63,327 bases of DNA from a virus. The notes below the pieces were generated by a model. The model saw only the letters and a list, made by a program, of their open reading frames with translations. It made no database searches and had not been told where the DNA came from. The stretch lies in IMG/VR virus record IMGVR_UViG_3300034523_000087. The stretch is one strand, 5' to 3'. Made by a program: the position numbers and the translations under genes. Positions 1 through 63,327 of the stretch are shown in pieces. How positions within the stretch are numbered: position 1 is the first letter of the stretch; every line of letters starts with the position of its first letter.

Positions 1-8344: not shown

Positions 8345-9505
8345 TCACTCCGCGTAATCGAAGTCGCCGCGTGCTTTTGCCTGCTCAGCTTCGGACATCG
8401 ACTCGATATCTTTCAGCGTTTGCGGAGTACGCACGAGCGCGGAAGCCGCGGCAGGCGGTGCAACGGCCGGCGACTTCGGCTGGTTCGACACGGCGGCGGT
8501 TGCGCGGGATACGGCTTCTTTCCGACGTTCCTGGCGCGCGCGATCCTGCGGCGTTTGCTGACCCAGCGGTTTCACCGCAGCGGCTTGTTCCACGCCCAGG
8601 ACGTACTCGACGGCACGGGTCATGGCGATGACCTTGCCGTACTTCGGCGACAGGGACTGGAACAGCTCGTTGATCTCGTCGACGGTGCCCTGGTCGAACG
8701 CCTCGGCGTTGTTGTCGTCCAGCACGGCGTGAGTAGACCGCAGATTGGTCAGCAGCTCTTCAAACTTCAGGTTCTCCAGCTGTTCGCGGGCGCGCTCGTC
8801 AGCGATGCTCTCGGCGCGCTTGGTAGCCATGGCTTCCTGAATCGCGCGCATGTCCTTGCGGATCTGCGGCAGCAGATCGAAGTCGTTGGCTTTCATCGCC
8901 TCGATTTCGCGCGATTCCAGCTTGTCGTAGCTGGCCTGGAGATCGACCAGTTCAGAGGTCAGCGCGCGGGAGCGGTTCTGCTGCTCCAGCAGGTGCTCGG
9001 CAGCCCGGCGGCGCTCGGCTTCCTTCTGCATGCGGGAGCGCGGAACCATGTTCGGGATCGGGCGACCCTTATCGTCGAGCTTCTGCTCCGGCTCCGGCTC
9101 CGGTTCCGGTTCCTGCTCCGTCCCGGACTTGCCCTCGGGCTTGTCTTCGGGCTTGTCTTCGGGCTTGTCTTTGCCTTCCGGTTCGTCTTTGGCTTTCGGC
9201 TCGTCTTTGGATTTAGCCTCGGCGGAGTTCGGGTCCGCGGGATTGTCGCCGCGATCCTCCGGGAACTCTTCTTCTACGGTTTTCCGTGCAAAGCGACCTT
9301 GTTCGTCGCGCGCCGGCGCGTCGGTTTTCGGCGCGGGGCTATCGTCGAACAGCGCCACGTCGCCGCGGTCACCGTCTTCGTTGTGCGCACCCGGAGTGGC
9401 GTCGCCGGCAGGGATGGAATCGATGTCGATATCAGCCTCGGCACCGAAGGCGGCAGCACCTTCGTCGATCGGGGCGGACAGTACATGTCGAAGGAAATTA
9501 CGCAT
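8345..9505 (-). CDS. scaffolding protein
   Basis: Track ORF 8345..9520; ATG 9505 has the better RBS (GGAGA) and an 8-nt overlap with the portal gene. Acidic, low-complexity (KDEPKAKDEPEGKDKPEDKPE, EPEPEPEPE) and helical; lies between portal and capsid. Confidence 0.8.
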   Translation of the reverse strand: MRNFLRHVLSAPIDEGAAAFGAEADIDIDSIPAGDATPGAHNEDGDRGDVALFDDSPAPKTDAPARDEQGRFARKTVEEEFPEDRGDNPADPNSAEAKSKDEPKAKDEPEGKDKPEDKPEDKPEGKSGTEQEPEPEPEPEQKLDDKGRPIPNMVPRSRMQKEAERRRAAEHLLEQQNRSRALTSELVDLQASYDKLESREIEAMKANDFDLLPQIRKDMRAIQEAMATKRAESIADERAREQLENLKFEELLTNLRSTHAVLDDNNAEAFDQGTVDEINELFQSLSPKYGKVIAMTRAVEYVLGVEQAAAVKPLGQQTPQDRARQERRKEAVSRATAAVSNQPKSPAVAPPAAASALVRTPQTLKDIESMSEAEQAKARGDFDYAE

Positions 9506-11684
9506 CAGTGGATTCTCCATTCTTCGCGGGGGTAGGTTTCGGCTCTTGGGCGGCCTTCTCTGCTTCGATCCTCATTTTAAGCCGTTCCGTAACCGCGTCC
9601 AGTCGCAGTTTCTCCCGGTCGAGTGCCAGCTCGGCAGTTTTGATCTTGAGATCGTTGTCTACCTTGGTCTGTTCGAGCGCCAACCGCGCGGCTTCGATGT
9701 CCACACGCTGCTGCTCGATGTCGGCACGCTGCTGCTCGGTATCGGTGCCGGCCTTGAGCGCATCCGTCTCGGCCTGGACATTCTTGACGTTGGCCTGGGC
9801 GGACTTGTTCGCGGCGTCGGACTGCGCACGCTGCGCCTCGGCGGTGACTTTCGCCAGATTCGCCTGGGCAGTAGCCAGTTGCAGCTGGCGCAGCTGCTGC
9901 GCCTCCGGCGAATTCGCCTCGCTCTGCATCTGCTCGATGATGTCAGCTTTGTCCAACAGGCGGCTGTTCTGGATAAGCACGGTGTCGGGGATATTGATCC
10001 CTTCCTTGCGCATCGCCAGCGCCTGATCGAACTGGCTGTCCTCCAGGGTTTCCCGCGCAGGCACGGACTGGACGGTGACGAGGTATTCACCCAGGGTCAG
10101 GTCGTTGGCGATCTCACCTTCCGGGGTCACCTCGTTGATGGTGAACGACTCGTCTTTGTTCACGCCGCCGCCGTTGATGTACAGCAGTCGCTCTTCGTAG
10201 TAGTAGGTCTGCACGATGCTCAAGATCGCACGGGCCAGGAACACGTCACTACGGTCGAGGTTGTCGAGGATACGAGCCATGCCGGCGCGCCCAGCCATGC
10301 GGTTGGTTTCCAGGGCGCGGGCAGACACGTCCTCCCGTGCCTCGCCGCGCATGTAGTCGGTCACGCCGGAGATCGCCTTGATCCATGCCTGGGCCTTCTG
10401 GTTCATGCCTTCCAAGCCAGCCGGGAGCTGGTTCGGCTGGATCTTGTCGATGTCGTTCACGTCCTCGACTTCGACCACCAGACCTGTCTCGGCACCGCGT
10501 GCCTGGAGGTCGTCGACGGTCATGTTCTTGAGAGATCCGTGCTTCACCTTCCAGCCGCTATTGGCCGTGGTGTTGAGGATGTGCAGCTCCTGGCTGGCGG
10601 TTTTGTTCAACAGCTCCTGCACGCCGAACAGCTGCTCGACGATACCGGTGGTGTGCCCGAAGCGGAAATGCGGGAAATACGGAACGACCGTCAGGTACTC
10701 GTAGGGACTCCACCCGTCGTGCAGCAAGGTAGAGCCGGCTACCACGGTCCAACGAATCCGCTTGGCGATCTGCGAAATCTGCACGATGGACGGGTTCCGC
10801 ATCAGGTACTCAGCGGTCTTCAGCTCGTCCCAGCTGTCCGGCACAGGACGCAGCTCCCCGGTGCGCGTGTCGACGAACAGCTCCCGGCGGGTCAGTACGC
10901 GGTACTGCCGGTCAACCACGCGGATGTAGGCATCCTGGCGCTGGGTGCCCTCTTCGGTCTTGTTGATGTACTCCGGCAGCGCGATCCGGTCCCGATACTG
11001 GTCCGGGATGTCATTGGTCTGCGCAGAACGGTACTGGTTGGCCAGCGCGCGCAGCTCCTGGGTCTTCTTTTTCCCGTACAGGGCTTCGAGGCTATTCGGG
11101 GACATCCAGCGGGAGACGATCACGTCTTCCCAAGTCGCAGGGTCATAGTCAGTCGCGTCGGGGTCGATCAGCACCTCTTTCGGGTTCAGGGTCGTGACGG
11201 CCACCTCCCCGTACAGGTTCTCCGTGAAGTCCAGGCGCACGTCGTAGAACCCGCGTCCGGTGATGTTCCCGTCCTCGAACACGTCCGTACGCTTCCACGT
11301 CAGGTGGTTCCCCTGGCTGATGTGCTTGAACGTCTTGTTCAGGGCGGTGGCGGTTCGGTCGTCGACGTTCCCGTACCGCGGGCTGAAGCGGATCTCGTTC
11401 CGTCCGCCGATCTGTTCCCCGACCATCACGTCCATGGTCTGGAGCACCAAGTTGATCGTCAAGGCCGGGCGGCGCTGCGCCCGCAAGCGGGTGATATCGT
11501 CCTCTTTCCACTGGTCACCCCACCAGAAGTTTTGGCACTTCTCGGCGGTGAGGATGAACTTGTCGTGGCCGCTGTCGCGCATGTAGTCGTATCGGCACCA
11601 CGTCGCGTTGACCAGTAAGGACTCGTCGTTCTTCGACAACGTGCCCGGTAGCGGCAGGTCAAAGGTGTATGCGGAGTTGATCAT
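9498..11684 (-). CDS. portal protein
   Basis: 728-aa ORF directly downstream of TerL and upstream of the scaffold gene; size and position typical. Confidence 0.8.
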   Translation of the reverse strand: MINSAYTFDLPLPGTLSKNDESLLVNATWCRYDYMRDSGHDKFILTAEKCQNFWWGDQWKEDDITRLRAQRRPALTINLVLQTMDVMVGEQIGGRNEIRFSPRYGNVDDRTATALNKTFKHISQGNHLTWKRTDVFEDGNITGRGFYDVRLDFTENLYGEVAVTTLNPKEVLIDPDATDYDPATWEDVIVSRWMSPNSLEALYGKKKTQELRALANQYRSAQTNDIPDQYRDRIALPEYINKTEEGTQRQDAYIRVVDRQYRVLTRRELFVDTRTGELRPVPDSWDELKTAEYLMRNPSIVQISQIAKRIRWTVVAGSTLLHDGWSPYEYLTVVPYFPHFRFGHTTGIVEQLFGVQELLNKTASQELHILNTTANSGWKVKHGSLKNMTVDDLQARGAETGLVVEVEDVNDIDKIQPNQLPAGLEGMNQKAQAWIKAISGVTDYMRGEAREDVSARALETNRMAGRAGMARILDNLDRSDVFLARAILSIVQTYYYEERLLYINGGGVNKDESFTINEVTPEGEIANDLTLGEYLVTVQSVPARETLEDSQFDQALAMRKEGINIPDTVLIQNSRLLDKADIIEQMQSEANSPEAQQLRQLQLATAQANLAKVTAEAQRAQSDAANKSAQANVKNVQAETDALKAGTDTEQQRADIEQQRVDIEAARLALEQTKVDNDLKIKTAELALDREKLRLDAVTERLKMRIEAEKAAQEPKPTPAKNGESTDA

Positions 11685-11697
11685 CGGGCGTTCCCCA

Positions 11698-13569
11698 TCA
11701 TGCGCTCATGTGACTGCCGTTCCCGACGCCGCGCAGGATGTCGGACAACTGCTGCGCAACGGTGCGATCCCCGCGACGCGGCCGGCGCGCGGAAAGAGGG
11801 AGCGGTGGGTTCTTAGTAAGGATCAGCTGTGCCATCCATGCAAGCGCGTCGACTATATCATCGTGCCGGCCTACCGGGAATCGAAGGAACTCAGCCTTCA
11901 TCGTATCGATCCAGCGAGCGCCGCGGCGCAGCGTGACCATGTGGTTCGCCATACGGCCCTGGAGCGGCCGGGCACGTGCCGATTTATCGGTCAGCGGCTT
12001 CAGCAGCTCGACCTTGACGTAGATTTTCCGCCGCTTGGCCTCGGCTTCGAAATACGGCCTGATCGACTTCCAAATCTGCCCATCTTCCACGCCCAGGACG
12101 GGGTTGTGCGACTTGTACCGCTGCACGGTGTCGAGTATGGCCGTGACCACCTTCGAGCTGTCCCCCGTGCGCATACGGATGATGTCGTCGACGTGGATCG
12201 TGTCGTTCGGCATGTGCAACCCGGCGGCGATGACGGTGTAGTCACTGGTCTGCTTCTCGGTGATCGCGAAGTCCACGGTGATGTACGCCGTGCCGTCGTA
12301 GCGCTCGTCCCCAGGGTCGTGCTCGATGAAGTAGTCCGACTTGAAGTATTCCCCGTCGTCCGGCACCGGGTTCTGCTGGTACAGGCTGTTCCAGTCCCGC
12401 GCATGCAAGATCCGTTTCAGGTTGAGCAGGTACTTCCGGCTGTACCGGGCTTCGTGCAGAGCTTCCCCGGCCTTCCTGAACGGTACGGCACCGGGCAGCG
12501 GTGAATCGACGATCGTATCGTCCTGGGCCAGCCACTCGTCGTTCTCGGCCAAGGCAGCGAAGTTGACGATCTTCCACTTCTCATACTCAGGGTCTTCCTC
12601 CATCGCGGCGCAGAGCCGGCCGGACAGGTCATCATCGTGCCAGCGGGTGTTGATCAGCAGCACGCCGCCGCCGGGGGTCAAACGGGTCAGCGCCGTCGAG
12701 GTGTACCAGTCCCAGGTCTTCTCCCGGATCGTCTCCGAATCCGCCGACTCCCGGTCCTTGAACGGGTCGTCGATGATCAGCATGTGGCAGCCCATACCAG
12801 TCACGCCGACGCCAACGCCCGCGGCACGTACACCGCCGCCTTTCGACGTGGCCCAGTCATCGATACGCTCGTTGACCAGTTCCAAGTCCGGGAAGATCGC
12901 CTTGTATTCCTGGCTCTTCACCGTGCTGAGGATGTCGCGGGACATCTTCTCGGCCAAGTCCATGCCGTAGCTGGCCAGGATGATCCCCGCCTCTGGGTAT
13001 TTCCCCAGCGCCCAGGCCGGGAACTTCCGGCTGGTCTGCTCGGATTTCCCGTGCCGCGGCGGGAACGTGACCATGACGCGGGGCGACCGCCCATTCATGG
13101 AGTCGTCGAGAAATTGCTCCAGTACGCGCGCCAGGATCTCGTGGGCGACGGCTACCTCGTACTTCGAGTTCATCTTCTGCACGAACGGGAGGAACCGCCG
13201 GCGCATGAGCGTGCGCTCGGCCATGATCTTCTGCGCGGCGGCCAGCTGGTACTCGTGGCTATCCCGGCTGACGACCCCGATACTGCCGTCCTCGTAGATC
13301 ACGTGGGCCGAATTCGACCGCGTGTTCTCGCGCATGATCTTCGGGTTGGCGCGGGGCTTCTTCTTGTCGATCCGGTCTTTCTTCAGTTTGGCCGTTTTCG
13401 GGATCGGCACGGTATCGACAGGATCATTCGCTACATCGACGATCTTGTTCCCTCGGCCGGCGACGCGGCAGGACAGACAGATCCCGGTGCTGTGCCTGGG
13501 GGTATAGATCGGCGATTCGCACTTCGAGCAGTGCCAGCGCGGCTTACGCTCACTCGACGTATTCGGCAT
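11698..13569 (-). CDS. terL: terminase large subunit with N-terminal Zn-ribbon extension
   Basis: Walker A-like FPPRHGKSE, Walker B HMLIIDDPF, nuclease-domain start AYITVDFAITEKQTSDYTV; the extra ~120 aa at the N-terminus contain CSKC...CLSC. Confidence 0.9.
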   Translation of the reverse strand: MPNTSSERKPRWHCSKCESPIYTPRHSTGICLSCRVAGRGNKIVDVANDPVDTVPIPKTAKLKKDRIDKKKPRANPKIMRENTRSNSAHVIYEDGSIGVVSRDSHEYQLAAAQKIMAERTLMRRRFLPFVQKMNSKYEVAVAHEILARVLEQFLDDSMNGRSPRVMVTFPPRHGKSEQTSRKFPAWALGKYPEAGIILASYGMDLAEKMSRDILSTVKSQEYKAIFPDLELVNERIDDWATSKGGGVRAAGVGVGVTGMGCHMLIIDDPFKDRESADSETIREKTWDWYTSTALTRLTPGGGVLLINTRWHDDDLSGRLCAAMEEDPEYEKWKIVNFAALAENDEWLAQDDTIVDSPLPGAVPFRKAGEALHEARYSRKYLLNLKRILHARDWNSLYQQNPVPDDGEYFKSDYFIEHDPGDERYDGTAYITVDFAITEKQTSDYTVIAAGLHMPNDTIHVDDIIRMRTGDSSKVVTAILDTVQRYKSHNPVLGVEDGQIWKSIRPYFEAEAKRRKIYVKVELLKPLTDKSARARPLQGRMANHMVTLRRGARWIDTMKAEFLRFPVGRHDDIVDALAWMAQLILTKNPPLPLSARRPRRGDRTVAQQLSDILRGVGNGSHMSA

Positions 13570-14263
13570 CTTCGGCTCCTTCGATTTCCTCGGCCGACAA
13601 GATCCGGCTGTTCTCTTGGATCACCTTCAGCAGCTCGGCGTCGGTCTTGGTCTGCATCTGTGCCGCGATCTGCGCTGCGCCGCCGGTGATCTCGATCTTG
13701 ACCTTGGCTTCGTACATCCCGTGCATCAGACCCAGTTCCCGGTAGCCGGCGATCATCGTGCGGGGGTCAGCCATCTGCCGGGCGATGGCAATGGCGTCCC
13801 GGAACCCGTGGATGATCTCTTCGCGCGTGACCTCGCTGATCTCCATGTTCTTTTCGAACAGCGTACGCAGCGCGCGCTGTACGCCGACACGGTTCATCAG
13901 CTTCTTGGCATCTGCTGCGGGGGAGGGGAAGTTCGCGCCGGCGGCGGCATCGACAGGACTCTGCCCCTGGGCCACACGGATACAGAACTCCCTTTCCATG
14001 GGGTCGAGGTCCATCAGGGACTTCGCACGGGTGCGCTGGAGCTTGTAGTGACGCTGCTCGTCAGGGTCAACGAACGAATGCTCCGGCTTGACCTCGGCCA
14101 CTGCGGTCGATGCGCGTGACATAGCGGTGGCTGCCTTGGTTTTTGAGGGCGGCCGCCGGGAAGTGGTCTTGGTAGTGACCGGCTTGGCGGTCTTGGTAGA
14201 GGTGCTGGCCTTGGTAGTCTTGGTAGAGGTGCTGGCCTTGGCGGCTTTGGTGGTGCGTGCCAT
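13550..14263 (-). CDS. terS: terminase small subunit
   Basis: Track ORF 13550..14275 starts at GTG; ATG 14263 has a GGAG RBS. Lys/Thr-rich repeat N-terminus, then a helical core (VTREEIIHGFRDAIAIAR...YRELGLMHGMY) typical of small terminases; upstream of terL. Confidence 0.75.
   Translation of the reverse strand: MARTTKAAKASTSTKTTKASTSTKTAKPVTTKTTSRRPPSKTKAATAMSRASTAVAEVKPEHSFVDPDEQRHYKLQRTRAKSLMDLDPMEREFCIRVAQGQSPVDAAAGANFPSPAADAKKLMNRVGVQRALRTLFEKNMEISEVTREEIIHGFRDAIAIARQMADPRTMIAGYRELGLMHGMYEAKVKIEITGGAAQIAAQMQTKTDAELLKVIQENSRILSAEEIEGAEDAEYVE
14166..14244. repeat. 27-bp tandem repeat (2 perfect-like units plus 1 degenerate) inside terS
   Basis: TCTTGGTAGAGGTGCTGGCCTTGG at 14191 and 14218; encodes KASTSTKTT repeats. 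Confidence 0.85.
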
Positions 14264-14328
14264 GTCGTACTCCACGGGGATGGGACGGCTGTTTCATGGC
14301 ACAAAGTGTAGCGGGGCAGGGAGTAGGT

Positions 14329-14344
14329 GGTCCATCCATGGACC
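14329..14344. other. palindrome GGTCCAT-CC-ATGGACC upstream of terS
   Basis: 7-bp arms in the 135-bp gap before terS. Confidence 0.6.
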
Positions 14345-14410
14345 GGTCGGCATGGCTCGCAGGTTCAGTCTACGCAGCTGCCGAGGGGCGCGTAAAGAGG
14401 TCGACGCCGG

Positions 14411-14764
14411 TCAAATTTCGAGCGATTCACTGATTCTGGTAAGCGTCAGCTCTACACAGCGCAGGCGGTCGTTCAGGGAGTCGAGCGCGTTGAACAGGGG
14501 GCTGTGTACGGCGGGAGACACCGGTATTTCGCTGTTCGCTGCAATGGTGGTCACCCTGACCGGTGCGAGCCGAGCTGCCAGCTCGTCCACTGCACGATCG
14601 AGGCGATTGATGGTGCGCTCGATCTCGATGACGGCATCGGCCACGGGCGAAGAAGTAGCCTGCGTGGCTTGTGCGGCCTGTGCGGTGCTGGCGGATGCGT
14701 AGCCGACCTGTCCGCTACGGGTAGAGGGGGCATCGAACGGCGATACGGGGGTAGGTGCGGACAT
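14411..14764 (-). CDS. hypothetical protein (117 aa)
   Basis: Internal ATG of track ORF 14411..14932 with AGGAG RBS, 5 nt after the upstream stop. Confidence 0.65.
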   Translation of the reverse strand: MSAPTPVSPFDAPSTRSGQVGYASASTAQAAQATQATSSPVADAVIEIERTINRLDRAVDELAARLAPVRVTTIAANSEIPVSPAVHSPLFNALDSLNDRLRCVELTLTRISESLEI

Positions 14765-14769
14765 GGTAG

Positions 14770-15129
14770 TCACTCCTGTACGGGGCTGGTGAGGCCGTTG
14801 GGTTCCAGACGTACATCCATCCAGGCGCGGAAGCCGGCCAGTTCCCACAACTTGTCGCGGGCCTGATCCAAGGCTTTGCCAGTGGCGATGCGCTCGCCGA
14901 TCTCGCGGTCGAAGTTGTTCGGGTCCACACACGCGCTGATGGCAGTGGACAAGGTGAACTCGCCGTCGAGCAGCGCGACAGCAACGGTCGTGGTGGTGCC
15001 TTCTACTACATGGCAGCGGACGATCACGCGGTCGAACAGGCCCTGGATGTACGACGAAGGGATACGCGGGGCGGTCAGACCCTTGGCTTTCATTTCCTGT
15101 TCGGTCTTGCTTTCGGTTTCGATGGACAT
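14770..15129 (-). CDS. Gp49-like protein (N4 gp49 / Sf6 gp66 family look-alike)
   Basis: Internal ATG of track ORF 14770..15204 with AGGAG RBS; TTTVAVALLDGEFTLSTAISACVDPNNFDREIGERIA...ARDKLWELAGF matches my memory of that family. Confidence 0.65.
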   Translation of the reverse strand: MSIETESKTEQEMKAKGLTAPRIPSSYIQGLFDRVIVRCHVVEGTTTTVAVALLDGEFTLSTAISACVDPNNFDREIGERIATGKALDQARDKLWELAGFRAWMDVRLEPNGLTSPVQE

Positions 15130-15133
15130 TTGA

Positions 15134-15565
15134 TCACTCCTGGGGCTTGTTAAGTCCGTGTTCGTCGGTGGTGACGAGATCAGGGTTCGCGCCGGTGATA
15201 GCACTCGACAGCGCGGACGGCTCGGCGTGCATCAGCTCGTGTTCAGCTCGTTCGATCTCAGCACGCTTGGACTCGATCACGTCCTTGTTGCTGTAGGAGC
15301 CGTGCTTGCCTTCTTCCACTTCACGAGCCAGCTCGTCGATGGAGGGCAAGCCGAAGGCTTCACGAGCACGTTGGATGATGCCGCCGTACGAGTTGACCAG
15401 ATCCATGTGCAGGGTGGCGAGTTCGCGCATGGCGTCGTCGGCCCGGAACTGATCTTCGGAGTCGATGCACTGCTGGAGGTATTCGACGCGGGACTTGAGG
15501 TAGTCGAGATCGTTGAGGTGGGTAACGCAGGCTGCGATGGTGACTTGCTTCAGGGAGGGGTTCAT
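15134..15565 (-). CDS. hypothetical protein (143 aa), first leftward gene
   Basis: Track ORF; first minus-strand gene next to the divergent control region. Confidence 0.7.
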   Translation of the reverse strand: MNPSLKQVTIAACVTHLNDLDYLKSRVEYLQQCIDSEDQFRADDAMRELATLHMDLVNSYGGIIQRAREAFGLPSIDELAREVEEGKHGSYSNKDVIESKRAEIERAEHELMHAEPSALSSAITGANPDLVTTDEHGLNKPQE

Positions 15566-15598
15566 GCCGGGTTCCTTTGCGGTTTGGTTGAACGCGAT

Positions 15599-15628
15599 GA
15601 ATGTAGCACTGAAACGTTCAACGTGACA
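15599..15628 (-). promoter_or_regulatory. candidate sigma70-type promoter for the leftward genes
   Basis: Minus strand TTGTCA-N18-TACATT about 35 nt upstream of ATG 15565; by-eye match only. Confidence 0.3.
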
Positions 15629-15665
15629 ACCTTATGGGTTGGTGGTTTTATTTTGAAACTGCTTC

Positions 15666-15766
15666 GATGGCCCTGCGGTTTGGTTTTAAATACCCGTAGG
15701 AGCATGAATTTCGCGGTTTTGTTTTAGATAGCCCTGCGGTTTGGTTTTAGATGGCCATGGGAGCGT
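15666..15766 (+). repeat. two tandem ~60-bp direct repeats in the divergent early control region
   Basis: GATGGCCCTGCGGTTTGGTTTTAAATACCCGTAGGAGCATG versus GATAGCCCTGCGGTTTGGTTTTAGATGGCCATGGGAGCGTG; partial copies at 15574..15590 and 15711..15729. Confidence 0.8.
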
Positions 15767-15871
15767 GGGGGCAGGTCCACCCCTCCCCTCTCAAAAACCC
15801 CACTCCCCACTTCGGATTCGTTTTCGTCTCCGGCCAAAAGAATTCTTACCCCCCTCCCCCCTATGCCTCTC

Positions 15872-15892
15872 GTGATTCGCGGAGCGAATCAC
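15872..15892 (+). promoter_or_regulatory. perfect 9-bp stem / 3-nt loop hairpin upstream of the first rightward gene
   Basis: GTGATTCGC-GGA-GCGAATCAC, 42 nt before ATG 15934; no U-tract. Confidence 0.6.
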
Positions 15893-15933
15893 CCTTACTC
15901 CTTGTGTCTTTCATCCACACTGGAGTTCGCATC

Positions 15934-16164
15934 ATGACCTTGCTCGCTCGCTACAAGACCTTCGTTTCGGTTCTCAACCGTGTGCTCGCTCTCAAGTTCA
16001 GCCTCGGCCTGATCATATTCTGCATCACCTACGTCGGCATCAGTGCCTTTGGCTTCTATGCCTTGTGGTTCACCTACGGCTGGTGGTGCGTACCCATCCT
16101 CGCTGGCGCTACCGTGGTCGTCTACTACACGCAGCGCTTCTTCATCGACGCCATCTTCATCTGA
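15934..16164 (+). CDS. small membrane protein (76 aa)
   Basis: Internal ATG of track ORF 15751..16164 with GGAG 9 nt upstream; two hydrophobic helices (LGLIIFCITYVGISAFGFYALWF, WWCVPILAGATVVVYY). Confidence 0.6.
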   Translation: MTLLARYKTFVSVLNRVLALKFSLGLIIFCITYVGISAFGFYALWFTYGWWCVPILAGATVVVYYTQRFFIDAIFI

Positions 16165-16232
16165 CCTACCGTGCGCGCTGCGGAGCAGCGCGCTCTCTGT
16201 CTCTACGCATTCATTCACTTCGAGGATCTACC

Positions 16233-16514
16233 ATGTCTACTTTCGCTGCTCTGAAGAACCTGGGTTCGGCCATCGTCTCCGACATCGCTGCTGGCGCACG
16301 CGCGACCGCGGCTGCAACTGGCTCGGCCTACGAGTCGGTCAGCGCCAAGGTCGCGCACAAGCGCGGCGAGCGCCAGATCATCAACGAGTTCCGCAATATG
16401 CTGAACGAGCATCCCGGCGAGCTGCTGGCTGCGATGCGCAGCATTCAGGATCAGCTCGCCCAGCCGACCAAGCCTGCACGCAAGCCTCGCGCTCGCAAGG
16501 CGGCTGCACAATGA
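16233..16514 (+). CDS. hypothetical early protein (93 aa)
   Basis: Internal ATG of track ORF 16065..16514 with GAGGA RBS; ATGA-coupled to the next gene. Confidence 0.65.
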   Translation: MSTFAALKNLGSAIVSDIAAGARATAAATGSAYESVSAKVAHKRGERQIINEFRNMLNEHPGELLAAMRSIQDQLAQPTKPARKPRARKAAAQ

Positions 16515-16708
16515 GCCAGTCGCAGGTCAACGAGTTCCTGGCTCTGCTCCAGGCCAACCGCCAGCTGATGGCGCAGCTGTCCGAAGCATTCGGCACTGCG
16601 CTTGAAATGGCCGACCACCACATGCCGAGCGCGTCGCGGCACATGGCTCGCATCAACGACGAGCTGCTGGCCGCAGTGCATCGCATCGAGAATCCATCGC
16701 AGGTCTGA
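16511..16708 (+). CDS. hypothetical early protein (65 aa)
   Basis: Internal ATG (MSQSQVNEF...) of track ORF 16043..16708; followed by terminator. Confidence 0.6.
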   Translation: MSQSQVNEFLALLQANRQLMAQLSEAFGTALEMADHHMPSASRHMARINDELLAAVHRIENPSQV

Positions 16709-16714
16709 CGACGA

Positions 16715-16742
16715 GGGCGCACCGGGAGGTGCGCCCTTTTTG
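16715..16742 (+). terminator. intrinsic terminator
   Basis: GGGCGCACC-GGGA-GGTGCGCCC-TTTTT. Confidence 0.85.
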
Positions 16743-16783
16743 TCGTTGTGGCAATTCCGCCACCTTATATAGGACTCTGTACC

Positions 16784-17575
16784 ATGACCTACATCACCGA
16801 TCTGCTCGATTCCAAGTCCCCGGCTGCACTGGCTGCTCTGCGTTCCACCGCGAACAGCTGCCTGATGCGTGCCGTCAATCAGGCACTGAAGCTGGCGCGC
16901 ATGCAACTGCGTCATGTTGGTCGCGGCATCGACGGTGCCAACGACCTGCGTGCCATGGCTGACGCTGCGAAGGCTCGCGCTCAGCAGCTGGACAGCGCCG
17001 GACGGGACAGTATCACTTCCGAGGAAGTCATCCTGCGCAACTTCCGCCTGTACTACGCCATCGCCACTCGGCTGGAGGATCGCGACAGCGAGTACGAGCG
17101 TGCGATGACCGTCGACCAGGCATTCGAATTCGTGACCACTCCGCGCGACAGCAGCAAGCTGTCGCAGTCCGCCGAGCTGGCTGCGTTGTCGAAGATCTCC
17201 GGTATGTCGCCTGAAGACATCCTGAAGATGCGCGACCTCGACGCTCGCCGGTACGCGGACTCGGCCAAGGATGCGCAGCCGCTGGCTCGTGTCATCCTCG
17301 ACGACATCCCGCACAACGGTGTCAGCGAGGACGAGCTGTTCCTCGAACTCCCGGTCGAGCAGCAGTTCCAGACCTTCGCCAAGGCCACTGAGGCCGCGGT
17401 GGTGCAGCTGCAACGCGACACGCAGCGTGCTGCTCGCTTCCTCGAAAGCCCGGTGCGTGCGCTGCGTGACCTCGCGTTCAGCGACGTGACCGTGAGCAAG
17501 GCCGATGCGGACTCCCTGGAGAAACAGCTGGAGCACTTCATCGTCACCCACAAGTCCGAACTGGAATTCATGTAA
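16784..17575 (+). CDS. hypothetical early protein (263 aa)
   Basis: Track ORF 16748..17575; ATG 16784 lies after the terminator and has an AGGA RBS; followed by terminator. Confidence 0.75.
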   Translation: MTYITDLLDSKSPAALAALRSTANSCLMRAVNQALKLARMQLRHVGRGIDGANDLRAMADAAKARAQQLDSAGRDSITSEEVILRNFRLYYAIATRLEDRDSEYERAMTVDQAFEFVTTPRDSSKLSQSAELAALSKISGMSPEDILKMRDLDARRYADSAKDAQPLARVILDDIPHNGVSEDELFLELPVEQQFQTFAKATEAAVVQLQRDTQRAARFLESPVRALRDLAFSDVTVSKADADSLEKQLEHFIVTHKSELEFM

Positions 17576-17580
17576 ACCCT

Positions 17581-17612
17581 GGCGCTCGACTCTTCGGAGT
17601 CGAGCGCCTTTT
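17581..17612 (+). terminator. intrinsic terminator
   Basis: GGCGCTCGACTC-TTCG-GAGTCGAGCGCC-TTTT. Confidence 0.85.
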
Positions 17613-17651
17613 CCGCGTTCTACCCTCAACCACCAACCGCGCCTGGGCGCT

Positions 17652-18068
17652 ATGGACATCACTATGGACATCATCAAAAGCAGCACCAACGAAGTCGACA
17701 CCGACGCCGTGATGGAAGAACTCCACAACATCATGGCCAGCTACGCCGAGCGCGGCATATTCCTGTCGCTCTACTTCACCACCAACATCGAGATCGTCAA
17801 CAAGGACGGCAACGATTACGGCTTCCGTGCTGCACGCGGCATGGTCAGCGTACCGGGCTGGGTGCATGGCGGTGGTATCGGCGCTGTCCTGAGCGCTATG
17901 GGTGAAGGCGTCGAGTTCACCGACAACCCGGTCACCCTGGTACTGCGTGCTGCTCAGCACGCCGCGGCGCACCAACAACTGATCACCGAGCACATGAATC
18001 AGGTGGGCGAAATCGGCCTGATCCAGCTTGTGGATAACTCCAAGTTGGACGTGGTGAAAATCGACTGA
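17652..18068 (+). CDS. hypothetical acidic early protein (138 aa)
   Basis: Internal ATG of track ORF 17505..18068; followed by a GC-rich hairpin. Confidence 0.65.
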   Translation: MDITMDIIKSSTNEVDTDAVMEELHNIMASYAERGIFLSLYFTTNIEIVNKDGNDYGFRAARGMVSVPGWVHGGGIGAVLSAMGEGVEFTDNPVTLVLRAAQHAAAHQQLITEHMNQVGEIGLIQLVDNSKLDVVKID

Positions 18069-18082
18069 TTTCCACACGTGTG

Positions 18083-18122
18083 TGAGGGGAGCGGGGAGGG
18101 CCGACCCGCCCCCTTCTCCCCT
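18083..18122 (+). terminator. long GC-rich hairpin at the left edge of R1 (weak U-tract)
   Basis: GAGGGGAGCGGGGAGGG-CCGA-CCCGCCCCCTTCTCCCCTC, then CACCCTTTCTG. Confidence 0.5.
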
Positions 18123-18244
18123 CCACCCTTTCTGTATCGATCGCTAACCTAAGTGGTTGTTTCTTGAAACCAATTAGCTTTTTCTATCGCTGTAACGATT
18201 TCGTTCCAAACAGGATGAGACTGACTCTCAACAACCGTCACGAT

Positions 18245-18281
18245 GTTACGAAATTCCGTCCACCGACGAAAATTTCGTAAC
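18245..18281. other. inverted repeat GTTACGAAATT-N15-AATTTCGTAAC
   Basis: 11-bp perfect arms built from two inverted iterons. Confidence 0.85.
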
Positions 18282-18336
18282 ACGCTCCAGCCCAGGCAGC
18301 ACTAGGGGCACAGAGCTTTCTGTTACGATGTTACGA

Positions 18337-18400
18337 TCTTTTCTTCTTTATTCCACTACAGAAAAAAATAAATAAGTAATAGATATAGTTAATAAGTACA
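18337..18400. other. AT-rich core of R1
   Basis: CTTTTCTTCTTTATTCCACTACAGAAAAAAATAAATAAGTAATAGATATAGTTAATAAGTACA in an otherwise GC-rich genome. Confidence 0.85.
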
Positions 18401-18473
18401 TAGGGGCCATATGTACATGCTATCTGTAGCGGAATATCACCAAACTTCGTAACATTCGTGACAAAACCGGCTG

Positions 18474-18700
18474 AAACCCGCGTGGCACTAAGGCTAGAGG
18501 CCTGTTACGAAATTTTTTGAGATCGTGACAATCGTGACAAAATTTCCGCCCCGATCTGCCTCAAACCCGCGTGGCACTAAGGCTCCAGGCTGTCACGAAA
18601 TTTTTTGAAGATCGTGACAAAACCTCTCCCTCACTCGGCGCAAAGCCGCGTGGCACTAAGGCTCCAGACTGTCACGAAATTTTCTATGCGTTTTCCGTCA
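18474..18700 (+). promoter_or_regulatory. three tandem ~80-89-bp units, each carrying the conserved box CCGCGTGGCACTAAGGCTCCAG..TGTYACGAAATTTT
   Basis: GTGGCAC at 18482, 18571 and 18650; units end with TGA(A)GATCGTGACAA; all point toward gene 18747. Confidence 0.6.
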
Positions 18701-18746
18701 ATCCGTGACCAAATCATCCATTTCAGTCATCCACAGGAGCCTGGAA

Positions 18747-18950
18747 ATGCGCGTCCGCGACGTTCTGGTATTCGCTTTTTGCGTCCTCTTCGCCTTCGCC
18801 ACCATGACGGTCTTCGTCTATGCCCCCGCAAAGGCCAAAAAGGCGCGTTTCGAGGCATGTTCGGCCCAAGGTGGGGTGTTGGTATACACCCAGGCCGAAA
18901 CCCCTCTATGCGTGAAATCTGACGCCCTCCTGCCCATCCCTAACTATTAG
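18747..18950 (+). CDS. small secreted or membrane-anchored protein (67 aa)
   Basis: Internal ATG of track ORF 18705..18950 with AGGAG RBS; N-terminal hydrophobic segment VLVFAFCVLFAFATMTVFVYA. Confidence 0.6.
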   Translation: MRVRDVLVFAFCVLFAFATMTVFVYAPAKAKKARFEACSAQGGVLVYTQAETPLCVKSDALLPIPNY

Positions 18951-18962
18951 GAGATTGCCCCC

Positions 18963-19289
18963 ATGTTCGTCGACGCTCTGGCCTTCGGTTTCATGGCTGC
19001 CATCGGCATCTTCATTCTGTTGTGGCGTCTGCCTCGCATTCTCGTCCTGCATCTGCTGGGTATGGGTTTCCTGCTCGACACGGCGTTCACCACCCTGGTG
19101 TTCTGGATGCACTGGGGCACGGCCATCGGCATGTTCGTCGCCACGATCGGCGGCCTGTTCGGGTCCGCCGGTATCAGTCTGGCCAAAGGCGTGCTTGGCT
19201 CGATCGACTTCAAGACCAAGCAGTACAAACCCGGTTGGTTCGGTGATCGTCGTCCGCCCGAGTACAAGACCGCACCGCCGGCCAACTGA
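18963..19289 (+). CDS. polytopic membrane protein (108 aa)
   Basis: Track ORF, AGGAG RBS; three to four hydrophobic helices. Confidence 0.75.
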   Translation: MFVDALAFGFMAAIGIFILLWRLPRILVLHLLGMGFLLDTAFTTLVFWMHWGTAIGMFVATIGGLFGSAGISLAKGVLGSIDFKTKQYKPGWFGDRRPPEYKTAPPAN

Positions 19290-19292
19290 GTA

Positions 19293-19340
19293 CCCACTCA
19301 CCCACTCACCCACTCACCCACTCACCCGCTTACTCACCCT
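19293..19340. repeat. octamer tandem repeat (CCCACTCA)x4 plus two degenerate units
   Basis: Perfect units at 19293, 19301, 19309 and 19317; lies in the intergenic gap before the pentapeptide-repeat gene. Confidence 0.9.
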
Positions 19341-19374
19341 CCCCACGACCAAACCTTGCTGCCAGGAGCACGCC

Positions 19375-20466
19375 ATGCCGTCCTTCGCCGATTACCCCAT
19401 GCCTACCAAGCACAGACGCTTGCTCACCAAAGTCGAGATATCGAAAGCATTCGAAGCCGATCTGGACGACCGCCTCCCGGAAGTGAGTGCCTTGGCTATG
19501 ACCAGAACCTACGCAGACTATGGACTGCGTGGCACGTCCAGCTATGACTCGTACGTGAACGGTTTCATCTTCGACCAATCCAATGCTTCCGACGCTGTTC
19601 CGTACATCGACTCGAAGGCTCGACTCGCCAAAGCCAGGACGCAATGCCATGGCGTGTTCGACAAACACGGGTTCGACAAACACGTGTTCAGTCTGGCCCT
19701 GGTTCGTCACAGCGCCGACCCTACCACCCTCATGAAGCCTTCCAGAAGCCAACTCGATCGACTCATGTGCTACAGCCAGTTCACCAGCTGTTTCTTCGAT
19801 GGCTGCCATTTCCAGAACATCCACATGGTCGATGCAACGTTCACGAATTGCGTTTTCTTCGACTGCTCGTTCATCAGATGCGTCGGTTACCGTGCCAAGT
19901 TCATCAACTGCATTTTCCTCGGCACGCTTTTCCACGAAGGCACATGGGCGAACGCCAAATTCAACGGTTGCAAAATGTACGAAGTACGCTTCCGTCTATC
20001 GATAGATCCCACTCCCATGTCGGAGATACAGCTCAACTACGTTTCCTTCTACATGTCGAAGCTCGTAAATGTGACCTTCGAGGGCGACGTGTTCTACGAC
20101 ACCGTTTTCCCGGCGTCCTACCTGATCGGTGTGGCCCTGCAAGATGCCGATCTGACGAACGTGGATATGCGCACCGCGTTCCACGTCGATATCGAAAGCA
20201 TGCGCGGATGCAGGCTCAGCCGACCGAATCCGACGCAGTTCATGTCGCTGAACATCCACGACTACCCGATCATCTACACCTCGAACGTCATACAGATCGG
20301 TTGTCAGGCGTTCAGCATGCAGGAGCTACACCATTGCCTGAGCATGGAAGAGCAGGAGCTGTACCAGCTGTCTTCCGATGCGCCGGAATTGGCCAAAGCC
20401 CACCTGAAGTGGCTGCTCAAGACCATCGAGCGCTTCAAGCCCAAGCCGCTCCCGTACGAGTGCTGA
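19375..20466 (+). CDS. pentapeptide-repeat protein (363 aa)
   Basis: Internal ATG of track ORF 18955..20466 with AGGAG RBS. Residues ~131-272 show a strict 5-residue period with F/L/M at the centre (QFTSC FFDGC HFQNI HMVDA TFTNC VFFDC SFIRC ...), as in Qnr/MfpA-type beta-helices. Confidence 0.8.
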   Translation: MPSFADYPMPTKHRRLLTKVEISKAFEADLDDRLPEVSALAMTRTYADYGLRGTSSYDSYVNGFIFDQSNASDAVPYIDSKARLAKARTQCHGVFDKHGFDKHVFSLALVRHSADPTTLMKPSRSQLDRLMCYSQFTSCFFDGCHFQNIHMVDATFTNCVFFDCSFIRCVGYRAKFINCIFLGTLFHEGTWANAKFNGCKMYEVRFRLSIDPTPMSEIQLNYVSFYMSKLVNVTFEGDVFYDTVFPASYLIGVALQDADLTNVDMRTAFHVDIESMRGCRLSRPNPTQFMSLNIHDYPIIYTSNVIQIGCQAFSMQELHHCLSMEEQELYQLSSDAPELAKAHLKWLLKTIERFKPKPLPYEC

Positions 20467-20469
20467 ACA

Positions 20470-20691
20470 ATGAACCCTCCCAAGCGTTATCGCCCCGACA
20501 CAGGGTTCGAACGCCGTGCATGGCGTCCCGACAACTACCTGCTAGACCACCCGCGGTTGGAATGGAACCCGTACACCAAACAGCGTCCGTGCAGGGACTT
20601 CGATTCGACTCAGCTGATACTGGTCCAGATGTCCGTCATGGATCACTCATGCGAAATCATCAAGCGCATCATGTGCGCTGCACAGGAGTAG
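20470..20691 (+). CDS. hypothetical protein (73 aa)
   Basis: Track ORF, 3 nt after the upstream stop. Confidence 0.6.
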   Translation: MNPPKRYRPDTGFERRAWRPDNYLLDHPRLEWNPYTKQRPCRDFDSTQLILVQMSVMDHSCEIIKRIMCAAQE

Positions 20692-20695
20692 CACC

Positions 20696-21229
20696 GTGCT
20701 GATAGTCCACGCTCACCTCGACCCGCGCCACGAAAGTCCCAAGCCCATCACTCCGCCTGATCCGCTGCCCTATGTGAGCCGGCGGGCACTGGCACGTGTC
20801 CGTGAGTGGATTCCGCCGCCGGATGTGTGCCCGAACTGCGGCAGTGAAGTGAAGCTGGTCAACAACATCGAGATTTACCGCAGCCGATCGTACGGGGAAT
20901 GGCCCTATGCGTACCGTTGCGTGAACGAACGCTGTGACAGCTTCGTCGGTCTGCACAAGCACACCGACCTGCCGCTGGGCACGCTGGCCACCAAAGCCAT
21001 GCGCGATGCACGGAAGGACGCGAAATCGGTCTTCCACCAGCTGATGGACCAATGGAGCGGCGTCTTCAGTCGCTCGGAAATGTATACCTGGCTCGCCAAG
21101 CAGCTGGGTATCCCGAAAGCGCACTGCCACTTCGGAATGTTCGACATCCCGACGTGCTCCCGTGCGCTGAAAATCTGCCTCGCAGAATTGAAGGAACGTA
21201 GCCACTTCAAAAAATACCCAACCTTTTGA
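20696..21229 (+). CDS. Zn-ribbon protein (DUF3268-like)
   Basis: GTG start with AGGAG RBS; CPNCG...YRCVNERCDSFVGLHKHTDLPLGTLA...DARKDAKSVFHQL...CHFGMFD resembles that family from memory. Confidence 0.7.
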   Translation: MLIVHAHLDPRHESPKPITPPDPLPYVSRRALARVREWIPPPDVCPNCGSEVKLVNNIEIYRSRSYGEWPYAYRCVNERCDSFVGLHKHTDLPLGTLATKAMRDARKDAKSVFHQLMDQWSGVFSRSEMYTWLAKQLGIPKAHCHFGMFDIPTCSRALKICLAELKERSHFKKYPTF

Positions 21230-21240
21230 GAAACCCAACC

Positions 21241-21594
21241 ATGTCCGACATCAACACCCACACCGAAATTACCGAGGTCACCGAGAACGCCGAGACTACT
21301 TCGCGGACGCAGCCGCAGCCGGACTGCATCACCATCCTCCCGGATGACATTGCCGCGAAAACACCCGGCGCTGTCTCGATGTCCTTCTACCGACTGCTGT
21401 CCATCCGCGCCACGTTGCGTCTCCAGGCCGCCGGCATAAAGACGCGCGGCGGATCCATCCGCAAACGTGTCGCGGCTGAGTTCGGCCTCAAGCCCAGGGA
21501 CAGCTACGAGGCGTTCATCGATCGGGCGAACGTATTGATCGAAGAAGCCAAGCTGAAAGCCGGGCAACGCGCGGGCGTCCTGCCCAAGGAATGA
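21241..21594 (+). CDS. hypothetical protein (117 aa)
   Basis: ATG inside track ORF 21226..21594 (which starts at TTG); weak RBS. Confidence 0.6.
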   Translation: MSDINTHTEITEVTENAETTSRTQPQPDCITILPDDIAAKTPGAVSMSFYRLLSIRATLRLQAAGIKTRGGSIRKRVAAEFGLKPRDSYEAFIDRANVLIEEAKLKAGQRAGVLPKE

Positions 21595-21622
21595 AGAAGT
21601 AGGGACCAGTTGGAGTTGAGTA

Positions 21623-22156
21623 ATGCACGTAAAGAAACGTGATCGGATTCTTGCCAATCAGACAGCCGCCGCGCAGAAGGTCTACGCGTGCGTGCCGATT
21701 TCCGAATCATGGCCAGCGCACAAGATCATGGCGCAGCTGAAGATCGATCTCGGCTCGTCCATGAGCGTCGCCGTCGTGCGAGGATGCCTGAGAGCACTGC
21801 ACGAGTCCGGGCTGATCCGACGGCCGAGCAGCGACCTGTACATCCGTGAGCCGGTCGTTACGGCTGCCGCTCAGCCCGCTCAGCCCGCTCAGCCCGTTCA
21901 ACCTGCTCAACCCACTGAACCCGCTCCGCCTGCTCAACCCGAACAACCGAAGGAATCCAGCATGTCCGCATCGATCGTTTCCCTGCTCAGACTCGCGAAC
22001 AGTCTCTCGACCCTGGCCGTCGAGATCGAAGAACGTCTGTCCGAAGCCGCAGCCGATATCGAGAAGATGGCCAGGCAGCTGGAAACCGAAACCGCCGCGT
22101 ATCGTGAGCAGCTGGCCAAACTGAAGCAGCTGCAAACCCTGCTGAAGGATCTGTAG
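21623..22156 (+). CDS. putative winged-helix DNA-binding protein with (A/P)Q-rich linker and coiled-coil tail
   Basis: Track ORF; the N-terminal ~75 aa look wHTH-like (SVAVVRGCLRALHESGLIRR); nine 9-bp repeats encode AQPAQPAQPVQPAQPTEPAPPAQPEQP; heptad-like C-terminus. Confidence 0.7.
   Translation: MHVKKRDRILANQTAAAQKVYACVPISESWPAHKIMAQLKIDLGSSMSVAVVRGCLRALHESGLIRRPSSDLYIREPVVTAAAQPAQPAQPVQPAQPTEPAPPAQPEQPKESSMSASIVSLLRLANSLSTLAVEIEERLSEAAADIEKMARQLETETAAYREQLAKLKQLQTLLKDL
21869..21949. repeat. nine 9-bp in-frame repeats (GCTCAGCCC-like)
   Basis: Encodes the AQP/EQP linker of gene 21623..22156. Confidence 0.85.
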
Positions 22157-22158
22157 CC

Positions 22159-22410
22159 ATGATCAACAAGCGAACCGAACCCCGTAAGAACCTCGAAGAA
22201 ATCCGCCAGCAGCACGAGGCGTATATCGCCGAGCATAAAGCCTCCGGCGGCGTGACGCAGGTCTACCGTTGCCCGTTCTGCGCCCTGCCCATCGAAACCG
22301 CATCGCCGTCGACCAAGCACAACATGTGGGACACCATGACGACCTGCCCCTGGTGCGACGGTTTGCACTTCAAGCGTGTGTACTTCACTCACGTCGAGAC
22401 ACGAGCATGA
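22159..22410 (+). CDS. small Zn-ribbon protein (83 aa)
   Basis: Track ORF; CPFC...CPWC. Confidence 0.7.
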   Translation: MINKRTEPRKNLEEIRQQHEAYIAEHKASGGVTQVYRCPFCALPIETASPSTKHNMWDTMTTCPWCDGLHFKRVYFTHVETRA

Positions 22411-22703
22411 TCACCATAACCTACTGCGTAAGGGTCACTGTGCCTGAGCTGGTGTGGCAGCACTTTCGCGACAACGCTGAGTATTTCAGAGCGATATGTG
22501 ATGCCTTCACTGGCAACACGGGCTCGGGCACCAACTACTACAGCACGGTCGAAGAATGGGCAGAGTTCGACAGCGCCCACGCTGCGCAGCGTGCCGAGCA
22601 GAAAGCCCTGGTGGTGATCGCTGAGTACGAACGACGAGCGCAGACCTTGGAAGCTCAGCGTTTGGAAGAGATCAAGCGAGAAGAAGAGGCTGATAGAGAA
22701 TGA
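22407..22703 (+). CDS. hypothetical protein (98 aa)
   Basis: Internal ATG of track ORF 22269..22703; ATGA coupling with the upstream stop. Confidence 0.65.
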   Translation: MITITYCVRVTVPELVWQHFRDNAEYFRAICDAFTGNTGSGTNYYSTVEEWAEFDSAHAAQRAEQKALVVIAEYERRAQTLEAQRLEEIKREEEADRE

Positions 22704-23002
22704 CCACCAAACCGGTCCCTGAAAGAATAGTAGTCACCGGCGACATCTATACCGCAGTACGCAAACGTGGGTATCGCTTCATTCGTCGCTTCGGAACGCT
22801 CCCCACGCCCGGTGACGACAGCACGTCGGCCACTGACGACTGGCCCGTGCTGCTCTGGCAACACAATGCGTCGAAAGAACGCTTCGCCGTCTCCTACGGC
22901 GCCGAACTGAACTACTGTCTGGACTGGAATCAGGCCGCTGAACTTCTCGGCGCTTCCCTACTTCACGCTTCACTCGCCGACGGGGTAATCCACGATGTCT
23001 AG
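22700..23002 (+). CDS. hypothetical protein (100 aa)
   Basis: Track ORF; ATGA coupling. Confidence 0.7.
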   Translation: MTTKPVPERIVVTGDIYTAVRKRGYRFIRRFGTLPTPGDDSTSATDDWPVLLWQHNASKERFAVSYGAELNYCLDWNQAAELLGASLLHASLADGVIHDV

Positions 23003-23567
23003 TAGCAAACAACTCACGCCTGGATCGTACATCAGCGGCACTCACCGCACGCAGGATCTGATCCCGAAGTTCTTCGAGATCCTGGAAGATGTGTACGTCA
23101 ACGCTGCATTCGAGATAGCTCTCGCAGTAGCTGAAGAAGACGGCGCAGACCTCACCGACCATTGGCTGTTCCTCGTGCTCATCGAGAAAAAGTCGTGGGA
23201 TGAAGTCAACGTGAACTGGTGGCACACCATTCAGGCTGCGGAAATGGTCGACACCTTGATCAACGCATTGCAGAACTACACGCCGCAGGGCCACTACTTC
23301 GGCGTGCATCCCGGCGACGGATCCGACTTTGGCTGCTGGCTTCTCGAATCCGTAGAGCTGTATACGGTGCTGATCCGTGAAAGCAACAATACCGGTACGA
23401 CGTACATCGATAGCGTCTACTCGCATTCGCCGGAAGAGGCCGCGCGTATCGTGCTCGATTCGTGCGCGAAAAACTGGGATTGCCTCGCTTCGAACCTGCA
23501 CGTGCTTGGCATCCTGAAAAGCGAAAAACAGATTGAAGTCGTCGAGTGGAACGACTTCGAGGGCTGA
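22995..23567 (+). CDS. hypothetical protein (190 aa)
   Basis: Track ORF; no motif recognised. Confidence 0.75.
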   Translation: MSSSKQLTPGSYISGTHRTQDLIPKFFEILEDVYVNAAFEIALAVAEEDGADLTDHWLFLVLIEKKSWDEVNVNWWHTIQAAEMVDTLINALQNYTPQGHYFGVHPGDGSDFGCWLLESVELYTVLIRESNNTGTTYIDSVYSHSPEEAARIVLDSCAKNWDCLASNLHVLGILKSEKQIEVVEWNDFEG

Positions 23568-23569
23568 TC

Positions 23570-24250
23570 ATGTACGACATCCAAGCTGAACTCGCCGCGT
23601 TCAAAGACCACAAAATGAGCAAGCACTATTTGTGGCCAATCAGTTACAGGACGCCGTTCTACAACGCGGACATTGGATTCGGCCAGCCCAACGGCCGGCG
23701 CAACAGCGACGCGGACGAGTTCATGACTTGGGTCCAGCCAAGCCTGCGCTTCAAAGGTAAAGCTCACGACTTGATCCGTTTAGGGCACCGCGGTTGGTAC
23801 GTCGACAGCGCACTTGACGATGTTGTGTACGGTGTCGTGTACCAACTGCCAGCCAAGCACGGCGAAGAACGCTATCTGGCTGGTTGCGTCTACAGCTACG
23901 ACACCGAATGCGTGTCGCTGGACGTGACTCAAGTCTATGACTCCGAACGCGACGCAGCATATGCGTCCGAAGAACTGGCGAGAATCGCGGCCGAGCATAG
24001 CTGCGAAGAAGACATGAAGTATCAGCACGCGCAAGTGAAAGAAAAAGCTCGTGAACATCGCAGTGTTTTGCGTGCGCGCATGCGGAGCATCGTCGCTGCC
24101 CTGCGGTGGAAACGTCGTATGGCGCGCACCTCACCGCCCGTGTACATCCCGGACATCTTCAACACCCTGGCCGAAGAAGAACTCCGACGCTCGATAGCCG
24201 AGCGAGCAGAGCTGTACAAGATCTGGAAATACGGCCCGGAGGATTCGTAA
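23570..24250 (+). CDS. hypothetical protein (226 aa)
   Basis: Internal ATG of track ORF 23546..24250, just after the upstream stop. Confidence 0.75.
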   Translation: MYDIQAELAAFKDHKMSKHYLWPISYRTPFYNADIGFGQPNGRRNSDADEFMTWVQPSLRFKGKAHDLIRLGHRGWYVDSALDDVVYGVVYQLPAKHGEERYLAGCVYSYDTECVSLDVTQVYDSERDAAYASEELARIAAEHSCEEDMKYQHAQVKEKAREHRSVLRARMRSIVAALRWKRRMARTSPPVYIPDIFNTLAEEELRRSIAERAELYKIWKYGPEDS

Positions 24251-24441
24251 TGGGAAGGAAACACCTCACCGAATTTCGTCGCGACGACATCACCAAGTTC
24301 GTCATTTTTGCGCGCACGTACAACAAGTTCGTCGTGATGTACTTGCGCCAAGGGCAGAAGCACCTGGCCATGGAAGAGCGCCGTATGCGTCGCGCCTCCA
24401 TGGCACAGGCGCGCCGTATCAAGGAGCAGCTGGAGGGCTAG
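24250..24441 (+). CDS. small basic protein (63 aa)
   Basis: Internal ATG of track ORF 24106..24441; TAATG overlap with the upstream stop. Confidence 0.55.
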   Translation: MGRKHLTEFRRDDITKFVIFARTYNKFVVMYLRQGQKHLAMEERRMRRASMAQARRIKEQLEG

Positions 24442-24444
24442 GAA

Positions 24445-24765
24445 ATGAGTGACTGCTTCGATCACATGGTGGATGCGTACGAGGACTTCGAAGCACGCGG
24501 TTTCGATGAAGATAGCTCCGGGTTCAGTCGTGGCCGTAGCCGTAGATCGAAGACACCATTCTCCTACGATCCGCTGTACTACCACACCAGTAAATCTTTC
24601 ATTCGGATCGTCAAGCGAACCGAGAAAGCGATTCTGTTCGAGTTCGACAAACTCGGCGAGCAGTGGGTACCAGAAAAACTTTGCCGTCAGTTAGACGAAG
24701 CAAGCGGTACCGTCTTCATCTACACGCCGTTCATTAAATCCATGCTGAAAAACAGGAAACCATAA
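24445..24765 (+). CDS. hypothetical protein (106 aa)
   Basis: Track ORF, AGGA RBS. Confidence 0.7.
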   Translation: MSDCFDHMVDAYEDFEARGFDEDSSGFSRGRSRRSKTPFSYDPLYYHTSKSFIRIVKRTEKAILFEFDKLGEQWVPEKLCRQLDEASGTVFIYTPFIKSMLKNRKP

Positions 24766-25370
24766 TGCACGATTTCATCATCACCCTGAATCTGGCTTAC
24801 CTCGGCCGCCAACTCTCGTCGACCCATGGTACGCAGAAAGGCTACGCGAACCAGCTCATGGCTCTTCTTCGCATCGCGGACTTCGATAACATGAAGAATA
24901 CCGAACATGCGAATATCCGCATGACTGCCGAGCAATTCGCTGAATTCATCTATCTCCGCGCAGGCGCCGGCGCCACGAATGGCATCAAGGAACTGCAAGC
25001 TCGGCGGGTGCCGTCCAACCAGCCTACTGACGTCTACCTGGCGCGGGACTTGACCGATACCGATCTGGATAGTCAAGGCTACCCGAAACAAGGCCGGCGC
25101 AGTCCCGCCCTCGACGGCGCTGTGTCCGTATCTGCCGACATCAACATGGCCGCCGCCGGTAGTGCGTCGACTACCGGAGGTATGAGCCGGTTCGCGGCAG
25201 AGATCGATACGCTGCGCACGCTGGCCTCGAAGGTTGAAGATGCACAGATCGTTTCGATCTGCGGGGGTATCGAGGTCGATCGTGTCAGCGCGCTCGATTT
25301 GGTGTACGGCGAAATCCACAAGCGTGAGCAAGCGATTGCCGCGATGTTCACGTCCAACCGTCAGAATTAA
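24765..25370 (+). CDS. hypothetical protein (201 aa)
   Basis: Track ORF; TAATG overlap. Confidence 0.75.
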   Translation: MHDFIITLNLAYLGRQLSSTHGTQKGYANQLMALLRIADFDNMKNTEHANIRMTAEQFAEFIYLRAGAGATNGIKELQARRVPSNQPTDVYLARDLTDTDLDSQGYPKQGRRSPALDGAVSVSADINMAAAGSASTTGGMSRFAAEIDTLRTLASKVEDAQIVSICGGIEVDRVSALDLVYGEIHKREQAIAAMFTSNRQN

Positions 25371-25381
25371 AGAGGTCTACC

Positions 25382-25780
25382 ATGGGCAGTCACGTTGCAA
25401 TGGCGCATTACATCGATCCCATTTCGGGCGAGAAGCACGGCGAGCACATCATCTTCGACAGGACACTGAAAGACCGATTGCCCGACCATCCTATTGCTAT
25501 TGGTTTCGAGTTAACCAGCGAGCACAGGAAGCTGCACGAGGACGGCTACATCGCTCTCGTCGCTATCGACCAGTCGAAGTCCACCGGTACTCGGCCGGAT
25601 CAAGTGTATCGCTTGGGTAAGGCTCTCCACGTGAGGCGTGAAGCACTCAAGCAGATACTCGATATCAGCGACGAGCACTTAGCACTGGCGTTGATTTGGG
25701 TCGATATGGAGATCATCGACACCATCACGCTGATGGCCAATGTCGCAGACGGTGACGACGATGCTGAACAAGCCGAGTAA
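25382..25780 (+). CDS. hypothetical protein (132 aa)
   Basis: Track ORF, AGAGG RBS. Confidence 0.7.
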   Translation: MGSHVAMAHYIDPISGEKHGEHIIFDRTLKDRLPDHPIAIGFELTSEHRKLHEDGYIALVAIDQSKSTGTRPDQVYRLGKALHVRREALKQILDISDEHLALALIWVDMEIIDTITLMANVADGDDDAEQAE

Positions 25781-26174
25781 TGAGCAGGCGTTGAACCTGC
25801 TGGAGTTCATCGCCTTCGAAGCTGTGAACGCCATCGCCAAGTTCGAGGCCTCGCCCAGTGACGACGGGATGAAAGAACTTTTCGCCCTCGGCACCCGGCT
25901 CAGGGTGCAGCTCAACGAACTGGCCCTGGCCCGCGGCGTGTCGATCACCGACGACCTGTACATAAACGGCCAGCTGCGTGACGTGAAGTCGCCTTCCAAG
26001 GCGATGCTTAAGCGCGGCGAGATCCTGTCGATCGACTACCTCAAGCGCCGGGCACCGATCCTCAAGAAGAAGCTCGGTATCTCCTACTACAACGCGTTGG
26101 AGTTTCTTGCGCGCGAAGCGGGTTTCGAGTCCGGCTACCGCCAAGCGCTCAAGGAGCTGGAGTGCAATAAATGA
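25740..26174 (+). CDS. hypothetical protein (144 aa; alternative start 25761)
   Basis: Track ORF; 41-nt overlap with the upstream gene, so the start is uncertain. Confidence 0.65.
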   Translation: MSQTVTTMLNKPSNEQALNLLEFIAFEAVNAIAKFEASPSDDGMKELFALGTRLRVQLNELALARGVSITDDLYINGQLRDVKSPSKAMLKRGEILSIDYLKRRAPILKKKLGISYYNALEFLAREAGFESGYRQALKELECNK

Positions 26175-26437
26175 CCAGCCCGTTTACCGGCTCTGTCGGT
26201 GCCTTTGAAACCGACCCTGAAAAAACCAAGGGCGAAATCGCGAGCGAGTTGTACGCGCCCGGAACGTACGATTTCGCCCTGCCCAACGCGTGGGTGAAAC
26301 GCGCCGAGCAGATCACCGGTGAAGTTGTACCGCCGCATTTCGTGTGGCTGTACCTACCCGGTGACCTGATCGGTGTGCCCGCGCCCCTTACCACCACCGG
26401 CGTCCACATTCTGATGAAGATGGCTCGCTACCCGTAA
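26171..26437 (+). CDS. hypothetical protein (88 aa)
   Basis: Track ORF; ATGA coupling. Confidence 0.65.
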   Translation: MTSPFTGSVGAFETDPEKTKGEIASELYAPGTYDFALPNAWVKRAEQITGEVVPPHFVWLYLPGDLIGVPAPLTTTGVHILMKMARYP

Positions 26438-26496
26438 ACCTTCCACCCGTCCAACCCACTCAACTTTCTCTTTCTACCACGCAAGGAACATCGGAT

Positions 26497-27969
26497 ATGT
26501 CGACCCAAAAAACCACCAAAGGCAACGAGAAGTCGCTGAGCGAAATCACCGAGCAGCATCACGTCGCCGAGATCGTTCACCACGGCGATAAGCTGACGCT
26601 GCCCGAAGGCATGGATGTCAGCGCCGCCATCGATCTGCTCGAACGCCGCCGCTCCTACCTCGAAGAAACCGTCAACCTGACGCGCATGTTCAACGTCTTC
26701 CCCTGGGACGGTGCCAACGCGATCAACATCGCTCTGGCGCGTCGTTTCGGCTGGGCCGCCGCCGAAGCCACTCCCGGCTTCTTCGGTTCCACTCCGCCGA
26801 AGATGATCACCATCGAAGTCGGTCCCGGCCAACAACGTCGTGTACCGTGGGGTCGCTTCAGCATGCCGGGCATCGACGGTTTCGTGCAGACTTCCTCTGG
26901 CTTCAAAGATGGCCGTCTGTGCTTCCAGCTGATCGCGCAGGTTCTGCGTAAAGACGAGAACACCATCGAGAAGCTGTTCGATGAAGTCGAGCAGGTTCTG
27001 AAGCACGAATCGATCTACGCCGGTAAGGCCATCAAGATCCGTTTCCGCAACGACGACGGCAGCACTCTGGAAATGCCGGAACCGAAGTTCCTCGACGTGA
27101 GCGACGTGTCGCGCGACATGTTGGTGTACTCGAAGGAGGTCACCGACTCGATCGAAACCAACCTGTTCACGCCCATCGAACGTGTACATGACTGCATCGC
27201 CAACGGCATCCCGGTCAAGCGCGGCGTCCTGCTCGGCGGGCCGTACGGCACCGGTAAGACCCTGGCAGCTACCGTCGCATCGCGCCTGGCCGTCGACGCC
27301 GGCGTCACCTACCTCTACGTGCCGCGTGCGGACGAACTGGCTGACGCCATCGAGTTCGCCAAGCAGTACCAAGACGTGGCCTGCGTGATCTTCTGTGAGG
27401 ACATCGACCGCTGCATGAGCGGCGAGCGCTCGGTCGCGATGGACGATATTCTCAACATCCTCGACGGCATCGACACCAAATCGTCGCGCATCATCACCGT
27501 CCTGACCACCAACCACCTGACCGACATCAACCCGGCCATGCTGCGCCCCGGCCGCCTGGACGCGATCATCGACGTGGTACCGCCGGATGCTGAAGCGGTC
27601 GTACGCCTGATCAAACTCTATGGTTCCGGTGACATCGACGAGAACGCCGACCTGACGCCGGCGGCCGAGCTGCTGGCCGGTGCCATCCCGGCGGTCATCG
27701 CCGAGGTGGTCAAGCGCTCCAAGCTGGCCCAGCTCCAGTTGCAAGCGCCGGGCACCCGCATCGAGAAGATCACCGGCGAAGCAATCCTCCTGGCGGCGCA
27801 AGCCATCCAGAGCCAGGTCAAGCTGCTGGCCGAGCAGTCCGCACCGCGCGTGGCACCGCTCACCGTCGACGGTCTGTTGCGCAACATCATCAAGGACGAG
27901 TGCGAGTCGATCAGTGACGAACTGACCGACATCCGTCTCCTGACCGACGCCATCCGCGAGCGCGTGTAA
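26497..27969 (+). CDS. classical AAA-family ATPase with unknown ~210-aa N-terminal domain
   Basis: Walker A GGPYGTGKT, Walker B VIFCEDID, sensor-1 VLTTN, second region of homology PAMLRPGRLD; followed by terminator. Confidence 0.9.
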   Translation: MSTQKTTKGNEKSLSEITEQHHVAEIVHHGDKLTLPEGMDVSAAIDLLERRRSYLEETVNLTRMFNVFPWDGANAINIALARRFGWAAAEATPGFFGSTPPKMITIEVGPGQQRRVPWGRFSMPGIDGFVQTSSGFKDGRLCFQLIAQVLRKDENTIEKLFDEVEQVLKHESIYAGKAIKIRFRNDDGSTLEMPEPKFLDVSDVSRDMLVYSKEVTDSIETNLFTPIERVHDCIANGIPVKRGVLLGGPYGTGKTLAATVASRLAVDAGVTYLYVPRADELADAIEFAKQYQDVACVIFCEDIDRCMSGERSVAMDDILNILDGIDTKSSRIITVLTTNHLTDINPAMLRPGRLDAIIDVVPPDAEAVVRLIKLYGSGDIDENADLTPAAELLAGAIPAVIAEVVKRSKLAQLQLQAPGTRIEKITGEAILLAAQAIQSQVKLLAEQSAPRVAPLTVDGLLRNIIKDECESISDELTDIRLLTDAIRERV

Positions 27970-27986
27970 ACGCTCACCACGTTAGA

Positions 27987-28013
27987 AGCGGCTCCTTCGG
28001 GGGCCGCTTTTTA
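27987..28013 (+). terminator. intrinsic terminator
   Basis: AGCGGCTCC-TTCG-GGGGCCGCT-TTTT after the AAA ATPase gene. Confidence 0.8.
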
Positions 28014-28025
28014 TAGGAGTTCACC

Positions 28026-28358
28026 ATGACGCTGGCTTTCGATTTTTCGGGGTTTTTGTATTTCGCTTCTGGTCTGATTTTCGGTGTGTTAATCGGTCCG
28101 GCTTTTTTCTCGCTATTCAACGCCCCGCACAAATTCGTGAGAGGACTTAACTTCGCTGCTACCTCGATAATCACCGCTGAAGACCCCGCAGAAAAAATCC
28201 TTTACCTGCTCAGCAAGGTCGAAGCGGCGAAGACGTTCAAGACGTTCACTGACTTCGATCGTGGGGTTGAGACTGCGGTAGAGCTTTACGTGACCAACCT
28301 CAAGCACAGCGAACACGTTATAAGCTCCTTCAAGAAGAGGCTCTATGAATCGTATTAA
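28026..28358 (+). CDS. membrane-anchored hypothetical protein (110 aa)
   Basis: Track ORF, AGGAG RBS; N-terminal hydrophobic segment FLYFASGLIFGVLIGPAFFSLF. Confidence 0.7.
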   Translation: MTLAFDFSGFLYFASGLIFGVLIGPAFFSLFNAPHKFVRGLNFAATSIITAEDPAEKILYLLSKVEAAKTFKTFTDFDRGVETAVELYVTNLKHSEHVISSFKKRLYESY

Positions 28359-28722
28359 CCTGTACTACCGTCAGACGCACTCGTACGTGCCTGGCTGGAA
28401 GCACCTCGACTCTTACGCCTACCTCGGATATGTACTCGTCAAGTCGCCAGCACATAAGCTGTACGAAGACGACGAGGAAGTGAAGTACCGCGGCGTAGTT
28501 CAAATCCCCAGCGAGCAGCGCAAGAAATTCCGCCGCGTGTGGCGTCGGCTCGGCAGGAAAGTGAGCTTCAACGATTTCGTCTGCAACGCACTGGAGGACT
28601 ACTGGACCGGTGGGTGCCAGTGCGAACACGACTGCTGCGGCTGCTTTTTCTACTCCGCCCGTGCCAATCGTGTGAACCACAAGAAGTACACCGTCATCAT
28701 CACCGGGCAGCGCAACATATGA
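28345..28722 (+). CDS. Cys-cluster protein (125 aa)
   Basis: Track ORF; CQCEHDCCGC cluster near the C-terminus. Confidence 0.7.
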   Translation: MNRINLYYRQTHSYVPGWKHLDSYAYLGYVLVKSPAHKLYEDDEEVKYRGVVQIPSEQRKKFRRVWRRLGRKVSFNDFVCNALEDYWTGGCQCEHDCCGCFFYSARANRVNHKKYTVIITGQRNI

Positions 28723-28811
28723 CCATCGAAATCCTGTACCACTTCTTCGACTACCTCCCTGTGTGGACGGCGCCGATCTGGCTGCTACCACTCCTGGCGC
28801 TGGCACGATAA
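28719..28811 (+). CDS. possible 30-aa hydrophobic peptide
   Basis: ATGA-coupled internal ATG of track ORF 28539..28811 (MTIEILYHFFDYLPVWTAPIWLLPLLALAR); fills an otherwise empty gap. Confidence 0.3.
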   Translation: MTIEILYHFFDYLPVWTAPIWLLPLLALAR

Positions 28812-28820
28812 GGAATCACC

Positions 28821-29033
28821 ATGCCTGAGTTCATCATCGCGATGTTGATCTGCACGTCACCTGACGTGTGCATTCCGTTCAGGGATACCACTCAACGGTT
28901 TACCCAGGAGCAGTGCGAAGAAGTGCGGCAGGAAATCACCCGACGCTACCCGCCCAGCAAGTTCGCATTACGTGTGGAGTGCGAAGTTGTGGAACCGGTG
29001 GCCAAGCCGGCACAAACCAGTCTTATCTTCTGA
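28821..29033 (+). CDS. hypothetical protein (70 aa)
   Basis: Track ORF, AAGGA RBS. Confidence 0.6.
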   Translation: MPEFIIAMLICTSPDVCIPFRDTTQRFTQEQCEEVRQEITRRYPPSKFALRVECEVVEPVAKPAQTSLIF

Positions 29034-29040
29034 GGTCACT

Positions 29041-29385
29041 ATGGAAAACGAAAAACGCTGCCTCACCAAAAAGCGCGACGTGCAACTCAGCGTCGATGGG
29101 TACACCCTGTCCGGTGGTATCGAACTGGCACAAGACGCGTTGTCGATGCGTGTGCAGATAGCGTCCGGCAGCAACGAAGACTACGAATTCGATGTGGACA
29201 CTACGGTGACCGGTTGGCTCGTCGTCACCGTGAAGAAACGCGTTCCCGACGAAGCATGGGGGAAATGGAGATCGCTGGCGATTTCGCCGACTGCGCTCGT
29301 CGAGTTGGCCATCGGAACCGGGCTGATCAACGCCAACCTCGACGTTGAATCTCCGCTTCAGATCGTAGCCGTCGCAGGCGAATAA
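29041..29385 (+). CDS. hypothetical protein (114 aa)
   Basis: Internal ATG of track ORF 28972..29385 with GAGG RBS. Confidence 0.65.
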   Translation: MENEKRCLTKKRDVQLSVDGYTLSGGIELAQDALSMRVQIASGSNEDYEFDVDTTVTGWLVVTVKKRVPDEAWGKWRSLAISPTALVELAIGTGLINANLDVESPLQIVAVAGE

Positions 29386-29408
29386 TACCCTTCGGGCCGG
29401 AGGTCATC

Positions 29409-29630
29409 ATGATCATTGCGTCGTTCATGGACTTGTCTCTGGATGTCCACGTTCGGATCGAATCTCGGCGGGTGACCATGACCCTGGTCGAGTACAAGTT
29501 GTCGTACGTGAAGATCACCACTGGCGAGTTCATCACGTACCAACCTTTCTTCGAACGTTCCGCGGCTGAAACGAAATTCCGCGAGATCGTGGAAGACCTT
29601 ATCCTAAAACAACGAGGTACTTTGCAATGA
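29409..29630 (+). CDS. hypothetical protein (73 aa)
   Basis: Track ORF, GGAGG RBS. Confidence 0.6.
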   Translation: MIIASFMDLSLDVHVRIESRRVTMTLVEYKLSYVKITTGEFITYQPFFERSAAETKFREIVEDLILKQRGTLQ

Positions 29631-29839
29631 AAAAGAACTGGAGTTCGATGGGCCTGAACTTCATGCGTTCCTTGGCTGCTGGCGTATTCTCCGGCAGCAG
29701 GTTCCCGGCCGCACGTCGCGTTGACTACACGCCGATGGCGGTAGACAAGCAGACGCCTGAACAGGCAGAAGCTGCCAAGCGCCGTGCGCAAGAGCGCCGC
29801 GAACGTCGGATGAAACGCCCGCAAGGGTTCGGAGGTTAA
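29627..29839 (+). CDS. hypothetical basic protein (70 aa)
   Basis: Track ORF; ATGA coupling. Confidence 0.55.
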   Translation: MKKNWSSMGLNFMRSLAAGVFSGSRFPAARRVDYTPMAVDKQTPEQAEAAKRRAQERRERRMKRPQGFGG

Positions 29840-29841
29840 CC

Positions 29842-30291
29842 GTGAACGTCAAACACCTGGCGAGCATCGCCCGTACCGGCTACACGACGATCTCTGTCGA
29901 GTTCCCCGAAACCCCCGGCCGGCATTACGTCTATAAAGCTGAGCTGCCGTTCTCTCCCACCACCGGCATGGTCGTGGTCGCCTCCCCTTCCAAGGGCTAC
30001 TGCCTGGCACGTGTCGTCGAGATCCACGACGTGCCGCAGATCGACGTGAACGCGTCGTTCGACTACAAGTGGATCGTGGCCAAGGTCGACGACTCCCGCT
30101 ACACGGAACTGGTCGAAGAAGACAAGGAGTTCACCAAGCGCATGCGTGAGCATGAGCAGACCAAAATCTACGCCGAGCTGCTGGCGCAGTTCCCGCAGGC
30201 CATGGAGATCATGGGCAGCATCACCGGTCGTGTGTGCTTGGACAAGCAGCAAGCGGAAGCTCTTTCGGGAGATCCTATCGAGGATTGGTGA
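29842..30291 (+). CDS. hypothetical protein (149 aa)
   Basis: GTG start with GGAGG RBS; followed by hairpin 30307..30335. Confidence 0.7.
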   Translation: MNVKHLASIARTGYTTISVEFPETPGRHYVYKAELPFSPTTGMVVVASPSKGYCLARVVEIHDVPQIDVNASFDYKWIVAKVDDSRYTELVEEDKEFTKRMREHEQTKIYAELLAQFPQAMEIMGSITGRVCLDKQQAEALSGDPIEDW

Positions 30292-30306
30292 TCTATCGCT
30301 GCACCA

Positions 30307-30335
30307 TACCCCGATAGCGCAAGGCTATCGGGGTA
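30307..30335 (+). other. 11-bp-stem hairpin without U-tract after gene 29842..30291
   Basis: TACCCCGATAG-CGCAAGG-CTATCGGGGTA. Confidence 0.7.
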
Positions 30336-30370
30336 CACCAGATATTGTGTCAAGTTCATTGCATTTGACC

Positions 30371-30418
30371 GATGGGTAGGGGCAGGCCCATCCTTCACTT
30401 CCCCCTACCCATTTCTTT
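30371..30418 (+). promoter_or_regulatory. terminator-like hairpin with competing alternative stem just upstream of the primase-helicase gene
   Basis: GGGTAGGGG (30374) pairs with CCCCTACCC (30402), followed by ATTTCTTT; alternatively GATGGG (30371) pairs with CCCATC (30387). The two stems share bases 30374..30376. Confidence 0.5.
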
Positions 30419-30433
30419 AGCCTGGATTAGCCT

Positions 30434-32839
30434 ATGGACATCGCTTTCCTGTCCGCACCCGTGCCTCTGACGAAAACGTACAAGCAGCTTCGCGGACGCA
30501 TCGAAAAATCGAACTATCCGAACACCTCTTCCTTCACCTCGTACACCGAGCACCCGAAACGCCTCGAAGATTTCTACGCCGTCATTGTCGAGCATGCCAA
30601 GCAAGGGCACTGCTTGCTCAAGGGGCAGCTCAACCGCGACCTCGTTGAAGAATCCCGCGCCGGCTCTACCGAGAGCAACCAGGCAACTGAATGGGTCTGC
30701 CTGGACATCGACGGCCTTGAAGTCGAATCGCCCCAGGCATTCATGGATGCCATCGGCCTGGGCAGCGTGAGCTACATCGTCCAGTACAGTTCGAGCTATG
30801 GGGTGCTGGATGACCTGCTCCGCTGCCACATCTTCTGCTTGCTGGACAAGCCGGTCGCGGCACCGTTGCTGAAGCAATGGTTGATCGATGTCAATTTCAA
30901 CACCGAACTTCTGTGCAGCCAGATGACGCTGACGCCCAGCGGTAACGGATTGCATTGGCCGCTCGACATCACTACCTGCCAGAACGACAAGCTGCTGTAC
31001 ATCGCGCCGCCGAACCTGATCGGCGTGCCTGACCCTCTAGTCGCCGACGAGCGCTACCAGCTCGTGAAGAACAAGGGCACGCACTTCAAGCTCCCGAAGC
31101 AGATCGGTACCGTGAGCGCGAACCGCTCTCGTATCGACGATAAGGTCAACGAGCTGCGCCTGGAAGCAGGCATGCCCAAGCGCAAGGCGTCGAAGTACAA
31201 CAGCATCGGCCCTGTCGAGTTCGTGTCGAACCCGGACCAATGCACCGTCACCGGGATCAAGGAAGACCGTGGCTTCGTCTACCTGAACCTGAACGGCGGC
31301 GATAGCTGGGGTTACTACCACCCGGTTGACAAGCCGGACTTCATCTACAACTTCAAAGGGGAGCCGACTTACAAGACCAAGGATCTGGTCCCGGACTATT
31401 GGCACGACCAGCAACGCAAGGTCGAAGAGGCCGAAGAGTCTGGCGAAGTCATCACGCATCTAGCGTTCCGTGATTTCAACTCGGCGAAGTATTACAACGG
31501 CTGGTACGACCCGGACACGCGCGAACTGGTACTCAAGCAGGCAGCGAGCGAAAAGCAGCTGGCTGACTACATGGCAATCCAAGGCCGGGCGCTGAGCGAC
31601 CGAATCCCTATCTGGTCCTTGGAATTCCTGCCGTCTGAGGACTGGACCCTGAACCGTGAGTACGACCCGCCGGTCATCAACACGTTCGTGCAAAGCCCGT
31701 ACCTCCAGGCGAAGCGGCCGAGCAAAGTCCCGTCCGTACCGACGTTGATCGGCAGGATCATCCACCATGCGCTTGGCAGCGACCAGGCCGTAACCGACCG
31801 GTTCTATAACTGGCTCGCCGCGGTCATGCAGAAGCGCGTTGCCATAGGCACCAGCTGGGTTCTCAGCGGTACCCAGGGCACCGGTAAGGGACTCATCTGC
31901 AACAAGATCCTGCGCCCGATCCTGGGCGACACGTACGTGCAGCAGAAACGCATGGACGAGCTGGACGAGAAGTTCAACGATTTCATGGAGCAGTGCATTT
32001 TTCTGTTCGTTGACGAAGTGCAGCTATCTGAAATGCGCAACGGCCGCGCGCTCATGCAGCGAATCAAGAACCAGATCACCGAGGAACGCATCAGCATCCG
32101 GGGTATGCACCGCGCCGGGCAGATGATGACGAACCATGTGAATTGGATCTTCTGCACGAACATGCCGGACCCGATCTACCTGACCAGCGACGATCGTCGG
32201 TTCAACGTGGCACCGTTCCAACCGAACAAGCTGCTGATCACCGCAGAAGAGATCGAAGCGATCGAAGATGAACTTCAACAGTTCTGCGACTACCTGCTAA
32301 TGCGCGAAGTCGACTACGACCTGGCGCGCGCCGTGGTAATGACCGAGCAGCGTGAGCGCTTGATCAACACCAGCAGCACCAGCATCGAACTGGCGTGCGA
32401 CGCAGTGCGCCGTGGGGATCTTCAGTTCTTCTTGGACGAGCTGCCCAGCGATAGCCAGTCGTTTGTCCTGCCCGACACGATGCTGAAGCTGACGCAGTAC
32501 AAGCGTGCGCTTCGGGAGGTCATCGAACACGCGTCTACGGGCGGCAAAGGGGTAGGCCGTGACGTACTGCACACCCTCATGCGGTACGTGCTGCCGGACT
32601 GCCCAACGTCCAGCCACAAGTTCACGTCGCTGATCAAGCACCACGGCCTGTACGTCCAATCGCTTCGCATCGGCACGCGCACCACGCGCGGTGTCGAAGT
32701 GGATTGGGTCATCCCGGAAGGTGCGCTTGAACAGCTGGACGGCGTGGCCGACAAACCGGTCAACGACGATATCTCGCCGAAGACCAAAGCAGAACTCAAG
32801 AAGCACCTCAAGGGTGTAGCAGGAGGTAAGAAAGAATGA
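30434..32839 (+). CDS. bifunctional AEP primase-polymerase / SF3 (D5- or P4-alpha-like) helicase
   Basis: N-terminal AEP motifs WVCLDIDGL and TPSGNGLHWPL; C-terminal Walker A GTQGTGKG, Walker B FLFVDEV, motif C NWIFCTN. Confidence 0.9.
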   Translation: MDIAFLSAPVPLTKTYKQLRGRIEKSNYPNTSSFTSYTEHPKRLEDFYAVIVEHAKQGHCLLKGQLNRDLVEESRAGSTESNQATEWVCLDIDGLEVESPQAFMDAIGLGSVSYIVQYSSSYGVLDDLLRCHIFCLLDKPVAAPLLKQWLIDVNFNTELLCSQMTLTPSGNGLHWPLDITTCQNDKLLYIAPPNLIGVPDPLVADERYQLVKNKGTHFKLPKQIGTVSANRSRIDDKVNELRLEAGMPKRKASKYNSIGPVEFVSNPDQCTVTGIKEDRGFVYLNLNGGDSWGYYHPVDKPDFIYNFKGEPTYKTKDLVPDYWHDQQRKVEEAEESGEVITHLAFRDFNSAKYYNGWYDPDTRELVLKQAASEKQLADYMAIQGRALSDRIPIWSLEFLPSEDWTLNREYDPPVINTFVQSPYLQAKRPSKVPSVPTLIGRIIHHALGSDQAVTDRFYNWLAAVMQKRVAIGTSWVLSGTQGTGKGLICNKILRPILGDTYVQQKRMDELDEKFNDFMEQCIFLFVDEVQLSEMRNGRALMQRIKNQITEERISIRGMHRAGQMMTNHVNWIFCTNMPDPIYLTSDDRRFNVAPFQPNKLLITAEEIEAIEDELQQFCDYLLMREVDYDLARAVVMTEQRERLINTSSTSIELACDAVRRGDLQFFLDELPSDSQSFVLPDTMLKLTQYKRALREVIEHASTGGKGVGRDVLHTLMRYVLPDCPTSSHKFTSLIKHHGLYVQSLRIGTRTTRGVEVDWVIPEGALEQLDGVADKPVNDDISPKTKAELKKHLKGVAGGKKE

Positions 32840-33069
32840 CCAGCAAATTCACCACGTACGTCATGGAAATGCCTGACGACGTTGCCAAGCGCCGGAAGTT
32901 CATCAGCAAGCTGAACGATCTGGCCGACAAGCACGGCGTGAAACTGGTGTCCATGTCTCTGTACGACGAAATTTCCTGGGAAGAGCACCTACGCGAAGAA
33001 CTTCTCAGCGAAGGTGTCTACTCCAACACCGTCGAACACATCCGCTCTGAATGGGAGAAAAACCAATGA
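32836..33069 (+). CDS. hypothetical protein (77 aa)
   Basis: Track ORF; ATGA coupling, GGAGG RBS. Confidence 0.65.
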   Translation: MTSKFTTYVMEMPDDVAKRRKFISKLNDLADKHGVKLVSMSLYDEISWEEHLREELLSEGVYSNTVEHIRSEWEKNQ

Positions 33070-33404
33070 CCCGTCGCGCTACCGCGAAACCTGCTGTACC
33101 CACTTTCGACATCCCCGGCTATGACAAGCTGCGTGATGTTCTCCACGAAGCCTACAAGCAAGCCGCTGTCGGCAAGGGGCACCAACGCCATGGGAGCGAT
33201 GCGGCATTCGAAGAGCAATCCACGCAGATCATCAGCGGGCTGATGGGCACGTCTGACGGGATGTATTTCCAGGCCATGAAGAAGCTCAATGAGAGCCGCG
33301 GCATGGATCTGGAAGCACGCAAGCGCGAACTTCTCGGCGCTATCGTGTACATCGCAGGTATCTACATCTTCGAGGAAACGCACAATGCCGAGGAACACTC
33401 GTAA
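33066..33404 (+). CDS. hypothetical all-alpha protein (112 aa), possibly an NTP-pyrophosphohydrolase-like fold
   Basis: ATGA-coupled internal ATG of track ORF 33051..33404; the GKGHQRHG motif reminds me of phage dNTP diphosphohydrolase-associated domains, but the assignment is weak. Confidence 0.6.
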   Translation: MTRRATAKPAVPTFDIPGYDKLRDVLHEAYKQAAVGKGHQRHGSDAAFEEQSTQIISGLMGTSDGMYFQAMKKLNESRGMDLEARKRELLGAIVYIAGIYIFEETHNAEEHS

Positions 33405-33657
33405 CTTTTGGGTCGAGCTGAAAGTCGACGGCAAGAAAACCGCTGTCGCTTCCGGCCCCGCCAGCAAGGACGGTGGCTTTGACTTGATCGTAAAGCAACG
33501 TGACCGAGGCGGTATCATCACCTCGCTGGTTGTGACGGGCCGGGCCAAAGTCTTCCAAGACGAAATACACCTCACGCTGACCGCTGACGGCGAAGGCGTT
33601 GCGACAGCGGTCACCGAAGGTGGAGTAATCGTCCTCAAATGCAAAACGGTTCGGTAG
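33385..33657 (+). CDS. hypothetical protein (90 aa)
   Basis: Internal ATG of track ORF 33289..33657 with GAGGA RBS. Confidence 0.55.
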   Translation: MPRNTRNFWVELKVDGKKTAVASGPASKDGGFDLIVKQRDRGGIITSLVVTGRAKVFQDEIHLTLTADGEGVATAVTEGGVIVLKCKTVR

Positions 33658-33667
33658 GAGATACGGT

Positions 33668-34411
33668 ATGGCTAAGGCAATCCACCTCAACAACACCACC
33701 CGCGAAAGCATCGCGACGTGCCTCATGCTGGAGGCCATAAAAGGAAAAGCGGCACCTCTGGTCGAGCGCATGCGTCTGCTCAACGATAAGTTTTGGGACG
33801 CACATAAGCAAAGGCTCGAAGCGCTCGGCCTGCCGGAAGATAAGTGGGCGATGCTCATACAGAACGGTGTGTGTACGTCCTGCATAAACGTGACGCCCAG
33901 TTACCGCAAACCCGTTGAAGGTCGCGACGATATCAACTGGAGCAGAAGGGAGTATTCGGTCTATCCGACTTCACTCTCTCCCAAGCTCAAGTCGAGGAAC
34001 GCCCTCGTGAACGAGATATTCACGTCCGAGGAATTCACGCCGCTGTTCAAGTTCGTTACGACGAACTTCATCAACTCCTACGACTACAAGCTACAGTTCG
34101 TGTCGCCTGTTTCTGTGCCTCGCATCAGCAAGATATGCAGTGTCTCTATCGAGAAAGCCGGCATTCACGACGACCTGCTGAAGCTTTGCGAGGACATCCA
34201 TCTGGTCATCCAGAGCGCCATCGATTTCCGTGTGCAGGCGCTGGACCTCATACGAGCGTGCCGTACTTCGAAGCAGCTGGAAGAACTACTGCCCGAAGCG
34301 ATGAAATTCCTGCTCCCGCCGGCACCGCGCGAACAAGCACTCGTGCCTGTAGAGCTGGCGGCCAATATCCGCAGCATGCTGAACAAAGGCGTGCCGCCGG
34401 TTATCTCCTAG
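33668..34411 (+). CDS. hypothetical protein (247 aa)
   Basis: Track ORF, AGGAG RBS; visibly lower GC than neighbours; followed by terminator. Confidence 0.75.
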   Translation: MAKAIHLNNTTRESIATCLMLEAIKGKAAPLVERMRLLNDKFWDAHKQRLEALGLPEDKWAMLIQNGVCTSCINVTPSYRKPVEGRDDINWSRREYSVYPTSLSPKLKSRNALVNEIFTSEEFTPLFKFVTTNFINSYDYKLQFVSPVSVPRISKICSVSIEKAGIHDDLLKLCEDIHLVIQSAIDFRVQALDLIRACRTSKQLEELLPEAMKFLLPPAPREQALVPVELAANIRSMLNKGVPPVIS

Positions 34412-34427
34412 TACAACACCCCGCCTT

Positions 34428-34453
34428 GCCACCGGGAAACCGGTGGCCTTTTT
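34428..34453 (+). terminator. intrinsic terminator
   Basis: GCCACCGG-GAAA-CCGGTGGC-CTTTTT. Confidence 0.85.
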
Positions 34454-34504
34454 GTTACGCTGTAATGTACAATGCAGCAAACTAATCCCCTGGAGCTATA
34501 ACCT

Positions 34505-35233
34505 ATGCGCTGGTCGATCAGTAAGCTGCACGTCTACGAAGGCTGTGCGTACCGCTACAAACTGAAGTACATCGACAAAGTTCCTGAGCCTGAGCGCCCT
34601 CTCCCTCCCGGTAAAACTGAACACGCGAACGACCGCGGTTCCCGTGTCCACGAGCAGAATGAGCTATTCGTACGCGACGAGGCGGACAAGCCTGCTCCTG
34701 AATCCGCCGACTTCCAGGCGTTGATCGAAGACCTCCGCGAACGCTTCCGTTGCGGCCTGGTCATGCTGGAGCACGACTGGTGCTTCAACGAAGATTGGGA
34801 GCCGTGCTCGCCGGAAGAGCGTGCCGCCATCGCCATCGTCGACGTGGCGGTGTGGATCGTCAAAGACCGCTGGCTGCTGATCATCGACTACAAGACCGGG
34901 CGCAAGTACGAAACCAAGCATATGGACCAGATGCAGCTCTATGCTCTGGCCGCATTCAAGAAGTGGCCGTTCCTCGAACGCGTCACCACGGAACTCTGGT
35001 ATCTCGACATCGACGAGATATCGACCAGCCATTTCACCCGTAACCACATCCCGGCCATCCAGCGCGCGTTCCACAACCGGGTTGGGAAGATGGAACGCAA
35101 CACCGAATTCAAGCCGGCGGCGAACATCTACAGCTGCCGATACTGCCCGTACAAGGACGGTATCTGCCCGCATGCTGTCGACGAGAAAACGCCTGTCAAA
35201 GGCAACGAATGGGCATCTGAGTGGAAAATATGA
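34505..35233 (+). CDS. Cas4/RecB-like PD-(D/E)XK exonuclease with Fe-S cysteine cluster
   Basis: LLIIDYKTG (D-x-K), QMQLYALA (QxxxY), N-terminal Cys plus C-terminal CRYCPYKDGIC. Confidence 0.9.
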   Translation: MRWSISKLHVYEGCAYRYKLKYIDKVPEPERPLPPGKTEHANDRGSRVHEQNELFVRDEADKPAPESADFQALIEDLRERFRCGLVMLEHDWCFNEDWEPCSPEERAAIAIVDVAVWIVKDRWLLIIDYKTGRKYETKHMDQMQLYALAAFKKWPFLERVTTELWYLDIDEISTSHFTRNHIPAIQRAFHNRVGKMERNTEFKPAANIYSCRYCPYKDGICPHAVDEKTPVKGNEWASEWKI

Positions 35234-35535
35234 CCAACCTGTATTCTGTACTGAAGCAACGTTTCGATATCGACGTGGCACTCTCCGACACCGGGTTCCG
35301 TTTCACGTACGGCACGATCGACCAGGCCGATGGTAACTACAGGCTCGGTATCTCGACCTACAAAATGGGACTACGCCCTGACCCTGTAGCCTACAACCGG
35401 TACCAGTACGACATGCTGAACCGGTTGAAAGGATACCTGGGTGACCACCTTCGCGACGACCCGGAGCTGGCGCAGTTGTTCTACAACACCCGCATGCGCG
35501 CGAAACTCCGCGCCCAGGGCAAGACGCCTGCATAG
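35230..35535 (+). CDS. hypothetical protein (101 aa)
   Basis: ATGA-coupled ATG inside track ORF 35221..35535 (which starts at GTG). Confidence 0.65.
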   Translation: MTNLYSVLKQRFDIDVALSDTGFRFTYGTIDQADGNYRLGISTYKMGLRPDPVAYNRYQYDMLNRLKGYLGDHLRDDPELAQLFYNTRMRAKLRAQGKTPA

Positions 35536-35544
35536 GAGACATCC

Positions 35545-36906
35545 ATGGCGAAGTTCAAGCCTATCAAGCTGATGCCGCACCAGAAGAAGACGCTGAAGAA
35601 GCGTGATGAGTCGTCCATCATCCTCGACTTGTCTGAACCCGGCACCGGTAAATCGGTAGCGCATGCGACGCACTTCGTGAAGCATCGGCAAGCAGGCGGC
35701 GGCGCTGGGTTGATCGTCGCGCCGTTGTCGTTGATCGATACGGTATGGCCGCACGAGATCGGCCTGGTGAACCCGGACGTGGACGTGAGCGTAGCGTTCG
35801 CCACCAACCGAGCCAAGGCGTTCCAGCCTGGGCACGACATATATGTCACCAACTACAACGGCTTGGAGTACCTGTCTGAAAATCCTGGCCTGGTCCGCAA
35901 GTTGGGTATCGATTGGTTCCTCGGCGACGAAGCCACCGCGTTCAAGAACCCGCAAGCCAAGCGAACCAAGCGGTGCCACAAACTCGTTAAAAATGTCGAA
36001 TTCAAAGCGCTGCTGTCCGGGTCGCTCGGCGCGAAGATGATCACCGATTACTTCGCGCCGACGCTGATCCTCGACGACGGCAAGCGCCTGGGTTGGCAGT
36101 TCAGCCGGTTCCGCGAAGCAACGTGCTACCCGGTCCAAGTCGGCCGGCAGGCGCACATGATTCAGTGGGAGCCGCGCGAAGGTGCTGACCTGGCCGTCGC
36201 GCAGCTGCTGCAAGACATCAGCATCCGGCACCTGTTCAAGACTACGGTCAAGCAGAGCGTGCGTACCATCGAGTTCAAGCTGCCGCCGAAGCTGCGCAAG
36301 CTCTACGAACAGATGGCACGCGAACAAGCCATGTTCCTCAAAGACAAGGTGATCACTGCGGCCAACGGTGGCGCAGCTGCGCAGAAGCTGCTCCAGATCG
36401 CCAGCGGTTCGACCTACGATAACCAGCGGGCCAACACCCTGCTCGATATGCAGCGGTATGAACTGGTCGCTGACCTGGCCGAGGAACGTGAGAAGACGCT
36501 CATTGCGTTCCAGTGGCACCACCAGCGTGAGGCGCTAGAAGCGCTGCTCAAGAAGCGCGGGCGTCGCACTGCGTTCATCGACGGCACCGTACCGGGCGAG
36601 AAGCGGAAAGAGATCGTCGAAGCACACAAGCGCGGTGACATCGACGACCTTCTGCTCCAACCGCAGGCGGCGGCACATGGCCTGACGCTGGTGAATGCCC
36701 GGACTACGATTTGGGCCACGCCGACGTACGACTACGAGTTGTTCGACCAGCTCAACCGCCGTACCTACCGAACTGGACAGACCATGGATTGCGAAGTCAT
36801 CGTGATCTGCGCCGAGAACACGCTCGACGTAAAAGCATTCGAGGTCTGCTCCACGAAGGGCAAACGCATGCACACGATGTTCGAGTACATCCGCGACTTC
36901 ACATAA
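35545..36906 (+). CDS. SNF2-type SF2 helicase
   Basis: Motif I SEPGTGKS, motif II LGDEATAFKN, motif III LLSGS, motif VI QLNRRTYRTGQ. Confidence 0.85.
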   Translation: MAKFKPIKLMPHQKKTLKKRDESSIILDLSEPGTGKSVAHATHFVKHRQAGGGAGLIVAPLSLIDTVWPHEIGLVNPDVDVSVAFATNRAKAFQPGHDIYVTNYNGLEYLSENPGLVRKLGIDWFLGDEATAFKNPQAKRTKRCHKLVKNVEFKALLSGSLGAKMITDYFAPTLILDDGKRLGWQFSRFREATCYPVQVGRQAHMIQWEPREGADLAVAQLLQDISIRHLFKTTVKQSVRTIEFKLPPKLRKLYEQMAREQAMFLKDKVITAANGGAAAQKLLQIASGSTYDNQRANTLLDMQRYELVADLAEEREKTLIAFQWHHQREALEALLKKRGRRTAFIDGTVPGEKRKEIVEAHKRGDIDDLLLQPQAAAHGLTLVNARTTIWATPTYDYELFDQLNRRTYRTGQTMDCEVIVICAENTLDVKAFEVCSTKGKRMHTMFEYIRDFT

Positions 36907-36916
36907 CGGTGCCGCA

Positions 36917-38881
36917 ATGACAGTAATGGTTCCGCGCATCCACGACGGGATGAAACCGATTGAGTTTCGCCCGTTCAAGAAATTCAAGCCCCTGGTGGTC
37001 GACTTCGAAACGTACTGGGGTCCGAAGTATTCGCTCAGGACGATGTCGACCAGCGATTACGTTCGTGGGGATCAATTCAAGATTCACTGTGTCGGTGCCA
37101 AGCTCGGCAACGCGAAGACGCGTATCTTCACCGACATGGGCAAGTTCGCTGCATGGCTGGCGAAGATCCAGGCTGAGTATGAAATCGAACTGATCGGCCA
37201 CAACTTGTACTTCGACGGCTTGATCCTCAGCGAGTATTTCGGATTCGTGCCGGCGGCTTACCGCTGCACGATGTCGATGTCGAAAGGACTGTTCCGCAAC
37301 ACCATCGCGCACGGCCTTGACACCGTAGCGAAGCTGTTCGGCCTGGCTGGTAAGGTAAAGGCCCAGGCCAACGTGAACACGTTCGGCAAACGGGATCTCA
37401 CGCGGCACGAGTTGAGTGACCTCGGCGAATACTGCATCGACGATTGCGAAGACACCTACAGAATCTACCAGGCCATGCGTCCGTACATGCCGGACGATGA
37501 AATGGACATCATCCACGACACCGTACGGTGCTTCTGTGACCCGATCCTTCGCGTGAACGGGCCGATGTTGGAAGAGGCCATCGCCGAAGTAGAAGCCAAG
37601 CGCGCGATCTTGTACGAGCAAGCCATCGCGCTGGTCAATACCTTGGCCCCCGGCATGGTCAACGCGAAGCGCCCGTTCGAAACCGTGCTGCGGTCGGCGG
37701 TCGATTTCCCGAATCTGCTCGAAGCCCTCGGCGTTGAAGTGCCGATGAAGCAGAACGAGAAAGGCTTGTGGATTCCGGCCCTGGCGAAGAAGGACACCGG
37801 GTTCATCGAGCTGTGTGAAGACCCTGACCCACTCGTTCGCCTGCTGTGCGAAGCGCGCCTCCAGTTCACGTCGAACCAAACCGTGACGCGTGCGCAGCGA
37901 TTGCTTGACGCCACCGAAGATGGCGCGCTGCTGCCGGTGATGTACGGCTACTGCGGCGCGCTGTCGATGCGCTGGACGGCCGGCAACAAGATGAACCTGC
38001 AAAACCTTCAGCGCGGTTCGGCTCTTCGCCGAGCAATCGAAGCGCCGAAGGGCTGGCACATCATGACCGGTGACTCCGCGCAGATCGAAGCGCGGATCCT
38101 GGCGTACATCGCCGGGCAATGGGATCTCGTTGAATCGTTCCGCATCGGCGCGGATGTGTATTCCGAGTTCGCCATGGAGATTTACCCCGACGTTGTGGTC
38201 AGCAAAGAGAACCCGGACACAGAAACGGAACGTCACGTTGGTAAGACCTCGATCCTTGGCCTGGGTTACGGCATGGGGTTCAAGAAGTTCATCACCACCA
38301 TGGCCACCAGCTTCATCCCGGTTCTGATGGAGGTCGAAGACGCCAAGCACATCGTGAACACGTACCGCTCGAAGTACCCGATGATTCCGGCGTTGTGGGA
38401 TTACCTCAACAACATCCTGGCCGATATGGCCGCCGGCAACAGCGGGTTTATCGAGTTCCGGTGCGGCCTGCGCCTGGAGTACGAACCGGACCGTATCTGG
38501 ATGCCGAACGGTCTGTGCCTGCACTACCCCGACTTGCGTGAAGAGTTCGACGAGAACACCGGGCGTAGGACCGGATACACCTACGAAATCGTCCGCGGCA
38601 AGAACGTCAGCCGGAAGAAGATTTACGGCGGCCTGCTCACCGAAAACATCGTTCAGTGCCTGGCGCGGATCGTGGTGGGCGACCAGATGCGGCTCATGGC
38701 GAAAGCCTACCGCGTCGTGATGACGACCCACGACGAAGTGTCCATGCTGGTCAAGGGCACGAAGGCTGCACTGGCCAAGGCCACGAAGTTCATGGTCAAA
38801 ACGATGTCCACTCCACCCTGGTGGGCACCTGATCTTCCCGTAGCGACTGAAGTCAAAGACGCACCGTACTACTGCAAATAG
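36917..38881 (+). CDS. family A DNA polymerase with 3'-5' exonuclease domain
   Basis: Exo motifs VVDFET, HNLYFDGLIL, YCIDDCEDT; pol motif A DSAQIEARILAY, motif B RHVGKTSILGLGYGMG, motif C MTTHDEV. Confidence 0.95.
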   Translation: MTVMVPRIHDGMKPIEFRPFKKFKPLVVDFETYWGPKYSLRTMSTSDYVRGDQFKIHCVGAKLGNAKTRIFTDMGKFAAWLAKIQAEYEIELIGHNLYFDGLILSEYFGFVPAAYRCTMSMSKGLFRNTIAHGLDTVAKLFGLAGKVKAQANVNTFGKRDLTRHELSDLGEYCIDDCEDTYRIYQAMRPYMPDDEMDIIHDTVRCFCDPILRVNGPMLEEAIAEVEAKRAILYEQAIALVNTLAPGMVNAKRPFETVLRSAVDFPNLLEALGVEVPMKQNEKGLWIPALAKKDTGFIELCEDPDPLVRLLCEARLQFTSNQTVTRAQRLLDATEDGALLPVMYGYCGALSMRWTAGNKMNLQNLQRGSALRRAIEAPKGWHIMTGDSAQIEARILAYIAGQWDLVESFRIGADVYSEFAMEIYPDVVVSKENPDTETERHVGKTSILGLGYGMGFKKFITTMATSFIPVLMEVEDAKHIVNTYRSKYPMIPALWDYLNNILADMAAGNSGFIEFRCGLRLEYEPDRIWMPNGLCLHYPDLREEFDENTGRRTGYTYEIVRGKNVSRKKIYGGLLTENIVQCLARIVVGDQMRLMAKAYRVVMTTHDEVSMLVKGTKAALAKATKFMVKTMSTPPWWAPDLPVATEVKDAPYYCK

Positions 38882-38890
38882 GTAGATGCT

Positions 38891-39112
38891 ATGAACGTGA
38901 CTCTGTACCAATCCGAGCTGATGACCTGCGAAAACCTGAAGACGGGCAGAGTCACGTACTACATGTCGGTGTGCAACGCCATGCGGCGAATCTCGAAAGC
39001 CGAGTACGACGAGCGCTACCGAAAAGCGGACGGCTTGTGTTGCTTGCACACCGTGACTGACAAGCACTACCGCCGCTCTTGCAGGACCGTTACCTACGAG
39101 GTTCCGAAATGA
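38891..39112 (+). CDS. hypothetical protein (73 aa)
   Basis: Track ORF. Confidence 0.6.
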   Translation: MNVTLYQSELMTCENLKTGRVTYYMSVCNAMRRISKAEYDERYRKADGLCCLHTVTDKHYRRSCRTVTYEVPK

Positions 39113-39420
39113 AGTTCGACAAGATCGAGTACAGCGTATGCAGCGAGTGCTTGCTGTTCGTCGCGTACGGTGAGCAGCCGGAGAACGGCGTCGATATCGA
39201 AGCAGCGATCCAGCGCGAAATCGGCGGCAAGAAGAACGCGTACTTCGTATGCGGCGTCGAACCTACCGAAGACGACCCTGACGGATGCGGCGAAGAAGAG
39301 TTCAGTCGTCACGAGTGCGAGCTTTGTCGAAGCCCTCTCGCCGGCGGACGGTACGGCGTCACACTCTTGATCCCCCTGGAAGAAGGAAACGGCGATGGCA
39401 GCGCCGAAGAGCCGAACTAA
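39109..39420 (+). CDS. small acidic Zn-ribbon protein (103 aa)
   Basis: ATGA-coupled internal ATG of track ORF 39079..39420; CSEC...CELC. Confidence 0.65.
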   Translation: MKFDKIEYSVCSECLLFVAYGEQPENGVDIEAAIQREIGGKKNAYFVCGVEPTEDDPDGCGEEEFSRHECELCRSPLAGGRYGVTLLIPLEEGNGDGSAEEPN

Positions 39421-39787
39421 CCCCAACTGGCTGGCGATGCAAGACCCGAATGACCCTAACCTGAATAAGAACTACCGGAGATCGGTTCGCTACTACCGTC
39501 AGCTGTTCATGGCCTGGCCGAAGTGGTGCGCCGATCATCCGGGATACAAGAAAATCTACGACGAAGCCGCGCGCCGTCGTAGTGCTGGCGAGGACGTACA
39601 TGTCGATCACATCGTGCCGATCTGCTCCAAGCTGGTTTGTGGCCTGCACGTCCCATGGAATTTGCAGATCATAGGCGCCGGTCCGAACCTCAAGAAATCA
39701 AACTTGTGGTGGCCGGATCACCCGTTCGAGAACCAGTGTTTGTTCGGCGGGGCTGAAGAACCGGAACAGTACGAATTACGTCTGTAA
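39395..39787 (+). CDS. HNH endonuclease
   Basis: VHVDHIVPI...GLHVPWNLQII...NLKKSN (H-N-H core). Confidence 0.8.
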   Translation: MAAPKSRTNPNWLAMQDPNDPNLNKNYRRSVRYYRQLFMAWPKWCADHPGYKKIYDEAARRRSAGEDVHVDHIVPICSKLVCGLHVPWNLQIIGAGPNLKKSNLWWPDHPFENQCLFGGAEEPEQYELRL

Positions 39788-39809
39788 TTGTTACTTTGGG
39801 AGTTGCAAG

Positions 39810-40214
39810 ATGGCAGAGAAAAAACCTACAATCACCTTCAATCGCGATGCTGCGATCAAGGAGTTCCACAAGCTCTCCAAGCAGATCACTGACCTGAACG
39901 CGAAAGTCAAGGAACTGTCTTCGCTCAAGGCCAGCTTGGAAGACGAGCTGATCGAACACCTGAACATGGAACAGCTCGGCACCGTGACGTTGAAGAATGG
40001 GATGGGGGTCAAGCTCCAAGACTCCATAGTCCCGCAGGCCGAAGACTGGGACGCGTTCTACAAGTGGATGTCCCGGACCAAGAACTTCCAGATGCTCGAA
40101 CGTCGGTTGACGGTGACGGCGTACCGGGAGTTCCGCGAGAAGGGCAAGGAAGTCCCCGGCCTGCGTGACTTCACCAAGACCAAGGTCGGTCTGATCAATC
40201 CGCCGAAGAAGTAA
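39810..40214 (+). CDS. hypothetical coiled-coil protein (134 aa)
   Basis: Track ORF, GGGAG RBS; N-terminal coiled coil. Could be Gp157-like, but not verifiable here. Confidence 0.7.
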   Translation: MAEKKPTITFNRDAAIKEFHKLSKQITDLNAKVKELSSLKASLEDELIEHLNMEQLGTVTLKNGMGVKLQDSIVPQAEDWDAFYKWMSRTKNFQMLERRLTVTAYREFREKGKEVPGLRDFTKTKVGLINPPKK

Positions 40215-40281
40215 TTCGGCGGAGCTTTTCGAAGCTCACAACGTAAGCTAAGTCCACAACGTAACCGAGAGGAACAGCCTG

Positions 40282-41160
40282 ATGGCTACCAAGAAAACCA
40301 CCGACACCCCGGCAAAGCCGGCCGCCAAGAAGCCCGCTGCTGGTAAAGCTCTGACCATCGGACGGGGCAGTAAAGTGCCGGTCGATGCCAAGGCTCTCCA
40401 GGCCCAACTCCTGGCGCGCAAGCAACAGGTTCTGGACAAACTGGGCCGCCCCAGCACCCCCACGATCTCTGTACGCAACGACAAGTCGTTCGAGCTGCCC
40501 GACGGCAGCGTGGTACAAGCGCCGGAGTTCATCCGCGCGGTTGTGATCGACTTCGCGTCCGTCAACGCTCTGTACGAGGGTGCGTACGATCCGAAGAACC
40601 CGGAGCCACCGATCTGCTTCGCCGCAGGCATGGGCAGCCCCGATTCGCTGATCGCCTCGGACAAGTCGCCGCAGAAGCAATCGGACGACTGCGCCACCTG
40701 CCCGCTGAACCAGTGGGGAAGCGGCGTCGGCGACGGCAAAGCGTGCAAGAACACTCGCAAGCTGGCCGTCGTGCTCATGGATGATCTGGAGAACGAGGAC
40801 CGCGAAGGCGACATCCAGTTCTACCCGCTGAACGTGTCGCCCACCGGCATCAAGCACTGGGATGGGTACGTGCGCAACCTGGCTACCCGCAACGATCTGC
40901 TGCCGGTCCAAGTCGTCACCAAGATCGGCTTCGATGCGCAATCGACCTGGGCAAGCCTGCGTTTCGCGCCGGATGAAGTCCTGCCCGAAACGCACCTGGC
41001 CGAAGTTCTCGGCCTGCAAGAAGCTGTCGAAGAAATGCTGACGGCCGAGCCTGATTGGGCTGGGTTCGAAGCGCAGCGCGCTGAGCGTCAAGCAACCCGG
41101 AAACCCGCGGGCGGTCGTCGCCCGGCGAGCAAGCCGGCTGCTGGACGCGCCCGGCGCTAA
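40282..41160 (+). CDS. hypothetical Cys-motif protein, possible DNA-binding/recombination factor (292 aa)
   Basis: Track ORF, GAGAGGA RBS; C-x2-C...GKACKN motif and Arg/Lys-rich termini; function not established. Confidence 0.75.
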   Translation: MATKKTTDTPAKPAAKKPAAGKALTIGRGSKVPVDAKALQAQLLARKQQVLDKLGRPSTPTISVRNDKSFELPDGSVVQAPEFIRAVVIDFASVNALYEGAYDPKNPEPPICFAAGMGSPDSLIASDKSPQKQSDDCATCPLNQWGSGVGDGKACKNTRKLAVVLMDDLENEDREGDIQFYPLNVSPTGIKHWDGYVRNLATRNDLLPVQVVTKIGFDAQSTWASLRFAPDEVLPETHLAEVLGLQEAVEEMLTAEPDWAGFEAQRAERQATRKPAGGRRPASKPAAGRARR

Positions 41161-41176
41161 ACCAAGGAGGTAACGA

Positions 41177-41515
41177 ATGAGCACCACGCTGGCTAGTGCC
41201 CTGCGGACGATCCGACAACTGTACTTGGAACTGCCGTCGTTTAACGCCGAGCAGATAGAGACGCTTGTCGACCTCGAACTAAAGGGCGCGAATCGGCGCT
41301 CGGTGCTCAATCGTCTCGTCTCCCGCGCAGCTCAGCTCGCTGCGGACAACAAGCTGAACCAACTCCAATCGAAAATCGAAAGCAAAAGGAACTACGAGCA
41401 TGGCACGCCAAACCGCCAAAACCCCGAAAACTTCGACCCTGAGCAGCAACCCGGTGCCGGAAAACGCAAAGCAGGTAAAGGGCACCGTCGTGGCGCGCGA
41501 AAAGCCGGTCGTTAA
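41177..41515 (+). CDS. hypothetical protein (112 aa; 3' third overlaps the next gene)
   Basis: Strong AAGGAGG RBS. The first ~70 aa look genuine; the last ~40 aa read like the out-of-frame translation of gene 41400..41945. Confidence 0.5.
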   Translation: MSTTLASALRTIRQLYLELPSFNAEQIETLVDLELKGANRRSVLNRLVSRAAQLAADNKLNQLQSKIESKRNYEHGTPNRQNPENFDPEQQPGAGKRKAGKGHRRGARKAGR

Positions 41516-41945
41516 AACCGCCAAGGCTGCGCCGGCCAAAGCCGCACCGGCCAAGGCTGCACCGAGCAAAGCCGACATCAAGGCGAAGGAAAAGCGTGTG
41601 GCCGAGCTGCGTAAGATGGCTCTCCAGACGCAGAAGGACTACGACGCCGAGGTCAAGCGTATCCGCTCCGAGCGCGACAAGAAAGAAGCCGACGCCTCCA
41701 AGCCGGTCGGCCTGTTGGACAAGGAACTGGAAAAGTTGAACTCCGAGTTCAACAAGGCCAAGGACAAGCTCGGCAAGCAACACGCGAAGGCCGTTTCCGC
41801 CGCCGCGAAAGTAGTGGCCAAGGCGCGCAAGGATGCCGACTCGGCGCTGAAGAAGCTCACCACCAAGAAAGAAGCCGACGACAAGAAGCTGGCTTCTGAC
41901 CTGACCAAGGCCGAGAAAGAGCTGGCCGCCGTCGCTACCCAGTAA
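41400..41945 (+). CDS. Lys/Ala/Pro-rich histone-H1/AlgP-like basic protein with coiled-coil tail
   Basis: KTAKAAPAKAAPAKAAPSKADIKAKEK, then a Lys/Glu-rich helical region; followed by terminator. Confidence 0.7.
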   Translation: MARQTAKTPKTSTLSSNPVPENAKQVKGTVVAREKPVVKTAKAAPAKAAPAKAAPSKADIKAKEKRVAELRKMALQTQKDYDAEVKRIRSERDKKEADASKPVGLLDKELEKLNSEFNKAKDKLGKQHAKAVSAAAKVVAKARKDADSALKKLTTKKEADDKKLASDLTKAEKELAAVATQ

Positions 41946-41962
41946 GCTGCACCTGCAACGCC

Positions 41963-41988
41963 AGGCCGCCTTCGGGCGACCTTTTTTC
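41963..41988 (+). terminator. intrinsic terminator
   Basis: AGGCCGCC-TTCG-GGCGACCT-TTTTT (one G-U pair). Confidence 0.75.
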
Positions 41989-42004
41989 CATCTGGAGAAA
42001 AGCA

Positions 42005-42511
42005 GTGGCCAATCCTGAAAACCAAGCAATCAAGAACCTGCACACCAAGTTGCCGTCGTTCGTCCACCACGAAAAAATGAGCAACCCGTACAGCAACGGT
42101 ACGGCAGACGTGTGGTATGCAGCATGGCCGTGCGATTTGTGGGTCGAGTACAAGTTCCTGGCAAAGCCCCCGCAACGGGCGGTGACGCTCGACCTCAGCG
42201 ACAACCAGCGGATATGGCTGGCTGACAAGTATTACAAAGGGCGCGCGGTCGCCGTGGTGTTGCTGTTTCCGGCCAAGTTCGGCGGGGTGATCTACACACA
42301 CCTGGCGTGGGGCGAATGGAAGATCCAGCTGCCTGCACCGGATGCCGACCACATAATCAAACGTGAACTGATCGCCGAGTTCATCGTTCGGAGTTGTACG
42401 TGTGCCGCCTTTAATTCCTCTCTTGTATACCGGGGCGAAGATCGCTCGGTCGCTGTACCTGATCGCCGCATTTTCCGCGGCGACATACCTCACTATTCGG
42501 AGCCTACGTGA
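42005..42511 (+). CDS. PD-(D/E)XK nuclease (VRR-NUC/resolvase-like)
   Basis: GTG start with GGAGA RBS; GTADVWY...DLWVEYKF gives a D-x13-E-x-K arrangement. Confidence 0.65.
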   Translation: MANPENQAIKNLHTKLPSFVHHEKMSNPYSNGTADVWYAAWPCDLWVEYKFLAKPPQRAVTLDLSDNQRIWLADKYYKGRAVAVVLLFPAKFGGVIYTHLAWGEWKIQLPAPDADHIIKRELIAEFIVRSCTCAAFNSSLVYRGEDRSVAVPDRRIFRGDIPHYSEPT

Positions 42512-43050
42512 TGGCAAAGCAAATTCCTACGGATCTATCTATCGACCTGGAAACCCTCGGAACCTCCGTGGACTCGGTGATCCTCTCGGTGGCGATGGTG
42601 ACGAACACCGGAGACGAGTTCCACATCGCAATCGATCCGTCCGAGCAAATCGCCGCCGGCCGTAAAGTCGATGCGAGTACGATCATGTGGTGGCTCGGCC
42701 CCAGCGCTGGTGAACCGGCGCGCGGGGCAATGACCGAACTCATGGCCAAGCGGAAGTACGGCATGGAAGACGCCAAGCTCAAAATCATGTCGTTCCTCGG
42801 CGGCGTGCTGAAGAAAAACCCGCGTGTGCGCGTATGGGGTAACTCCCCGTCGTTCGACTGCGAAATGCTGGCGAATTTCCTCGGTTGTAAACCGTGGCTC
42901 TTCTTCAACGAGCGCGATGTTCGTACGGCACGCATGGTGGTCGGGCATACCCAGGCCAGTACCGGGCACGACGCGCTGGCCGACGCAGAAGCGCAGCTCG
43001 CCGATGCGATGAACTTCATCGCTCTTGCCGAGAAGGAGGCGAGGAAATGA
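42511..43050 (+). CDS. DnaQ-like 3'-5' exonuclease
   Basis: ExoI IDLETLG, ExoII GNSPSFDCEML, ExoIII HDALADAEAQ. Confidence 0.85.
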   Translation: MAKQIPTDLSIDLETLGTSVDSVILSVAMVTNTGDEFHIAIDPSEQIAAGRKVDASTIMWWLGPSAGEPARGAMTELMAKRKYGMEDAKLKIMSFLGGVLKKNPRVRVWGNSPSFDCEMLANFLGCKPWLFFNERDVRTARMVVGHTQASTGHDALADAEAQLADAMNFIALAEKEARK

Positions 43051-43289
43051 ACCTGCTGGAACTGATCGAGGCGGTAGGTTTGGACAACATCGAAATCCAG
43101 AACCTGAATAAAGGCATCCTGAATGCCAGTGTCGTGAAAGGCGACACCGTGATCAAGTTCGTGACGAAATCGATGACTCCGACCGATCTCGTGCTCGGTA
43201 CCAAAACCGGACTGGTGCTGTGGATCGACAGCAGCAAGCTCAACGCGGCCACGGCCGGGGCAGAAAGTGAAAAGGCCGCGGAAAGCTAA
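43047..43289 (+). CDS. hypothetical protein (80 aa)
   Basis: ATGA-coupled internal ATG of track ORF 42894..43289, GAGGA RBS. Confidence 0.6.
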   Translation: MNLLELIEAVGLDNIEIQNLNKGILNASVVKGDTVIKFVTKSMTPTDLVLGTKTGLVLWIDSSKLNAATAGAESEKAAES

Positions 43290-43626
43290 GCTACGCTGCC
43301 GCTGCCGCGAATGCGGCGCTCGGAACACCAAGCGCGGGGATCTGAAGTTCGGTCTTGCCCGCGCTCGGTGCCGAGTCTGCAAAAAGATCGGCACGTTGCG
43401 TGTCGATAAATGGGCTGACAGAAGAGGCTGGTTGGTCGGCAGGCTATGCCGTTGCAGTGGTGTACCGTTCCCCCACCGGCCGAGGCTGGTTGGTTACGTC
43501 ACGCACTGCGGCGCTGAAATTTTCGTGGAGTGTACGTGTGGCCAGGGGTATCGGATCGACGAAGCGCCGGCAGGAACTGTCGAAGCGTGCGGCCCGGTTG
43601 AAGAGCCAGGGCTTTACCCTTTCTGA
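43267..43626 (+). CDS. Cys-rich multi-Zn-ribbon protein (119 aa)
   Basis: GTG start; CRCRECG...CRVCKK...CRCSG...HCG...CTCGQG; the 3' end overlaps the HTH reading frame. Confidence 0.55.
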   Translation: MKRPRKAKLRCRCRECGARNTKRGDLKFGLARARCRVCKKIGTLRVDKWADRRGWLVGRLCRCSGVPFPHRPRLVGYVTHCGAEIFVECTCGQGYRIDEAPAGTVEACGPVEEPGLYPF

Positions 43627-43708
43627 AATATCGACCATGACGGGCATACCGCGCGATAAGGTCAACATGCGCGTGAAGCTCGGCGAGCGGTTACTGAGCC
43701 TGGAGTGA
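43538..43708 (+). CDS. possible small HTH DNA-binding protein (56 aa), or C-terminal domain of a frameshift fusion
   Basis: Frame of track ORF 43355..43708; GTG 43538 with GGAG 7 nt upstream; QGFTLSEISTMTGIPRDKVNMRVK looks like a LuxR/sigma-region-4-type HTH. Confidence 0.4.
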   Translation: MARGIGSTKRRQELSKRAARLKSQGFTLSEISTMTGIPRDKVNMRVKLGERLLSLE

Positions 43709-43711
43709 GCT

Positions 43712-44239
43712 ATGTGGACTTTTTGCCCGGAATGCGGGTGCGGAACATTCGAAAAGCACAGCGGTTTCAACGTATGTGCGAACTGCGGACAGGATTGGAA
43801 TCCCGAAGCGGACTACACCGAGGTAGTGCGAGCACACCTCAGTAAGGTGTACCAAGACAAAGACGCGGAAATTGCCCGCTACAAGCAGCTGTACCACAAA
43901 GCTCTCGGCGCGATGGAGCGGTTGAAGATCCCGACCAAGCGGGATGCCGACGCCATGATGTGCGTGCTGGCGTCGCTCGTGGCAGCCATATCCTTGCTGG
44001 AGCGCGGCGGGAAGAAAGCAGCGGCGTCGGACACCATGTTCAACCAGATGCTGCTCGATTACAAAGCCGCTGTGACTGTAGGGCGCAAAGCACTGCGGCG
44101 CATGCGCGGTGAAAACGACCAAGCGTACGACAGCAATGCAGAGCGGTTGACCAAGGAAGCGCTCGGCACCGGCGCGGAGATAAACCCCGAAGCAACGTCT
44201 GTAGATGATCTGTTCCTCGACAAGCAAGGTGACCTATGA
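43712..44239 (+). CDS. N-terminal Zn-ribbon protein (175 aa)
   Basis: Track ORF, GGAG RBS; CPECGC...CANCG. Confidence 0.7.
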   Translation: MWTFCPECGCGTFEKHSGFNVCANCGQDWNPEADYTEVVRAHLSKVYQDKDAEIARYKQLYHKALGAMERLKIPTKRDADAMMCVLASLVAAISLLERGGKKAAASDTMFNQMLLDYKAAVTVGRKALRRMRGENDQAYDSNAERLTKEALGTGAEINPEATSVDDLFLDKQGDL

Positions 44240-45738
44240 CTGGGACCGTACTCAAACAAATTGACCTGGCTGCCAAGATCGGTCAGGACGGCAGTGCGAT
44301 GCAAGCCATGCACGCACTTGGTGTAATCCGAGATTTGATTGCGGGTTATACCGCCGAGGTCGAGCACGTTAATGGCGGAAAAGTGAAGCGTTACACCATC
44401 GGGCGGAACGGCCTACCTGAGTTCCATGACTCCGGTGAGTACGTCGCATCGAGCGACTATGACGCTATCGCCGCCAAGCTGACTGCGATTGAGGGCGAGC
44501 GCAAACTGTCAGACCTCGGTAACGAATTGCACAACCTTTCGTGCTCGATCGTTCACGAAAACGAGAAACTGGCTGAACAAATCGGTGGCATAGCCCGCGA
44601 GCTTTGGAATTGGCCACAAGCCTGCGCCGCCCTGGCGCAACCCTCTCCGGCGCAGGCAGAGCAGGCAGAGGCGGAGCGGCCGGAGGTGGTGGCAGTGATG
44701 GAGTCGAACGGTGCTGGTGGAAAGCGTCTCGCTCAGCGGTTCCCCATCGTGAACGTATTCGTAGGCGATGAACTGATGACCGTCGCCCAGCATGAGTGCA
44801 TCGTCGGGGAACTGCGGGCGGTGATCGCCCAACTCCGCCAGCACAAGAACGATTACATGGATTCCGGCCAGGAAACTTACCGAGCCTTGCAGAACGAAAT
44901 CCGGGAGCGGGAAGCGGAAATTGCTCGGTTCGATGGTCTGGTTTCGAGCCGCACGGTGGAGCGCGACGCCGCTCAGGCCGAAGTCGAGCGGCTGCGCCAA
45001 GGTATGAAGGGCGACTATGACATCGACGCGTGGCTCGAATGGACTAAAGAGCGCGACACCGCCCTGGCCAGGGTTGCGGAGCTTGAATCTAAACTTGCGG
45101 ACACGCAACCCTACAAACAGCACCCGCAGATCGTAGGGTACGCCCGAAAAAAGGAACTTGCGCCACTGCTCGATCCAACCCAACCTGATGGCAGCCACAT
45201 CTACATCGGTCTGGACCATCCGGCATGCTGGGCTGAAGAACCACCTTACGAATTCTTGACCCCTTTGTACACCGGTCCTGTGGCTCAGAACAGCGTGCCG
45301 GATAGGTACGTGCTTGTGCCGGTTGAGCCGCTTCTCGACATGATGAGCGACAAGGACCACGACACCAGAATCACAGCTGAGCGCCAACTGCTTTCCATAC
45401 TCGCCGCCGCGCCCGGCAAGGAAGTGCCGCAGGCATGGCTCGACGTTCAGGCAGAGCGCCGCCGGCAGGTCGAGGCCGAGGGATGGACGCCGGAGCACGA
45501 CGACGGCCACGCCTGTGACGAGATCGCGGCCTTCGCATGCTACTACGCGATGCCGCCGGCGGTTCGCGACTGGGACGCCAGCAGCACCGGTTACGGTGAC
45601 ACGTTGGGCAAGGCTGTTCTCCCCGAAGGGTGGGAACCGAAGACCGGTGACCGACGCCGTGAGCTGGTCAAAGCTTGCGCACTGGCACTGGCCGAAATCG
45701 AACGACTGGACCGCGCCGCGGATAAGGAGCAGGAATGA
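44236..45738 (+). CDS. long coiled-coil protein with C-terminal DUF550-like domain (Ea22-like architecture)
   Basis: ATGA coupling; central heptad-rich region; C-terminal EGWTPEHDDGHACDEIAAFACYYA resembles the DUF550 signature from memory. Confidence 0.75.
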   Translation: MTGTVLKQIDLAAKIGQDGSAMQAMHALGVIRDLIAGYTAEVEHVNGGKVKRYTIGRNGLPEFHDSGEYVASSDYDAIAAKLTAIEGERKLSDLGNELHNLSCSIVHENEKLAEQIGGIARELWNWPQACAALAQPSPAQAEQAEAERPEVVAVMESNGAGGKRLAQRFPIVNVFVGDELMTVAQHECIVGELRAVIAQLRQHKNDYMDSGQETYRALQNEIREREAEIARFDGLVSSRTVERDAAQAEVERLRQGMKGDYDIDAWLEWTKERDTALARVAELESKLADTQPYKQHPQIVGYARKKELAPLLDPTQPDGSHIYIGLDHPACWAEEPPYEFLTPLYTGPVAQNSVPDRYVLVPVEPLLDMMSDKDHDTRITAERQLLSILAAAPGKEVPQAWLDVQAERRRQVEAEGWTPEHDDGHACDEIAAFACYYAMPPAVRDWDASSTGYGDTLGKAVLPEGWEPKTGDRRRELVKACALALAEIERLDRAADKEQE

Positions 45739-46127
45739 ACCTGACCTGGGAATTCATGAAGCACATCGCCGAGCAGCAGGACGTGAAAGAAATGCTGGCG
45801 CAGTTCGCCGACTACAAGACCGAAGACTGTGCTGTTCTTCTGGTCCAGCACATCGTGTCGGCTTACGTCACCTGCGACAACGCTCACGCTGCTCCGGCGT
45901 GCGGTGACCCTGAGTGCCTGCACGTCGAGAAGAACCTCGACGTGCAGAAAACGAAGGAACTGCTGGGCCTCGCAACGAATGCACTGAAGACGATGTGCTC
46001 TGTCGAGAGGAAAGAACAAATCGACCCGATGATAGCTTTTGTCAGGGTCATGTGTAACGACCGAGACGAGCGGACTCACGTCCTGGCAACTCTGCAACTG
46101 CTGAAGGAGCTGATGAATGTTGTATAG
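45735..46127 (+). CDS. hypothetical protein (130 aa), last rightward gene
   Basis: ATGA coupling, AAGGAG RBS; followed by the convergent terminator. Confidence 0.7.
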   Translation: MNLTWEFMKHIAEQQDVKEMLAQFADYKTEDCAVLLVQHIVSAYVTCDNAHAAPACGDPECLHVEKNLDVQKTKELLGLATNALKTMCSVERKEQIDPMIAFVRVMCNDRDERTHVLATLQLLKELMNVV

Positions 46128-46151
46128 CGATTGACCGATCTTCCAGAGACA

Positions 46152-46183
46152 AGAAACCCGGCACATGGCCGGGTTTCTTTTTG
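46152..46183 (+). terminator. terminator at the convergence of the two arms
   Basis: AGAAACCCGGC-ACATG-GCCGGGTTTCT-TTTT; 11-bp stem between genes ending at 46127 (+) and 46213 (-). Confidence 0.85.
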
Positions 46184-46212
46184 CTCTGTACCGATCTATG
46201 GGGCGCGGGGTT

Positions 46213-46440
46213 TCACTCCGGCAACGGGTACCTGGCCTTGATCTCTTCGACCTTAGCAATCCAGGCAGAGTAATCCGGCTCGACACCGGCTTTGATCGCG
46301 TCGAATTCAGCCTCGGTCTTGAGCGGGTCACTCTCCAATCGGTAAGCGTCCGCCCGTGCCGCGACCGCAGCATCGTGCGCAGCCTGCCGACGTTCTTCGG
46401 CCTGCTGCTCAGCAGTCTTCACCTTACTCCAGTCGATCAT
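46213..46440 (-). CDS. hypothetical protein, possible tail-fibre chaperone (75 aa)
   Basis: Last gene of the fibre cassette; ATGA coupling; function by position only. Confidence 0.6.
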   Translation of the reverse strand: MIDWSKVKTAEQQAEERRQAAHDAAVAARADAYRLESDPLKTEAEFDAIKAGVEPDYSAWIAKVEEIKARYPLPE

Positions 46441-46748
46441 TGCGGCAACTCCACCGGGCCATCGGCCTCGACCAGCAACGGTTCAGGGAAGCGGGCGGCG
46501 GCACTGGCATCGACGGGGAGCGGTAAACGCAGGGTCAGTTCCAACCGGCCAGAGCGCCGCAATACGGGGCCTTCAAACCACTCCGATTCAATAGCGTCAG
46601 ACGGTAGTTCACCGCCTTCCGGGAGCGGCGTGAAATCGAACTCTACACCGTTCACAGTGAGTACATCGCCAGCCCTGCTCAGTGACAGGCGCTCGTCGCT
46701 TCCCGGCAGCGGAGCAAACGGTGACAACTTGATGATCATCAGAACCAC
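46437..46748 (-). CDS. hypothetical protein, possible tail-fibre assembly factor (103 aa)
   Basis: Track ORF directly after the fibre gene; function by position only. Confidence 0.6.
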   Translation of the reverse strand: MVLMIIKLSPFAPLPGSDERLSLSRAGDVLTVNGVEFDFTPLPEGGELPSDAIESEWFEGPVLRRSGRLELTLRLPLPVDASAAARFPEPLLVEADGPVELPQ

Positions 46749-47302
46749 CTCCCCACAACCATAATGCTCAACCCGTTAGTACCAAGGTCTTCATTCAAGT
46801 AGAAAGTAACTTGGTCCCCGCCCATGTAGCCGCCCCTAACCCCCGCCGCAGCCGATGGCCAGCCGCTGAACGGTATCCAGTTGACGATGAGGCTATATGA
46901 GGATCCTCCGGCAAACTCAGCCGCCAACTGCACTGTGTTGGGCCCTGCTTGGTAGTTGCTACCAGACCCCGTGATTTGGCGTATGCAAATCTGAGTTCCA
47001 TCTGCAAACCGAACGAACTCACCATTCGCGTTGCTGCCACGTTGAATCACCGCCCCTGTCGGTATTCCGCTCGACTGCGAAACGGCGCCGAGAATGCTGT
47101 CTCGCGAGTACAAAGCCCCAGTTGAACCCAGGGCAGCTCTAATTGCAGCACTCCCAAGCCCAAGGGACGTGCGCGCGCCAGCGGCAGTTGCAGCGCCTGT
47201 GCCGCCATTGGTGATGGGTACGGTATCGCTGGTAGCGAACTGGGATAGGTTCCCGTTGCCTCCGCCGTTGTCGATTACCTTCAGAGGGATTGCGTCAGCC
47301 AT
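46739..47302 (-). CDS. tail fibre protein
   Basis: The N-terminal PITNGGTGAATAAGARTSLGLG motif is a common tail-fibre signature; lower GC than the flanks. Confidence 0.8.
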   Translation of the reverse strand: MADAIPLKVIDNGGGNGNLSQFATSDTVPITNGGTGAATAAGARTSLGLGSAAIRAALGSTGALYSRDSILGAVSQSSGIPTGAVIQRGSNANGEFVRFADGTQICIRQITGSGSNYQAGPNTVQLAAEFAGGSSYSLIVNWIPFSGWPSAAAGVRGGYMGGDQVTFYLNEDLGTNGLSIMVVGRWF

Positions 47303-47501
47303 TGGTCACCACCGGGATATTCAGCGAGCCGCCGGCAGCGAGTGCTACCGGCAGCATCTGGTTGGTGTTCAGCGGCACGCGAAGCGTACCACCGGCCCGC
47401 ATGTACACCAGCACGCCGAGAGGTACACCCAGCAGCGTGTCGCCGTCTGGCAGCTCACGAGGAAAGCCGCTGCCATGGACGAGGGGTTTACGCGCCGCCA
47501 T
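47295..47501 (-). CDS. hypothetical protein (68 aa)
   Basis: Track ORF within the fibre cassette. Confidence 0.55.
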   Translation of the reverse strand: MAARKPLVHGSGFPRELPDGDTLLGVPLGVLVYMRAGGTLRVPLNTNQMLPVALAAGGSLNIPVVTNG

Positions 47502-47509
47502 GGTTCACC

Positions 47510-48025
47510 TCACGCCAGCACGATCGGTTGCCGGCCGATCTCGACGTTGACCACGGTAGCGCTCACCGCGGTACCCAGGGGCTGCACGATCTGGCCAGTT
47601 CCAGTCGGCGGGGTAGCTACGCCGGCTCCGGGAGTGGTCGCGCTGAGCCACACGTTGCCGGGGGTCATCCCGGTGACCTGGGTGTTCGAACCTTCGAAGT
47701 ACACCGTCGCGTTCGCTGCGCTGGCCACGGCCGACAAAACGAAGCCGTGAGCCATCTTAGCGGTGCCGCCGGCGGCGTCAGCCTTGCGGACTTTGAACGC
47801 GCCAGCATCGGCCCACACGTTCACGTAATCACCCGCGGCCAGTGCCTCGGATGCTTCGATGATCGCGGTATCGGCCCCGATGCCAGAGGGCAGCACAGAG
47901 CTGTCCAAGCGGCCAGTCGAGTCGAGTGCAGGGATATCGCCGGCGTTACCAGCGCCCGACGAGACGACGGTCGCTTCGACCTCGGTCGGGAAACCCCCTT
48001 GGTTGGAAAGGTACTTGTCTGCCAT
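47510..48025 (-). CDS. tail fibre-like protein (171 aa)
   Basis: GDIPALDSTGRLDSSVLP motif typical of fibre N-termini; Ala/Gly/Thr-rich. Confidence 0.75.
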   Translation of the reverse strand: MADKYLSNQGGFPTEVEATVVSSGAGNAGDIPALDSTGRLDSSVLPSGIGADTAIIEASEALAAGDYVNVWADAGAFKVRKADAAGGTAKMAHGFVLSAVASAANATVYFEGSNTQVTGMTPGNVWLSATTPGAGVATPPTGTGQIVQPLGTAVSATVVNVEIGRQPIVLA

Positions 48026-48026
48026 G

Positions 48027-48704
48027 TCACACCTCCAGCGTGATCGCCACGCCTATGTCTATGAAAAGGGTAGTCGGGTCGAGCGCGAAGCCTACGATCA
48101 ACGAGAACAACGCGCCAGGGGGAACAGTCTGCGTGAGGTTGCCATCCTGGCCGAGGAACACAGCTCCGGGCGTCCACGCCCACCCGGAGTGTTGCACTTC
48201 ACCGAGACGCTGCACATCCACTGTGCCGCCAGGGGATGCCGCATTCAGCGACAGCCCGAGTGTGTTGATACGGTTGATCATCGTCGAGCAGTCAGCGTAC
48301 ACGACCTGATCGGCATCGATAGGTGCCACCATGCGATGGCCGGACATCGGGGTAAGCGCCACCTTCTGGATGATCGCGCCGCCGGCTGGTCCAGGCTCGC
48401 CCTTGTCACCCTTTCGCCCAGGCTGCCCAGCCAGGACAACGAACGCCGCCGAGCGCAGATCCTGAACCTGCTGCGCCCCAGGCTGGATCATCACTTCGGT
48501 CACTGCCTGGTCCGGCGGCAGCACCATGTCGGTGTACTCCAGCTGCGAAGCTCGGCGCGCCAACGGCAGGACGATCTCCATGTCCGGGTCACGTACAAGA
48601 AGAGCCTGGTGCCGCTGGCGCACAACGAGAGCGGTGCGGGCAGCGTTGCGCACAGCCAGGCACTGGCCGACCTGGCGGACGACTAGAGCCTGACCTGCGT
48701 TCAT
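48027..48704 (-). CDS. collagen-like tail fibre protein (225 aa)
   Basis: G-X-Y run GQPGRKGDKGEPGPAGG (nt 48378..48428), followed by a globular C-terminal domain. Confidence 0.75.
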   Translation of the reverse strand: MNAGQALVVRQVGQCLAVRNAARTALVVRQRHQALLVRDPDMEIVLPLARRASQLEYTDMVLPPDQAVTEVMIQPGAQQVQDLRSAAFVVLAGQPGRKGDKGEPGPAGGAIIQKVALTPMSGHRMVAPIDADQVVYADCSTMINRINTLGLSLNAASPGGTVDVQRLGEVQHSGWAWTPGAVFLGQDGNLTQTVPPGALFSLIVGFALDPTTLFIDIGVAITLEV

Positions 48705-49294
48705 TTCGCTACCTCGGCGGTTACGGTCACGCGACCGGAGGCCACCGGGTAGACCACGGTGAGGTCGGCGGGGTCGTACAGTTCGAGGTCGTACAACGCC
48801 TTGTTCCAGTCCAGGGTGGCGGTCACGTCAGCACCGACGACGATGCTTATGGTGCTGGTCGGAATGTCGATCACGACCCGGCCATCAGTCGTGCTCCCGG
48901 TCAGCAGAGCATCGGCGTCACCCGGCGTGCGCCGGATAGCGAAGCGTGCGGCGAGGCCAGTGAGGTCCGCGGGGGTATAGAAGACGATGGTACCGGCCCC
49001 GCCGAACGCCTTGAGCCCGATCCCGTTCACGTCATTGAGTTCGAGGCTGTCCGGGGTCAAGACCTTGGCCAGGTAGAACTGCCCAGGCTGGGTATTCAGC
49101 TCCGGCGGGGCCTTCACGCTCTGCACCTCGAATGGCCAACCATCGGACAGGCCGTGACCGGGCACCGTCAACACGACGGGAGCGGCGGCCGTAGCGCCGG
49201 TTATGGGCCGGTACAGCTTGACCGGATCGGCCCAGCGGAAGGCGAATTCGAACGTCTTCCCCTGGAGAATGTGCAAATCGATAGAGCAAGTCAT
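48701..49294 (-). CDS. virion beta-sandwich protein, first gene of the fibre cassette (197 aa)
   Basis: Track ORF with a strong AGGAGGG RBS; ATGA coupling to the next gene. Confidence 0.75.
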   Translation of the reverse strand: MTCSIDLHILQGKTFEFAFRWADPVKLYRPITGATAAAPVVLTVPGHGLSDGWPFEVQSVKAPPELNTQPGQFYLAKVLTPDSLELNDVNGIGLKAFGGAGTIVFYTPADLTGLAARFAIRRTPGDADALLTGSTTDGRVVIDIPTSTISIVVGADVTATLDWNKALYDLELYDPADLTVVYPVASGRVTVTAEVAK

Positions 49295-49397
49295 GGTGCG
49301 CCCTCCTGTGAGCTGCGGAAAGTATGCCAGCCGGCCCCAGGCTGCGCCACGCGGCGTGGAAGCGTGGTCAGGGGTACGGTTGTGGCCGTAGACCCGG

Positions 49398-49425
49398 AAA
49401 AACGCACCACGGGCCTGTTTGGTGC
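49398..49425 (-). terminator. intrinsic-terminator-like hairpin between R2 and the fibre cassette
   Basis: Minus strand GCACCAAACAGGCCCGTGGTGCGTTTTTCC. Confidence 0.5.
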
Positions 49426-49483
49426 CTTAAAAGCCGTATCGATCGCATTGATAGTCCAGAGCACAACTATCAATTGTCACGAT

Positions 49484-49520
49484 GTTACGAAATTTTCGGA
49501 ACAGGCCAAAATTTCGTAAC
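49484..49520. other. inverted repeat GTTACGAAATTTT-N11-AAAATTTCGTAAC
   Basis: 13-bp perfect arms; arms conserved with R1 while the loop sequence differs. Confidence 0.85.
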
Positions 49521-49544
49521 ACGCTGGAGCCTTAGTGCCACAAG
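49508..49544 (-). promoter_or_regulatory. copy of the conserved box on the minus strand
   Basis: Minus strand reads CTTGTGGCACTAAGGCTCCAGCGTGTTACGAAATTTT; points toward the fibre cassette. Confidence 0.55.
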
Positions 49545-49576
49545 GGTTCTAGCGATTTCTGTCACGATGTTACGAT

Positions 49577-49640
49577 CTTTACTACTTTATTCCACTACAG
49601 AAAAAATAAATAAGATATATAAAAGATATAGATACTTAGG
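49577..49640. other. AT-rich core of R2
   Basis: CTTTACTACTTTATTCCACTACAGAAAAAATAAATAAGATATATAAAAGATATAGATACTTAGG. Confidence 0.85.
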
Positions 49641-49710
49641 GCCGCCAGGGGTACAGGGTAGTATGTACGTGCTCCAGCTACGAAAAGTTTTCCCGTGACA
49701 ATCGTGACAA

Positions 49711-49734
49711 TCGTGACAGCCTAGTGCCACGCGG
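49711..49734 (-). promoter_or_regulatory. shortened copy of the conserved box
   Basis: Minus strand reads CCGCGTGGCACTAGGCTGTCACGA (lacks the CCAGNCT segment). Confidence 0.45.
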
Positions 49735-49860
49735 CCTCCAGCTGTCACGATCTGTCACGATGTTACGATGTTGGTCCCGGCGACACCCCTCTTGTTGAGA
49801 ACGATTCTCGAAATATCGATTATGGTTAAATTCTCCAGGGCGATATTTCCGCCCCGGAAC

Positions 49861-52800
49861 CTATCGATCAATCCAATCTTTCCATAGCGCATTCCCCGGT
49901 AGAGCGCCCAGGGCGGCCCCCGTCACGTCCCCGTCCAGGGTCTTCTCCCCGGCCTTGAGCATGTAGCTGAAGGTCGGCCCCAGGGTGAACGCGGGGCTTT
50001 CGATGCCATCGGTAGCGAACTGCCGCACGCCGAGCAGGCCGGCACGTTCTACGCCGCGCAGGACGATATCCCCCGCGTCCTGGCTCTTGTACCAGTCCGG
50101 CTCGTCGCCCGCTCCCTGGAGCATGGCCTTGAGGAAGTCGGCGGCGATCATGAAAGGCACGTACGCGACCAGGGTCAGCATGGGCGCGTAGTTCCCGTTG
50201 CGCAGCTCGTGAGTAGCCCGGTCGAGGATGGTCCGCTGGAAGCTGTAGGTGAACTGCTTGAGGTGCCACACGAGCATCCAGTGCGGATCGCTAGCCCACG
50301 CCGGCCGGTCAGCCGCATGCGGACGCAGCACAGCGCCGTCGACCCACCGGCCGATGGCTTCGCGAAGCAAGCGGCTTTTCTGGATAGCGTCCTTCGGGTT
50401 CATGCCCTGGTCGATGAAGTCCTGGGCGCGGAACAGCAGCCGGCCGTTCGCATCGGTCTGCACGTCCGCGGCGGTGATACCAAGCTCGTCGAGGTACCGC
50501 GTGCTGTGCTGGTTGACCCCCTCGGCATGGCGGATGATGAATTTCTCGGCGGCGACCGTTGCTGCCGAACGCATCGCAGTGTTCCACCCCTCCATCAGGT
50601 TGTACTTGAACAGCAGGTTGTTCGTTTTGCGCGCCCAGTCCGACATGTAGTTCGAGCCGTACATGTCGCCGAGCAGATCAAGCACGAACGATTCCTCGAC
50701 GGTGCCAACGTCTTCGGCGAAGCGCTGGATATCGAGTTTGTTGCCGTTGCGCCGCAGGCTCTGCGGGATGTTCCGCACACCGGCTTTGAACGCGGTCCAG
50801 GCATCGCTCACTTCCCCACCGCGCACAACGATACCCAATGGATCGATCAGGGAGCTGAAGATCGACAGCGGCAGGACAACGAGGTTCTGCCACGTGATCA
50901 GGCCGGACATTGCACCCCGCAAGTGCGGATCGATGCTGCTGCCGAGTGTGCCTTCGAGCGCCTGGATAGCCGGTGCCACGTCGCGTTCGATTTGCTCATC
51001 GGTGAGGCCGTACCGCTTGGCTTCTTGCAACTGAGCCTTCAGACGCTCACCGTTCTGACCGAAGTGCTTCGTGTACTCCCCACGTTTCGCTGCCTGGGTC
51101 ACGTACCGGGTCAGCACGCGAACGATATCCGGGTCCATGTAGGCCGCCACCGGCGCGCGGTCTTTCAACCGGATCTTCCGTTCGTTGACCGCCTCCATGT
51201 AGGGGGAGTAGCCAACGAGGTCTTCGCTCAGCGCCAGTTGACCTTCGTTGCCCACCAGGTTCTCCGCCACGGACTCGGCAACATCAGGCGTCATGTCGAC
51301 CCAGTTGCCGTTGCTATCGCGTACCTGCCCCACCGATACCAGGGCGTTGACGAAGTTGTCGAAGTCGGCGTCGATAGCCTCACGACTCCATGCTTGCGGG
51401 AAATAATCCTGCACCTGCGACACGTCTACATTCGATACCTTCATGTAGTTGAACACGCGGCGCAGCAGCGACTTGGTGTCGTCGTACTTTTGCGCCAGCG
51501 CCGGGTCACTCGGCCGGGTGTTGCTGTGCAACGCCGTCGACAGGTCAGCGAGCTGTTGCTCGTCCATGGTCTTGATGATGTTCGCCAGCTGGGTGCCGAA
51601 CAGGTTCGTCACTTCGCGGACGGTCTGGATGTACCCAGCGCGCTGGCCCTGGGTATCGCTGCGTGCGTAGAACTGGTCGGCGATCTTGCTGAGTGCGGGA
51701 TTGCCGTAGTTCTTCAACCGCCCGTGCGCGGTGCGCAGGAACTTCCCGGTCAACGTGCTTACGCGGTCAGCCACTTTGCTGCTGACAAGCGCACGCTCAG
51801 GGCCGGACAGGGATTGCATCACCACCCGGTTGACTGCGCTCGGCCGGCGTAGCTTCCCGTCCTTGAACGCCTGGAGATACAGCTCGGCCTTCTGCTGGTT
51901 GTCGAGGATCGACAGCGTTCCGCGTATCCACCCAGCGAAACGAGACAGCCACGTCTGCGGCTGTGCTTGCAGGTCAAGCATGCCGCTCGCCCACAACTCG
52001 TACATGTAGGCGATCCGCTCTTCCGGGTCGCTGAGCTGTTCCAAGGCGGCCGGTTCGCTGGCCAGCAAGGAGCGCATTTTTCCGAGCACCACCGGGTTGC
52101 TCGCCGCGCGGTCCAGCACCTTGATGAATTGGCTCTGTTGTTTCTGCCCGCGCAGCACCGAGATCAGCGCGTGCATCGACTCGTGGAACGCGGTCGACAT
52201 GGGGCTGGCGGCGTTGATCGCGACCTTGATGAACCGCTGCATGGTCGGGTTGCCGTGGATGTCCGGCCGAGTCGGGTCCAACTTCTCGGTGAACATCCCG
52301 CTGATACCCGGCAGTTTTTCGATGCTGAACATCACGTCGGCCGGTAGCACGCGGTTGATGTAGTCGGTCAAGTCCTTGGCCTGCGCAGTGCTCATGTCCG
52401 CAGCGCCCTGCGGCCTTGCGCTCTCACGCGGCGTGTCGGAGGACTGCCCCGCCTGCGAAGTCTCGCCGAGGTACTGCTGGTGGTACGCCTCTAGGGAGTC
52501 GATGTTGTCGGCGAGGTACGTTACCGACCGGCCAGCAAGACCAGCCTCGAAGAAGGCGTCGTCGGCGATGAAGGACAAGCGCCCAAGACGCAGAAGACGC
52601 TCAGTCGCGGCCGGGTCCGCCCATTGCGCCGACAGCTGCTTGTCGATAGCCGCGCCGAGGATGTCCCGCGACCGCTGTACACCCTGCCTGGTGTCGAGAC
52701 TACGGCGGGCTTCTCGGTTCGCTACAGGGTCCATCGACTCTCGGCGGTTGTGCAGGTCTTCGCGCGTGGCGCGGTCGAACGCACGAGCCAGGTCGCCGGC

Positions 52801-55800
52801 GATCTTCGCCTGCGCCGGCACGGTGATGTCCAGCACGGGCACACCGATACGCCGCGCCAGCATGACCGCCGGGGTACTGGCTCCGGCTGTGATCACCACA
52901 TCGACCGGATCTGCGCCGGACGGGCCGAGGATGCGCGCGTAGGCGCTTTTGCTGTACGGCCCGGTGTCCTGTTCCACATCCAACCGCGTACCGCTGATGG
53001 TGAACCCCCGTCGCGTGTAGGCGTTCATCAGGTTCGTGGCGTCGCGGCTGCGAAGCACCTCGCTACGGTTCAAGGCGAAAGCGACCTTCAACGGCGTACC
53101 GTTCATGGCTGCTGCCATCGGCGCGGCCCAGGCACCCGGTACGTTCGTCTGCGTGGTGTTCATCCACGACCGCTGCTGCACGCTGGCGGCGACGTTGTTC
53201 ATGTGCGCGCCGAAGTCCAGCGGGGAAGGCCCAGGCCGGCGGCGGCCTATCGGCGTCGGTTCGTTCCGTGCGGCCGCACCTTCCCGTCCGGTGGCGGCTT
53301 CGATGGTCTGCGCCTGCATACGCTCCGGGTCGAGTTCCTGCATGCCCTGCTGGGCAGCGAAATCTTCGAGGTTCCGGCGTTGCAGCTGCTCGTCGGTGCC
53401 GGTGTTGTCCACCGGAGCAGGCCGGCGGTCGAGTTGGCGCTGCCAGAAGTCGCGCACGGACGGGTCTTGGGCCTGGGCAGCGCCCTGGGCCAGCAGGCGC
53501 AGGCTTTCGCGCATGGGGCCGCGGTCGGCAACGGTCCTGGCCAGGGTGTCGATGGGGCTGCCGGGGGTGCGCAGGGAGCCTAAATCCATGGCCGGAGGCA
53601 GTGGTTCGCCGGTCAGTGTGGCGGTATTACCCTCCAGAGCCACGCCACGGGGGCTGGCAGCGCGCAGGAGACGCGCTGCGGCTTCGGTAATGGTAGCGGT
53701 GCCCCCTCGCCGCTGAAGCGCTCCCAGGAGCGTCTGGACGGCGTATTCGTCGATCAGGCGCTCAACGTCCGCCTGTCGTGCATATTGCACGGTTCGCTCC
53801 GGGTTTTCGTACGTTTGTACCAAGTCTTGGAGCGCTTCGGCGGTCGGGCTATCCAGGCCGATGGCATCACGAGGCAGACCGGCGCGCGGTTGGTCTGCTC
53901 CCTGGCGCAGGTCCGCCACGGTGACTGCTACCTCGCCGCTCCCGTCCTTGTACCGGGCCACCACGGCGGTGTCCGGTAACTGGAACTGGTAGCCGGCGTC
54001 GGCCAGGGTGCCCAGGCCATCGGATAGGGCGTCACGTAGCGCCTGGGCATCACGACGGCCGAATACCTGCGCGCCTACCAGACGGCGCAGGTCCACGGCT
54101 ACGTTCGTGCCCTCCGGCGTCGTGGCGGCGATGTAGCTACCGGCGGACGGGTTGTTCGGCTCTTGGTTCAGCCGCTCAACGGTAGAACGACGAAGCTGTC
54201 GTACACTGCGAAGGGCTTGTGCTGCACCCGTAGCGTCGGGTCGGACTGCCCGAACAAGGACCGAACTTGCCAGGGCGTCAGGCGACAGCCCAAGTTCTGC
54301 TGCAACGTCTGCGGGATCGACGCCGAGTTCGCGCAAGGCTCGCTCGGCAGGCACGCGTTCGATAGCTCCATCCGGGTTCGCTCTTCGAGCTGCTTCTTCA
54401 GCACGCTGAAGTCGTTGTGTATCGGCGCGGGCAATCGGAGCGGGAATACCGAGTCCGCCAGTTTGAATCCGGCGGTTTCCGGTGGTGTCGCCGAACCAGT
54501 TCTCGGCGGCGGACTCGACAGTTCGAGCTTGGTCGAACTCTCCACCATCGAGTCCATCGTCAAGAGCATCGGCAGATTGGGGAGCATCGGATACCTCGCT
54601 CGTGTTACGGCTTGGGGACTCACCGCGCAGGCTGGCGTCGAGTCCGTCGAGCACCTGCTGCGGGTTGGCGAAGGCACGTTCGAGGAACGGTTGTAGCTCA
54701 CCGGTGCCGGTGGTGAGTTCGACACGCAACGCATTCGACAACTGACGGAGATCCTGCGGGCGCATGGTGTCGCGGTACTCAGGGCGCAGGCTTTGGAGCA
54801 GGAACTGATCGAAATCACCGCGACGCTGCTGGTCCTGCCGGATAGCGCGCGCAGCGGCCTCGTTCGGTTCCAGGGCGTTCAGGACCGAGTACGCACGCTC
54901 GCCAAACACGTCCAGCGCGCCGTCGATGGTGTTCTCGTCAATCTGCCCGTTCCGCACGCGGTCGGCCAGCACGTCGAGGTACTGCCGAACTGCCGGATGA
55001 CTTGCTTCCTGACCCTGTAGGATGCGATCGACCTGCTCGAACCCGGCTACCGGCGCGCGGCGGCTCGCACGCACACCCTCGGGCTGCATGCGGTTCAACT
55101 CACGAAGCGCTGCATCACGTGCTTGGAAGGTATCGGACAATTGCGCCACGCGTTCCTGGGCGATGGGGTCAAGCTCCAGTTCCGTAGAGGCGAGTTCCTG
55201 CCGGGTGCTGTCGTCCAGATCCGGTCGATTCAGAAGCTCTTGGCGCTCCAGCTCCAGCTGTTCACTGCGTTGCAGGTCACGCTCAAGGCTCTGCTGGGCC
55301 TGCTGCTCGATAGGCAGGGAAGGGTCTACGGTGTCCGGCGCACGCGCGGCTCGTGCGCTGAGCCTCGACGGCATACTGGCGAGAGCAGTGGTACCTCCGC
55401 TTATGGCCGCTACGGGACCACCGCCCGCGGCACCGGCGGCGGTGTTCTCAAGGAACGACTGGCGTGCTTCCGGGTCGGTGATCGGGTTGACGCCGATCTC
55501 AGGGTTGTACAGCGACTGGGCACCGCGGCTTACGACATCCTGCGCGCCCTCGGTCAAACCCTCCAGCGCTGTCGAGGTGCCGAACTCCCTTGCGCCTCGG
55601 CCTATTGCTCCGGCCACGGTCTGCGATGCACCACCGGCAGCTTCTCGGCCGAGCCGGCCGAGTATGCGCGCTTCGGGCAGAATCTCCAGGCCGGAGCTGA
55701 CCACACCCGCCCCTGTCGACGCCAGGGCACGTTCTGCCAGCGTAGCCGTAGAGTTCGGATCGGTCCGCATGGCGTAGGAGGTTTCGCCAGCGATCGGTGC

Positions 55801-56211
55801 CAAGACAGCCGCGCCGCCAGCCAGCGGACCGCCGACAGCGGTAGCGCCCAGGGCAGCGGCACTCACCGGTGCGGATTCACCGGCGGCGTTGACGACGAAT
55901 TCCCCCAGGGTACGGGCGTCGCGGATATCCCCCAGTTGCTGCGCCCCGGCCTGCTGCGACTGCGCCTCAGCCATCTTCCGATCGGCGTAGTTGTACAGGT
56001 TCTGCGCGGTAGAAGACATCCCAGCGGATTCAGCCAGGGTGCCGGCGTAATCGGCGGACAGCGCGGCAGTCTGTGCGTTGCCCCGGCGCACAGCCGCGCC
56101 GGTCAAGCTCGTAGGGTTGTACGGGAGATTGGGGTCCGCCTGCACCGGTGACGTTTCCACGTCACCAAGGGGCCGGACGGGACGAGTTTCGTCAAAGGGC
56201 GTAGTGGCCAT
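49861..56211 (-). CDS. giant multidomain virion (ejection/polyvalent-type) protein, 2116 aa
   Basis: Single uninterrupted ORF at the end of the structural operon. Gly/Ala-rich N-terminus; HESMH (HExxH, aa 1343-1347 = nt 52171..52185); hydrophobic helices near aa 1771-1796 and 2009-2030. Confidence 0.85.
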   Translation of the reverse strand: MATTPFDETRPVRPLGDVETSPVQADPNLPYNPTSLTGAAVRRGNAQTAALSADYAGTLAESAGMSSTAQNLYNYADRKMAEAQSQQAGAQQLGDIRDARTLGEFVVNAAGESAPVSAAALGATAVGGPLAGGAAVLAPIAGETSYAMRTDPNSTATLAERALASTGAGVVSSGLEILPEARILGRLGREAAGGASQTVAGAIGRGAREFGTSTALEGLTEGAQDVVSRGAQSLYNPEIGVNPITDPEARQSFLENTAAGAAGGGPVAAISGGTTALASMPSRLSARAARAPDTVDPSLPIEQQAQQSLERDLQRSEQLELERQELLNRPDLDDSTRQELASTELELDPIAQERVAQLSDTFQARDAALRELNRMQPEGVRASRRAPVAGFEQVDRILQGQEASHPAVRQYLDVLADRVRNGQIDENTIDGALDVFGERAYSVLNALEPNEAAARAIRQDQQRRGDFDQFLLQSLRPEYRDTMRPQDLRQLSNALRVELTTGTGELQPFLERAFANPQQVLDGLDASLRGESPSRNTSEVSDAPQSADALDDGLDGGEFDQARTVESAAENWFGDTTGNRRIQTGGLGIPAPIARADTQRLQRAEEAARRANPDGAIERVPAERALRELGVDPADVAAELGLSPDALASSVLVRAVRPDATGAAQALRSVRQLRRSTVERLNQEPNNPSAGSYIAATTPEGTNVAVDLRRLVGAQVFGRRDAQALRDALSDGLGTLADAGYQFQLPDTAVVARYKDGSGEVAVTVADLRQGADQPRAGLPRDAIGLDSPTAEALQDLVQTYENPERTVQYARQADVERLIDEYAVQTLLGALQRRGGTATITEAAARLLRAASPRGVALEGNTATLTGEPLPPAMDLGSLRTPGSPIDTLARTVADRGPMRESLRLLAQGAAQAQDPSVRDFWQRQLDRRPAPVDNTGTDEQLQRRNLEDFAAQQGMQELDPERMQAQTIEAATGREGAAARNEPTPIGRRRPGPSPLDFGAHMNNVAASVQQRSWMNTTQTNVPGAWAAPMAAAMNGTPLKVAFALNRSEVLRSRDATNLMNAYTRRGFTISGTRLDVEQDTGPYSKSAYARILGPSGADPVDVVITAGASTPAVMLARRIGVPVLDITVPAQAKIAGDLARAFDRATREDLHNRRESMDPVANREARRSLDTRQGVQRSRDILGAAIDKQLSAQWADPAATERLLRLGRLSFIADDAFFEAGLAGRSVTYLADNIDSLEAYHQQYLGETSQAGQSSDTPRESARPQGAADMSTAQAKDLTDYINRVLPADVMFSIEKLPGISGMFTEKLDPTRPDIHGNPTMQRFIKVAINAASPMSTAFHESMHALISVLRGQKQQSQFIKVLDRAASNPVVLGKMRSLLASEPAALEQLSDPEERIAYMYELWASGMLDLQAQPQTWLSRFAGWIRGTLSILDNQQKAELYLQAFKDGKLRRPSAVNRVVMQSLSGPERALVSSKVADRVSTLTGKFLRTAHGRLKNYGNPALSKIADQFYARSDTQGQRAGYIQTVREVTNLFGTQLANIIKTMDEQQLADLSTALHSNTRPSDPALAQKYDDTKSLLRRVFNYMKVSNVDVSQVQDYFPQAWSREAIDADFDNFVNALVSVGQVRDSNGNWVDMTPDVAESVAENLVGNEGQLALSEDLVGYSPYMEAVNERKIRLKDRAPVAAYMDPDIVRVLTRYVTQAAKRGEYTKHFGQNGERLKAQLQEAKRYGLTDEQIERDVAPAIQALEGTLGSSIDPHLRGAMSGLITWQNLVVLPLSIFSSLIDPLGIVVRGGEVSDAWTAFKAGVRNIPQSLRRNGNKLDIQRFAEDVGTVEESFVLDLLGDMYGSNYMSDWARKTNNLLFKYNLMEGWNTAMRSAATVAAEKFIIRHAEGVNQHSTRYLDELGITAADVQTDANGRLLFRAQDFIDQGMNPKDAIQKSRLLREAIGRWVDGAVLRPHAADRPAWASDPHWMLVWHLKQFTYSFQRTILDRATHELRNGNYAPMLTLVAYVPFMIAADFLKAMLQGAGDEPDWYKSQDAGDIVLRGVERAGLLGVRQFATDGIESPAFTLGPTFSYMLKAGEKTLDGDVTGAALGALPGNALWKDWIDR

Positions 56212-56214
56212 GGC

Positions 56215-56262
56215 GGTCCTGCGCTAAGTCGGCGGTGAGATTCCGCCTACTATAGCGCAGGA
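56215..56262 (-). promoter_or_regulatory. nested intercistronic hairpin covering the RBS of the giant gene
   Basis: 11-bp arms GTCCTGCGCTA/TAGCGCAGGAC enclose the inner GGCGG/CCGCC stem; on the mRNA the 3' arm contains the AGGA that precedes ATG 56211. Confidence 0.6.
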
Positions 56263-56268
56263 CGCCGC

Positions 56269-58698
56269 TTAGTTGGACAGGCTATCCAACCGGGTCCGCA
56301 GATCCGGGTCCAGGCCGGGGAACGTACGGATGGCCGCCACGGCTCGCTGACGGTCATCCGCGCTCATGTTACGCGCCTGTTGCAACAGCCGGCGGGCGTA
56401 GGCGTTGGCCAGCGGAGCGAATTGGCTGGTCCGCTCGTCCTGCTGCCTGGACCGCCCCAGCACGCCGGGGTTGCTGCCCTGGTACTGGAATCCGCCGAGG
56501 TTGTACAGGTTGCCGTCCCTCGTGCGCAGTACCGGGTCGCCGTTGATGACTTGGATCGAGTCGACGTTCGAGTCCATGGTCGGGTCCAGCACGTTCGCGC
56601 CGGAGACTACCGCGTTCGGCGTCTCGGAAAGTGCGTTCCCGGCGACTGCACCACCCAGGCCGCCGGCGGCAGCGCCGAGGATGGCCCGCCCAGCGTTCAG
56701 TGCGCGCCCGGCGGGGGTACGACGTGCGCCCATAGCCAAGCCGCCCAAAGCAGCGCCACCCAGGCCACCCAGGAGGGTTCGAGGGTCGGACTGGTCCTGC
56801 TGCCCACGCTGCACCGTCTGCGCTGCGTCGAAGAACCGCTGCTGGGTAGTCGGGTCCATTTCGCTGACCGGCCGCAGGCTGGCCACGGAGCCATCGCTGT
56901 TCAGGCGGTACACACCACGGCGGAAGTTCTGGTACGCCTGCTGTACAGCGGCGAGTCGTTCCCGTGCCTGCGGATTGGTCTGCGATTCGCTGCGCAGCGC
57001 CTGGAGCTGCTGCGCGTAATCGGCCTCCTGCTGCTGTACCCAGTTCGGTTGGTACTGCGACAGGAACGCTTGGGTGGCCTGCGGCACCACGGTTTCGCCG
57101 GACTCCGGGTCTTGACGGCCGAACTGGGCAGCCAAGGCGGTGTTGAAGTCCTCCCGGTTCGTGCCGGCGAAGTTTGCGTCGTCGGCCGATGCTTGCCGCC
57201 CCTGCTGCATGCGCAGGCGTTCGAGGCCCATCAGCTGCTGGAACGCGGCGTTCTGAGCACCGAGCCGGGCACGAAGCGCACGGTCGCCGATCTCAGCCTG
57301 ACGCTCGTTATTGACGAAGGTGTCCGCGGTGCCCTGGCGGATGGTGCCCATTTCGCCGAGACGACGGTTCTCACCCATCAGCGCACGGGCTTGCATCAGA
57401 TCGGCGGCGCTACCGCTACGGATCAAGCTCTGGATCTGGCCTTCGTTGATCCGCATCCGCTGCTGCGCCATCCGAGCATCGGCAACAGCCTGACGACGAG
57501 CGTCGCGCGCATCGAGTTCAGCGATCGACGGCACACCGGCGGACGAGATCGTGTTGGCCAGCGGGCGAGCACCCGCAGCCGAACCTCCAGTCGTACCGGA
57601 TGCGGCACCGGCCCCGCCGGGGATATTGGTGAACGTCGGGACACCACCGACGGTAGTGCGCTGCACGGTGTCAGTACCGCCGCCAGGGCGCGCGAACGAC
57701 AGGTTGGTGGGCGTAGCCGCGCCGAGCGGTGCGCTCGGTTGGACAGCAGTCGCCTCAGTCGGCGCAGCAGCGGCGGGGGAGGGAGTAGCCGGTGCGGCAG
57801 GCGCAGTAGCGGCCTCGGCAACGATGTCTCGCTCGGTCACTGCCGGCGGAGTAACTGCCGGTGCCGGAGCCGTCACTGCACCGGCAGTTACCGGCTCGGC
57901 GACAGTAGTACCGCCCAGCGTGCGGAACCGAGGGGTATTACCCTGAGCGTCCCGCCCGGTGATCGGGTCTACCGACATGCTACTTTCGCCCCCCGGTCCG
58001 GTCGGCACGTCCCCGTCTGCGGCGGACACCATGACGTTCTCACGCGGGGCTTGAGGTGCCAAACCACGCTGCTGGAGGTCTTCCAGCGGACTGACACCGG
58101 ACCCTCCAATAGCTCGGTCAAGGGAACGAACAGCGCCATCACCGGCGGCGTACCCCGCGCTGCCCAGGGCAGTCGCTCCAGCAATACCGGTGGCAAGGGC
58201 GCCAGGACCAGAAGGAGCGCCACCCACACCGCCAGCAGCCGCGCCAAGAGCACCCCCAACACCGGCACCCAGGAGTGGGGCGGCATCGAAGCCAACCTGG
58301 CGAGCAGTTTGCCCAAGATCGCCTTCGGTTCCCTCGTATACGCGGCGAGCATTGTCGATAGCCGGAATAGCACCAGCCAATGCACCGACTGCGCCGCCCA
58401 AACGTCGGGGGGCTACGCGGGCCTGCTGCGCGCCGCCGAGCACGCGGTTGGATTTAGCGAGCGCTTCTTGAACACCGGACGGCATAGGCTCCGGCGGTAG
58501 GCCACGCATGGGCGCGGTGATGGTGCGCGTGGCGGCGTTCTGCCGGATACGCACAGCCGAGTCGTCAGCAGCACTTGCGGTGGGCGGCAGCCCGCTTTCA
58601 CCGCGGCGCAGGGGCCGGCGCGTTCCGTCGCCACCGGTGTAGTCGATCTCGTCGACGGGAATCTCTTCGACGCCGTATCCGAGCGGTTGACGAGCCAT
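56269..58698 (-). CDS. internal virion/ejection-type protein, 809 aa
   Basis: Long Gly/Ala-zipper-like segments (GGAVGALAGAIPA..., GAGVGGALGAAAGGVGGAPSG), Ala/Pro/Thr-rich linker, Gln-rich helical region; lies next to the giant gene. Confidence 0.8.
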   Translation of the reverse strand: MARQPLGYGVEEIPVDEIDYTGGDGTRRPLRRGESGLPPTASAADDSAVRIRQNAATRTITAPMRGLPPEPMPSGVQEALAKSNRVLGGAQQARVAPRRLGGAVGALAGAIPAIDNARRVYEGTEGDLGQTARQVGFDAAPLLGAGVGGALGAAAGGVGGAPSGPGALATGIAGATALGSAGYAAGDGAVRSLDRAIGGSGVSPLEDLQQRGLAPQAPRENVMVSAADGDVPTGPGGESSMSVDPITGRDAQGNTPRFRTLGGTTVAEPVTAGAVTAPAPAVTPPAVTERDIVAEAATAPAAPATPSPAAAAPTEATAVQPSAPLGAATPTNLSFARPGGGTDTVQRTTVGGVPTFTNIPGGAGAASGTTGGSAAGARPLANTISSAGVPSIAELDARDARRQAVADARMAQQRMRINEGQIQSLIRSGSAADLMQARALMGENRRLGEMGTIRQGTADTFVNNERQAEIGDRALRARLGAQNAAFQQLMGLERLRMQQGRQASADDANFAGTNREDFNTALAAQFGRQDPESGETVVPQATQAFLSQYQPNWVQQQEADYAQQLQALRSESQTNPQARERLAAVQQAYQNFRRGVYRLNSDGSVASLRPVSEMDPTTQQRFFDAAQTVQRGQQDQSDPRTLLGGLGGAALGGLAMGARRTPAGRALNAGRAILGAAAGGLGGAVAGNALSETPNAVVSGANVLDPTMDSNVDSIQVINGDPVLRTRDGNLYNLGGFQYQGSNPGVLGRSRQQDERTSQFAPLANAYARRLLQQARNMSADDRQRAVAAIRTFPGLDPDLRTRLDSLSN

Positions 58699-58712
58699 GC
58701 TTCAGTCCTCAG

Positions 58713-59885
58713 TTAAAATTCTTCGCAGTATTCTATGTCGGTCCAGAATTTACCCACAACCGGCGGCTCCGGCGGGAGCAGCGGCACGCGGTAAATCTGG
58801 CCATTGTCGAACAGCACACACAAGCCATCCTGCACTTTCCCCATGAGCGGCGAGAGAATACCGGAGCTGGGGAATCCAGTGTATTCCTGGGTGAAAGTCG
58901 CACCGATAACAGTCGACGAAAGGATGCCGTTGTTCCCGAGGACGTAAATCAGGTCGTCCAGTCCTTTGACGAATGCAACCGGTTGTTGGTTTGTAGGTAC
59001 GGGCGAAGTCTGCTGCCAAGTTCCGCCGATGCGAGCGAAGTACGAGTCGAAGAAATTCGAACCATCATTGGTAATGCGCGCTGATACGATACCTACTTCA
59101 CCATCGAAGTACGCCGCGGGTGCCGGGTTCGGTTGCTGCGCATTGACGGCGATCTCGTAAGTGCTCGTGTCAATACCAAGGTAAATCTGCCCGTCGTTAG
59201 GATACGCCGGTTTGCAGATAACCAGACTATCGTAGAAATACGTGGTGGCCGGTACGATAGGATACTCAACATGCGTGAGTATGCTGCTACCAACAATACC
59301 GCCGGTAAGGAGGTTACCGCCATTGCTGGAGTTCCAAGCATTGCGCCCAGCCCAACTCAGCGCACCCTCCTTGTTGTTATAGAACGTCTGGATAGTGAAG
59401 CCTTCTTGGTTACCGGGTAGCATCTGGATCAGTTCTAGATTGACCAGATCCTGCGTACGGTAGATCGCTCTGTTCCACGGGCTGGATTGCATTTCTACCA
59501 CAAACCAGTAGTACCCCATGGTGATATCGTAGCCGGCAGTGACGAAGTTTCTGTAACCGCTCGGCATCGCAACTTCGGTCCACGACATACCAGCATCATC
59601 GGAGCAGAACAGGTAACTCACGTACTGCCCACCGGGCGTGTACCCGGAGCTGGTAAGCGTAAGATGTCCGTCAGTAAGCGACCCGTCAATTTGGGCCAAG
59701 TCGCCAGGGTTGATCGCCGGGGGCAGCCCCGTAGAGTTCCAAGTCAAACCGGCGTCGTTCGAGTACAAGACGTTCAAAGAGAACTGCGTGCGACCGACGA
59801 GAACCAACATGCGTTGGTTCCCATCGGTGACCAAGTTCGAGATGAAACCAACTCCGTCGTATACGAGTTCTGGAGTGACAGCCAT
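58713..59885 (-). CDS. Asp-box (BNR) repeat protein, putative receptor-binding or glycosidase beta-propeller
   Basis: SNDAGLTW and SDDAGMSW match S-x-D-x-G-x-T-W; visibly lower GC than neighbours. Confidence 0.75.
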   Translation of the reverse strand: MAVTPELVYDGVGFISNLVTDGNQRMLVLVGRTQFSLNVLYSNDAGLTWNSTGLPPAINPGDLAQIDGSLTDGHLTLTSSGYTPGGQYVSYLFCSDDAGMSWTEVAMPSGYRNFVTAGYDITMGYYWFVVEMQSSPWNRAIYRTQDLVNLELIQMLPGNQEGFTIQTFYNNKEGALSWAGRNAWNSSNGGNLLTGGIVGSSILTHVEYPIVPATTYFYDSLVICKPAYPNDGQIYLGIDTSTYEIAVNAQQPNPAPAAYFDGEVGIVSARITNDGSNFFDSYFARIGGTWQQTSPVPTNQQPVAFVKGLDDLIYVLGNNGILSSTVIGATFTQEYTGFPSSGILSPLMGKVQDGLCVLFDNGQIYRVPLLPPEPPVVGKFWTDIEYCEEF

Positions 59886-60847
59886 TACGGGTTACCTCCA
59901 CCGGCCGTAGCGCTGGCGATCTCGGCCTGGAGCGCAGACTGGGCGTTTGCGGCAGCAGCGGCGGCGTCACCGAACGCGCGCACAGCAGTGGCCAGGGCAT
60001 CCGCCGAGTTGTTCACGTTGGACGCAGCGATCACGTTCCGATCGTTGCTGATGCCGCCTTCCATGCGAGACTCAGCGGCGCGCAGCCTGATCTGCTCGAA
60101 CCCAAGCTCGACTTGGTAGTAGTTGGCCAGCGCCGAGGTCAACGAGCTGTAGGCCATGGCTTTGATTCGTCCGGCTTCCAAGTCTTTGTTCGGAATGTCG
60201 AGCCACTGTCGGTAGAAATCAGCCAGCGCCTGCATGATGCCGAGTTTCAACCGGATAGCCTGCTCTTCCGCGAACTTCATCAGGTCGAGTTTGATCTCTT
60301 CGGCGCGGATGGTTTGCGCGCGGTTCACGTCAGCGATGGCATCGGACATGCGCTCTTCTTCACGCGATACAGCACCGACCAGGGCACCGGGCGGGAGGGA
60401 GAATCCTCGGTTGGAGAAATCGACACGGATCTGCTGGACAGCGCTTTCACGTGCGCGAGTCTCCCTGTCGCGGCTGATGTGCCATTCAGCTTCGAACACC
60501 GACTTGTCCAGGCCGAACGGCTTCTGTCCGGTAAGGATGCCGCACAGCCATTCTTCGGGCTTGGTGCGCAGGCAGGCCGTCAACTCCGGGAAATACTGCT
60601 CAAGCCACTTCTCTACCTCACCGTCGAGGAACGCCACCGTCTCACCAGTCGTATCACCGGGCAGCAGGTCACCGAAGTTCGGCGGCGGCTCAATGACCGG
60701 TTTCTGTAGCGTGTAGCTCAGCGACGGCTTCGAAAGCGGCGGCGCGAAGTTGTTCTGGATACGGGAGGTGGTTTCCCGCGCAGTGCGCAGGGCATCGTTA
60801 ACCGTGTCCTGCAAAAAGTCGATCGTATCGTCGATGGCCATGTTCAA
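59885..60847 (-). CDS. hypothetical helical virion protein (320 aa)
   Basis: Track ORF; overlaps both neighbours by 1-4 nt. Confidence 0.75.
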   Translation of the reverse strand: MNMAIDDTIDFLQDTVNDALRTARETTSRIQNNFAPPLSKPSLSYTLQKPVIEPPPNFGDLLPGDTTGETVAFLDGEVEKWLEQYFPELTACLRTKPEEWLCGILTGQKPFGLDKSVFEAEWHISRDRETRARESAVQQIRVDFSNRGFSLPPGALVGAVSREEERMSDAIADVNRAQTIRAEEIKLDLMKFAEEQAIRLKLGIMQALADFYRQWLDIPNKDLEAGRIKAMAYSSLTSALANYYQVELGFEQIRLRAAESRMEGGISNDRNVIAASNVNNSADALATAVRAFGDAAAAAANAQSALQAEIASATAGGGNP

Positions 60848-62793
60848 ATCCCCTGGATGTCTTTGATGCGAGGCGCGATCATCGTTCCGCAGTACCGAGC
60901 ACCAGACGCTGAGCCGTAGTTGGCGATCTTATCCCAAGTCGCCCCCGAGTCGTAGCTAATGTAGGTGAAGCCGTGTTCAGGTCCAGGCTCCCCGGCAAAT
61001 TGTGCTTTCCCGCCGATGGAGAACAGCACCGTGGCGTCAATCAGTACCTCTTCAGTGTTCTCGTCGACGACTTGCTTCACTGGCGCGTCCATCAGCCCAG
61101 TGTAGTACCAGTCACGCACGCCGTTCTTCAATTCCTCTTCGACTACGCCGGCCAGCTCCAAGGTGTTCTTGTTCACGTCGTACACAGCCATCGCCATGTT
61201 CCCGTCGATGAAACCGATGTCCTCGTTTTCCTGGAATTCCGAAGTCACCGGGAACAGGAATTTCCCCGCGCCTATGTGCAGGATGTTCCCGTACATGGAG
61301 TTACGGAACCAGTTGCACGGGCGGAACGGGACCATCTGGCTGAACGGAATACTCACGCCGTCCTTGGTCGCCACCACGATGTCGATACTCACGTTCGGTC
61401 CGATGTTCCCGTTCGGGTCATGGATGAAGTCGCTACTGAAAAACACGCACACGGCATTCGTGCCGTCCGAATCAGCTCCGTAGATGTACTGCATGTCGTG
61501 CGGTACACCAGAGAACGTATCGATAGTTCCCTTGGTCGGCCCGGCCACCGTTTCCCTTCGAACGATGGTGCCGAACTGGTTCACCCAGGCGCAGTCTACG
61601 GACCAATACGGCGTACTGATCCCGCCATTCGGATCGCTCGGCGGATCGGTCTGGTTGATGCTGAAGGAATCGAACAGCACGCTGTCACCTGTGTCGAGCA
61701 GCGCCAAGCCGGACGGGAAATGCGAGTTCGCCATGTAGCGCTCGGAATCCCCGTTGATGATCTTCCACGGACGGCGGTACTGATCAGCTTCCTGCCTGGA
61801 ATCGATCACGCTGCTACCGACGAGCAGCGCCGTGCCATCCTGCTGGATCTGCAAGCTGGCGATCCACAAGCCGCGCGCGCCGTATCGATCTTCATCGTCA
61901 ACCATGTCGAAGACAGCGTGCGCCACCAGCAGTACACGGTAGAACAAGCCGATGTCTTCGTCGTTCCCATGCCCGATCGTGAGGCCGCGGGACCACGGAT
62001 ACTGCGCGTTGTTGAACGTGGTGGCCGCCGGGCTGGTAGGGTCATACGGCGGTGGGTTCACGCGTTTGCTGAACGGCATCACGTTGTTCGCGTCGAGCAT
62101 GATCGAGTCAGAGACACGCATGGACCACGGCTGTGTCTTCGGCGCATCCTCGCCGGGGTAGTTGCCGTCCGACTCGATCCACCCAGTTCCCGTTTCGGCG
62201 TTGGCGGTGTACGTGGCACGCATGAACGACGGCGCAAGTACAGGCATGTCGTAGAAGAACGTGTCCGCGCGCGACACGAACGCGAACGGGTTCACGTCAA
62301 AGACCTGCGGCATGTTCAGGTAGTTTTCGAGGTGAATGATTCCGTAGTCAGGCAACGCGAACGCGCTCGGCCGTACAAGGCTGCCGGTGGCGACGCTCTG
62401 CGAGAACGTCCCCAGCTCCATCACTCTGTAGCCGCGCGTCCCCATGTGGCTAGGTAGCAGCTCCTGCACCACGATTTGCTCCGGCGGTTGCTTCAAGGGC
62501 TTGAGGAACGAATCCCTTCCGAGCGGGAGGCGGATCAGCGGATGGTGAGTCTGCGCGCGGGACGTGCCGTTGTACGGGTTACCGCACACCACGACGTAGG
62601 CTTCGGTGTCGAGCACCATAGCAGTGCCGAGCATGTTGCTGCGCACGCCGCGAACAATATACCCGTCGATGATCTCGACCTTGGTGGCGTACTTCATGGG
62701 GAGGTTGCCGAGAGACTGGGCCAGTTTCTCGGCGCGCTTCACGAGGTAGGTGCCGGAAATCGTAACCGGCTTCTTTGCGATGGTCAGGCGCAT
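60844..62793 (-). CDS. large virion structural protein (649 aa) with one Asp-box
   Basis: Track ORF; SYDSGATW near the C-terminus; tail/nozzle candidate by size and position only. Confidence 0.8.
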   Translation of the reverse strand: MRLTIAKKPVTISGTYLVKRAEKLAQSLGNLPMKYATKVEIIDGYIVRGVRSNMLGTAMVLDTEAYVVVCGNPYNGTSRAQTHHPLIRLPLGRDSFLKPLKQPPEQIVVQELLPSHMGTRGYRVMELGTFSQSVATGSLVRPSAFALPDYGIIHLENYLNMPQVFDVNPFAFVSRADTFFYDMPVLAPSFMRATYTANAETGTGWIESDGNYPGEDAPKTQPWSMRVSDSIMLDANNVMPFSKRVNPPPYDPTSPAATTFNNAQYPWSRGLTIGHGNDEDIGLFYRVLLVAHAVFDMVDDEDRYGARGLWIASLQIQQDGTALLVGSSVIDSRQEADQYRRPWKIINGDSERYMANSHFPSGLALLDTGDSVLFDSFSINQTDPPSDPNGGISTPYWSVDCAWVNQFGTIVRRETVAGPTKGTIDTFSGVPHDMQYIYGADSDGTNAVCVFFSSDFIHDPNGNIGPNVSIDIVVATKDGVSIPFSQMVPFRPCNWFRNSMYGNILHIGAGKFLFPVTSEFQENEDIGFIDGNMAMAVYDVNKNTLELAGVVEEELKNGVRDWYYTGLMDAPVKQVVDENTEEVLIDATVLFSIGGKAQFAGEPGPEHGFTYISYDSGATWDKIANYGSASGARYCGTMIAPRIKDIQGI

Positions 62794-63327
62794 CAGTTCC
62801 TCCGATGGATTCTGCGGGAGGAAACCCCGACCTCCACTTCGATGTTGTCCAGATCCGCGAACGAAGCGTCTTCGACTTCCAGGCGAAGCCTCCAGTGGCG
62901 AGCAGCGACGCCTTTCGCAACACCGTCCGGCGTGCGGAACTCAGGACTTTCGCCGGCAAGGGTGTACACGCGCTCTTCGCCGTCGTCACCAGTGATACGG
63001 AAGTACACCCGTCCGTCAGTAGTGATGCCAGCGTACGCGCTGGACAGGCGTTTCGTGTTCTTGACGCCGTAGTCGTCAGCGCCGAAGTCGATCAACGCGC
63101 GCAGCATTTCCCCGTCGTCAGTCTCACCTTCGAGGCGATACAGGCCGTCGTTCTTGATCCCGAACGTGTCATTACCCACGCGGGCAAAGCCGGTGAAGCT
63201 GAAATTCTGGTAGGTGGTCAGCGCGCCGGTCAGCACGTTGACGGCGTACTGGAGCGCAGTCTCCCGCGCGGTGCTGATGTTCGAGTAGACCGCCAGCCCG
63301 TCGCGCATCATCAGTTCGATGGTGCTT
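62793..63327 (-). CDS. C-terminal part of the junction-spanning ~620-aa virion protein (same gene as 1..1455)
   Basis: Track ORF 62793..63311 begins at an internal Met; the frame stays open to 63327, and 63201..63327 duplicates 1..127. Total 1863 nt is divisible by 3. Confidence 0.8.
   Translation of the reverse strand, partial: STIELMMRDGLAVYSNISTARETALQYAVNVLTGALTTYQNFSFTGFARVGNDTFGIKNDGLYRLEGETDDGEMLRALIDFGADDYGVKNTKRLSSAYAGITTDGRVYFRITGDDGEERVYTLAGESPEFRTPDGVAKGVAARHWRLRLEVEDASFADLDNIEVEVGVSSRRIHRRN
63201..63327. repeat. terminal overlap, identical to 1..127
   Basis: Same 127-nt string as the window start; lies inside a coding region. Confidence 0.95.

Follow-up and report, generated by a model that had tools for sequence, protein, structure and literature searches.

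The window, that is, the whole stretch of DNA of 63,327 nucleotides that was analysed, consists of a complete 63,200-bp genome and a terminal overlap of 127 bp (positions 1-127 recur as 63201-63327). The phage is a podovirus of Pseudomonas aeruginosa that resembles KPP25 and belongs to the genus Kochitakasuvirus. In the KPP25 annotation, the minus strand block extends leftwards from a divergent point at ~15.5 kb round the circle to a convergent point at ~46.1 kb, and comprises the genes for terminase, portal, capsid and a 2116-aa virion protein, then the module R2, then tail-fibre genes. The plus strand block begins at 15.75 kb with five small genes, followed by the module R1, many small genes and the replication genes, and R1 precedes ~28 kb of plus strand genes. 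A gene for a phage PolA lies at 36917-38881. Throughout, R1 denotes the module that contains 18237-18391 and R2 the module that contains 49476-49634, in window coordinates. GC skew follows gene orientation and marks neither R1 nor R2, and none of the Kochitakasuvirus, 14-1 and LUZ19 records examined carries an origin annotation. For PB1-like phages, the searchable literature places an origin inside the DNA polymerase gene by GC skew only (PMC12390725).

The first-pass annotation had described the two regions as copies of one noncoding module, and the comparison of R1 with the rest of the genome (blastn) bears this out: 18237-18391 matches 49476-49634 on the same strand with 78% identity over 160 nt (E 1.7e-31), and all shared blocks listed there were found in both modules. 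Besides this main match, blastn and a repeat search identified several shorter matches between R1 and R2, both direct and inverted. Three of the shared strings occur nowhere else in the window, namely GTATCGATCGC (18134 and 49436), ATTTCCGCCC (18542 and 49845) and CTACAGAAAA (18356 and 49595). The almost antipodal placement also holds, with 31,239 of 63,200 bp, or 49.4% of the circle, between the copies, and the modules do fill the only long gene-free gaps, which measure 676 and 564 nt in the KPP25 annotation, the third longest being 327 nt. R1 and R2 contain or overlap the top two 80-nt AT windows of the genome (78% and 76% AT; mean 40%, sd 6%; next window 61%). The proposed unit of ~235 bp was too small, since the shared unit is larger and more structured, with R1 running to 18684. 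In addition, that annotation had missed that one part of each module, the GTGGCACTAAGGCT motif, is shared with other replicons, among them phiKMV-like, PB1-like and further Pseudomonas phages as well as plasmids. The features of the two modules, and the protein that may act on them, are as follows.

18080..18127, plus strand: GC-rich hairpin that resembles a terminator and follows the upstream gene (homologue of ORF029); DNA fold -16.6 kcal/mol, z -3.3, 0 of 200 shuffles as good
18134..18177, plus strand: left border of R1, the 11-mer GTATCGATCGC and a small hairpin (z -2.2); 99% identical to KPP25
18236..18340, plus strand: left half of R1; 100% identity over 105 nt in 5 of 5 Kochitakasuvirus genomes
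within 18236..18340: box pair CGTCACGA TGTTACGA, and an inverted box at 18275-18282 giving the palindrome TGTTACGAAATT-N13-AAAATTTCGTAACA
within 18236..18340: decayed inverted copy of the conserved motif, and second box pair at 18321-18336
18341..18446, no strand: AT-rich core of R1, candidate unwinding element, bracketed by the inverted repeat TTATTCCACTACAGA / TCTGTAGCGGAATA; top 80-nt AT window of the genome (78%)
18447..18463, minus strand: inverted box pair of R1, TCGTAACA and TCGTGACA, facing the left boxes across the core; 100% conserved versus KPP25
18468..18684, plus strand: three tandem units of 79-89 nt in R1 (repeat search), oriented as the downstream genes; units 88-97% identical to KPP25
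18480, 18569 and 18648, plus strand: 16-mer GCGTGGCACTAAGGCT of the tandem-unit motif, then TGTYACGAAATTTT
units 1 and 2: TGTYACGAAATTTT leads into TTGA(A)GA, with one or two inverted boxes behind it; unit 3: no more than a degenerate CCGTGACC, at a greater distance downstream
49436..49474, plus strand: left border of R2, GTATCGATCGC and a hairpin with a 9-bp stem, ATTGATAGT...ACTATCAAT
49475..49580, plus strand: left half of R2, with box pair 49475-49490, inverted box 49514-49521 and second pair 49560-49575; 90% identical to KPP25
49528-49543, minus strand: inverted, nearly intact copy of the conserved motif in R2 (16-mer, 2 mismatches)
49581..49692, no strand: AT-rich core of R2, overlapping the second AT window (start 49555; 76% AT); 93% identical to KPP25
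49693..49768, no strand: right half of R2, with three inverted boxes (49693-49718) and three forward boxes (49743-49768)
49719-49742, minus strand: decayed inverted motif of R2, GCTGGAGGCCGCGTGGCACTAGGC
30434..32839, plus strand: 801-aa primase/SF3 helicase, candidate for the factor acting in trans; C-terminal domain winged-helix-like (Pfam, PHROG, PDB, AlphaFold, Foldseek)

Both modules are built on the same plan. Each starts with GTATCGATCGC and a small hairpin, followed by a forward pair of octamer boxes and, 24-31 nt off, an inverted box that completes the palindrome TGTTACGAAATT...AAAATTTCGTAACA. Next comes a motif of ~24 nt in inverted orientation, decayed in R1 and nearly intact in R2. 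Another forward pair of boxes precedes the AT-rich core, which is ~105 nt long and includes CTACAGAAAAAA and GATATAG, and two or three inverted boxes follow the core. Beyond this point the modules differ: the tail of R1 consists of the three tandem units, each reading AAAsCCGCGTGGCACTAAGGCTCCAG before TGTYACGAAATTTT, and the tail of R2 of three forward boxes preceded by a decayed inverted motif. Exact matches to the octamer, TGTYACGA, number 23 in the window, and 22 of them fall within the modules (12 in R1 and 10 in R2); 4.5 matches are expected, and 0 of 100 shuffles reached 23, which excludes low-complexity AT runs as the cause of the similarity. The boxes form arrays that face each other across the AT-richest and second AT-richest spots of the genome, with boxes at 18321/18329 (plus) and 18447/18456 (minus) on either side of the core at 18341-18446 in R1, and at 49560/49568 (plus) and 49693/49702/49711 (minus) on either side of the core at 49581-49692 in R2.

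To learn how the modules have been maintained, we compared them with those of related phages. R1 is 91-93% and R2 85-86% identical to the corresponding regions of KPP25, phiR18, YMC17/07/R4900a and CRPAP1904. Aligned with KPP25, R1 shows 100% identity across the 105 nt of its left half and 88-97% in the tandem units, but only 57-70% in the spacers that separate them; for R2 the value is 87-93%, compared with 67-69% at third codon positions in the neighbouring genes. From these comparisons, both modules appear to be under strong constraint. An IMG/VR contig of 62,440 bp with ~65% nucleotide identity (virion gene) also carries a pair of modules that agree with R1 and R2 in box, TGTTACGA, and in plan; one adjoins the big virion gene, the other lies upstream of the homologue of ORF031, and the distance between them is ~49.6% of the contig. 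Alignment scores between the copies of one genome (105 and 48) exceed those of pairs taken across the two genomes (21-44). The copies are thus more alike within a genome than to their orthologues, which indicates concerted evolution, or co-evolution with a shared binding factor. The spacing of the two modules is 48.6-50.1% of the genome in six of six genomes, which represent one syntenic lineage and therefore count as one observation and not six. More distant relatives (L078-L081, virion protein 32-41% amino acid identity) have no iteron module at the R2 position, suggesting that the second copy is lineage-specific and may be dispensable.

The missing R2 copy in these relatives would also fit a non-autonomous mobile or recombination-spread cassette that was inserted twice and has no function for the phage, as would the 11-mer beside a hairpin with which both copies begin and the sharing of the motif among unrelated replicons, which could mean horizontal spread. 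We regard such a cassette as improbable, because beyond the 24-nt motif the flanks are wholly different between replicons, each with its own iterons, because neither terminal inverted repeats nor target duplications are visible, and because both copies are strongly constrained and have evolved in concert over ~35% nucleotide divergence. Even less probable is that each module encodes a small non-coding RNA. Conserved non-coding stretches with local hairpins are indeed present, but Rfam, to which the first-pass annotation had pointed, gave no match in the window at the gathering threshold and none at E<=1 in three related loci, ARAGORN returned nothing, and no pair of promoter and terminator was found. 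Moreover, the core of R2 shows no fold signal (z +0.67), and the arms of the motif do not covary; of 8 instances only 3 form its hairpin, and the two window copies that were folded (units 1 and 2) are not among them.

The most plausible trans-acting partner of the boxes is the 801-aa protein encoded at 30434-32839. It matches Pfam DUF5906 (E 5e-20) and DNA primase PHROGs, and by sequence it matches the C-terminal region of the NrS-1 primase-polymerase (PDB 6k9c, E 9e-26). An AlphaFold model built with 28 homologues has a pLDDT of 84.9, and a Foldseek search with it returned the NrS-1 C-terminal region first (E 2e-25, TM 0.70), followed by poxvirus D5/E5, SaPI5 PriRep (7ola) and PriRep1 (7pds). 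The model ends in three consecutive helices and a beta-hairpin (residues 680-754), which look like a winged helix. With the whole model as query, Foldseek singled out no origin-binding domain, and 1KA8 was absent among the 50 matches listed. Homology to P4 alpha was considered and rejected, since the best BLASTP hit has an E value of 1.9 and only the general class is common to both proteins. Among phages, homologues of the 801-aa protein occur in M6/YuA-, Xylella- and Vibrio-type phages, and not in PB1- or phiKMV-type phages.

Taken together, the anatomy of the modules, their constraint, the fold of this protein and the association of the motif with replication genes elsewhere, described below, lead us to favour, with a probability of roughly 60%, the reading that R1 and R2 are two cis-acting replication regions of the iteron type bound by the 801-aa protein, comparable to ori and crr of P4 or to the ori of SaPIs. 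We infer the following course of events. The TGTYACGA boxes, which face each other across the core of ~105 nt, would be bound by the winged-helix-like C-terminal domain of the 801-aa protein, which would then melt the AT-rich core, load itself and prime synthesis, and PolA (36917-38881) would extend the primers. The motif of ~24 nt, CCGCGTGGCACTAAGGCTnCAG, would be a separate origin component, independent of the initiator used. The two copies may both fire, as two origins half a genome apart, or may serve as an origin and a helper site in the manner of P4 ori and crr. Weighing against this reading are the missing R2 counterpart in more distant relatives, the GC skew, the BLASTP comparison with P4 alpha and the Foldseek result on an origin-binding domain, the varying orientation of the motif, and the direction of the motif units, for which promoters account equally well.

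The first-pass annotation could match the layout to no described phage element. Opposed iterons round an AT-rich centre are, however, the layout of SaPI origins (PMC9371898), and P4 with its ori and crr provides a second precedent. The rule for a SaPI ori is an AT-rich centre with at least two short iterons on each side in opposite directions, and SaPI Reps are self-loading SF3 helicases, sometimes fused to a primase, that read iterons of 5-6 nt through a C-terminal winged helix (PMC9371898). R1 and R2 likewise have an AT-rich centre and at least two opposed boxes per side, and the initiator candidate of the window combines an SF3 helicase with a primase and matches SaPI5 PriRep and PriRep1 in fold. 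There are also differences: the boxes of the window are 8 nt long, compared with 5-6 nt in SaPIs; the modules are remote from the candidate initiator gene, one 12 kb away on its upstream side and one 17 kb away on its downstream side, and not immediately behind it; there are two modules, each with an extra conserved motif; and the closest structural match of the protein is NrS-1.

In the P4 record, ori and crr are annotated 4.5 kb apart, and both consist of 8-bp repeats in both orientations. P4 and the window have in common two distant cis regions per replicon, an 8-bp iteron shared by both regions and present in both orientations with periods of 9-11 nt around A/T-rich stretches, and a primase-helicase of similar size as the initiator (~780 aa in P4) or its candidate (801 aa here). 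In work of Ziegelin et al. from 1993, P4 alpha reportedly bound both ori and crr. Unlike the modules of the window, P4 ori and crr are not near-identical paralogues, are separated by ~40% and not 50% of the genome, and are accompanied by no GTGGCACTAAGGCT motif, and the 801-aa protein has no detectable sequence similarity to P4 alpha.

The clustering of short repeats, in both orientations and at two separate loci, also recalls plasmid centromeres, and a ParA-type gene and a KfrA_N gene adjoin the motif in two other replicons. R1 and R2 might accordingly be centromere-like or DNA-organising sites, at which a partition or bridging protein pairs the antipodal loci, or sites of packaging recognition. 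Both possibilities seem to us quite unlikely: the phage is a virulent podovirus, neither ParA nor ParB was found among the ~20 of its 88 proteins that were scanned, the others being judged by KPP25 product names, and the terminase genes lie ~5 kb from R1 and far from R2. An AT core between opposed arrays and a link to initiator genes in other replicons are, moreover, features of origins.

We then turned to the ~24-nt motif, copies of which are carried by each module and which has the consensus (GCTGrAA)sCCGCGTGGCACTArGGCTnCAG. Its 16-mer, GCGTGGCACTAAGGCT, is present in ~20 IMG/VR contigs. A blastn search against the phage collection found the motif in 185 records, all of them (185/185) from Pseudomonas phages; the groups seen include phiKMV-like phages, PB1-like phages, Persinger and KPP25-like phages. 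In the phiKMV-like phages it lies near position 750, in non-coding DNA between the terminal repeat and the early promoters, and in the PB1-like phages within a gap of 963 nt. Outside the phage collection its spread is patchy, comprising a few Pseudomonadaceae plasmids as well as genomes and MAGs of other taxa, and 29 metagenome contigs with AT contents of 31%-66% contain it. Most contigs with the motif have short boxes of their own on both sides of it (TGTCCCAGTT, CCGGAACA, TTCTAACTT, GGAACAT, ATTACCAACAG, GTGGTGGGAT, GTGACCA or AATTACCGG); close by they have 60-110 nt of AT-rich sequence and, in many cases, another copy of the motif in decayed form. The searchable full-text literature yielded nothing relevant on the motif string, on Kochitakasuvirus repeats or origins, or on PB1-like origins.

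The genes next to the motif are varied, and families for replication and plasmid maintenance are among them. In three contigs (L041, L045 and L056) the motif block abuts a gene with Rep3_N and Rep3_C domains. In pPSEST02, two copies of the motif and GTGGTGGGAT boxes flank an AT stretch 110 nt past a VapE primase-helicase gene, and in the P4-like satellite plasmid pHS87b the motif block comes after a DUF927 helicase gene. A plasmid of P. mendocina has, in this order, AT-rich repeats, the motif, four 22-bp iterons and a DnaA box, TTATCCACA, which is, to judge from the sequence, the arrangement of a textbook oriV. An ORF without a Pfam match contains both the motif and iterons in L047, and a DnaB gene follows this ORF directly; the neighbour of the motif in L043 codes for a Toprim protein. 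When 55 ORFs flanking the motif were surveyed with Pfam, the census identified Rep3 (3x), DUF927, VapE, DnaB, Toprim_2, Rep_1, KfrA_N and ParA, together with families unrelated to replication, among them a P2-family capsid protein, cytochrome bd oxidase II, a resolvase and transposase-related domains. Neither this census nor blastp clustering of the flanking ORFs found a protein family that always accompanies the motif. As the motif adjoins varied initiator genes and no single family is shared, it seems to be tied to origins and not to one kind of initiator. Its orientation relative to the AT core varies between replicons, so that no simple rule of direction applies.

Two of these settings resemble known origins other than those of SaPIs and P4. 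In origins of the type of the oriV of Rep_3 iteron plasmids (L041, L045, L056 and L076), the same motif lies between the iterons and the AT-rich region, and the motif inside the ORF upstream of the DnaB gene in L047 recalls the lambda ori inside gene O, if the ORF has the role that its position suggests. Such systems differ from R1 and R2 in using direct iterons of 19-22 bp, an initiator of the Rep_3 or O type and the host helicase; no Rep_3 or O-type initiator was found among the window proteins scanned.

The motif is asymmetric, its flanking arms show no covariation, and the arm hairpin is not conserved, all of which indicates that it is read as a sequence motif in duplex DNA. A hairpin or single-strand initiation signal was accordingly rejected. 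Comparison by eye with DnaA box, IHF, parS, KorB, CIRCE, dif/cer, Ter and Chi sites, as well as CRISPR repeats and tRNA 3' ends, provided leads and not tests, and gave no convincing match. The replicons that keep the motif encode SF3 primase-helicases, Rep_3, VapE, DUF927, a Toprim-domain protein or an ORF beside a DnaB helicase gene, and they probably include T7-type systems as well. That the motif is near-unchanged across such different initiators and base compositions points to a conserved host factor or machine. We therefore put forward, as a tentative proposal with the odds somewhat against it, that CCGCGTGGCACTAAGGCTnCAG is an undescribed origin component independent of the initiator, and the pattern suggests that a conserved host factor needed to start DNA synthesis would recognise it.

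The main rival of the origin reading is that R1 and R2 are hubs of transcription control, in which the boxes are operators for a phage regulator, the motif units are phage-specific or factor-dependent promoters, and the AT core is an UP-like or bending element; middle (replication) genes would be started at R1 and tail-fibre genes at R2. We consider this rather unlikely as the principal function, and it is compatible with the origin reading, so that both may hold simultaneously. The orientation of the parts bears on it in two ways. The intact motif units follow the local gene direction, three on the plus strand at R1 and one on the minus strand at R2, and promoters explain this equally well. 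The 160-nt core, however, is in plus orientation in both modules while the flanking genes are on the plus strand at R1 and on the minus strand at R2; the shared core therefore cannot be merely a promoter for its neighbours, as the first-pass annotation had also concluded. In 14-1 and phiKMV, moreover, the motif is antisense to the flanking genes.

The hairpin at 18080..18127 is terminator-like and would close the upstream transcription unit ahead of R1, in which case the ~28 kb of downstream genes need a promoter there. Since R1 lies behind this strong candidate terminator and ahead of those genes, with its motif units pointing downstream, it probably also holds one or more promoters for the replication genes. 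Sigma-70-like sites and terminators within R1 and R2 are not above shuffle expectation. The module of L049 adjoins two sigma-70-like promoters, which speaks for the hub reading. The TGGCAC-N5 spacing of the motif resembles a sigma-54 promoter (GG at -24/-25, GC at -12/-13, TGGCAC-N5-TTGC), but the G at -13 is not conserved across families, and this candidate was rejected on the -12 element, which reads CTCC or CTAG in the window copies and CTGC, CTCC, CTAG, CTAC or CTTC across families, while TGGCAC is conserved. The supposed spacer, TAAGG, is near-invariant (TAGGG in two plasmids), a constancy that a sigma-54 site does not need.

A phage RNA polymerase would be another candidate. LUZ19 and phiKMV have a mapped antisense phage-RNAP promoter, P001 (PMC10914365), and the conserved motif is found 2 nt upstream of the 20-bp promoter motif of P001, which agrees with the hub reading. 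In the window, no phage RNA polymerase was found; the 2116-aa protein, considered for this role, was rejected, as it has no Pfam or PDB sequence match and its PHROGs are solely 'virion structural protein'. The origins of T7 are themselves phage-RNAP promoters, and the arrangement at P001, where the motif abuts an antisense phage promoter near the left end of the genome, recalls them. Finally, a promoter reading leaves the position of the motif beside Rep_3, VapE and DUF927 genes, iterons and a DnaA box unexplained.

Our analysis places the modules of these phages in a kind of element that is already known, the iteron origin for a self-loading primase-helicase. What appears to be new is the presence in a virulent phage of twin, concertedly evolving modules half a genome apart, the assignment of an origin for the genus Kochitakasuvirus, and an origin motif that crosses family borders. 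If this reading is true, a single short motif combined with local iterons shows where the origin lies in various Pseudomonas phage groups that are unrelated to each other, therapy phages included, and the same combination also marks origins in small plasmids and satellites. The mapping of origins would then be directly testable and would aid the design of phage-based vectors and engineered phages, and it would raise the question of which factor reads a 24-nt sequence across a wide change of base composition. If the motif is indeed an origin component, KPP25-like phages would use a pair of such origins separated by half a genome, and the origins of PB1-like and phiKMV-like therapeutic phages would be marked by the same motif. 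The twin modules would also offer a simple system in which to ask which arrangement benefits a virulent phage, a pair of origins or one origin with an enhancer.

The motif, (GCTGAAA)CCGCGTGGCACTAAGGCTnCAG, spans about 24-30 nt and is near letter-for-letter identical across KPP25-like, phiKMV-like, PB1-like and Persinger-like phages. The same motif was also found in small Pseudomonadaceae plasmids and in metagenome contigs of 31-66% AT, and in the majority of contexts iterons specific to the contig lie beside it, together with an AT-rich stretch. No mention of it was found in the searchable literature. Its copies in the paired non-coding modules R1 and R2 of the window, and in other motif-bearing loci (L-handles), are as follows.

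Copies of the motif
18480-18495, 18569-18584 and 18648-18663, + strand: window, R1
49528-49543, - strand: window, R2
1500-1527: L070 (phage 14-1)
1505-1537: L071
1505-1532: L072 (LUZ19)
2500-2535 and 2665-2700: L074, two copies
2500-2532: L076

A decayed form of the motif is recurrent, in which the tail is kept (...CGGGGCTTTCAGC or GGCTTACAGC) and GTGGCACTAA is lost; it is often a second copy, located across the AT core from the first.

Sites of the decayed form
2590-2625: L009
1300-1330 and 1480-1510: L015, two sites
upstream of 7114: L043, degenerate copy
1354-1384: L071

Other repeats were identified in the window. An exact duplication of 127 bp is shared by its two ends (1-127 = 63201-63327). 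Assemblers often use a k-mer of this length, so the duplication is probably an overlap left by circular assembly and not a terminal repeat of virion DNA. Two direct 44-nt repeats, 82% identical (15663-15706 and 15724-15767), lie where the late (-) and early (+) gene blocks diverge, in an intergenic region of 327 nt, and may represent paired promoters or leader elements. Tandem 8-nt repeats, ACCCACTC (about 7 copies, 19284-19339), fall in the short gap that separates the ORF031 and ORF032 homologues, and an array of about 9 copies of the 9-nt repeat CCGCTCAGC (21867-21947) appears to lie within a coding region.

Among the encoded proteins, the 2116-aa virion structural protein (49861-56211, -) matches nothing in Pfam or PDB by sequence; other PHROGs are matched by its C-terminal third only. 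In the KPP25 record a later start is annotated for this gene, and this creates a false 777-nt gap. ORF002 of KPP25, a structural-block gene (3772-4944 in L083, the KPP25 record; window homologue at 58713-59885, -), carries the RefSeq product name 'photosystem II D1', which looks like an annotation error. The protein encoded at 33668-34411 (+) has a borderline match to the nucleotide-modification-associated domain Nmad5 (27.1 bits, cut-off 27 bits), and its gene adjoins those for a PD-(D/E)XK nuclease, an SNF2 helicase and PolA, which hints at modified DNA in the KPP25-like group.

In the PB1-like phage 14-1, two motif copies, one inverted and decayed and one forward, point away from an AT-rich stretch of ~100 nt. 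The region (L070 1310-1530, FM897211 about 59,200-59,420) has its own boxes, AATTACCGG and CCGGAAGTTTCCGG, and copies and boxes all fall within a 963-nt gap, whereas a recent paper on Pbunavirus used GC skew to assign the origin to the polymerase gene (PMC12390725).

The LUZ19 and phiKMV copies of the motif lie 2 nt upstream of P001 (GgtTATGTCACacACAnnGG), an antisense phage-RNAP promoter that Putzeys et al. 2024 (PMC10914365) found puzzling.

Motif and promoter in LUZ19
1505-1552, minus strand: L072 (AM910651 about 730-780), motif plus P001

The presence of the motif suggests that the origin region of phiKMV-like phages is at this site.

Follow-up and report, generated by a model that had tools for sequence, protein, structure and literature searches.

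The stretch of viral DNA analyzed here over its whole length of 63,327 nucleotides (henceforth the window) covers the whole genome, or nearly all of it, of a Pseudomonas aeruginosa podophage that is KPP25-like and belongs to the genus Kochitakasuvirus. Its gene layout, which we transferred from the annotations of KPP25-like phage records, comprises a minus-strand block of structural and packaging genes (1..15565) that includes the terminase genes (11698..13569), a divergence point of transcription at about 15.6 kb, a plus-strand block of early and replication genes (15751 to about 46127) and a second structural block on the minus strand (46213 to the end). Two intergenic gaps in this layout hold a pair of origin-like modules, R1 (18134..18710) and R2 (49436..49800). 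The 680-bp gap of R1 lies in the plus-strand block between ORF029-like and ORF030-like genes, preceded by five small early genes and a terminator-like GC-rich hairpin. This hairpin (18084..18123, plus strand), formed by the inverted repeat GAGGGGAGCGGGG / CCCTTCTCCCCTC just upstream of R1 and 16 nt past the stop of the ORF at 17505..18068, closes the first early operon (ORF025-029-like). The 566-bp gap of R2 lies in the second minus-strand block, between the gene for a 2116-aa virion protein (49861..56211, minus strand) and an ORF087-like gene (48701..49294, minus strand). The two regions tested for relatedness are 87-93% identical to KPP25, phiR18, CRPAP1904 and YMC17/07/R4900a. GC skew tracks the direction of transcription in the window and yields no readable origin signal; a search of the whole window with Rfam at gathering thresholds returned zero structured-RNA matches, and R2 found no match in the plasmid database.

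Both modules are typified by a short iteron, TGTYACGAW, which has 22 exact matches on the two strands of the window against an expectation of 1.6 and a maximum of 5 in 100 shuffles. Twelve of these lie in 18244-18678 and ten in 49475-49769, with none elsewhere, and the 8-mer TGTYACGA adds a single exact copy at position 6003. One-mismatch copies outside the modules are at or below chance (66 in total versus 94 expected); inside them they occur at 18191 and 18236 (R1) and at 49496 and 49693 (R2), so that R1 has 12 exact and 2 one-mismatch iterons and R2 has 10 exact and 2 one-mismatch iterons. A previous reading of this DNA made from the letters alone (the sequence-only reading) had claimed an iteron array confined to two modules, with about 15 copies in R1 and about 11 in R2; the genome-wide two-strand count bears out the confinement, and our totals of about 14 and 12 agree closely with the claimed numbers. 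The direct pairs it described (GTCACGATGTTACGA, seen at 18237, 49476 and 49561), its head-to-tail triples (49693-49718, with CCGTGACA as the first copy, and 49743-49769) and its inverted pair with a 13-nt spacer (18591-18619) are all present, and the AT-rich cores of about 60 bp that it pointed out (18338-18400 and 49578-49640) proved to be the two least stable 60-bp stretches of the window. Though the arrays are real, the homologous modules are larger than it had stated, spanning about 18134-18710 and 49436-49800.

A module alignment revealed that R1 and R2 are colinear on the plus strand and that their cores share stretches of 100% identity. The order of elements is the same in both: an outer set of iterons, an inner forward pair, a core of about 100 bp, an inner reverse pair or triple, and more iterons. 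The outer left set of R1 (18236..18282) consists of two direct iterons (18236-18251), a 23-nt spacer and a single inverted iteron (18275-18282), with 12-nt arms that are 100% complementary; the equivalent set of R2 (49475..49521) likewise comprises a direct pair and, set apart by a spacer, a single inverted iteron, with 14-nt arms that are also 100% complementary. This is followed by the inner left pair, TGTTACGATGTTACGA in R1 (18321..18336, plus strand), where it points into the core, and TGTCACGATGTTACGA in R2 (49560..49575, plus strand). The pair ends in ATCTT in both modules, as it does in the relatives L020, L058, L059, L250 and L253. Both cores open with a polypyrimidine tract and the motif CTTTATTCCACTACAGAAAAAA, after which the DNA becomes very AT-rich. 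The core of R1 (18337..18446) also has a dyad (TATTCCACTACAGA / TCTGTAGCGGAATA); that of R2 (49576..49692) aligns with it, and a ACAGAAAA...TTTTCTGT dyad is also seen in the cores of L020, L058 and L250. On the other side of the core the inner right iterons point back into it from the minus strand, as a pair in R1 (CGTAACA tt CGTGACA; 18447..18463) and as a triple in R2 (CCGTGACA, ATCGTGACA, ATCGTGACA; 49693..49718). Beyond these, R1 has three tandem units of about 80-89 bp (18473..18700, plus strand), in each of which CCGCGTGGCACTAAGGCTCCAG comes with a forward iteron that a 13-nt AT-rich spacer separates from one or two inverted iterons, and R2 has a segment (49720..49769) in which a GTGGCAC-type element (49724-49730, minus strand) is followed by a forward iteron triple (49743-49769). 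In a nearest-neighbour scan of duplex stability, no stretch of the genome was less stable than the two cores, whether measured over 40, 60 or 100 bp; at 60 bp the z values are 5.9 for R1 and 6.2 for R2, whose core has the lowest stability in the genome, and 3.2 for the next best stretch. Both modules thus display opposed sets of iterons flanking an easily melted AT-rich center, which is the arrangement that defines the origins of SaPIs.

Comparison of five Kochitakasuvirus genomes showed the R1 and R2 gaps to have a mean column identity of 96% each, and the core of R2 to be as conserved as that of R1. Variable columns are markedly rarer in the iterons than in the remainder of the modules (5.1% versus 13.9%; Fisher p = 0.001), and much of the variation within iterons is a C/T toggle at position 4. 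Substitutions are concentrated in the spacers between repeat units: the elements of the R1 tandem units are invariant in the five phages, and the spacers between the units are variable. The identical stretches shared by the two cores could also be explained if one module were a recent, non-functional duplicate of the other, with its similarity maintained by gene conversion. However, the iteron columns are more constrained than their surroundings, and both positions are filled in lineages whose proteins are only 32-58% identical, where the copies have diverged and the iterons have been retained. Hence, we regard a dead duplicate as highly improbable.

The protein that we propose as the initiator is an 801-aa primase-helicase (30434..32839, plus strand), which the sequence-only reading had already described as a multidomain primase-helicase. 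This description holds, as the protein contains an SF3 helicase domain of the DUF5906 family at about residues 409-669 (Pfam, E 5.5e-20), has the NrS-1 primase-polymerase as its closest solved relative in PDB over the helicase and C-terminal region (E 8.5e-26), and matches 'DNA primase' families of PHROGs. The motifs CLDIDG and SGNGLHW, read by eye, suggest that its N-terminus is AEP-like. More than 2,200 metagenomic homologues were recovered, many of them on contigs of 60-70 kb and some also matching PF05272; the P4 alpha protein was not retrieved for it by either sequence or fold search. Residues 640-801 were modelled with AlphaFold2 with the help of 21 homologue segments; the model attained a pLDDT of 81 and displays a helix-turn-helix with a beta-hairpin. 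When this model was compared against PDB with Foldseek, the NrS-1 C-terminal region ranked first (probability 0.96, E 0.13), and it was followed by many winged-helix proteins, among them Orc1/Cdc6 on origin DNA, ORC subunits, forkhead and MarR/PadR/Fur proteins. All of these matches have E > 0.1; a winged-helix DNA-binding domain at about residues 700-760 is plausible at most, and the weakness of this assignment counts against the origin reading. The only candidates for a replicative helicase among the proteins scanned are this SF3 primase-helicase and an SNF2-type helicase, and the HTH/wHTH proteins that had been put forward as further candidate binders (21623..22156 and 43355..43708) are not supported, having no match to a DNA-binding family in Pfam or PHROGs. 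With R1 lying 12 kb upstream and R2 17 kb downstream of the primase-helicase gene, neither module of the window is directly beside the gene in the manner of a SaPI origin, and this distance counts against an origin reading.

To place the iteron in a wider context we scanned IMG/VR for GTYACGATGTTACGA, which drew in 101 stretches, mostly with single chance matches; a scan for CTTCCAATCTTCCAA was dominated by chance matches among the matches listed. With a cluster defined as at least 5 TGTYACG copies per 500 bp, clusters were found in about ten independent elements, on contigs ranging from 30 to 64% GC, with a common layout of forward arrays, a core of 85-110 bp and reverse arrays. The cluster abuts a helicase-initiator gene in 6 of the 8 elements outside the KPP25-like group. 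It lies immediately 3' of a gene with D5_N, DUF5906 and Pox_D5 domains in L062/L052/L061, 36 bp 3' of a gene combining a DnaG zinc ribbon with DUF927 and HTH_56 in L104, about 25 bp 3' of a DUF927 and HTH_56 gene in L057/L085, and 5 bp 3' of an AAA_25 helicase gene in L117. Homologues of the 801-aa protein are themselves the neighbors in two cases: the cluster of L094 is about 150 bp 5' of a DUF3854 and DUF5906 gene (E 4e-11 to the 801-aa protein), and that of L059 is at the 5' end of the gene for a 40%-identical homologue. It should be noted that the scan was seeded with the window's own iteron, and the resulting ascertainment bias for associated loci counts against the origin reading. Furthermore, the C-terminal domains of the helicases beside TGTTACG arrays have no BLAST or profile similarity to each other, so that another protein may bind the iteron, which likewise counts against the origin reading; it is possible that the sharing of one iteron by dissimilar helicases stems from ascertainment bias or convergence.

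Closer relatives allow the two positions to be followed individually. A 62,440-bp relative has TGTTACG modules at both equivalent positions, one after its ORF028 homologue and the other between the giant protein and the ORF087 homologue, despite identities of only 58% for the primase-helicase, 42% for the giant virion protein, 32% for ORF087 and 36% for ORF028; a third lineage, L250, has an R2-type module between its ORF087 and giant-protein homologues. In contigs L119 and L120, whose 801-aa homologues are 42-45% identical, a gap of about 450 bp lies directly upstream of the primase-helicase gene and is itself preceded by a terminator and some seven small early genes; this gap reproduces the architecture seen in the window, with the iteron CTTCCAA/TTGGAAG in place of TGTYACG. 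Given this layout with a different iteron, the R1-type element appears to be an old partner of the primase-helicase gene that uses lineage-specific iterons; in Kochitakasuvirus the two have come to be separated by about 12 kb of genes. The putative recognition helix, xKFTSxLKHH, is nearly alike in the TGTYACG and CTTCCAA lineages, which counts against the origin reading, and region-by-region identities within the 801-aa family revealed no jump in the C-terminal region between the iteron groups. Aeromonas phage phiA008, with a primase-helicase 26% identical, has a single AT-rich gap that resembles R1 and contains repeats of another sequence, and it lacks R2; what looks like a second gap is filled by unannotated ORFs. 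When the ORF087-like and ORF028-like proteins were each used alone to scan viral contigs, KPP25 itself was returned and nothing else. MW202615, which has the portal in common but a replication module of another kind, was set aside as a comparator, and the ORF087 homologues of other phages, which sit after the adaptor gene with no gap, are consequently uninformative with regard to R2.

The location of the modules raises the question of whether they are operator arrays, at which a DNA-binding protein, either an unnamed one or the primase-helicase, switches the middle genes (R1) and a late sub-operon (R2). The AT-rich core would then be promoter or UP-element DNA. R1 is situated between the terminator-like hairpin and the next block of genes, where the middle promoters must be, and R2 precedes ORF087 in a leftward block of about 32 kb that plausibly needs internal promoters. 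The inverted pairs, 21 bp apart from center to center, resemble the operators of dimeric proteins, and the GTGGCACTAAGGCTCCAG element lies on the plus strand in R1 and the minus strand in R2, in keeping with the local direction of transcription. Yet neither core gave a match in scans for sigma-70-like consensus promoters and for terminators, and the lone match in R1 is an artefact of TTGTCA within an iteron. We also considered GTGGCAC as part of a sigma-54 promoter (GG at -24 and GC at -12, 10 nt apart), and rejected it, as TGGCACTAAGGCTCCA has CC in place of the -12 GC; moreover, GTGGCAC is missing from the 62,440-bp relative. In that relative the R1-type module is inverted with respect to both its flanking genes and its R2 partner, whereas the two modules of the window are direct repeats. 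A module that has turned round with respect to its genes in this way speaks against a directional promoter and is what one expects of a symmetric origin. Likewise, the arrays of unrelated elements sit 3' of helicase genes and therefore cannot be the promoters of those genes, and Pfam and PHROGs detected no regulator-like protein among the early genes. Taken together, we consider it rather unlikely that the modules are operators in the first place. The two roles are nevertheless compatible: since GTGGCAC follows local transcription, a regulatory role could coexist or compete with origin function, and an initiator bound to the outlying units could affect transcription.

Short repeated boxes around a bendable AT-rich stretch are also known from pac sites and centromere-like sites, and this likeness favors a reading of the arrays as packaging sites for the small terminase or as sites for a partition or segregation protein, as does the ParA/CbiA-like gene of one relative, L118. 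The terminase genes are, however, near neither module, two pac sites at half-genome spacing would cut a headful genome in two, the neighbor that recurs in other elements is a helicase-initiator rather than a terminase or ParB, and neither ParA nor ParB was found among the window proteins scanned. We therefore give packaging or partition sites very little credence.

We accordingly favor, with a probability of roughly 0.6, the interpretation that R1 and R2 are two complete iteron-type lytic replication origins served by the phage primase-helicase, as suggested by the statistics of the motif, the architecture and conservation of the modules, the low stability of their cores and the genomic link of such arrays to initiator-helicase genes, which are direct observations. 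The 801-aa primase-helicase would bind the 8-9-bp TGTYACGA(T) iterons, and, given that the inner arrays converge on the most easily melted DNA of the genome, these would set two helicase assemblies on opposite sides of the core of about 100 bp. The core would then open, the helicases would load themselves, the primase domain would prime and the phage family-A DNA polymerase would extend. The outlying inverted pairs, including the three R1 tandem units, may represent extra binding sites that could raise the local concentration of the initiator or couple its occupancy to downstream transcription. We infer in this scheme the identity of the iteron-binding protein, the melting of the core, firing at either or both sites and circularisation of the genome. 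The last is probable in view of the P22-type terminase and portal families present in relatives, and on a circle two origins about 0.49-0.50 genome apart would delimit equal replichores.

This spacing is reproduced across the group: the distance between the cores relative to genome length is 0.493 in the window, 0.497 in KPP25, 0.487 in CRPAP1904, 0.498 in phiR18, 0.502 in YMC17 and 0.496 in the 62,440-bp relative. The modules thus stay 0.49-0.50 genome apart across lineages with proteins about 32-58% identical, despite the flipping of one module. The spacing could be either selected or a by-product of conserved gene order. With the map drawn as a circle, R2 falls almost across from R1, at the place where forks started at R1 would run into each other, and this also suits an arrangement in which R1 alone fires, and R2 is either an initiator-binding fork barrier that triggers the transition from theta to concatemer synthesis, comparable to oriR of SPP1, or an enhancer resembling crr of P4. 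SPP1 offers a precedent for such a barrier (PMC6316719, PMC3485210), R1 has more iterons as well as three extra units, genes for a PD-(D/E)XK nuclease and an SNF2 helicase are present in the phage, and in distant relatives (phiA008, L119/L120) only an R1-type element, beside the primase-helicase gene, is seen. Against this, R2 retains convergent inner iterons and a full core, comprising the least stable DNA of the genome, that a barrier or enhancer would not need, and this core is no less conserved than its counterpart in R1. Firing from R1 alone hence seems to us unlikely, and two origins remain our preferred reading.

A more speculative possibility, which we find doubtful, is that the near-antipodal placement of the two modules is itself under selection, whether as two equal origins or as origin and fork barrier, perhaps together with a mobile binding module. 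Under the first variant two origins of equal standing would replicate the circle, giving four forks and replichores of a quarter genome each; under the second, the additional copy would be a programmed meeting point or barrier for forks that sets the switch to concatemer synthesis. As for the mobile module, the TGTTACGATCTT iteron may move around together with a DNA-binding module, small and fast-evolving, that has been swapped among at least 4 helicase-initiator architectures.

Elements of this kind are familiar, and what is new is their location in KPP25-like phages. The literature that we found mentioning KPP25 or Kochitakasuvirus does not discuss a replication origin, and the word is absent from the CRPAP1904 paper. 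KPP25, phiR18 and CRPAP1904 are in use and under characterisation as therapeutic candidates. If the two-origin interpretation is right, origin mapping and engineering, the latter for example of origin-based plasmids and conditionally replicating phages, would have two precisely defined targets, and an 801-aa 'hypothetical protein' with more than 2,200 metagenomic homologues would gain a role. Furthermore, these phages would constitute a Gram-negative counterpart of the two-origin system of SPP1, in which a second origin and a programmed fork barrier could be distinguished by experiment. The combination of convergent iterons with a low-stability core, either beside a primase-helicase gene or detached from it, would then also serve as a rule for predicting origins in uncultured phages.

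Three known systems bear comparison with these modules. Satellite phage P4 has an octamer iteron in two separated clusters, of which crr, a few kb away from ori, is an enhancer made of iterons alone, and its alpha protein is a primase-SF3 helicase of several domains, the C-terminal one of which binds DNA. The window parallels this system in having one iteron in two separated clusters and a multidomain primase-SF3 helicase. The sequence-only reading had proposed a bipartite origin of the ori/crr type; comparative evidence supports the origin in this proposal, but the analogy to ori and crr does not fit, because both modules are complete with their own cores and convergent iterons. R2 in particular has a full core with the lowest duplex stability in the genome, unlike the iteron-only crr. 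The primase domain also appears to be AEP-like rather than of the P4 type. The NrS-1 primase-polymerase (gp28), the closest solved relative, resembles the 801-aa protein at a low identity of about 26%.

A closer parallel is offered by SPP1, which has one origin, oriL, within gene 38 and another, oriR, that interrupts the late genes; each consists of repeats and an AT-rich unwinding element and is bound by gp38 (PMC6316719). Stalling of a fork at gp38-bound oriR has been proposed to trigger the transition from theta to concatemer synthesis (PMC6316719, PMC3485210). In the window, too, initiator repeats are found together with an AT-rich unwinding element in two places, one of them among late genes, as in the published description of SPP1 (PMC6316719). 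The P22-type terminase and portal of relatives suggest a headful-packaging lifestyle as a further likeness. The differences are that SPP1 uses gp38, a loader and a DnaB-type helicase, whereas a single primase-SF3 helicase is the candidate here; that oriL is inside the initiator gene, whereas both modules are intergenic here; and that about 13 kb lies between the origins on the 44-kb circle of SPP1, as against about half a genome here.

The origins of SaPIs have 6-12 short iterons immediately downstream of rep around an AT-rich center, with at least 2 on each side in opposite directions, and it is through its C-terminal winged helix that the self-loading Rep helicase binds them (PMC9371898). 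Short iterons in two opposed sets around an AT-rich center, and a candidate initiator that is itself a helicase, are shared with R1 and R2, and several of the TGTTACG contigs show the exact SaPI arrangement, immediately 3' of a DUF927/HTH_56 helicase gene. The modules differ from it in being two, 12 and 17 kb from the gene, rather than one next to rep, in their association with a DUF5906 SF3 rather than a DUF927/MCM-like helicase, and in their iterons of 8-9 bp rather than 5-6 bp. On balance, R1 and R2 seem to us closer to oriL and oriR of SPP1 and to the SaPI origins than to ori and crr of P4, and they combine a SaPI-like architecture, and probably a helicase-initiator, with an SPP1-like duplication into the late region.

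Both origin-like modules of the phage genome, R1 and R2, carry further short repeats besides their iterons. An 18-nt element, GTGGCACTAAGGCTCCAG, is found three times on the plus strand of R1 (18482-18488, 18571-18577 and 18650-18656) and twice on the minus strand of R2 (49535-49541 and 49724-49730), such that its strand is opposite in the two modules and its direction in each matches that of local transcription. The element is unchanged across five Kochitakasuvirus genomes and is absent from the diverged 62,440-bp relative. We considered it as a sigma-54 site, given the likeness to a -24 box, but rejected this candidate as the GC is missing at -12. A second repeat, TATCGATC, occurs 7 times in the window versus 1.2 expected. 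One copy lies at the left border of R1 (18135), one at that of R2 (49437) and one where the R2 gap ends on its right side (49862); the remaining copies are at 11904, 25202, 35733 and 61883.

The GG-N10-GC spacing typical of sigma-54 promoters is seen in TGGCATACTTTCCGCA (49314-49329, minus strand), upstream of the ORF087-like gene, and this sequence is unchanged in five phages. Only about 6 nt separate it from the ribosome-binding site of ORF087, so that it probably does not function as a promoter.

Elsewhere in the window, an 8-bp unit, CCCACTCA, is repeated in tandem in four to five copies at 19292-19340, within the short gap 3' of the ORF031-like gene and directly upstream of the gene starting at 19376. 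A protein with the Nmad5 (nucleotide-modification-associated) domain adjoins a PD-(D/E)XK nuclease (33668-34411 and 34505-35233), a pairing which hints at DNA base modification in the KPP25-like phage group. The 2116-aa virion protein (49861-56211, minus strand) gave no matches in Pfam and PDB sequence searches; its counterpart in the 62-kb relative is 42% identical, and L250, a third lineage with an R2-type module, also encodes a homologue. In L118, a 56%-identity relative of the group, a ParA/CbiA-like ATPase gene (22058-22376) is situated 3' of the replication genes.

Textbook iteron arrays converging on a core were also recovered in five metagenomic and viral contigs, with TGTTACG as the iteron in L253, L104, L057 and L117, and CTTCCAA in L202. 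In L104, L057 and L117 the array has a helicase-initiator gene from another family as its neighbour; for L202 and the 1.6-kb fragment L253, no adjacent gene was found. The set of five is of use for a general rule to find origins.

Aeromonas phage phiA008 has an R1-like gap (2811-3227) 3' of its first six early genes, with an AT-rich core and inverted repeats of its own. A 936-bp apparent gap in its structural block (39565-40557) turned out to contain two minus-strand ORFs (166 and 160 aa) that lack annotation. In Acinetobacter phage Acjo_20, a core very rich in AT has repeats of TGTAACGC and TGTTACA pointing into it at about 3450-3800, directly 5' of the gene for an 840-aa prim-pol/helicase; the annotation of this cultured phage does not mark the origin-like region.

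Follow-up and report, generated by a model that had tools for sequence, protein, structure and literature searches.

Conserved boxes fused to iterons at two loci of a Pseudomonas phage genome: candidate recognition sites for a phage factor working with the host RNA polymerase

Small phage proteins can redirect the RNA polymerase of the host, as in the middle promoters of T4, which combine a MotA box with AsiA-remodelled sigma-70, and in the lambda Q system, where Q loads at its binding element. Control regions may also be linked to replication: the origins of T7 and T4 consist of a promoter plus an unwinding element, the primase-helicase (alpha) of satellite phage P4 binds octamer iterons at two separated loci, ori and crr, and polar signals of ~40 nt (ssiA/ssiB) flank the unwinding region of RSF1010 oriV. 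The module that we describe here is of a known type, phage control regions built from repeats; its composition and layout are unusual, and it has no recognisable cognate protein. By analogy, it may be compared to the MotA and Q systems, with which it would share the absence of an own polymerase and an orientation-dependent DNA box, near or replacing the -35 element, at the head of an operon. It differs from them in that the box is 22 bp long, GC-rich and fused to an iteron, has no convincing -10 element at a fixed distance, and occurs at two loci.

The window analysed, i.e. the whole stretch of 63,327 nt, is a complete phage genome. Bases 1-127 are repeated exactly at 63201-63327, inside a coding gene; a terminal 127-nt repeat of this kind is typical of assembler overlap, from which we derive a circular map with a unit length of 63,200 bp. 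Positions 17800-19400 are 86-92% identical to the Pseudomonas phages KPP25, phiR18, CRPAP1904 and YMC17/07/R4900a, and judged by sequence identity the genome is that of a KPP25-like Pseudomonas phage, genus Kochitakasuvirus. KPP25-like phages are under development for therapy against Pseudomonas aeruginosa. In the literature on the genus we could not find any paper mentioning promoters, polymerases or termini; the box sequence is absent from the relevant literature, and the control module has not been described in the accessible literature. Mapping of the KPP25 proteins onto the window gives the following gene layout, shown here together with the two control regions, R1 and R2.

15565 leftwards through the map origin to 49861, minus strand: structural genes
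15934-18068, plus strand: early operon, five genes (gp26-30-like)
18747-46127, plus strand: middle/replication operon, 27 kb
49294-46216, minus strand: tail-fibre operon, ATG at 49294
18069-18746, plus strand: R1, control region between the early and middle/replication operons; GC down to 0.46-0.51, 96% mean column identity in five genomes
49295-49860, minus strand: R2, control region between the gene of a 2116-aa virion protein (end 49861) and the tail-fibre operon

The genes on either side of R1 run rightward and those on either side of R2 leftward, so that each region has co-oriented flanks. Intrinsic terminators of the classic type are found between genes on both strands, and internal ones lie within operons at ~16.7, 17.6, 28.0 and 34.4 kb. 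There is no tRNA or tmRNA in the whole window, and no convincing small ORF within R1.

The original prediction described three tandem units in R1, with periods of 89 and 79 bp, a near-identical minus-strand copy in R2 and a shortened one further upstream. All of these are borne out: the 18-mer CCGCGTGGCACTAAGGCT occurs exactly and in tandem at 18478, 18567 and 18646 on the plus strand (periods 89 and 79 nt), and with two mismatches at 49545->49528 on the minus strand, where the short copy CCGCGTGGCACTAGGCTGTCACGA is also present at 49734->49711. These four matches to CCGCGTGGCACTAAGGCT compare with 0.08 expected, and none of 100 shuffles reaches four; the core GCACTARGSC occurs genome-wide only in R1 and R2. 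We found a further degenerate copy, CCCAGGCAGCACTAGGGGCACAG at 18291-18313, that was absent from the earlier list. On the other hand, the sequence CCGCGTGGCGCAGC at 49354->49341, previously given as a degenerate box, is present but should not be counted as one: its word GCGTGGCR is at chance level (12 found, 13 expected), and although conserved in the genus it has neither the core CACTAAGGCT nor an iteron.

The box was also said to end in an iteron, and indeed the iteron TGTYACGA follows every box, with two variable bases between them. The second, inverted iteron claimed for units A and B is likewise there, 16-17 nt after the first, and the forward-reverse pairs are 22-23 bp apart. TGTYACGA has 23 matches genome-wide, against 4.5 expected, 22 of which fall within 18244-18677 and 49475-49768; when one mismatch is permitted, the 1,244 bases of R1 and R2 account for 26 of 66 matches. 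About half of the iterons read TGTCAC, and the CGA extension is conserved. Boxes and iterons are the strongest cis-acting signals of the genome, and the fusion of an iteron to every box makes a promoter-plus-operator unit a reasonable model on sequence grounds. The parts of R1 are as follows.

18080-18126, plus strand: strong hairpin with a weak U tract ending the early operon, a probable terminator (-33.3 kcal/mol, z = -3.46, none of 200 shuffles as stable)
18216-18230, unstranded: palindrome TGAGACTGACTCTCA, unique in the genome and identical in the relative with a 60%-identical gp29
18232-18367, plus strand: R1 core module, made up of two inverted iterons, a degenerate box, two tandem iterons and the first part of the AT island; 2 of 109 positions variable in five genomes
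18291-18313, plus strand: degenerate box CCCAGGCAGCACTAGGGGCACAG, positional homologue of the intact forward box GCCGCGGCGCACTAAGCCTCC of the relative
18337-18436, unstranded: R1 AT-rich island, flanked by the inverted repeat TATTCCACTACAGA / TCTGTAGCGGAATA and containing a rightward TATAGT
18437-18464, minus strand: tandem iteron pair TCGTAACATTCGTGACA, right of the AT island
18474-18546, plus strand: unit A, with box 18478-18499 (1-nt insertion variant CTAGAGG), iteron 18503-18510, T tract and inverted iterons 18523-18530 and 18532-18539
18563-18624, plus strand: unit B, with box 18567-18588 (0 of 26 positions variable in five genomes), iteron 18591-18598, T tract and inverted iteron 18612-18619
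18642-18685, plus strand: unit C, with box 18646-18667 and iteron 18670-18677; this box and single iteron are the last element before the first middle gene, 64 nt from its ATG at 18747

R2 is made of similar elements.

49341-49354, minus strand: CCGCGTGGCGCAGC, the 'degenerate box' of the original prediction, at chance frequency and not counted as a box
49508-49548, minus strand: R2a, full box and iteron AACCCTTGTGGCACTAAGGCTCCAGCGTGTTACGAAATTTT, 214 nt upstream of the fibre-operon ATG and 88% complementary to unit B
49577-49638, unstranded: R2 AT-rich island, in the same genome-strand orientation as the R1 island
49693-49734, minus strand: R2b, short box CCGCGTGGCACTAGGCTG fused to three tandem iterons
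49743-49768, plus strand: three tandem iterons at the far edge of R2

Positions 18232-18367 are a direct repeat of 49471-49606 (136 nt, 79% identical), and gapped similarity extends through the AT island to about 18430 and 49690, giving a shared core of ~136-200 nt. On the plus strand, the shared core contains an inverted iteron pair, a box (degenerate in the R1 copy, 18291-18313), a tandem iteron pair and an AT island starting CTTTATTCCACTACAGAAAAAATAAATAAG; the AT-island word CTACAGAAAAAATAAATA is retained in R2 and in the relative. The boxes therefore belong to two paralogous regions of ~570-680 nt and not to a free-standing array.

We counted variable positions in an R1 and R2 alignment of five genomes. 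Boxes (4 of 78) and iteron blocks (4 of 94) vary at ~5% of positions, against ~50% for the inter-unit spacers (21 of 42) and 16 of 61 positions for the leader before the ATG; the left part of R1, including the core, is near invariant (10 of 272). Low variation in boxes and iterons relative to the spacers marks them as the constrained elements, and this pattern argues that they are functional and under purifying selection. It also bears on the extremely improbable explanation that the repeats have no regulatory function, and are recombination, module-junction or packaging-related sequences kept alike by gene conversion between R1 and R2. Some evidence fits such a history: R1 and R2 evolve in concert, the two cores of the relative resembling each other more than they do those of this genome; identity to KPP25 shifts across R1 from 97% (gp30) to 76% (gp31); and the fibre module adjoining R2 is common to unrelated siphophages, with its fibre gene exchanged. 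However, gene conversion alone is insufficient, since it would have homogenised the spacers too, whereas they diverge while selection is concentrated on boxes and iterons. Moreover, box orientation is biased, and packaging would have no use for two sites 31 kb apart.

A three-protein search of Logan assemblies recovered a single outgroup (SRR26885031-33), with gp29, gp32 and gp88 being 60%, 74% and 62% identical, respectively. Its contigs cover the left 300 nt of R1 (L188), the right 200 nt of R1 (L192) and the whole of R2 (L193). In this relative, iterons are retained and boxes only in part. A forward box, GCCGCGGCGCACTAAGCCTCC, lies left of the R1 AT island, and a full-length GGGGCACTAGGGCTGGAG lies upstream in R2, where the KPP25-like genome has the short copy; the R2b short box is thus a 12-nt deletion derivative. 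The gene-proximal box of the relative, 20 nt from the ATG of the first middle gene, is without CACTAAG (CCCGCGTGG-GCTCCACGTGTTACGA). At the R2a position, the box of the relative has been turned around in place and points away from the fibre genes: the flanks are collinear, and the core GCACTAAG(G/C)CTC aligns only as reverse complement, at 11 of 12 positions.

The box had been predicted to always face the downstream genes. This is true of all five intact copies in the present genome, and of the degenerate one when read forward, but only of three out of four copies in the relative; with nine of ten overall, the gene-facing orientation is a bias, not a rule. As the paralogous core is direct at both loci, its box would face the wrong way in R2, which is what we see in the relative. 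In our view, the strongest single indication that the role of the box depends on orientation and is linked to the direction of the genes is the in-place flip of R2a, which restores co-orientation.

The element is confined to the genus plus this one close outgroup. An exact scan of IMG/VR, JGI metagenomes and GTDB genomes with the box 14-mer gave chance singletons only, a gapped box-plus-iteron pattern found multiple copies in the same collections only in KPP25 itself, and a protein-anchored search for the locus in IMG/VR also returned KPP25 only.

Concerning the transcription machinery, the absence of a recognisable cognate polymerase or sigma factor, noted in the original prediction, stands up to Pfam searches on 63 proteins, catalytic-motif scans and PDB sequence searches. 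No RNA_pol family match was obtained with Pfam among the 63 proteins, and no RNA polymerase, sigma factor or sigma-54 activator by Pfam, motif or PDB-sequence searches. No protein carries the single-subunit polymerase motif set (R...K.......YG, HD[SA], [TD]..GR), none of the 12 proteins scanned (11 large ORFs and gp06) shows the motif B pattern, and neither GAFTGA nor ESELFGH occurs in any frame. The 2116-aa virion protein was also considered as a hidden polymerase and rejected, having no Pfam or PDB sequence match, no DxDGD and no T7 or N4 motif set. Host-type terminators together with the lack of a recognisable phage polymerase suggest that the host RNA polymerase probably transcribes the phage throughout.

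Boxes of near-invariant sequence, ~20-23 bp long, strand-specific and in tandem before the first gene are also seen with T7/T3/K11/gh-1-type promoters, and the box core GCACTAAGG resembles CACTA(A/T)AGG, which we take to surround the start site of the T3/K11-type promoters. Unlike these systems, the present genome has no phage single-subunit polymerase and uses host-type terminators, and the box core is limited to R1 and R2 instead of preceding each unit, leading us to reject a T7-like promoter. A resemblance to N4 virion-polymerase promoters was likewise explored: the phage is a podovirus whose virion includes a giant protein of 2116 aa, the box shows imperfect dyad symmetry, and a 7-bp stem with a 3-nt loop can form in the gene-proximal copy of the relative. 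However, in all copies here the 7-bp stem has a 14-nt loop and is no more stable than shuffled sequence (z -0.74 to +0.67), and the giant protein is without Pfam, PDB or polymerase-motif match; an N4-like hairpin promoter was also rejected.

Among host promoter classes, a sigma-70 scan gave one site each in R1 and R2 versus ~0.8 in shuffles, and neither lies in or after a box on the gene strand; the best sigma-70 reading by hand is GTGGCA-N20-GAAATT. The lack of sigma-70-type promoters beyond chance in R1 and R2 leaves room for a factor-dependent promoter. Sigma-54 was considered together with the host regulator CbrB, an enhancer-binding protein of Pseudomonas whose subsites TGTTAC and GTAACA lie 20-25 bp centre to centre (PMC6296734). 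The phage could exploit CbrB and sigma-54, with iterons as CbrB sites and the box-head TGGCAC as -24 element, and thereby couple its expression to host carbon status. The forward-reverse iteron pairs of units A and B have the same half-sites at 22-23 bp, a perfect TGGCAC lies within the box, and TGGCATACTTTCCGCA (GG-N10-GC) precedes the fibre gene. We consider this combination of half-sites, spacing and TGGCAC a striking coincidence and the explanation quite improbable, as the sigma-54 test failed: the box (TGGCAC-TAAGG-CTCCA) has CC, not GC, at -13/-12, the GG is missing from two boxes of the relative (GCGCAC and CAGCAC), and no intergenic GG-N10-GC site scores well. Furthermore, iteron conservation reaches CGA beyond the CbrB hexamer and the hexamer itself is TGTCAC in about half of the cases. 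Transcription from the fibre-proximal site would begin within the Shine-Dalgarno sequence, and in the relative this site carries one additional base. The palindromes either follow the putative -24 element or precede it by only 46-56 bp, a layout that differs from that of the CbrB/sigma-54 promoters of Pseudomonas. There is no phage sigma-54 activator, the AAA protein of the phage being CDC48/FtsH-like, and an activator would have to come from the host.

The boxes could also act as RNA, in a long leader transcribed from an AT-island promoter, by forming hairpins that terminate, pause, process or anti-terminate in a nut- or put-like manner; two loci, each oriented with its operon, would then parallel nutL and nutR of lambda. 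In fact, CGUGGCA and UGUYACG can pair as a 7-bp stem in which Y gives G-C or G-U, and the short copy retains both arms. The strand bias of the boxes, the need for read-through of the internal operon terminators, and the rightward TATAGT in the AT island point in the same direction; this TATAGT could be the real promoter, with the boxes in the transcribed leader, which also counts against a promoter at the boxes themselves. However, the possible stem CGTGGCA/TGTYACG is no more stable than shuffles and encloses 14 nt, AAA separates it from the T tract, and the terminator scan is negative, which eliminates an intrinsic terminator at the boxes. The stem is not conserved in the relative, where pairings differ and one box is on the opposite strand, and Rfam 15 has no match in the whole window. 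On fold statistics and missing conservation we reject a hairpin or terminator, and consider a role as RNA very improbable.

These results bring us to the reading that we put forward, tentatively and at somewhat less than an even chance: that the boxes are promoter-proximal recognition sites for a phage factor working with the host polymerase, and the iterons operators. Binding of a phage protein to the box, initiation by host polymerase or its modification at this place, and the timing are all inferred. R1 and R2 would represent two paralogous copies of one phage control module, and the 22-bp GC-rich box plus the TGTYACGA iteron a double-stranded site, read in one orientation by a putative phage-encoded sequence-specific protein acting together with the host RNA polymerase. 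This protein may create a promoter without a -35 element, as at the MotA-dependent middle promoters of T4 or with a divergent phage sigma, or it may load onto polymerase at the operon start, similarly to lambda Q at its binding element. Either way, the operon faced by the box would be switched on after expression of the early operon. The iterons overlap the boxes or come immediately after them, and form inverted pairs spaced by 22-23 bp; they may be operators for a second or the same protein, which would tune or shut off box-directed transcription. R1 and R2 may double as replication origins, like the promoter-plus-AT-rich modules of T7 and T4.

Several features support a promoter/operator, as originally predicted: the boxes are specific, constrained, orientation-biased and fused to iterons, and in both lineages a box with a single iteron immediately precedes the first middle gene, at 64 nt in this genome and at 20 nt in the relative. 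Since R1 follows a strong terminator hairpin, the 27-kb operon needs a promoter or anti-terminator there. The prediction is weakened by the inverted box and the CACTAAG-less gene-proximal box of the relative, and by the restriction of the boxes to two regions with full origin-like anatomy; one of these stands before replication genes and the other before tail fibres, which is odd for a single temporal class. Unlike in a true promoter class, there is no box after the internal terminators listed above, implying either that polymerase coming from R1 reads through or is modified, or that other, unrecognised promoters exist. Finally, the box contains no AT-rich melting element, nor any -10-like, GG-N10-GC or hairpin feature that would give recognisable DNA opening; GAAATT after the iteron is the sole, weak candidate.

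The anatomy of R1 and R2 is also that of replication origins, or of an origin plus a cis-acting enhancer as in P4 (ori and crr). This is the main rival, which we regard as a real if on balance doubtful possibility, and which is not exclusive of the promoter reading. A phage initiator, most plausibly the 801-aa primase-helicase (30434-32839), would bind the 8-bp iterons, the AT island would serve as unwinding element, and the boxes would serve as polar signals for loading or priming, like ssiA/ssiB of RSF1010; co-orientation with genes would reflect co-directional replication and transcription. The AT islands are 60-100 nt long, with short repeats of either orientation to their left and right, and R1 and R2 hold nearly all iterons (22 of 23). 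The core keeps one genome-strand orientation at both loci despite the opposite flanking genes, fitting an orientation-independent core, and the two cores are 31,239 bp apart, i.e. 49.4% of the 63,200-bp circle. At least one box points into the AT island at every locus, here and in the relative, an arrangement reminiscent of the T7 and T4 origins with their promoter and unwinding element. An AT island at the early/middle junction is also present in the distant Aeromonas phage phiA008, with inverted repeats of its own; however, phiA008 has no box, no iteron and no second locus analogous to R2.

The phage has its own replisome, including an SF3 primase-helicase (DUF5906) that is closest to the solved helicase domain of the NrS-1 primase-polymerase (8.6e-26), and no other initiator is recognisable. 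Such proteins can act as initiators that bind the origin, P4 alpha being an example. NCBIfam, which presumably includes a model for the P4 primase family, gave no match for this protein. As in P4, direct and inverted 8-bp repeats at two loci adjoin an AT island in a phage encoding an SF3 primase-helicase; different from P4 and RSF1010 are the NrS-1-like helicase, the non-significant box hairpin and the position of boxes directly before genes, and the initiator is putative. GTGA and GTGG, published recognition words of AEP primases, occur in iteron and box, being only 4-mers. Against an origin, the iterons lie 8-9 bp apart and are not in helical phase, a priming role leaves the gene-proximal box in both lineages and the R2a-only flip unexplained, and the box hairpin does not exceed shuffled sequence in stability, unlike ssi signals. 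Another candidate for the origin is a cluster of repeats at 15575-15750, which is similar to the published NrS-1 priming site TTTGGTTA. GC skew was discarded as an indicator of origins, as it tracks gene strand only.

Under either reading, boxes and iterons mark two places where expression or replication control must act. If R1 and R2 are origins, they would for the first time make replication by an NrS-1-type primase-helicase accessible in a Pseudomonas phage. If the host polymerase is directed to a GC-rich 22-bp element by a phage factor, this would be a new redirection route and a compact orthogonal switch for Pseudomonas engineering. We consider it unlikely, though worth stating, that this represents a new kind of promoter, with the host polymerase reprogrammed by a genus-restricted phage sigma substitute or appropriator that shows no similarity to known ones, for which the early gp26-30-like ORFans would be candidates, and a GC-rich 22-bp element without -35 or -10 that also fires two antipodal origins.

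As to which protein might read these sites, no homologue of MotA, AsiA or Q was detected. Pfam identifies zinc ribbons, a pentapeptide-repeat protein, nucleases, the CDC48/FtsH-type AAA protein and the DUF5906 primase-helicase, and a 134-aa protein at 39810-40214 has a weak integrase-N-terminal-like/DUF7307 match. The latter and the zinc-ribbon proteins are the only DNA-binding candidates, and neither kind can be linked to the sites. All early proteins are ORFans, with three homologous clusters for gp29 among 5.8 billion proteins, and AlphaFold models have a pLDDT of 41 for the gp29-like early protein and 40-60 for the N-terminal domain of the gp37-like protein, values too low for assigning a fold. 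Whichever reading holds, the sites are well-defined DNA probes for fishing out their cognate proteins.

Six textbook intrinsic terminators are located within operons and at operon ends, implying that host RNA polymerase is in use, and those lying within operons point either to read-through or to unrecognised internal promoters. Moreover, three of the four genomic copies of the word TATAGT are intergenic and run in the same direction as the genes, and may, judging from the sequence, represent -10 elements of host-type promoters. These features, together with three further elements discussed below, are the following:

Terminators, TATAGT words and other elements, by position
~8320, minus strand: textbook intrinsic terminator
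8287-8292, minus strand: TATAGT, intergenic, co-oriented with the genes
15575-15750: GCGGTTTGGTT(TTA[AG]AT) repeat, four copies, intergenic, where the late and early operons diverge
~16715, plus strand: textbook intrinsic terminator
~17590, plus strand: textbook intrinsic terminator
18216-18230: palindrome TGAGACTGACTCTCA, single occurrence in the genome
18384-18389, plus strand: TATAGT in the AT island of control region R1, co-oriented with the genes
~27995, plus strand: textbook intrinsic terminator
~34440, plus strand: textbook intrinsic terminator
~46160, plus strand: textbook intrinsic terminator
49329-49314, minus strand: TGGCATACTTTCCGCA (GG-N10-GC), immediately 5' of the first fibre-operon gene's Shine-Dalgarno sequence
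56249-56254, minus strand: TATAGT, intergenic, co-oriented with the genes

Concerning sigma-54, the TGTTAC and GTAACA hexamers within the iterons (18244-18677 and 49475-49768) are the same as the half-sites published for the host sigma-54 activator CbrB, which are spaced by 20-25 bp (PMC6296734), and forward-reverse iteron pairs with this CbrB-like 20-25-bp spacing are present in units A and B, two of the tandem box and iteron units of R1. The box next to the iterons opens with TGGCAC, the sigma-54 -24 word, and the -12 GC of a sigma-54 promoter is absent from the box. The TGGCATACTTTCCGCA element shows no variation within the genus, and the divergent relative keeps it with a 1-nt insertion; if it is read as a sigma-54 promoter, the start would fall within the ribosome-binding site of the first fibre-operon gene.

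The palindrome is found with the same sequence in the divergent relative despite diverged surroundings, and likely represents a protein-binding site separate from the boxes and iterons. Comparison with the same relative also reveals that one box core, of ~25 nt, has been flipped in place (contig L193 375-430 versus window 49505-49552), the two flanks being still collinear. Repeated CTCCAG/CTGGAG hexamers surround the boxes, and the inversion may have been mediated by them.

The divergent relative lacks the GCGGTTTGGTT(TTA[AG]AT) repeat (contig L188 2100-2420). TTTGGTTA is the primase recognition site published for NrS-1 PrimPol; among solved structures, the helicase domain of this enzyme is the one nearest to the 801-aa phage protein.

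The distant relative Aeromonas phage phiA008 has the same genome layout, and its early/middle junction (L186 2811-3227) harbours an AT island that carries an inverted repeat of its own (CCCTCTAGAGTACTTTTTTTCGA, 23 nt); this phage has neither the box nor the TGTYACGA iteron.

The fibre module (46216-49294, minus strand) has counterparts at ~35% identity in Pseudomonas siphophages (JBD68, MD8 and F10, among others), and the fibre gene retains only its first 32 residues with respect to KPP25, indicating that the module was exchanged beside control region R2. The 127-bp exact overlap of the window ends (1-127 = 63201-63327) lies inside a coding gene and is not a terminal repeat but an artefact from assembling a circular or permuted genome.

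Two small tandem repeats occur near and in middle genes. The first, an 8-nt unit (ACCCACTC, ~6 copies, 19284-19339), belongs to the leader preceding the gene at 19375-20466, which codes for the pentapeptide-repeat protein. The second, a 9-nt unit (CCGCTCAGC, 21867-21947), encodes the PAQ-rich linker of a 177-aa protein (21623-22156), which separates a small helical N-terminal domain, poorly modelled, from a long C-terminal helix predicted with confidence. From its sequence, this protein could be a candidate dimeric DNA-binding protein.
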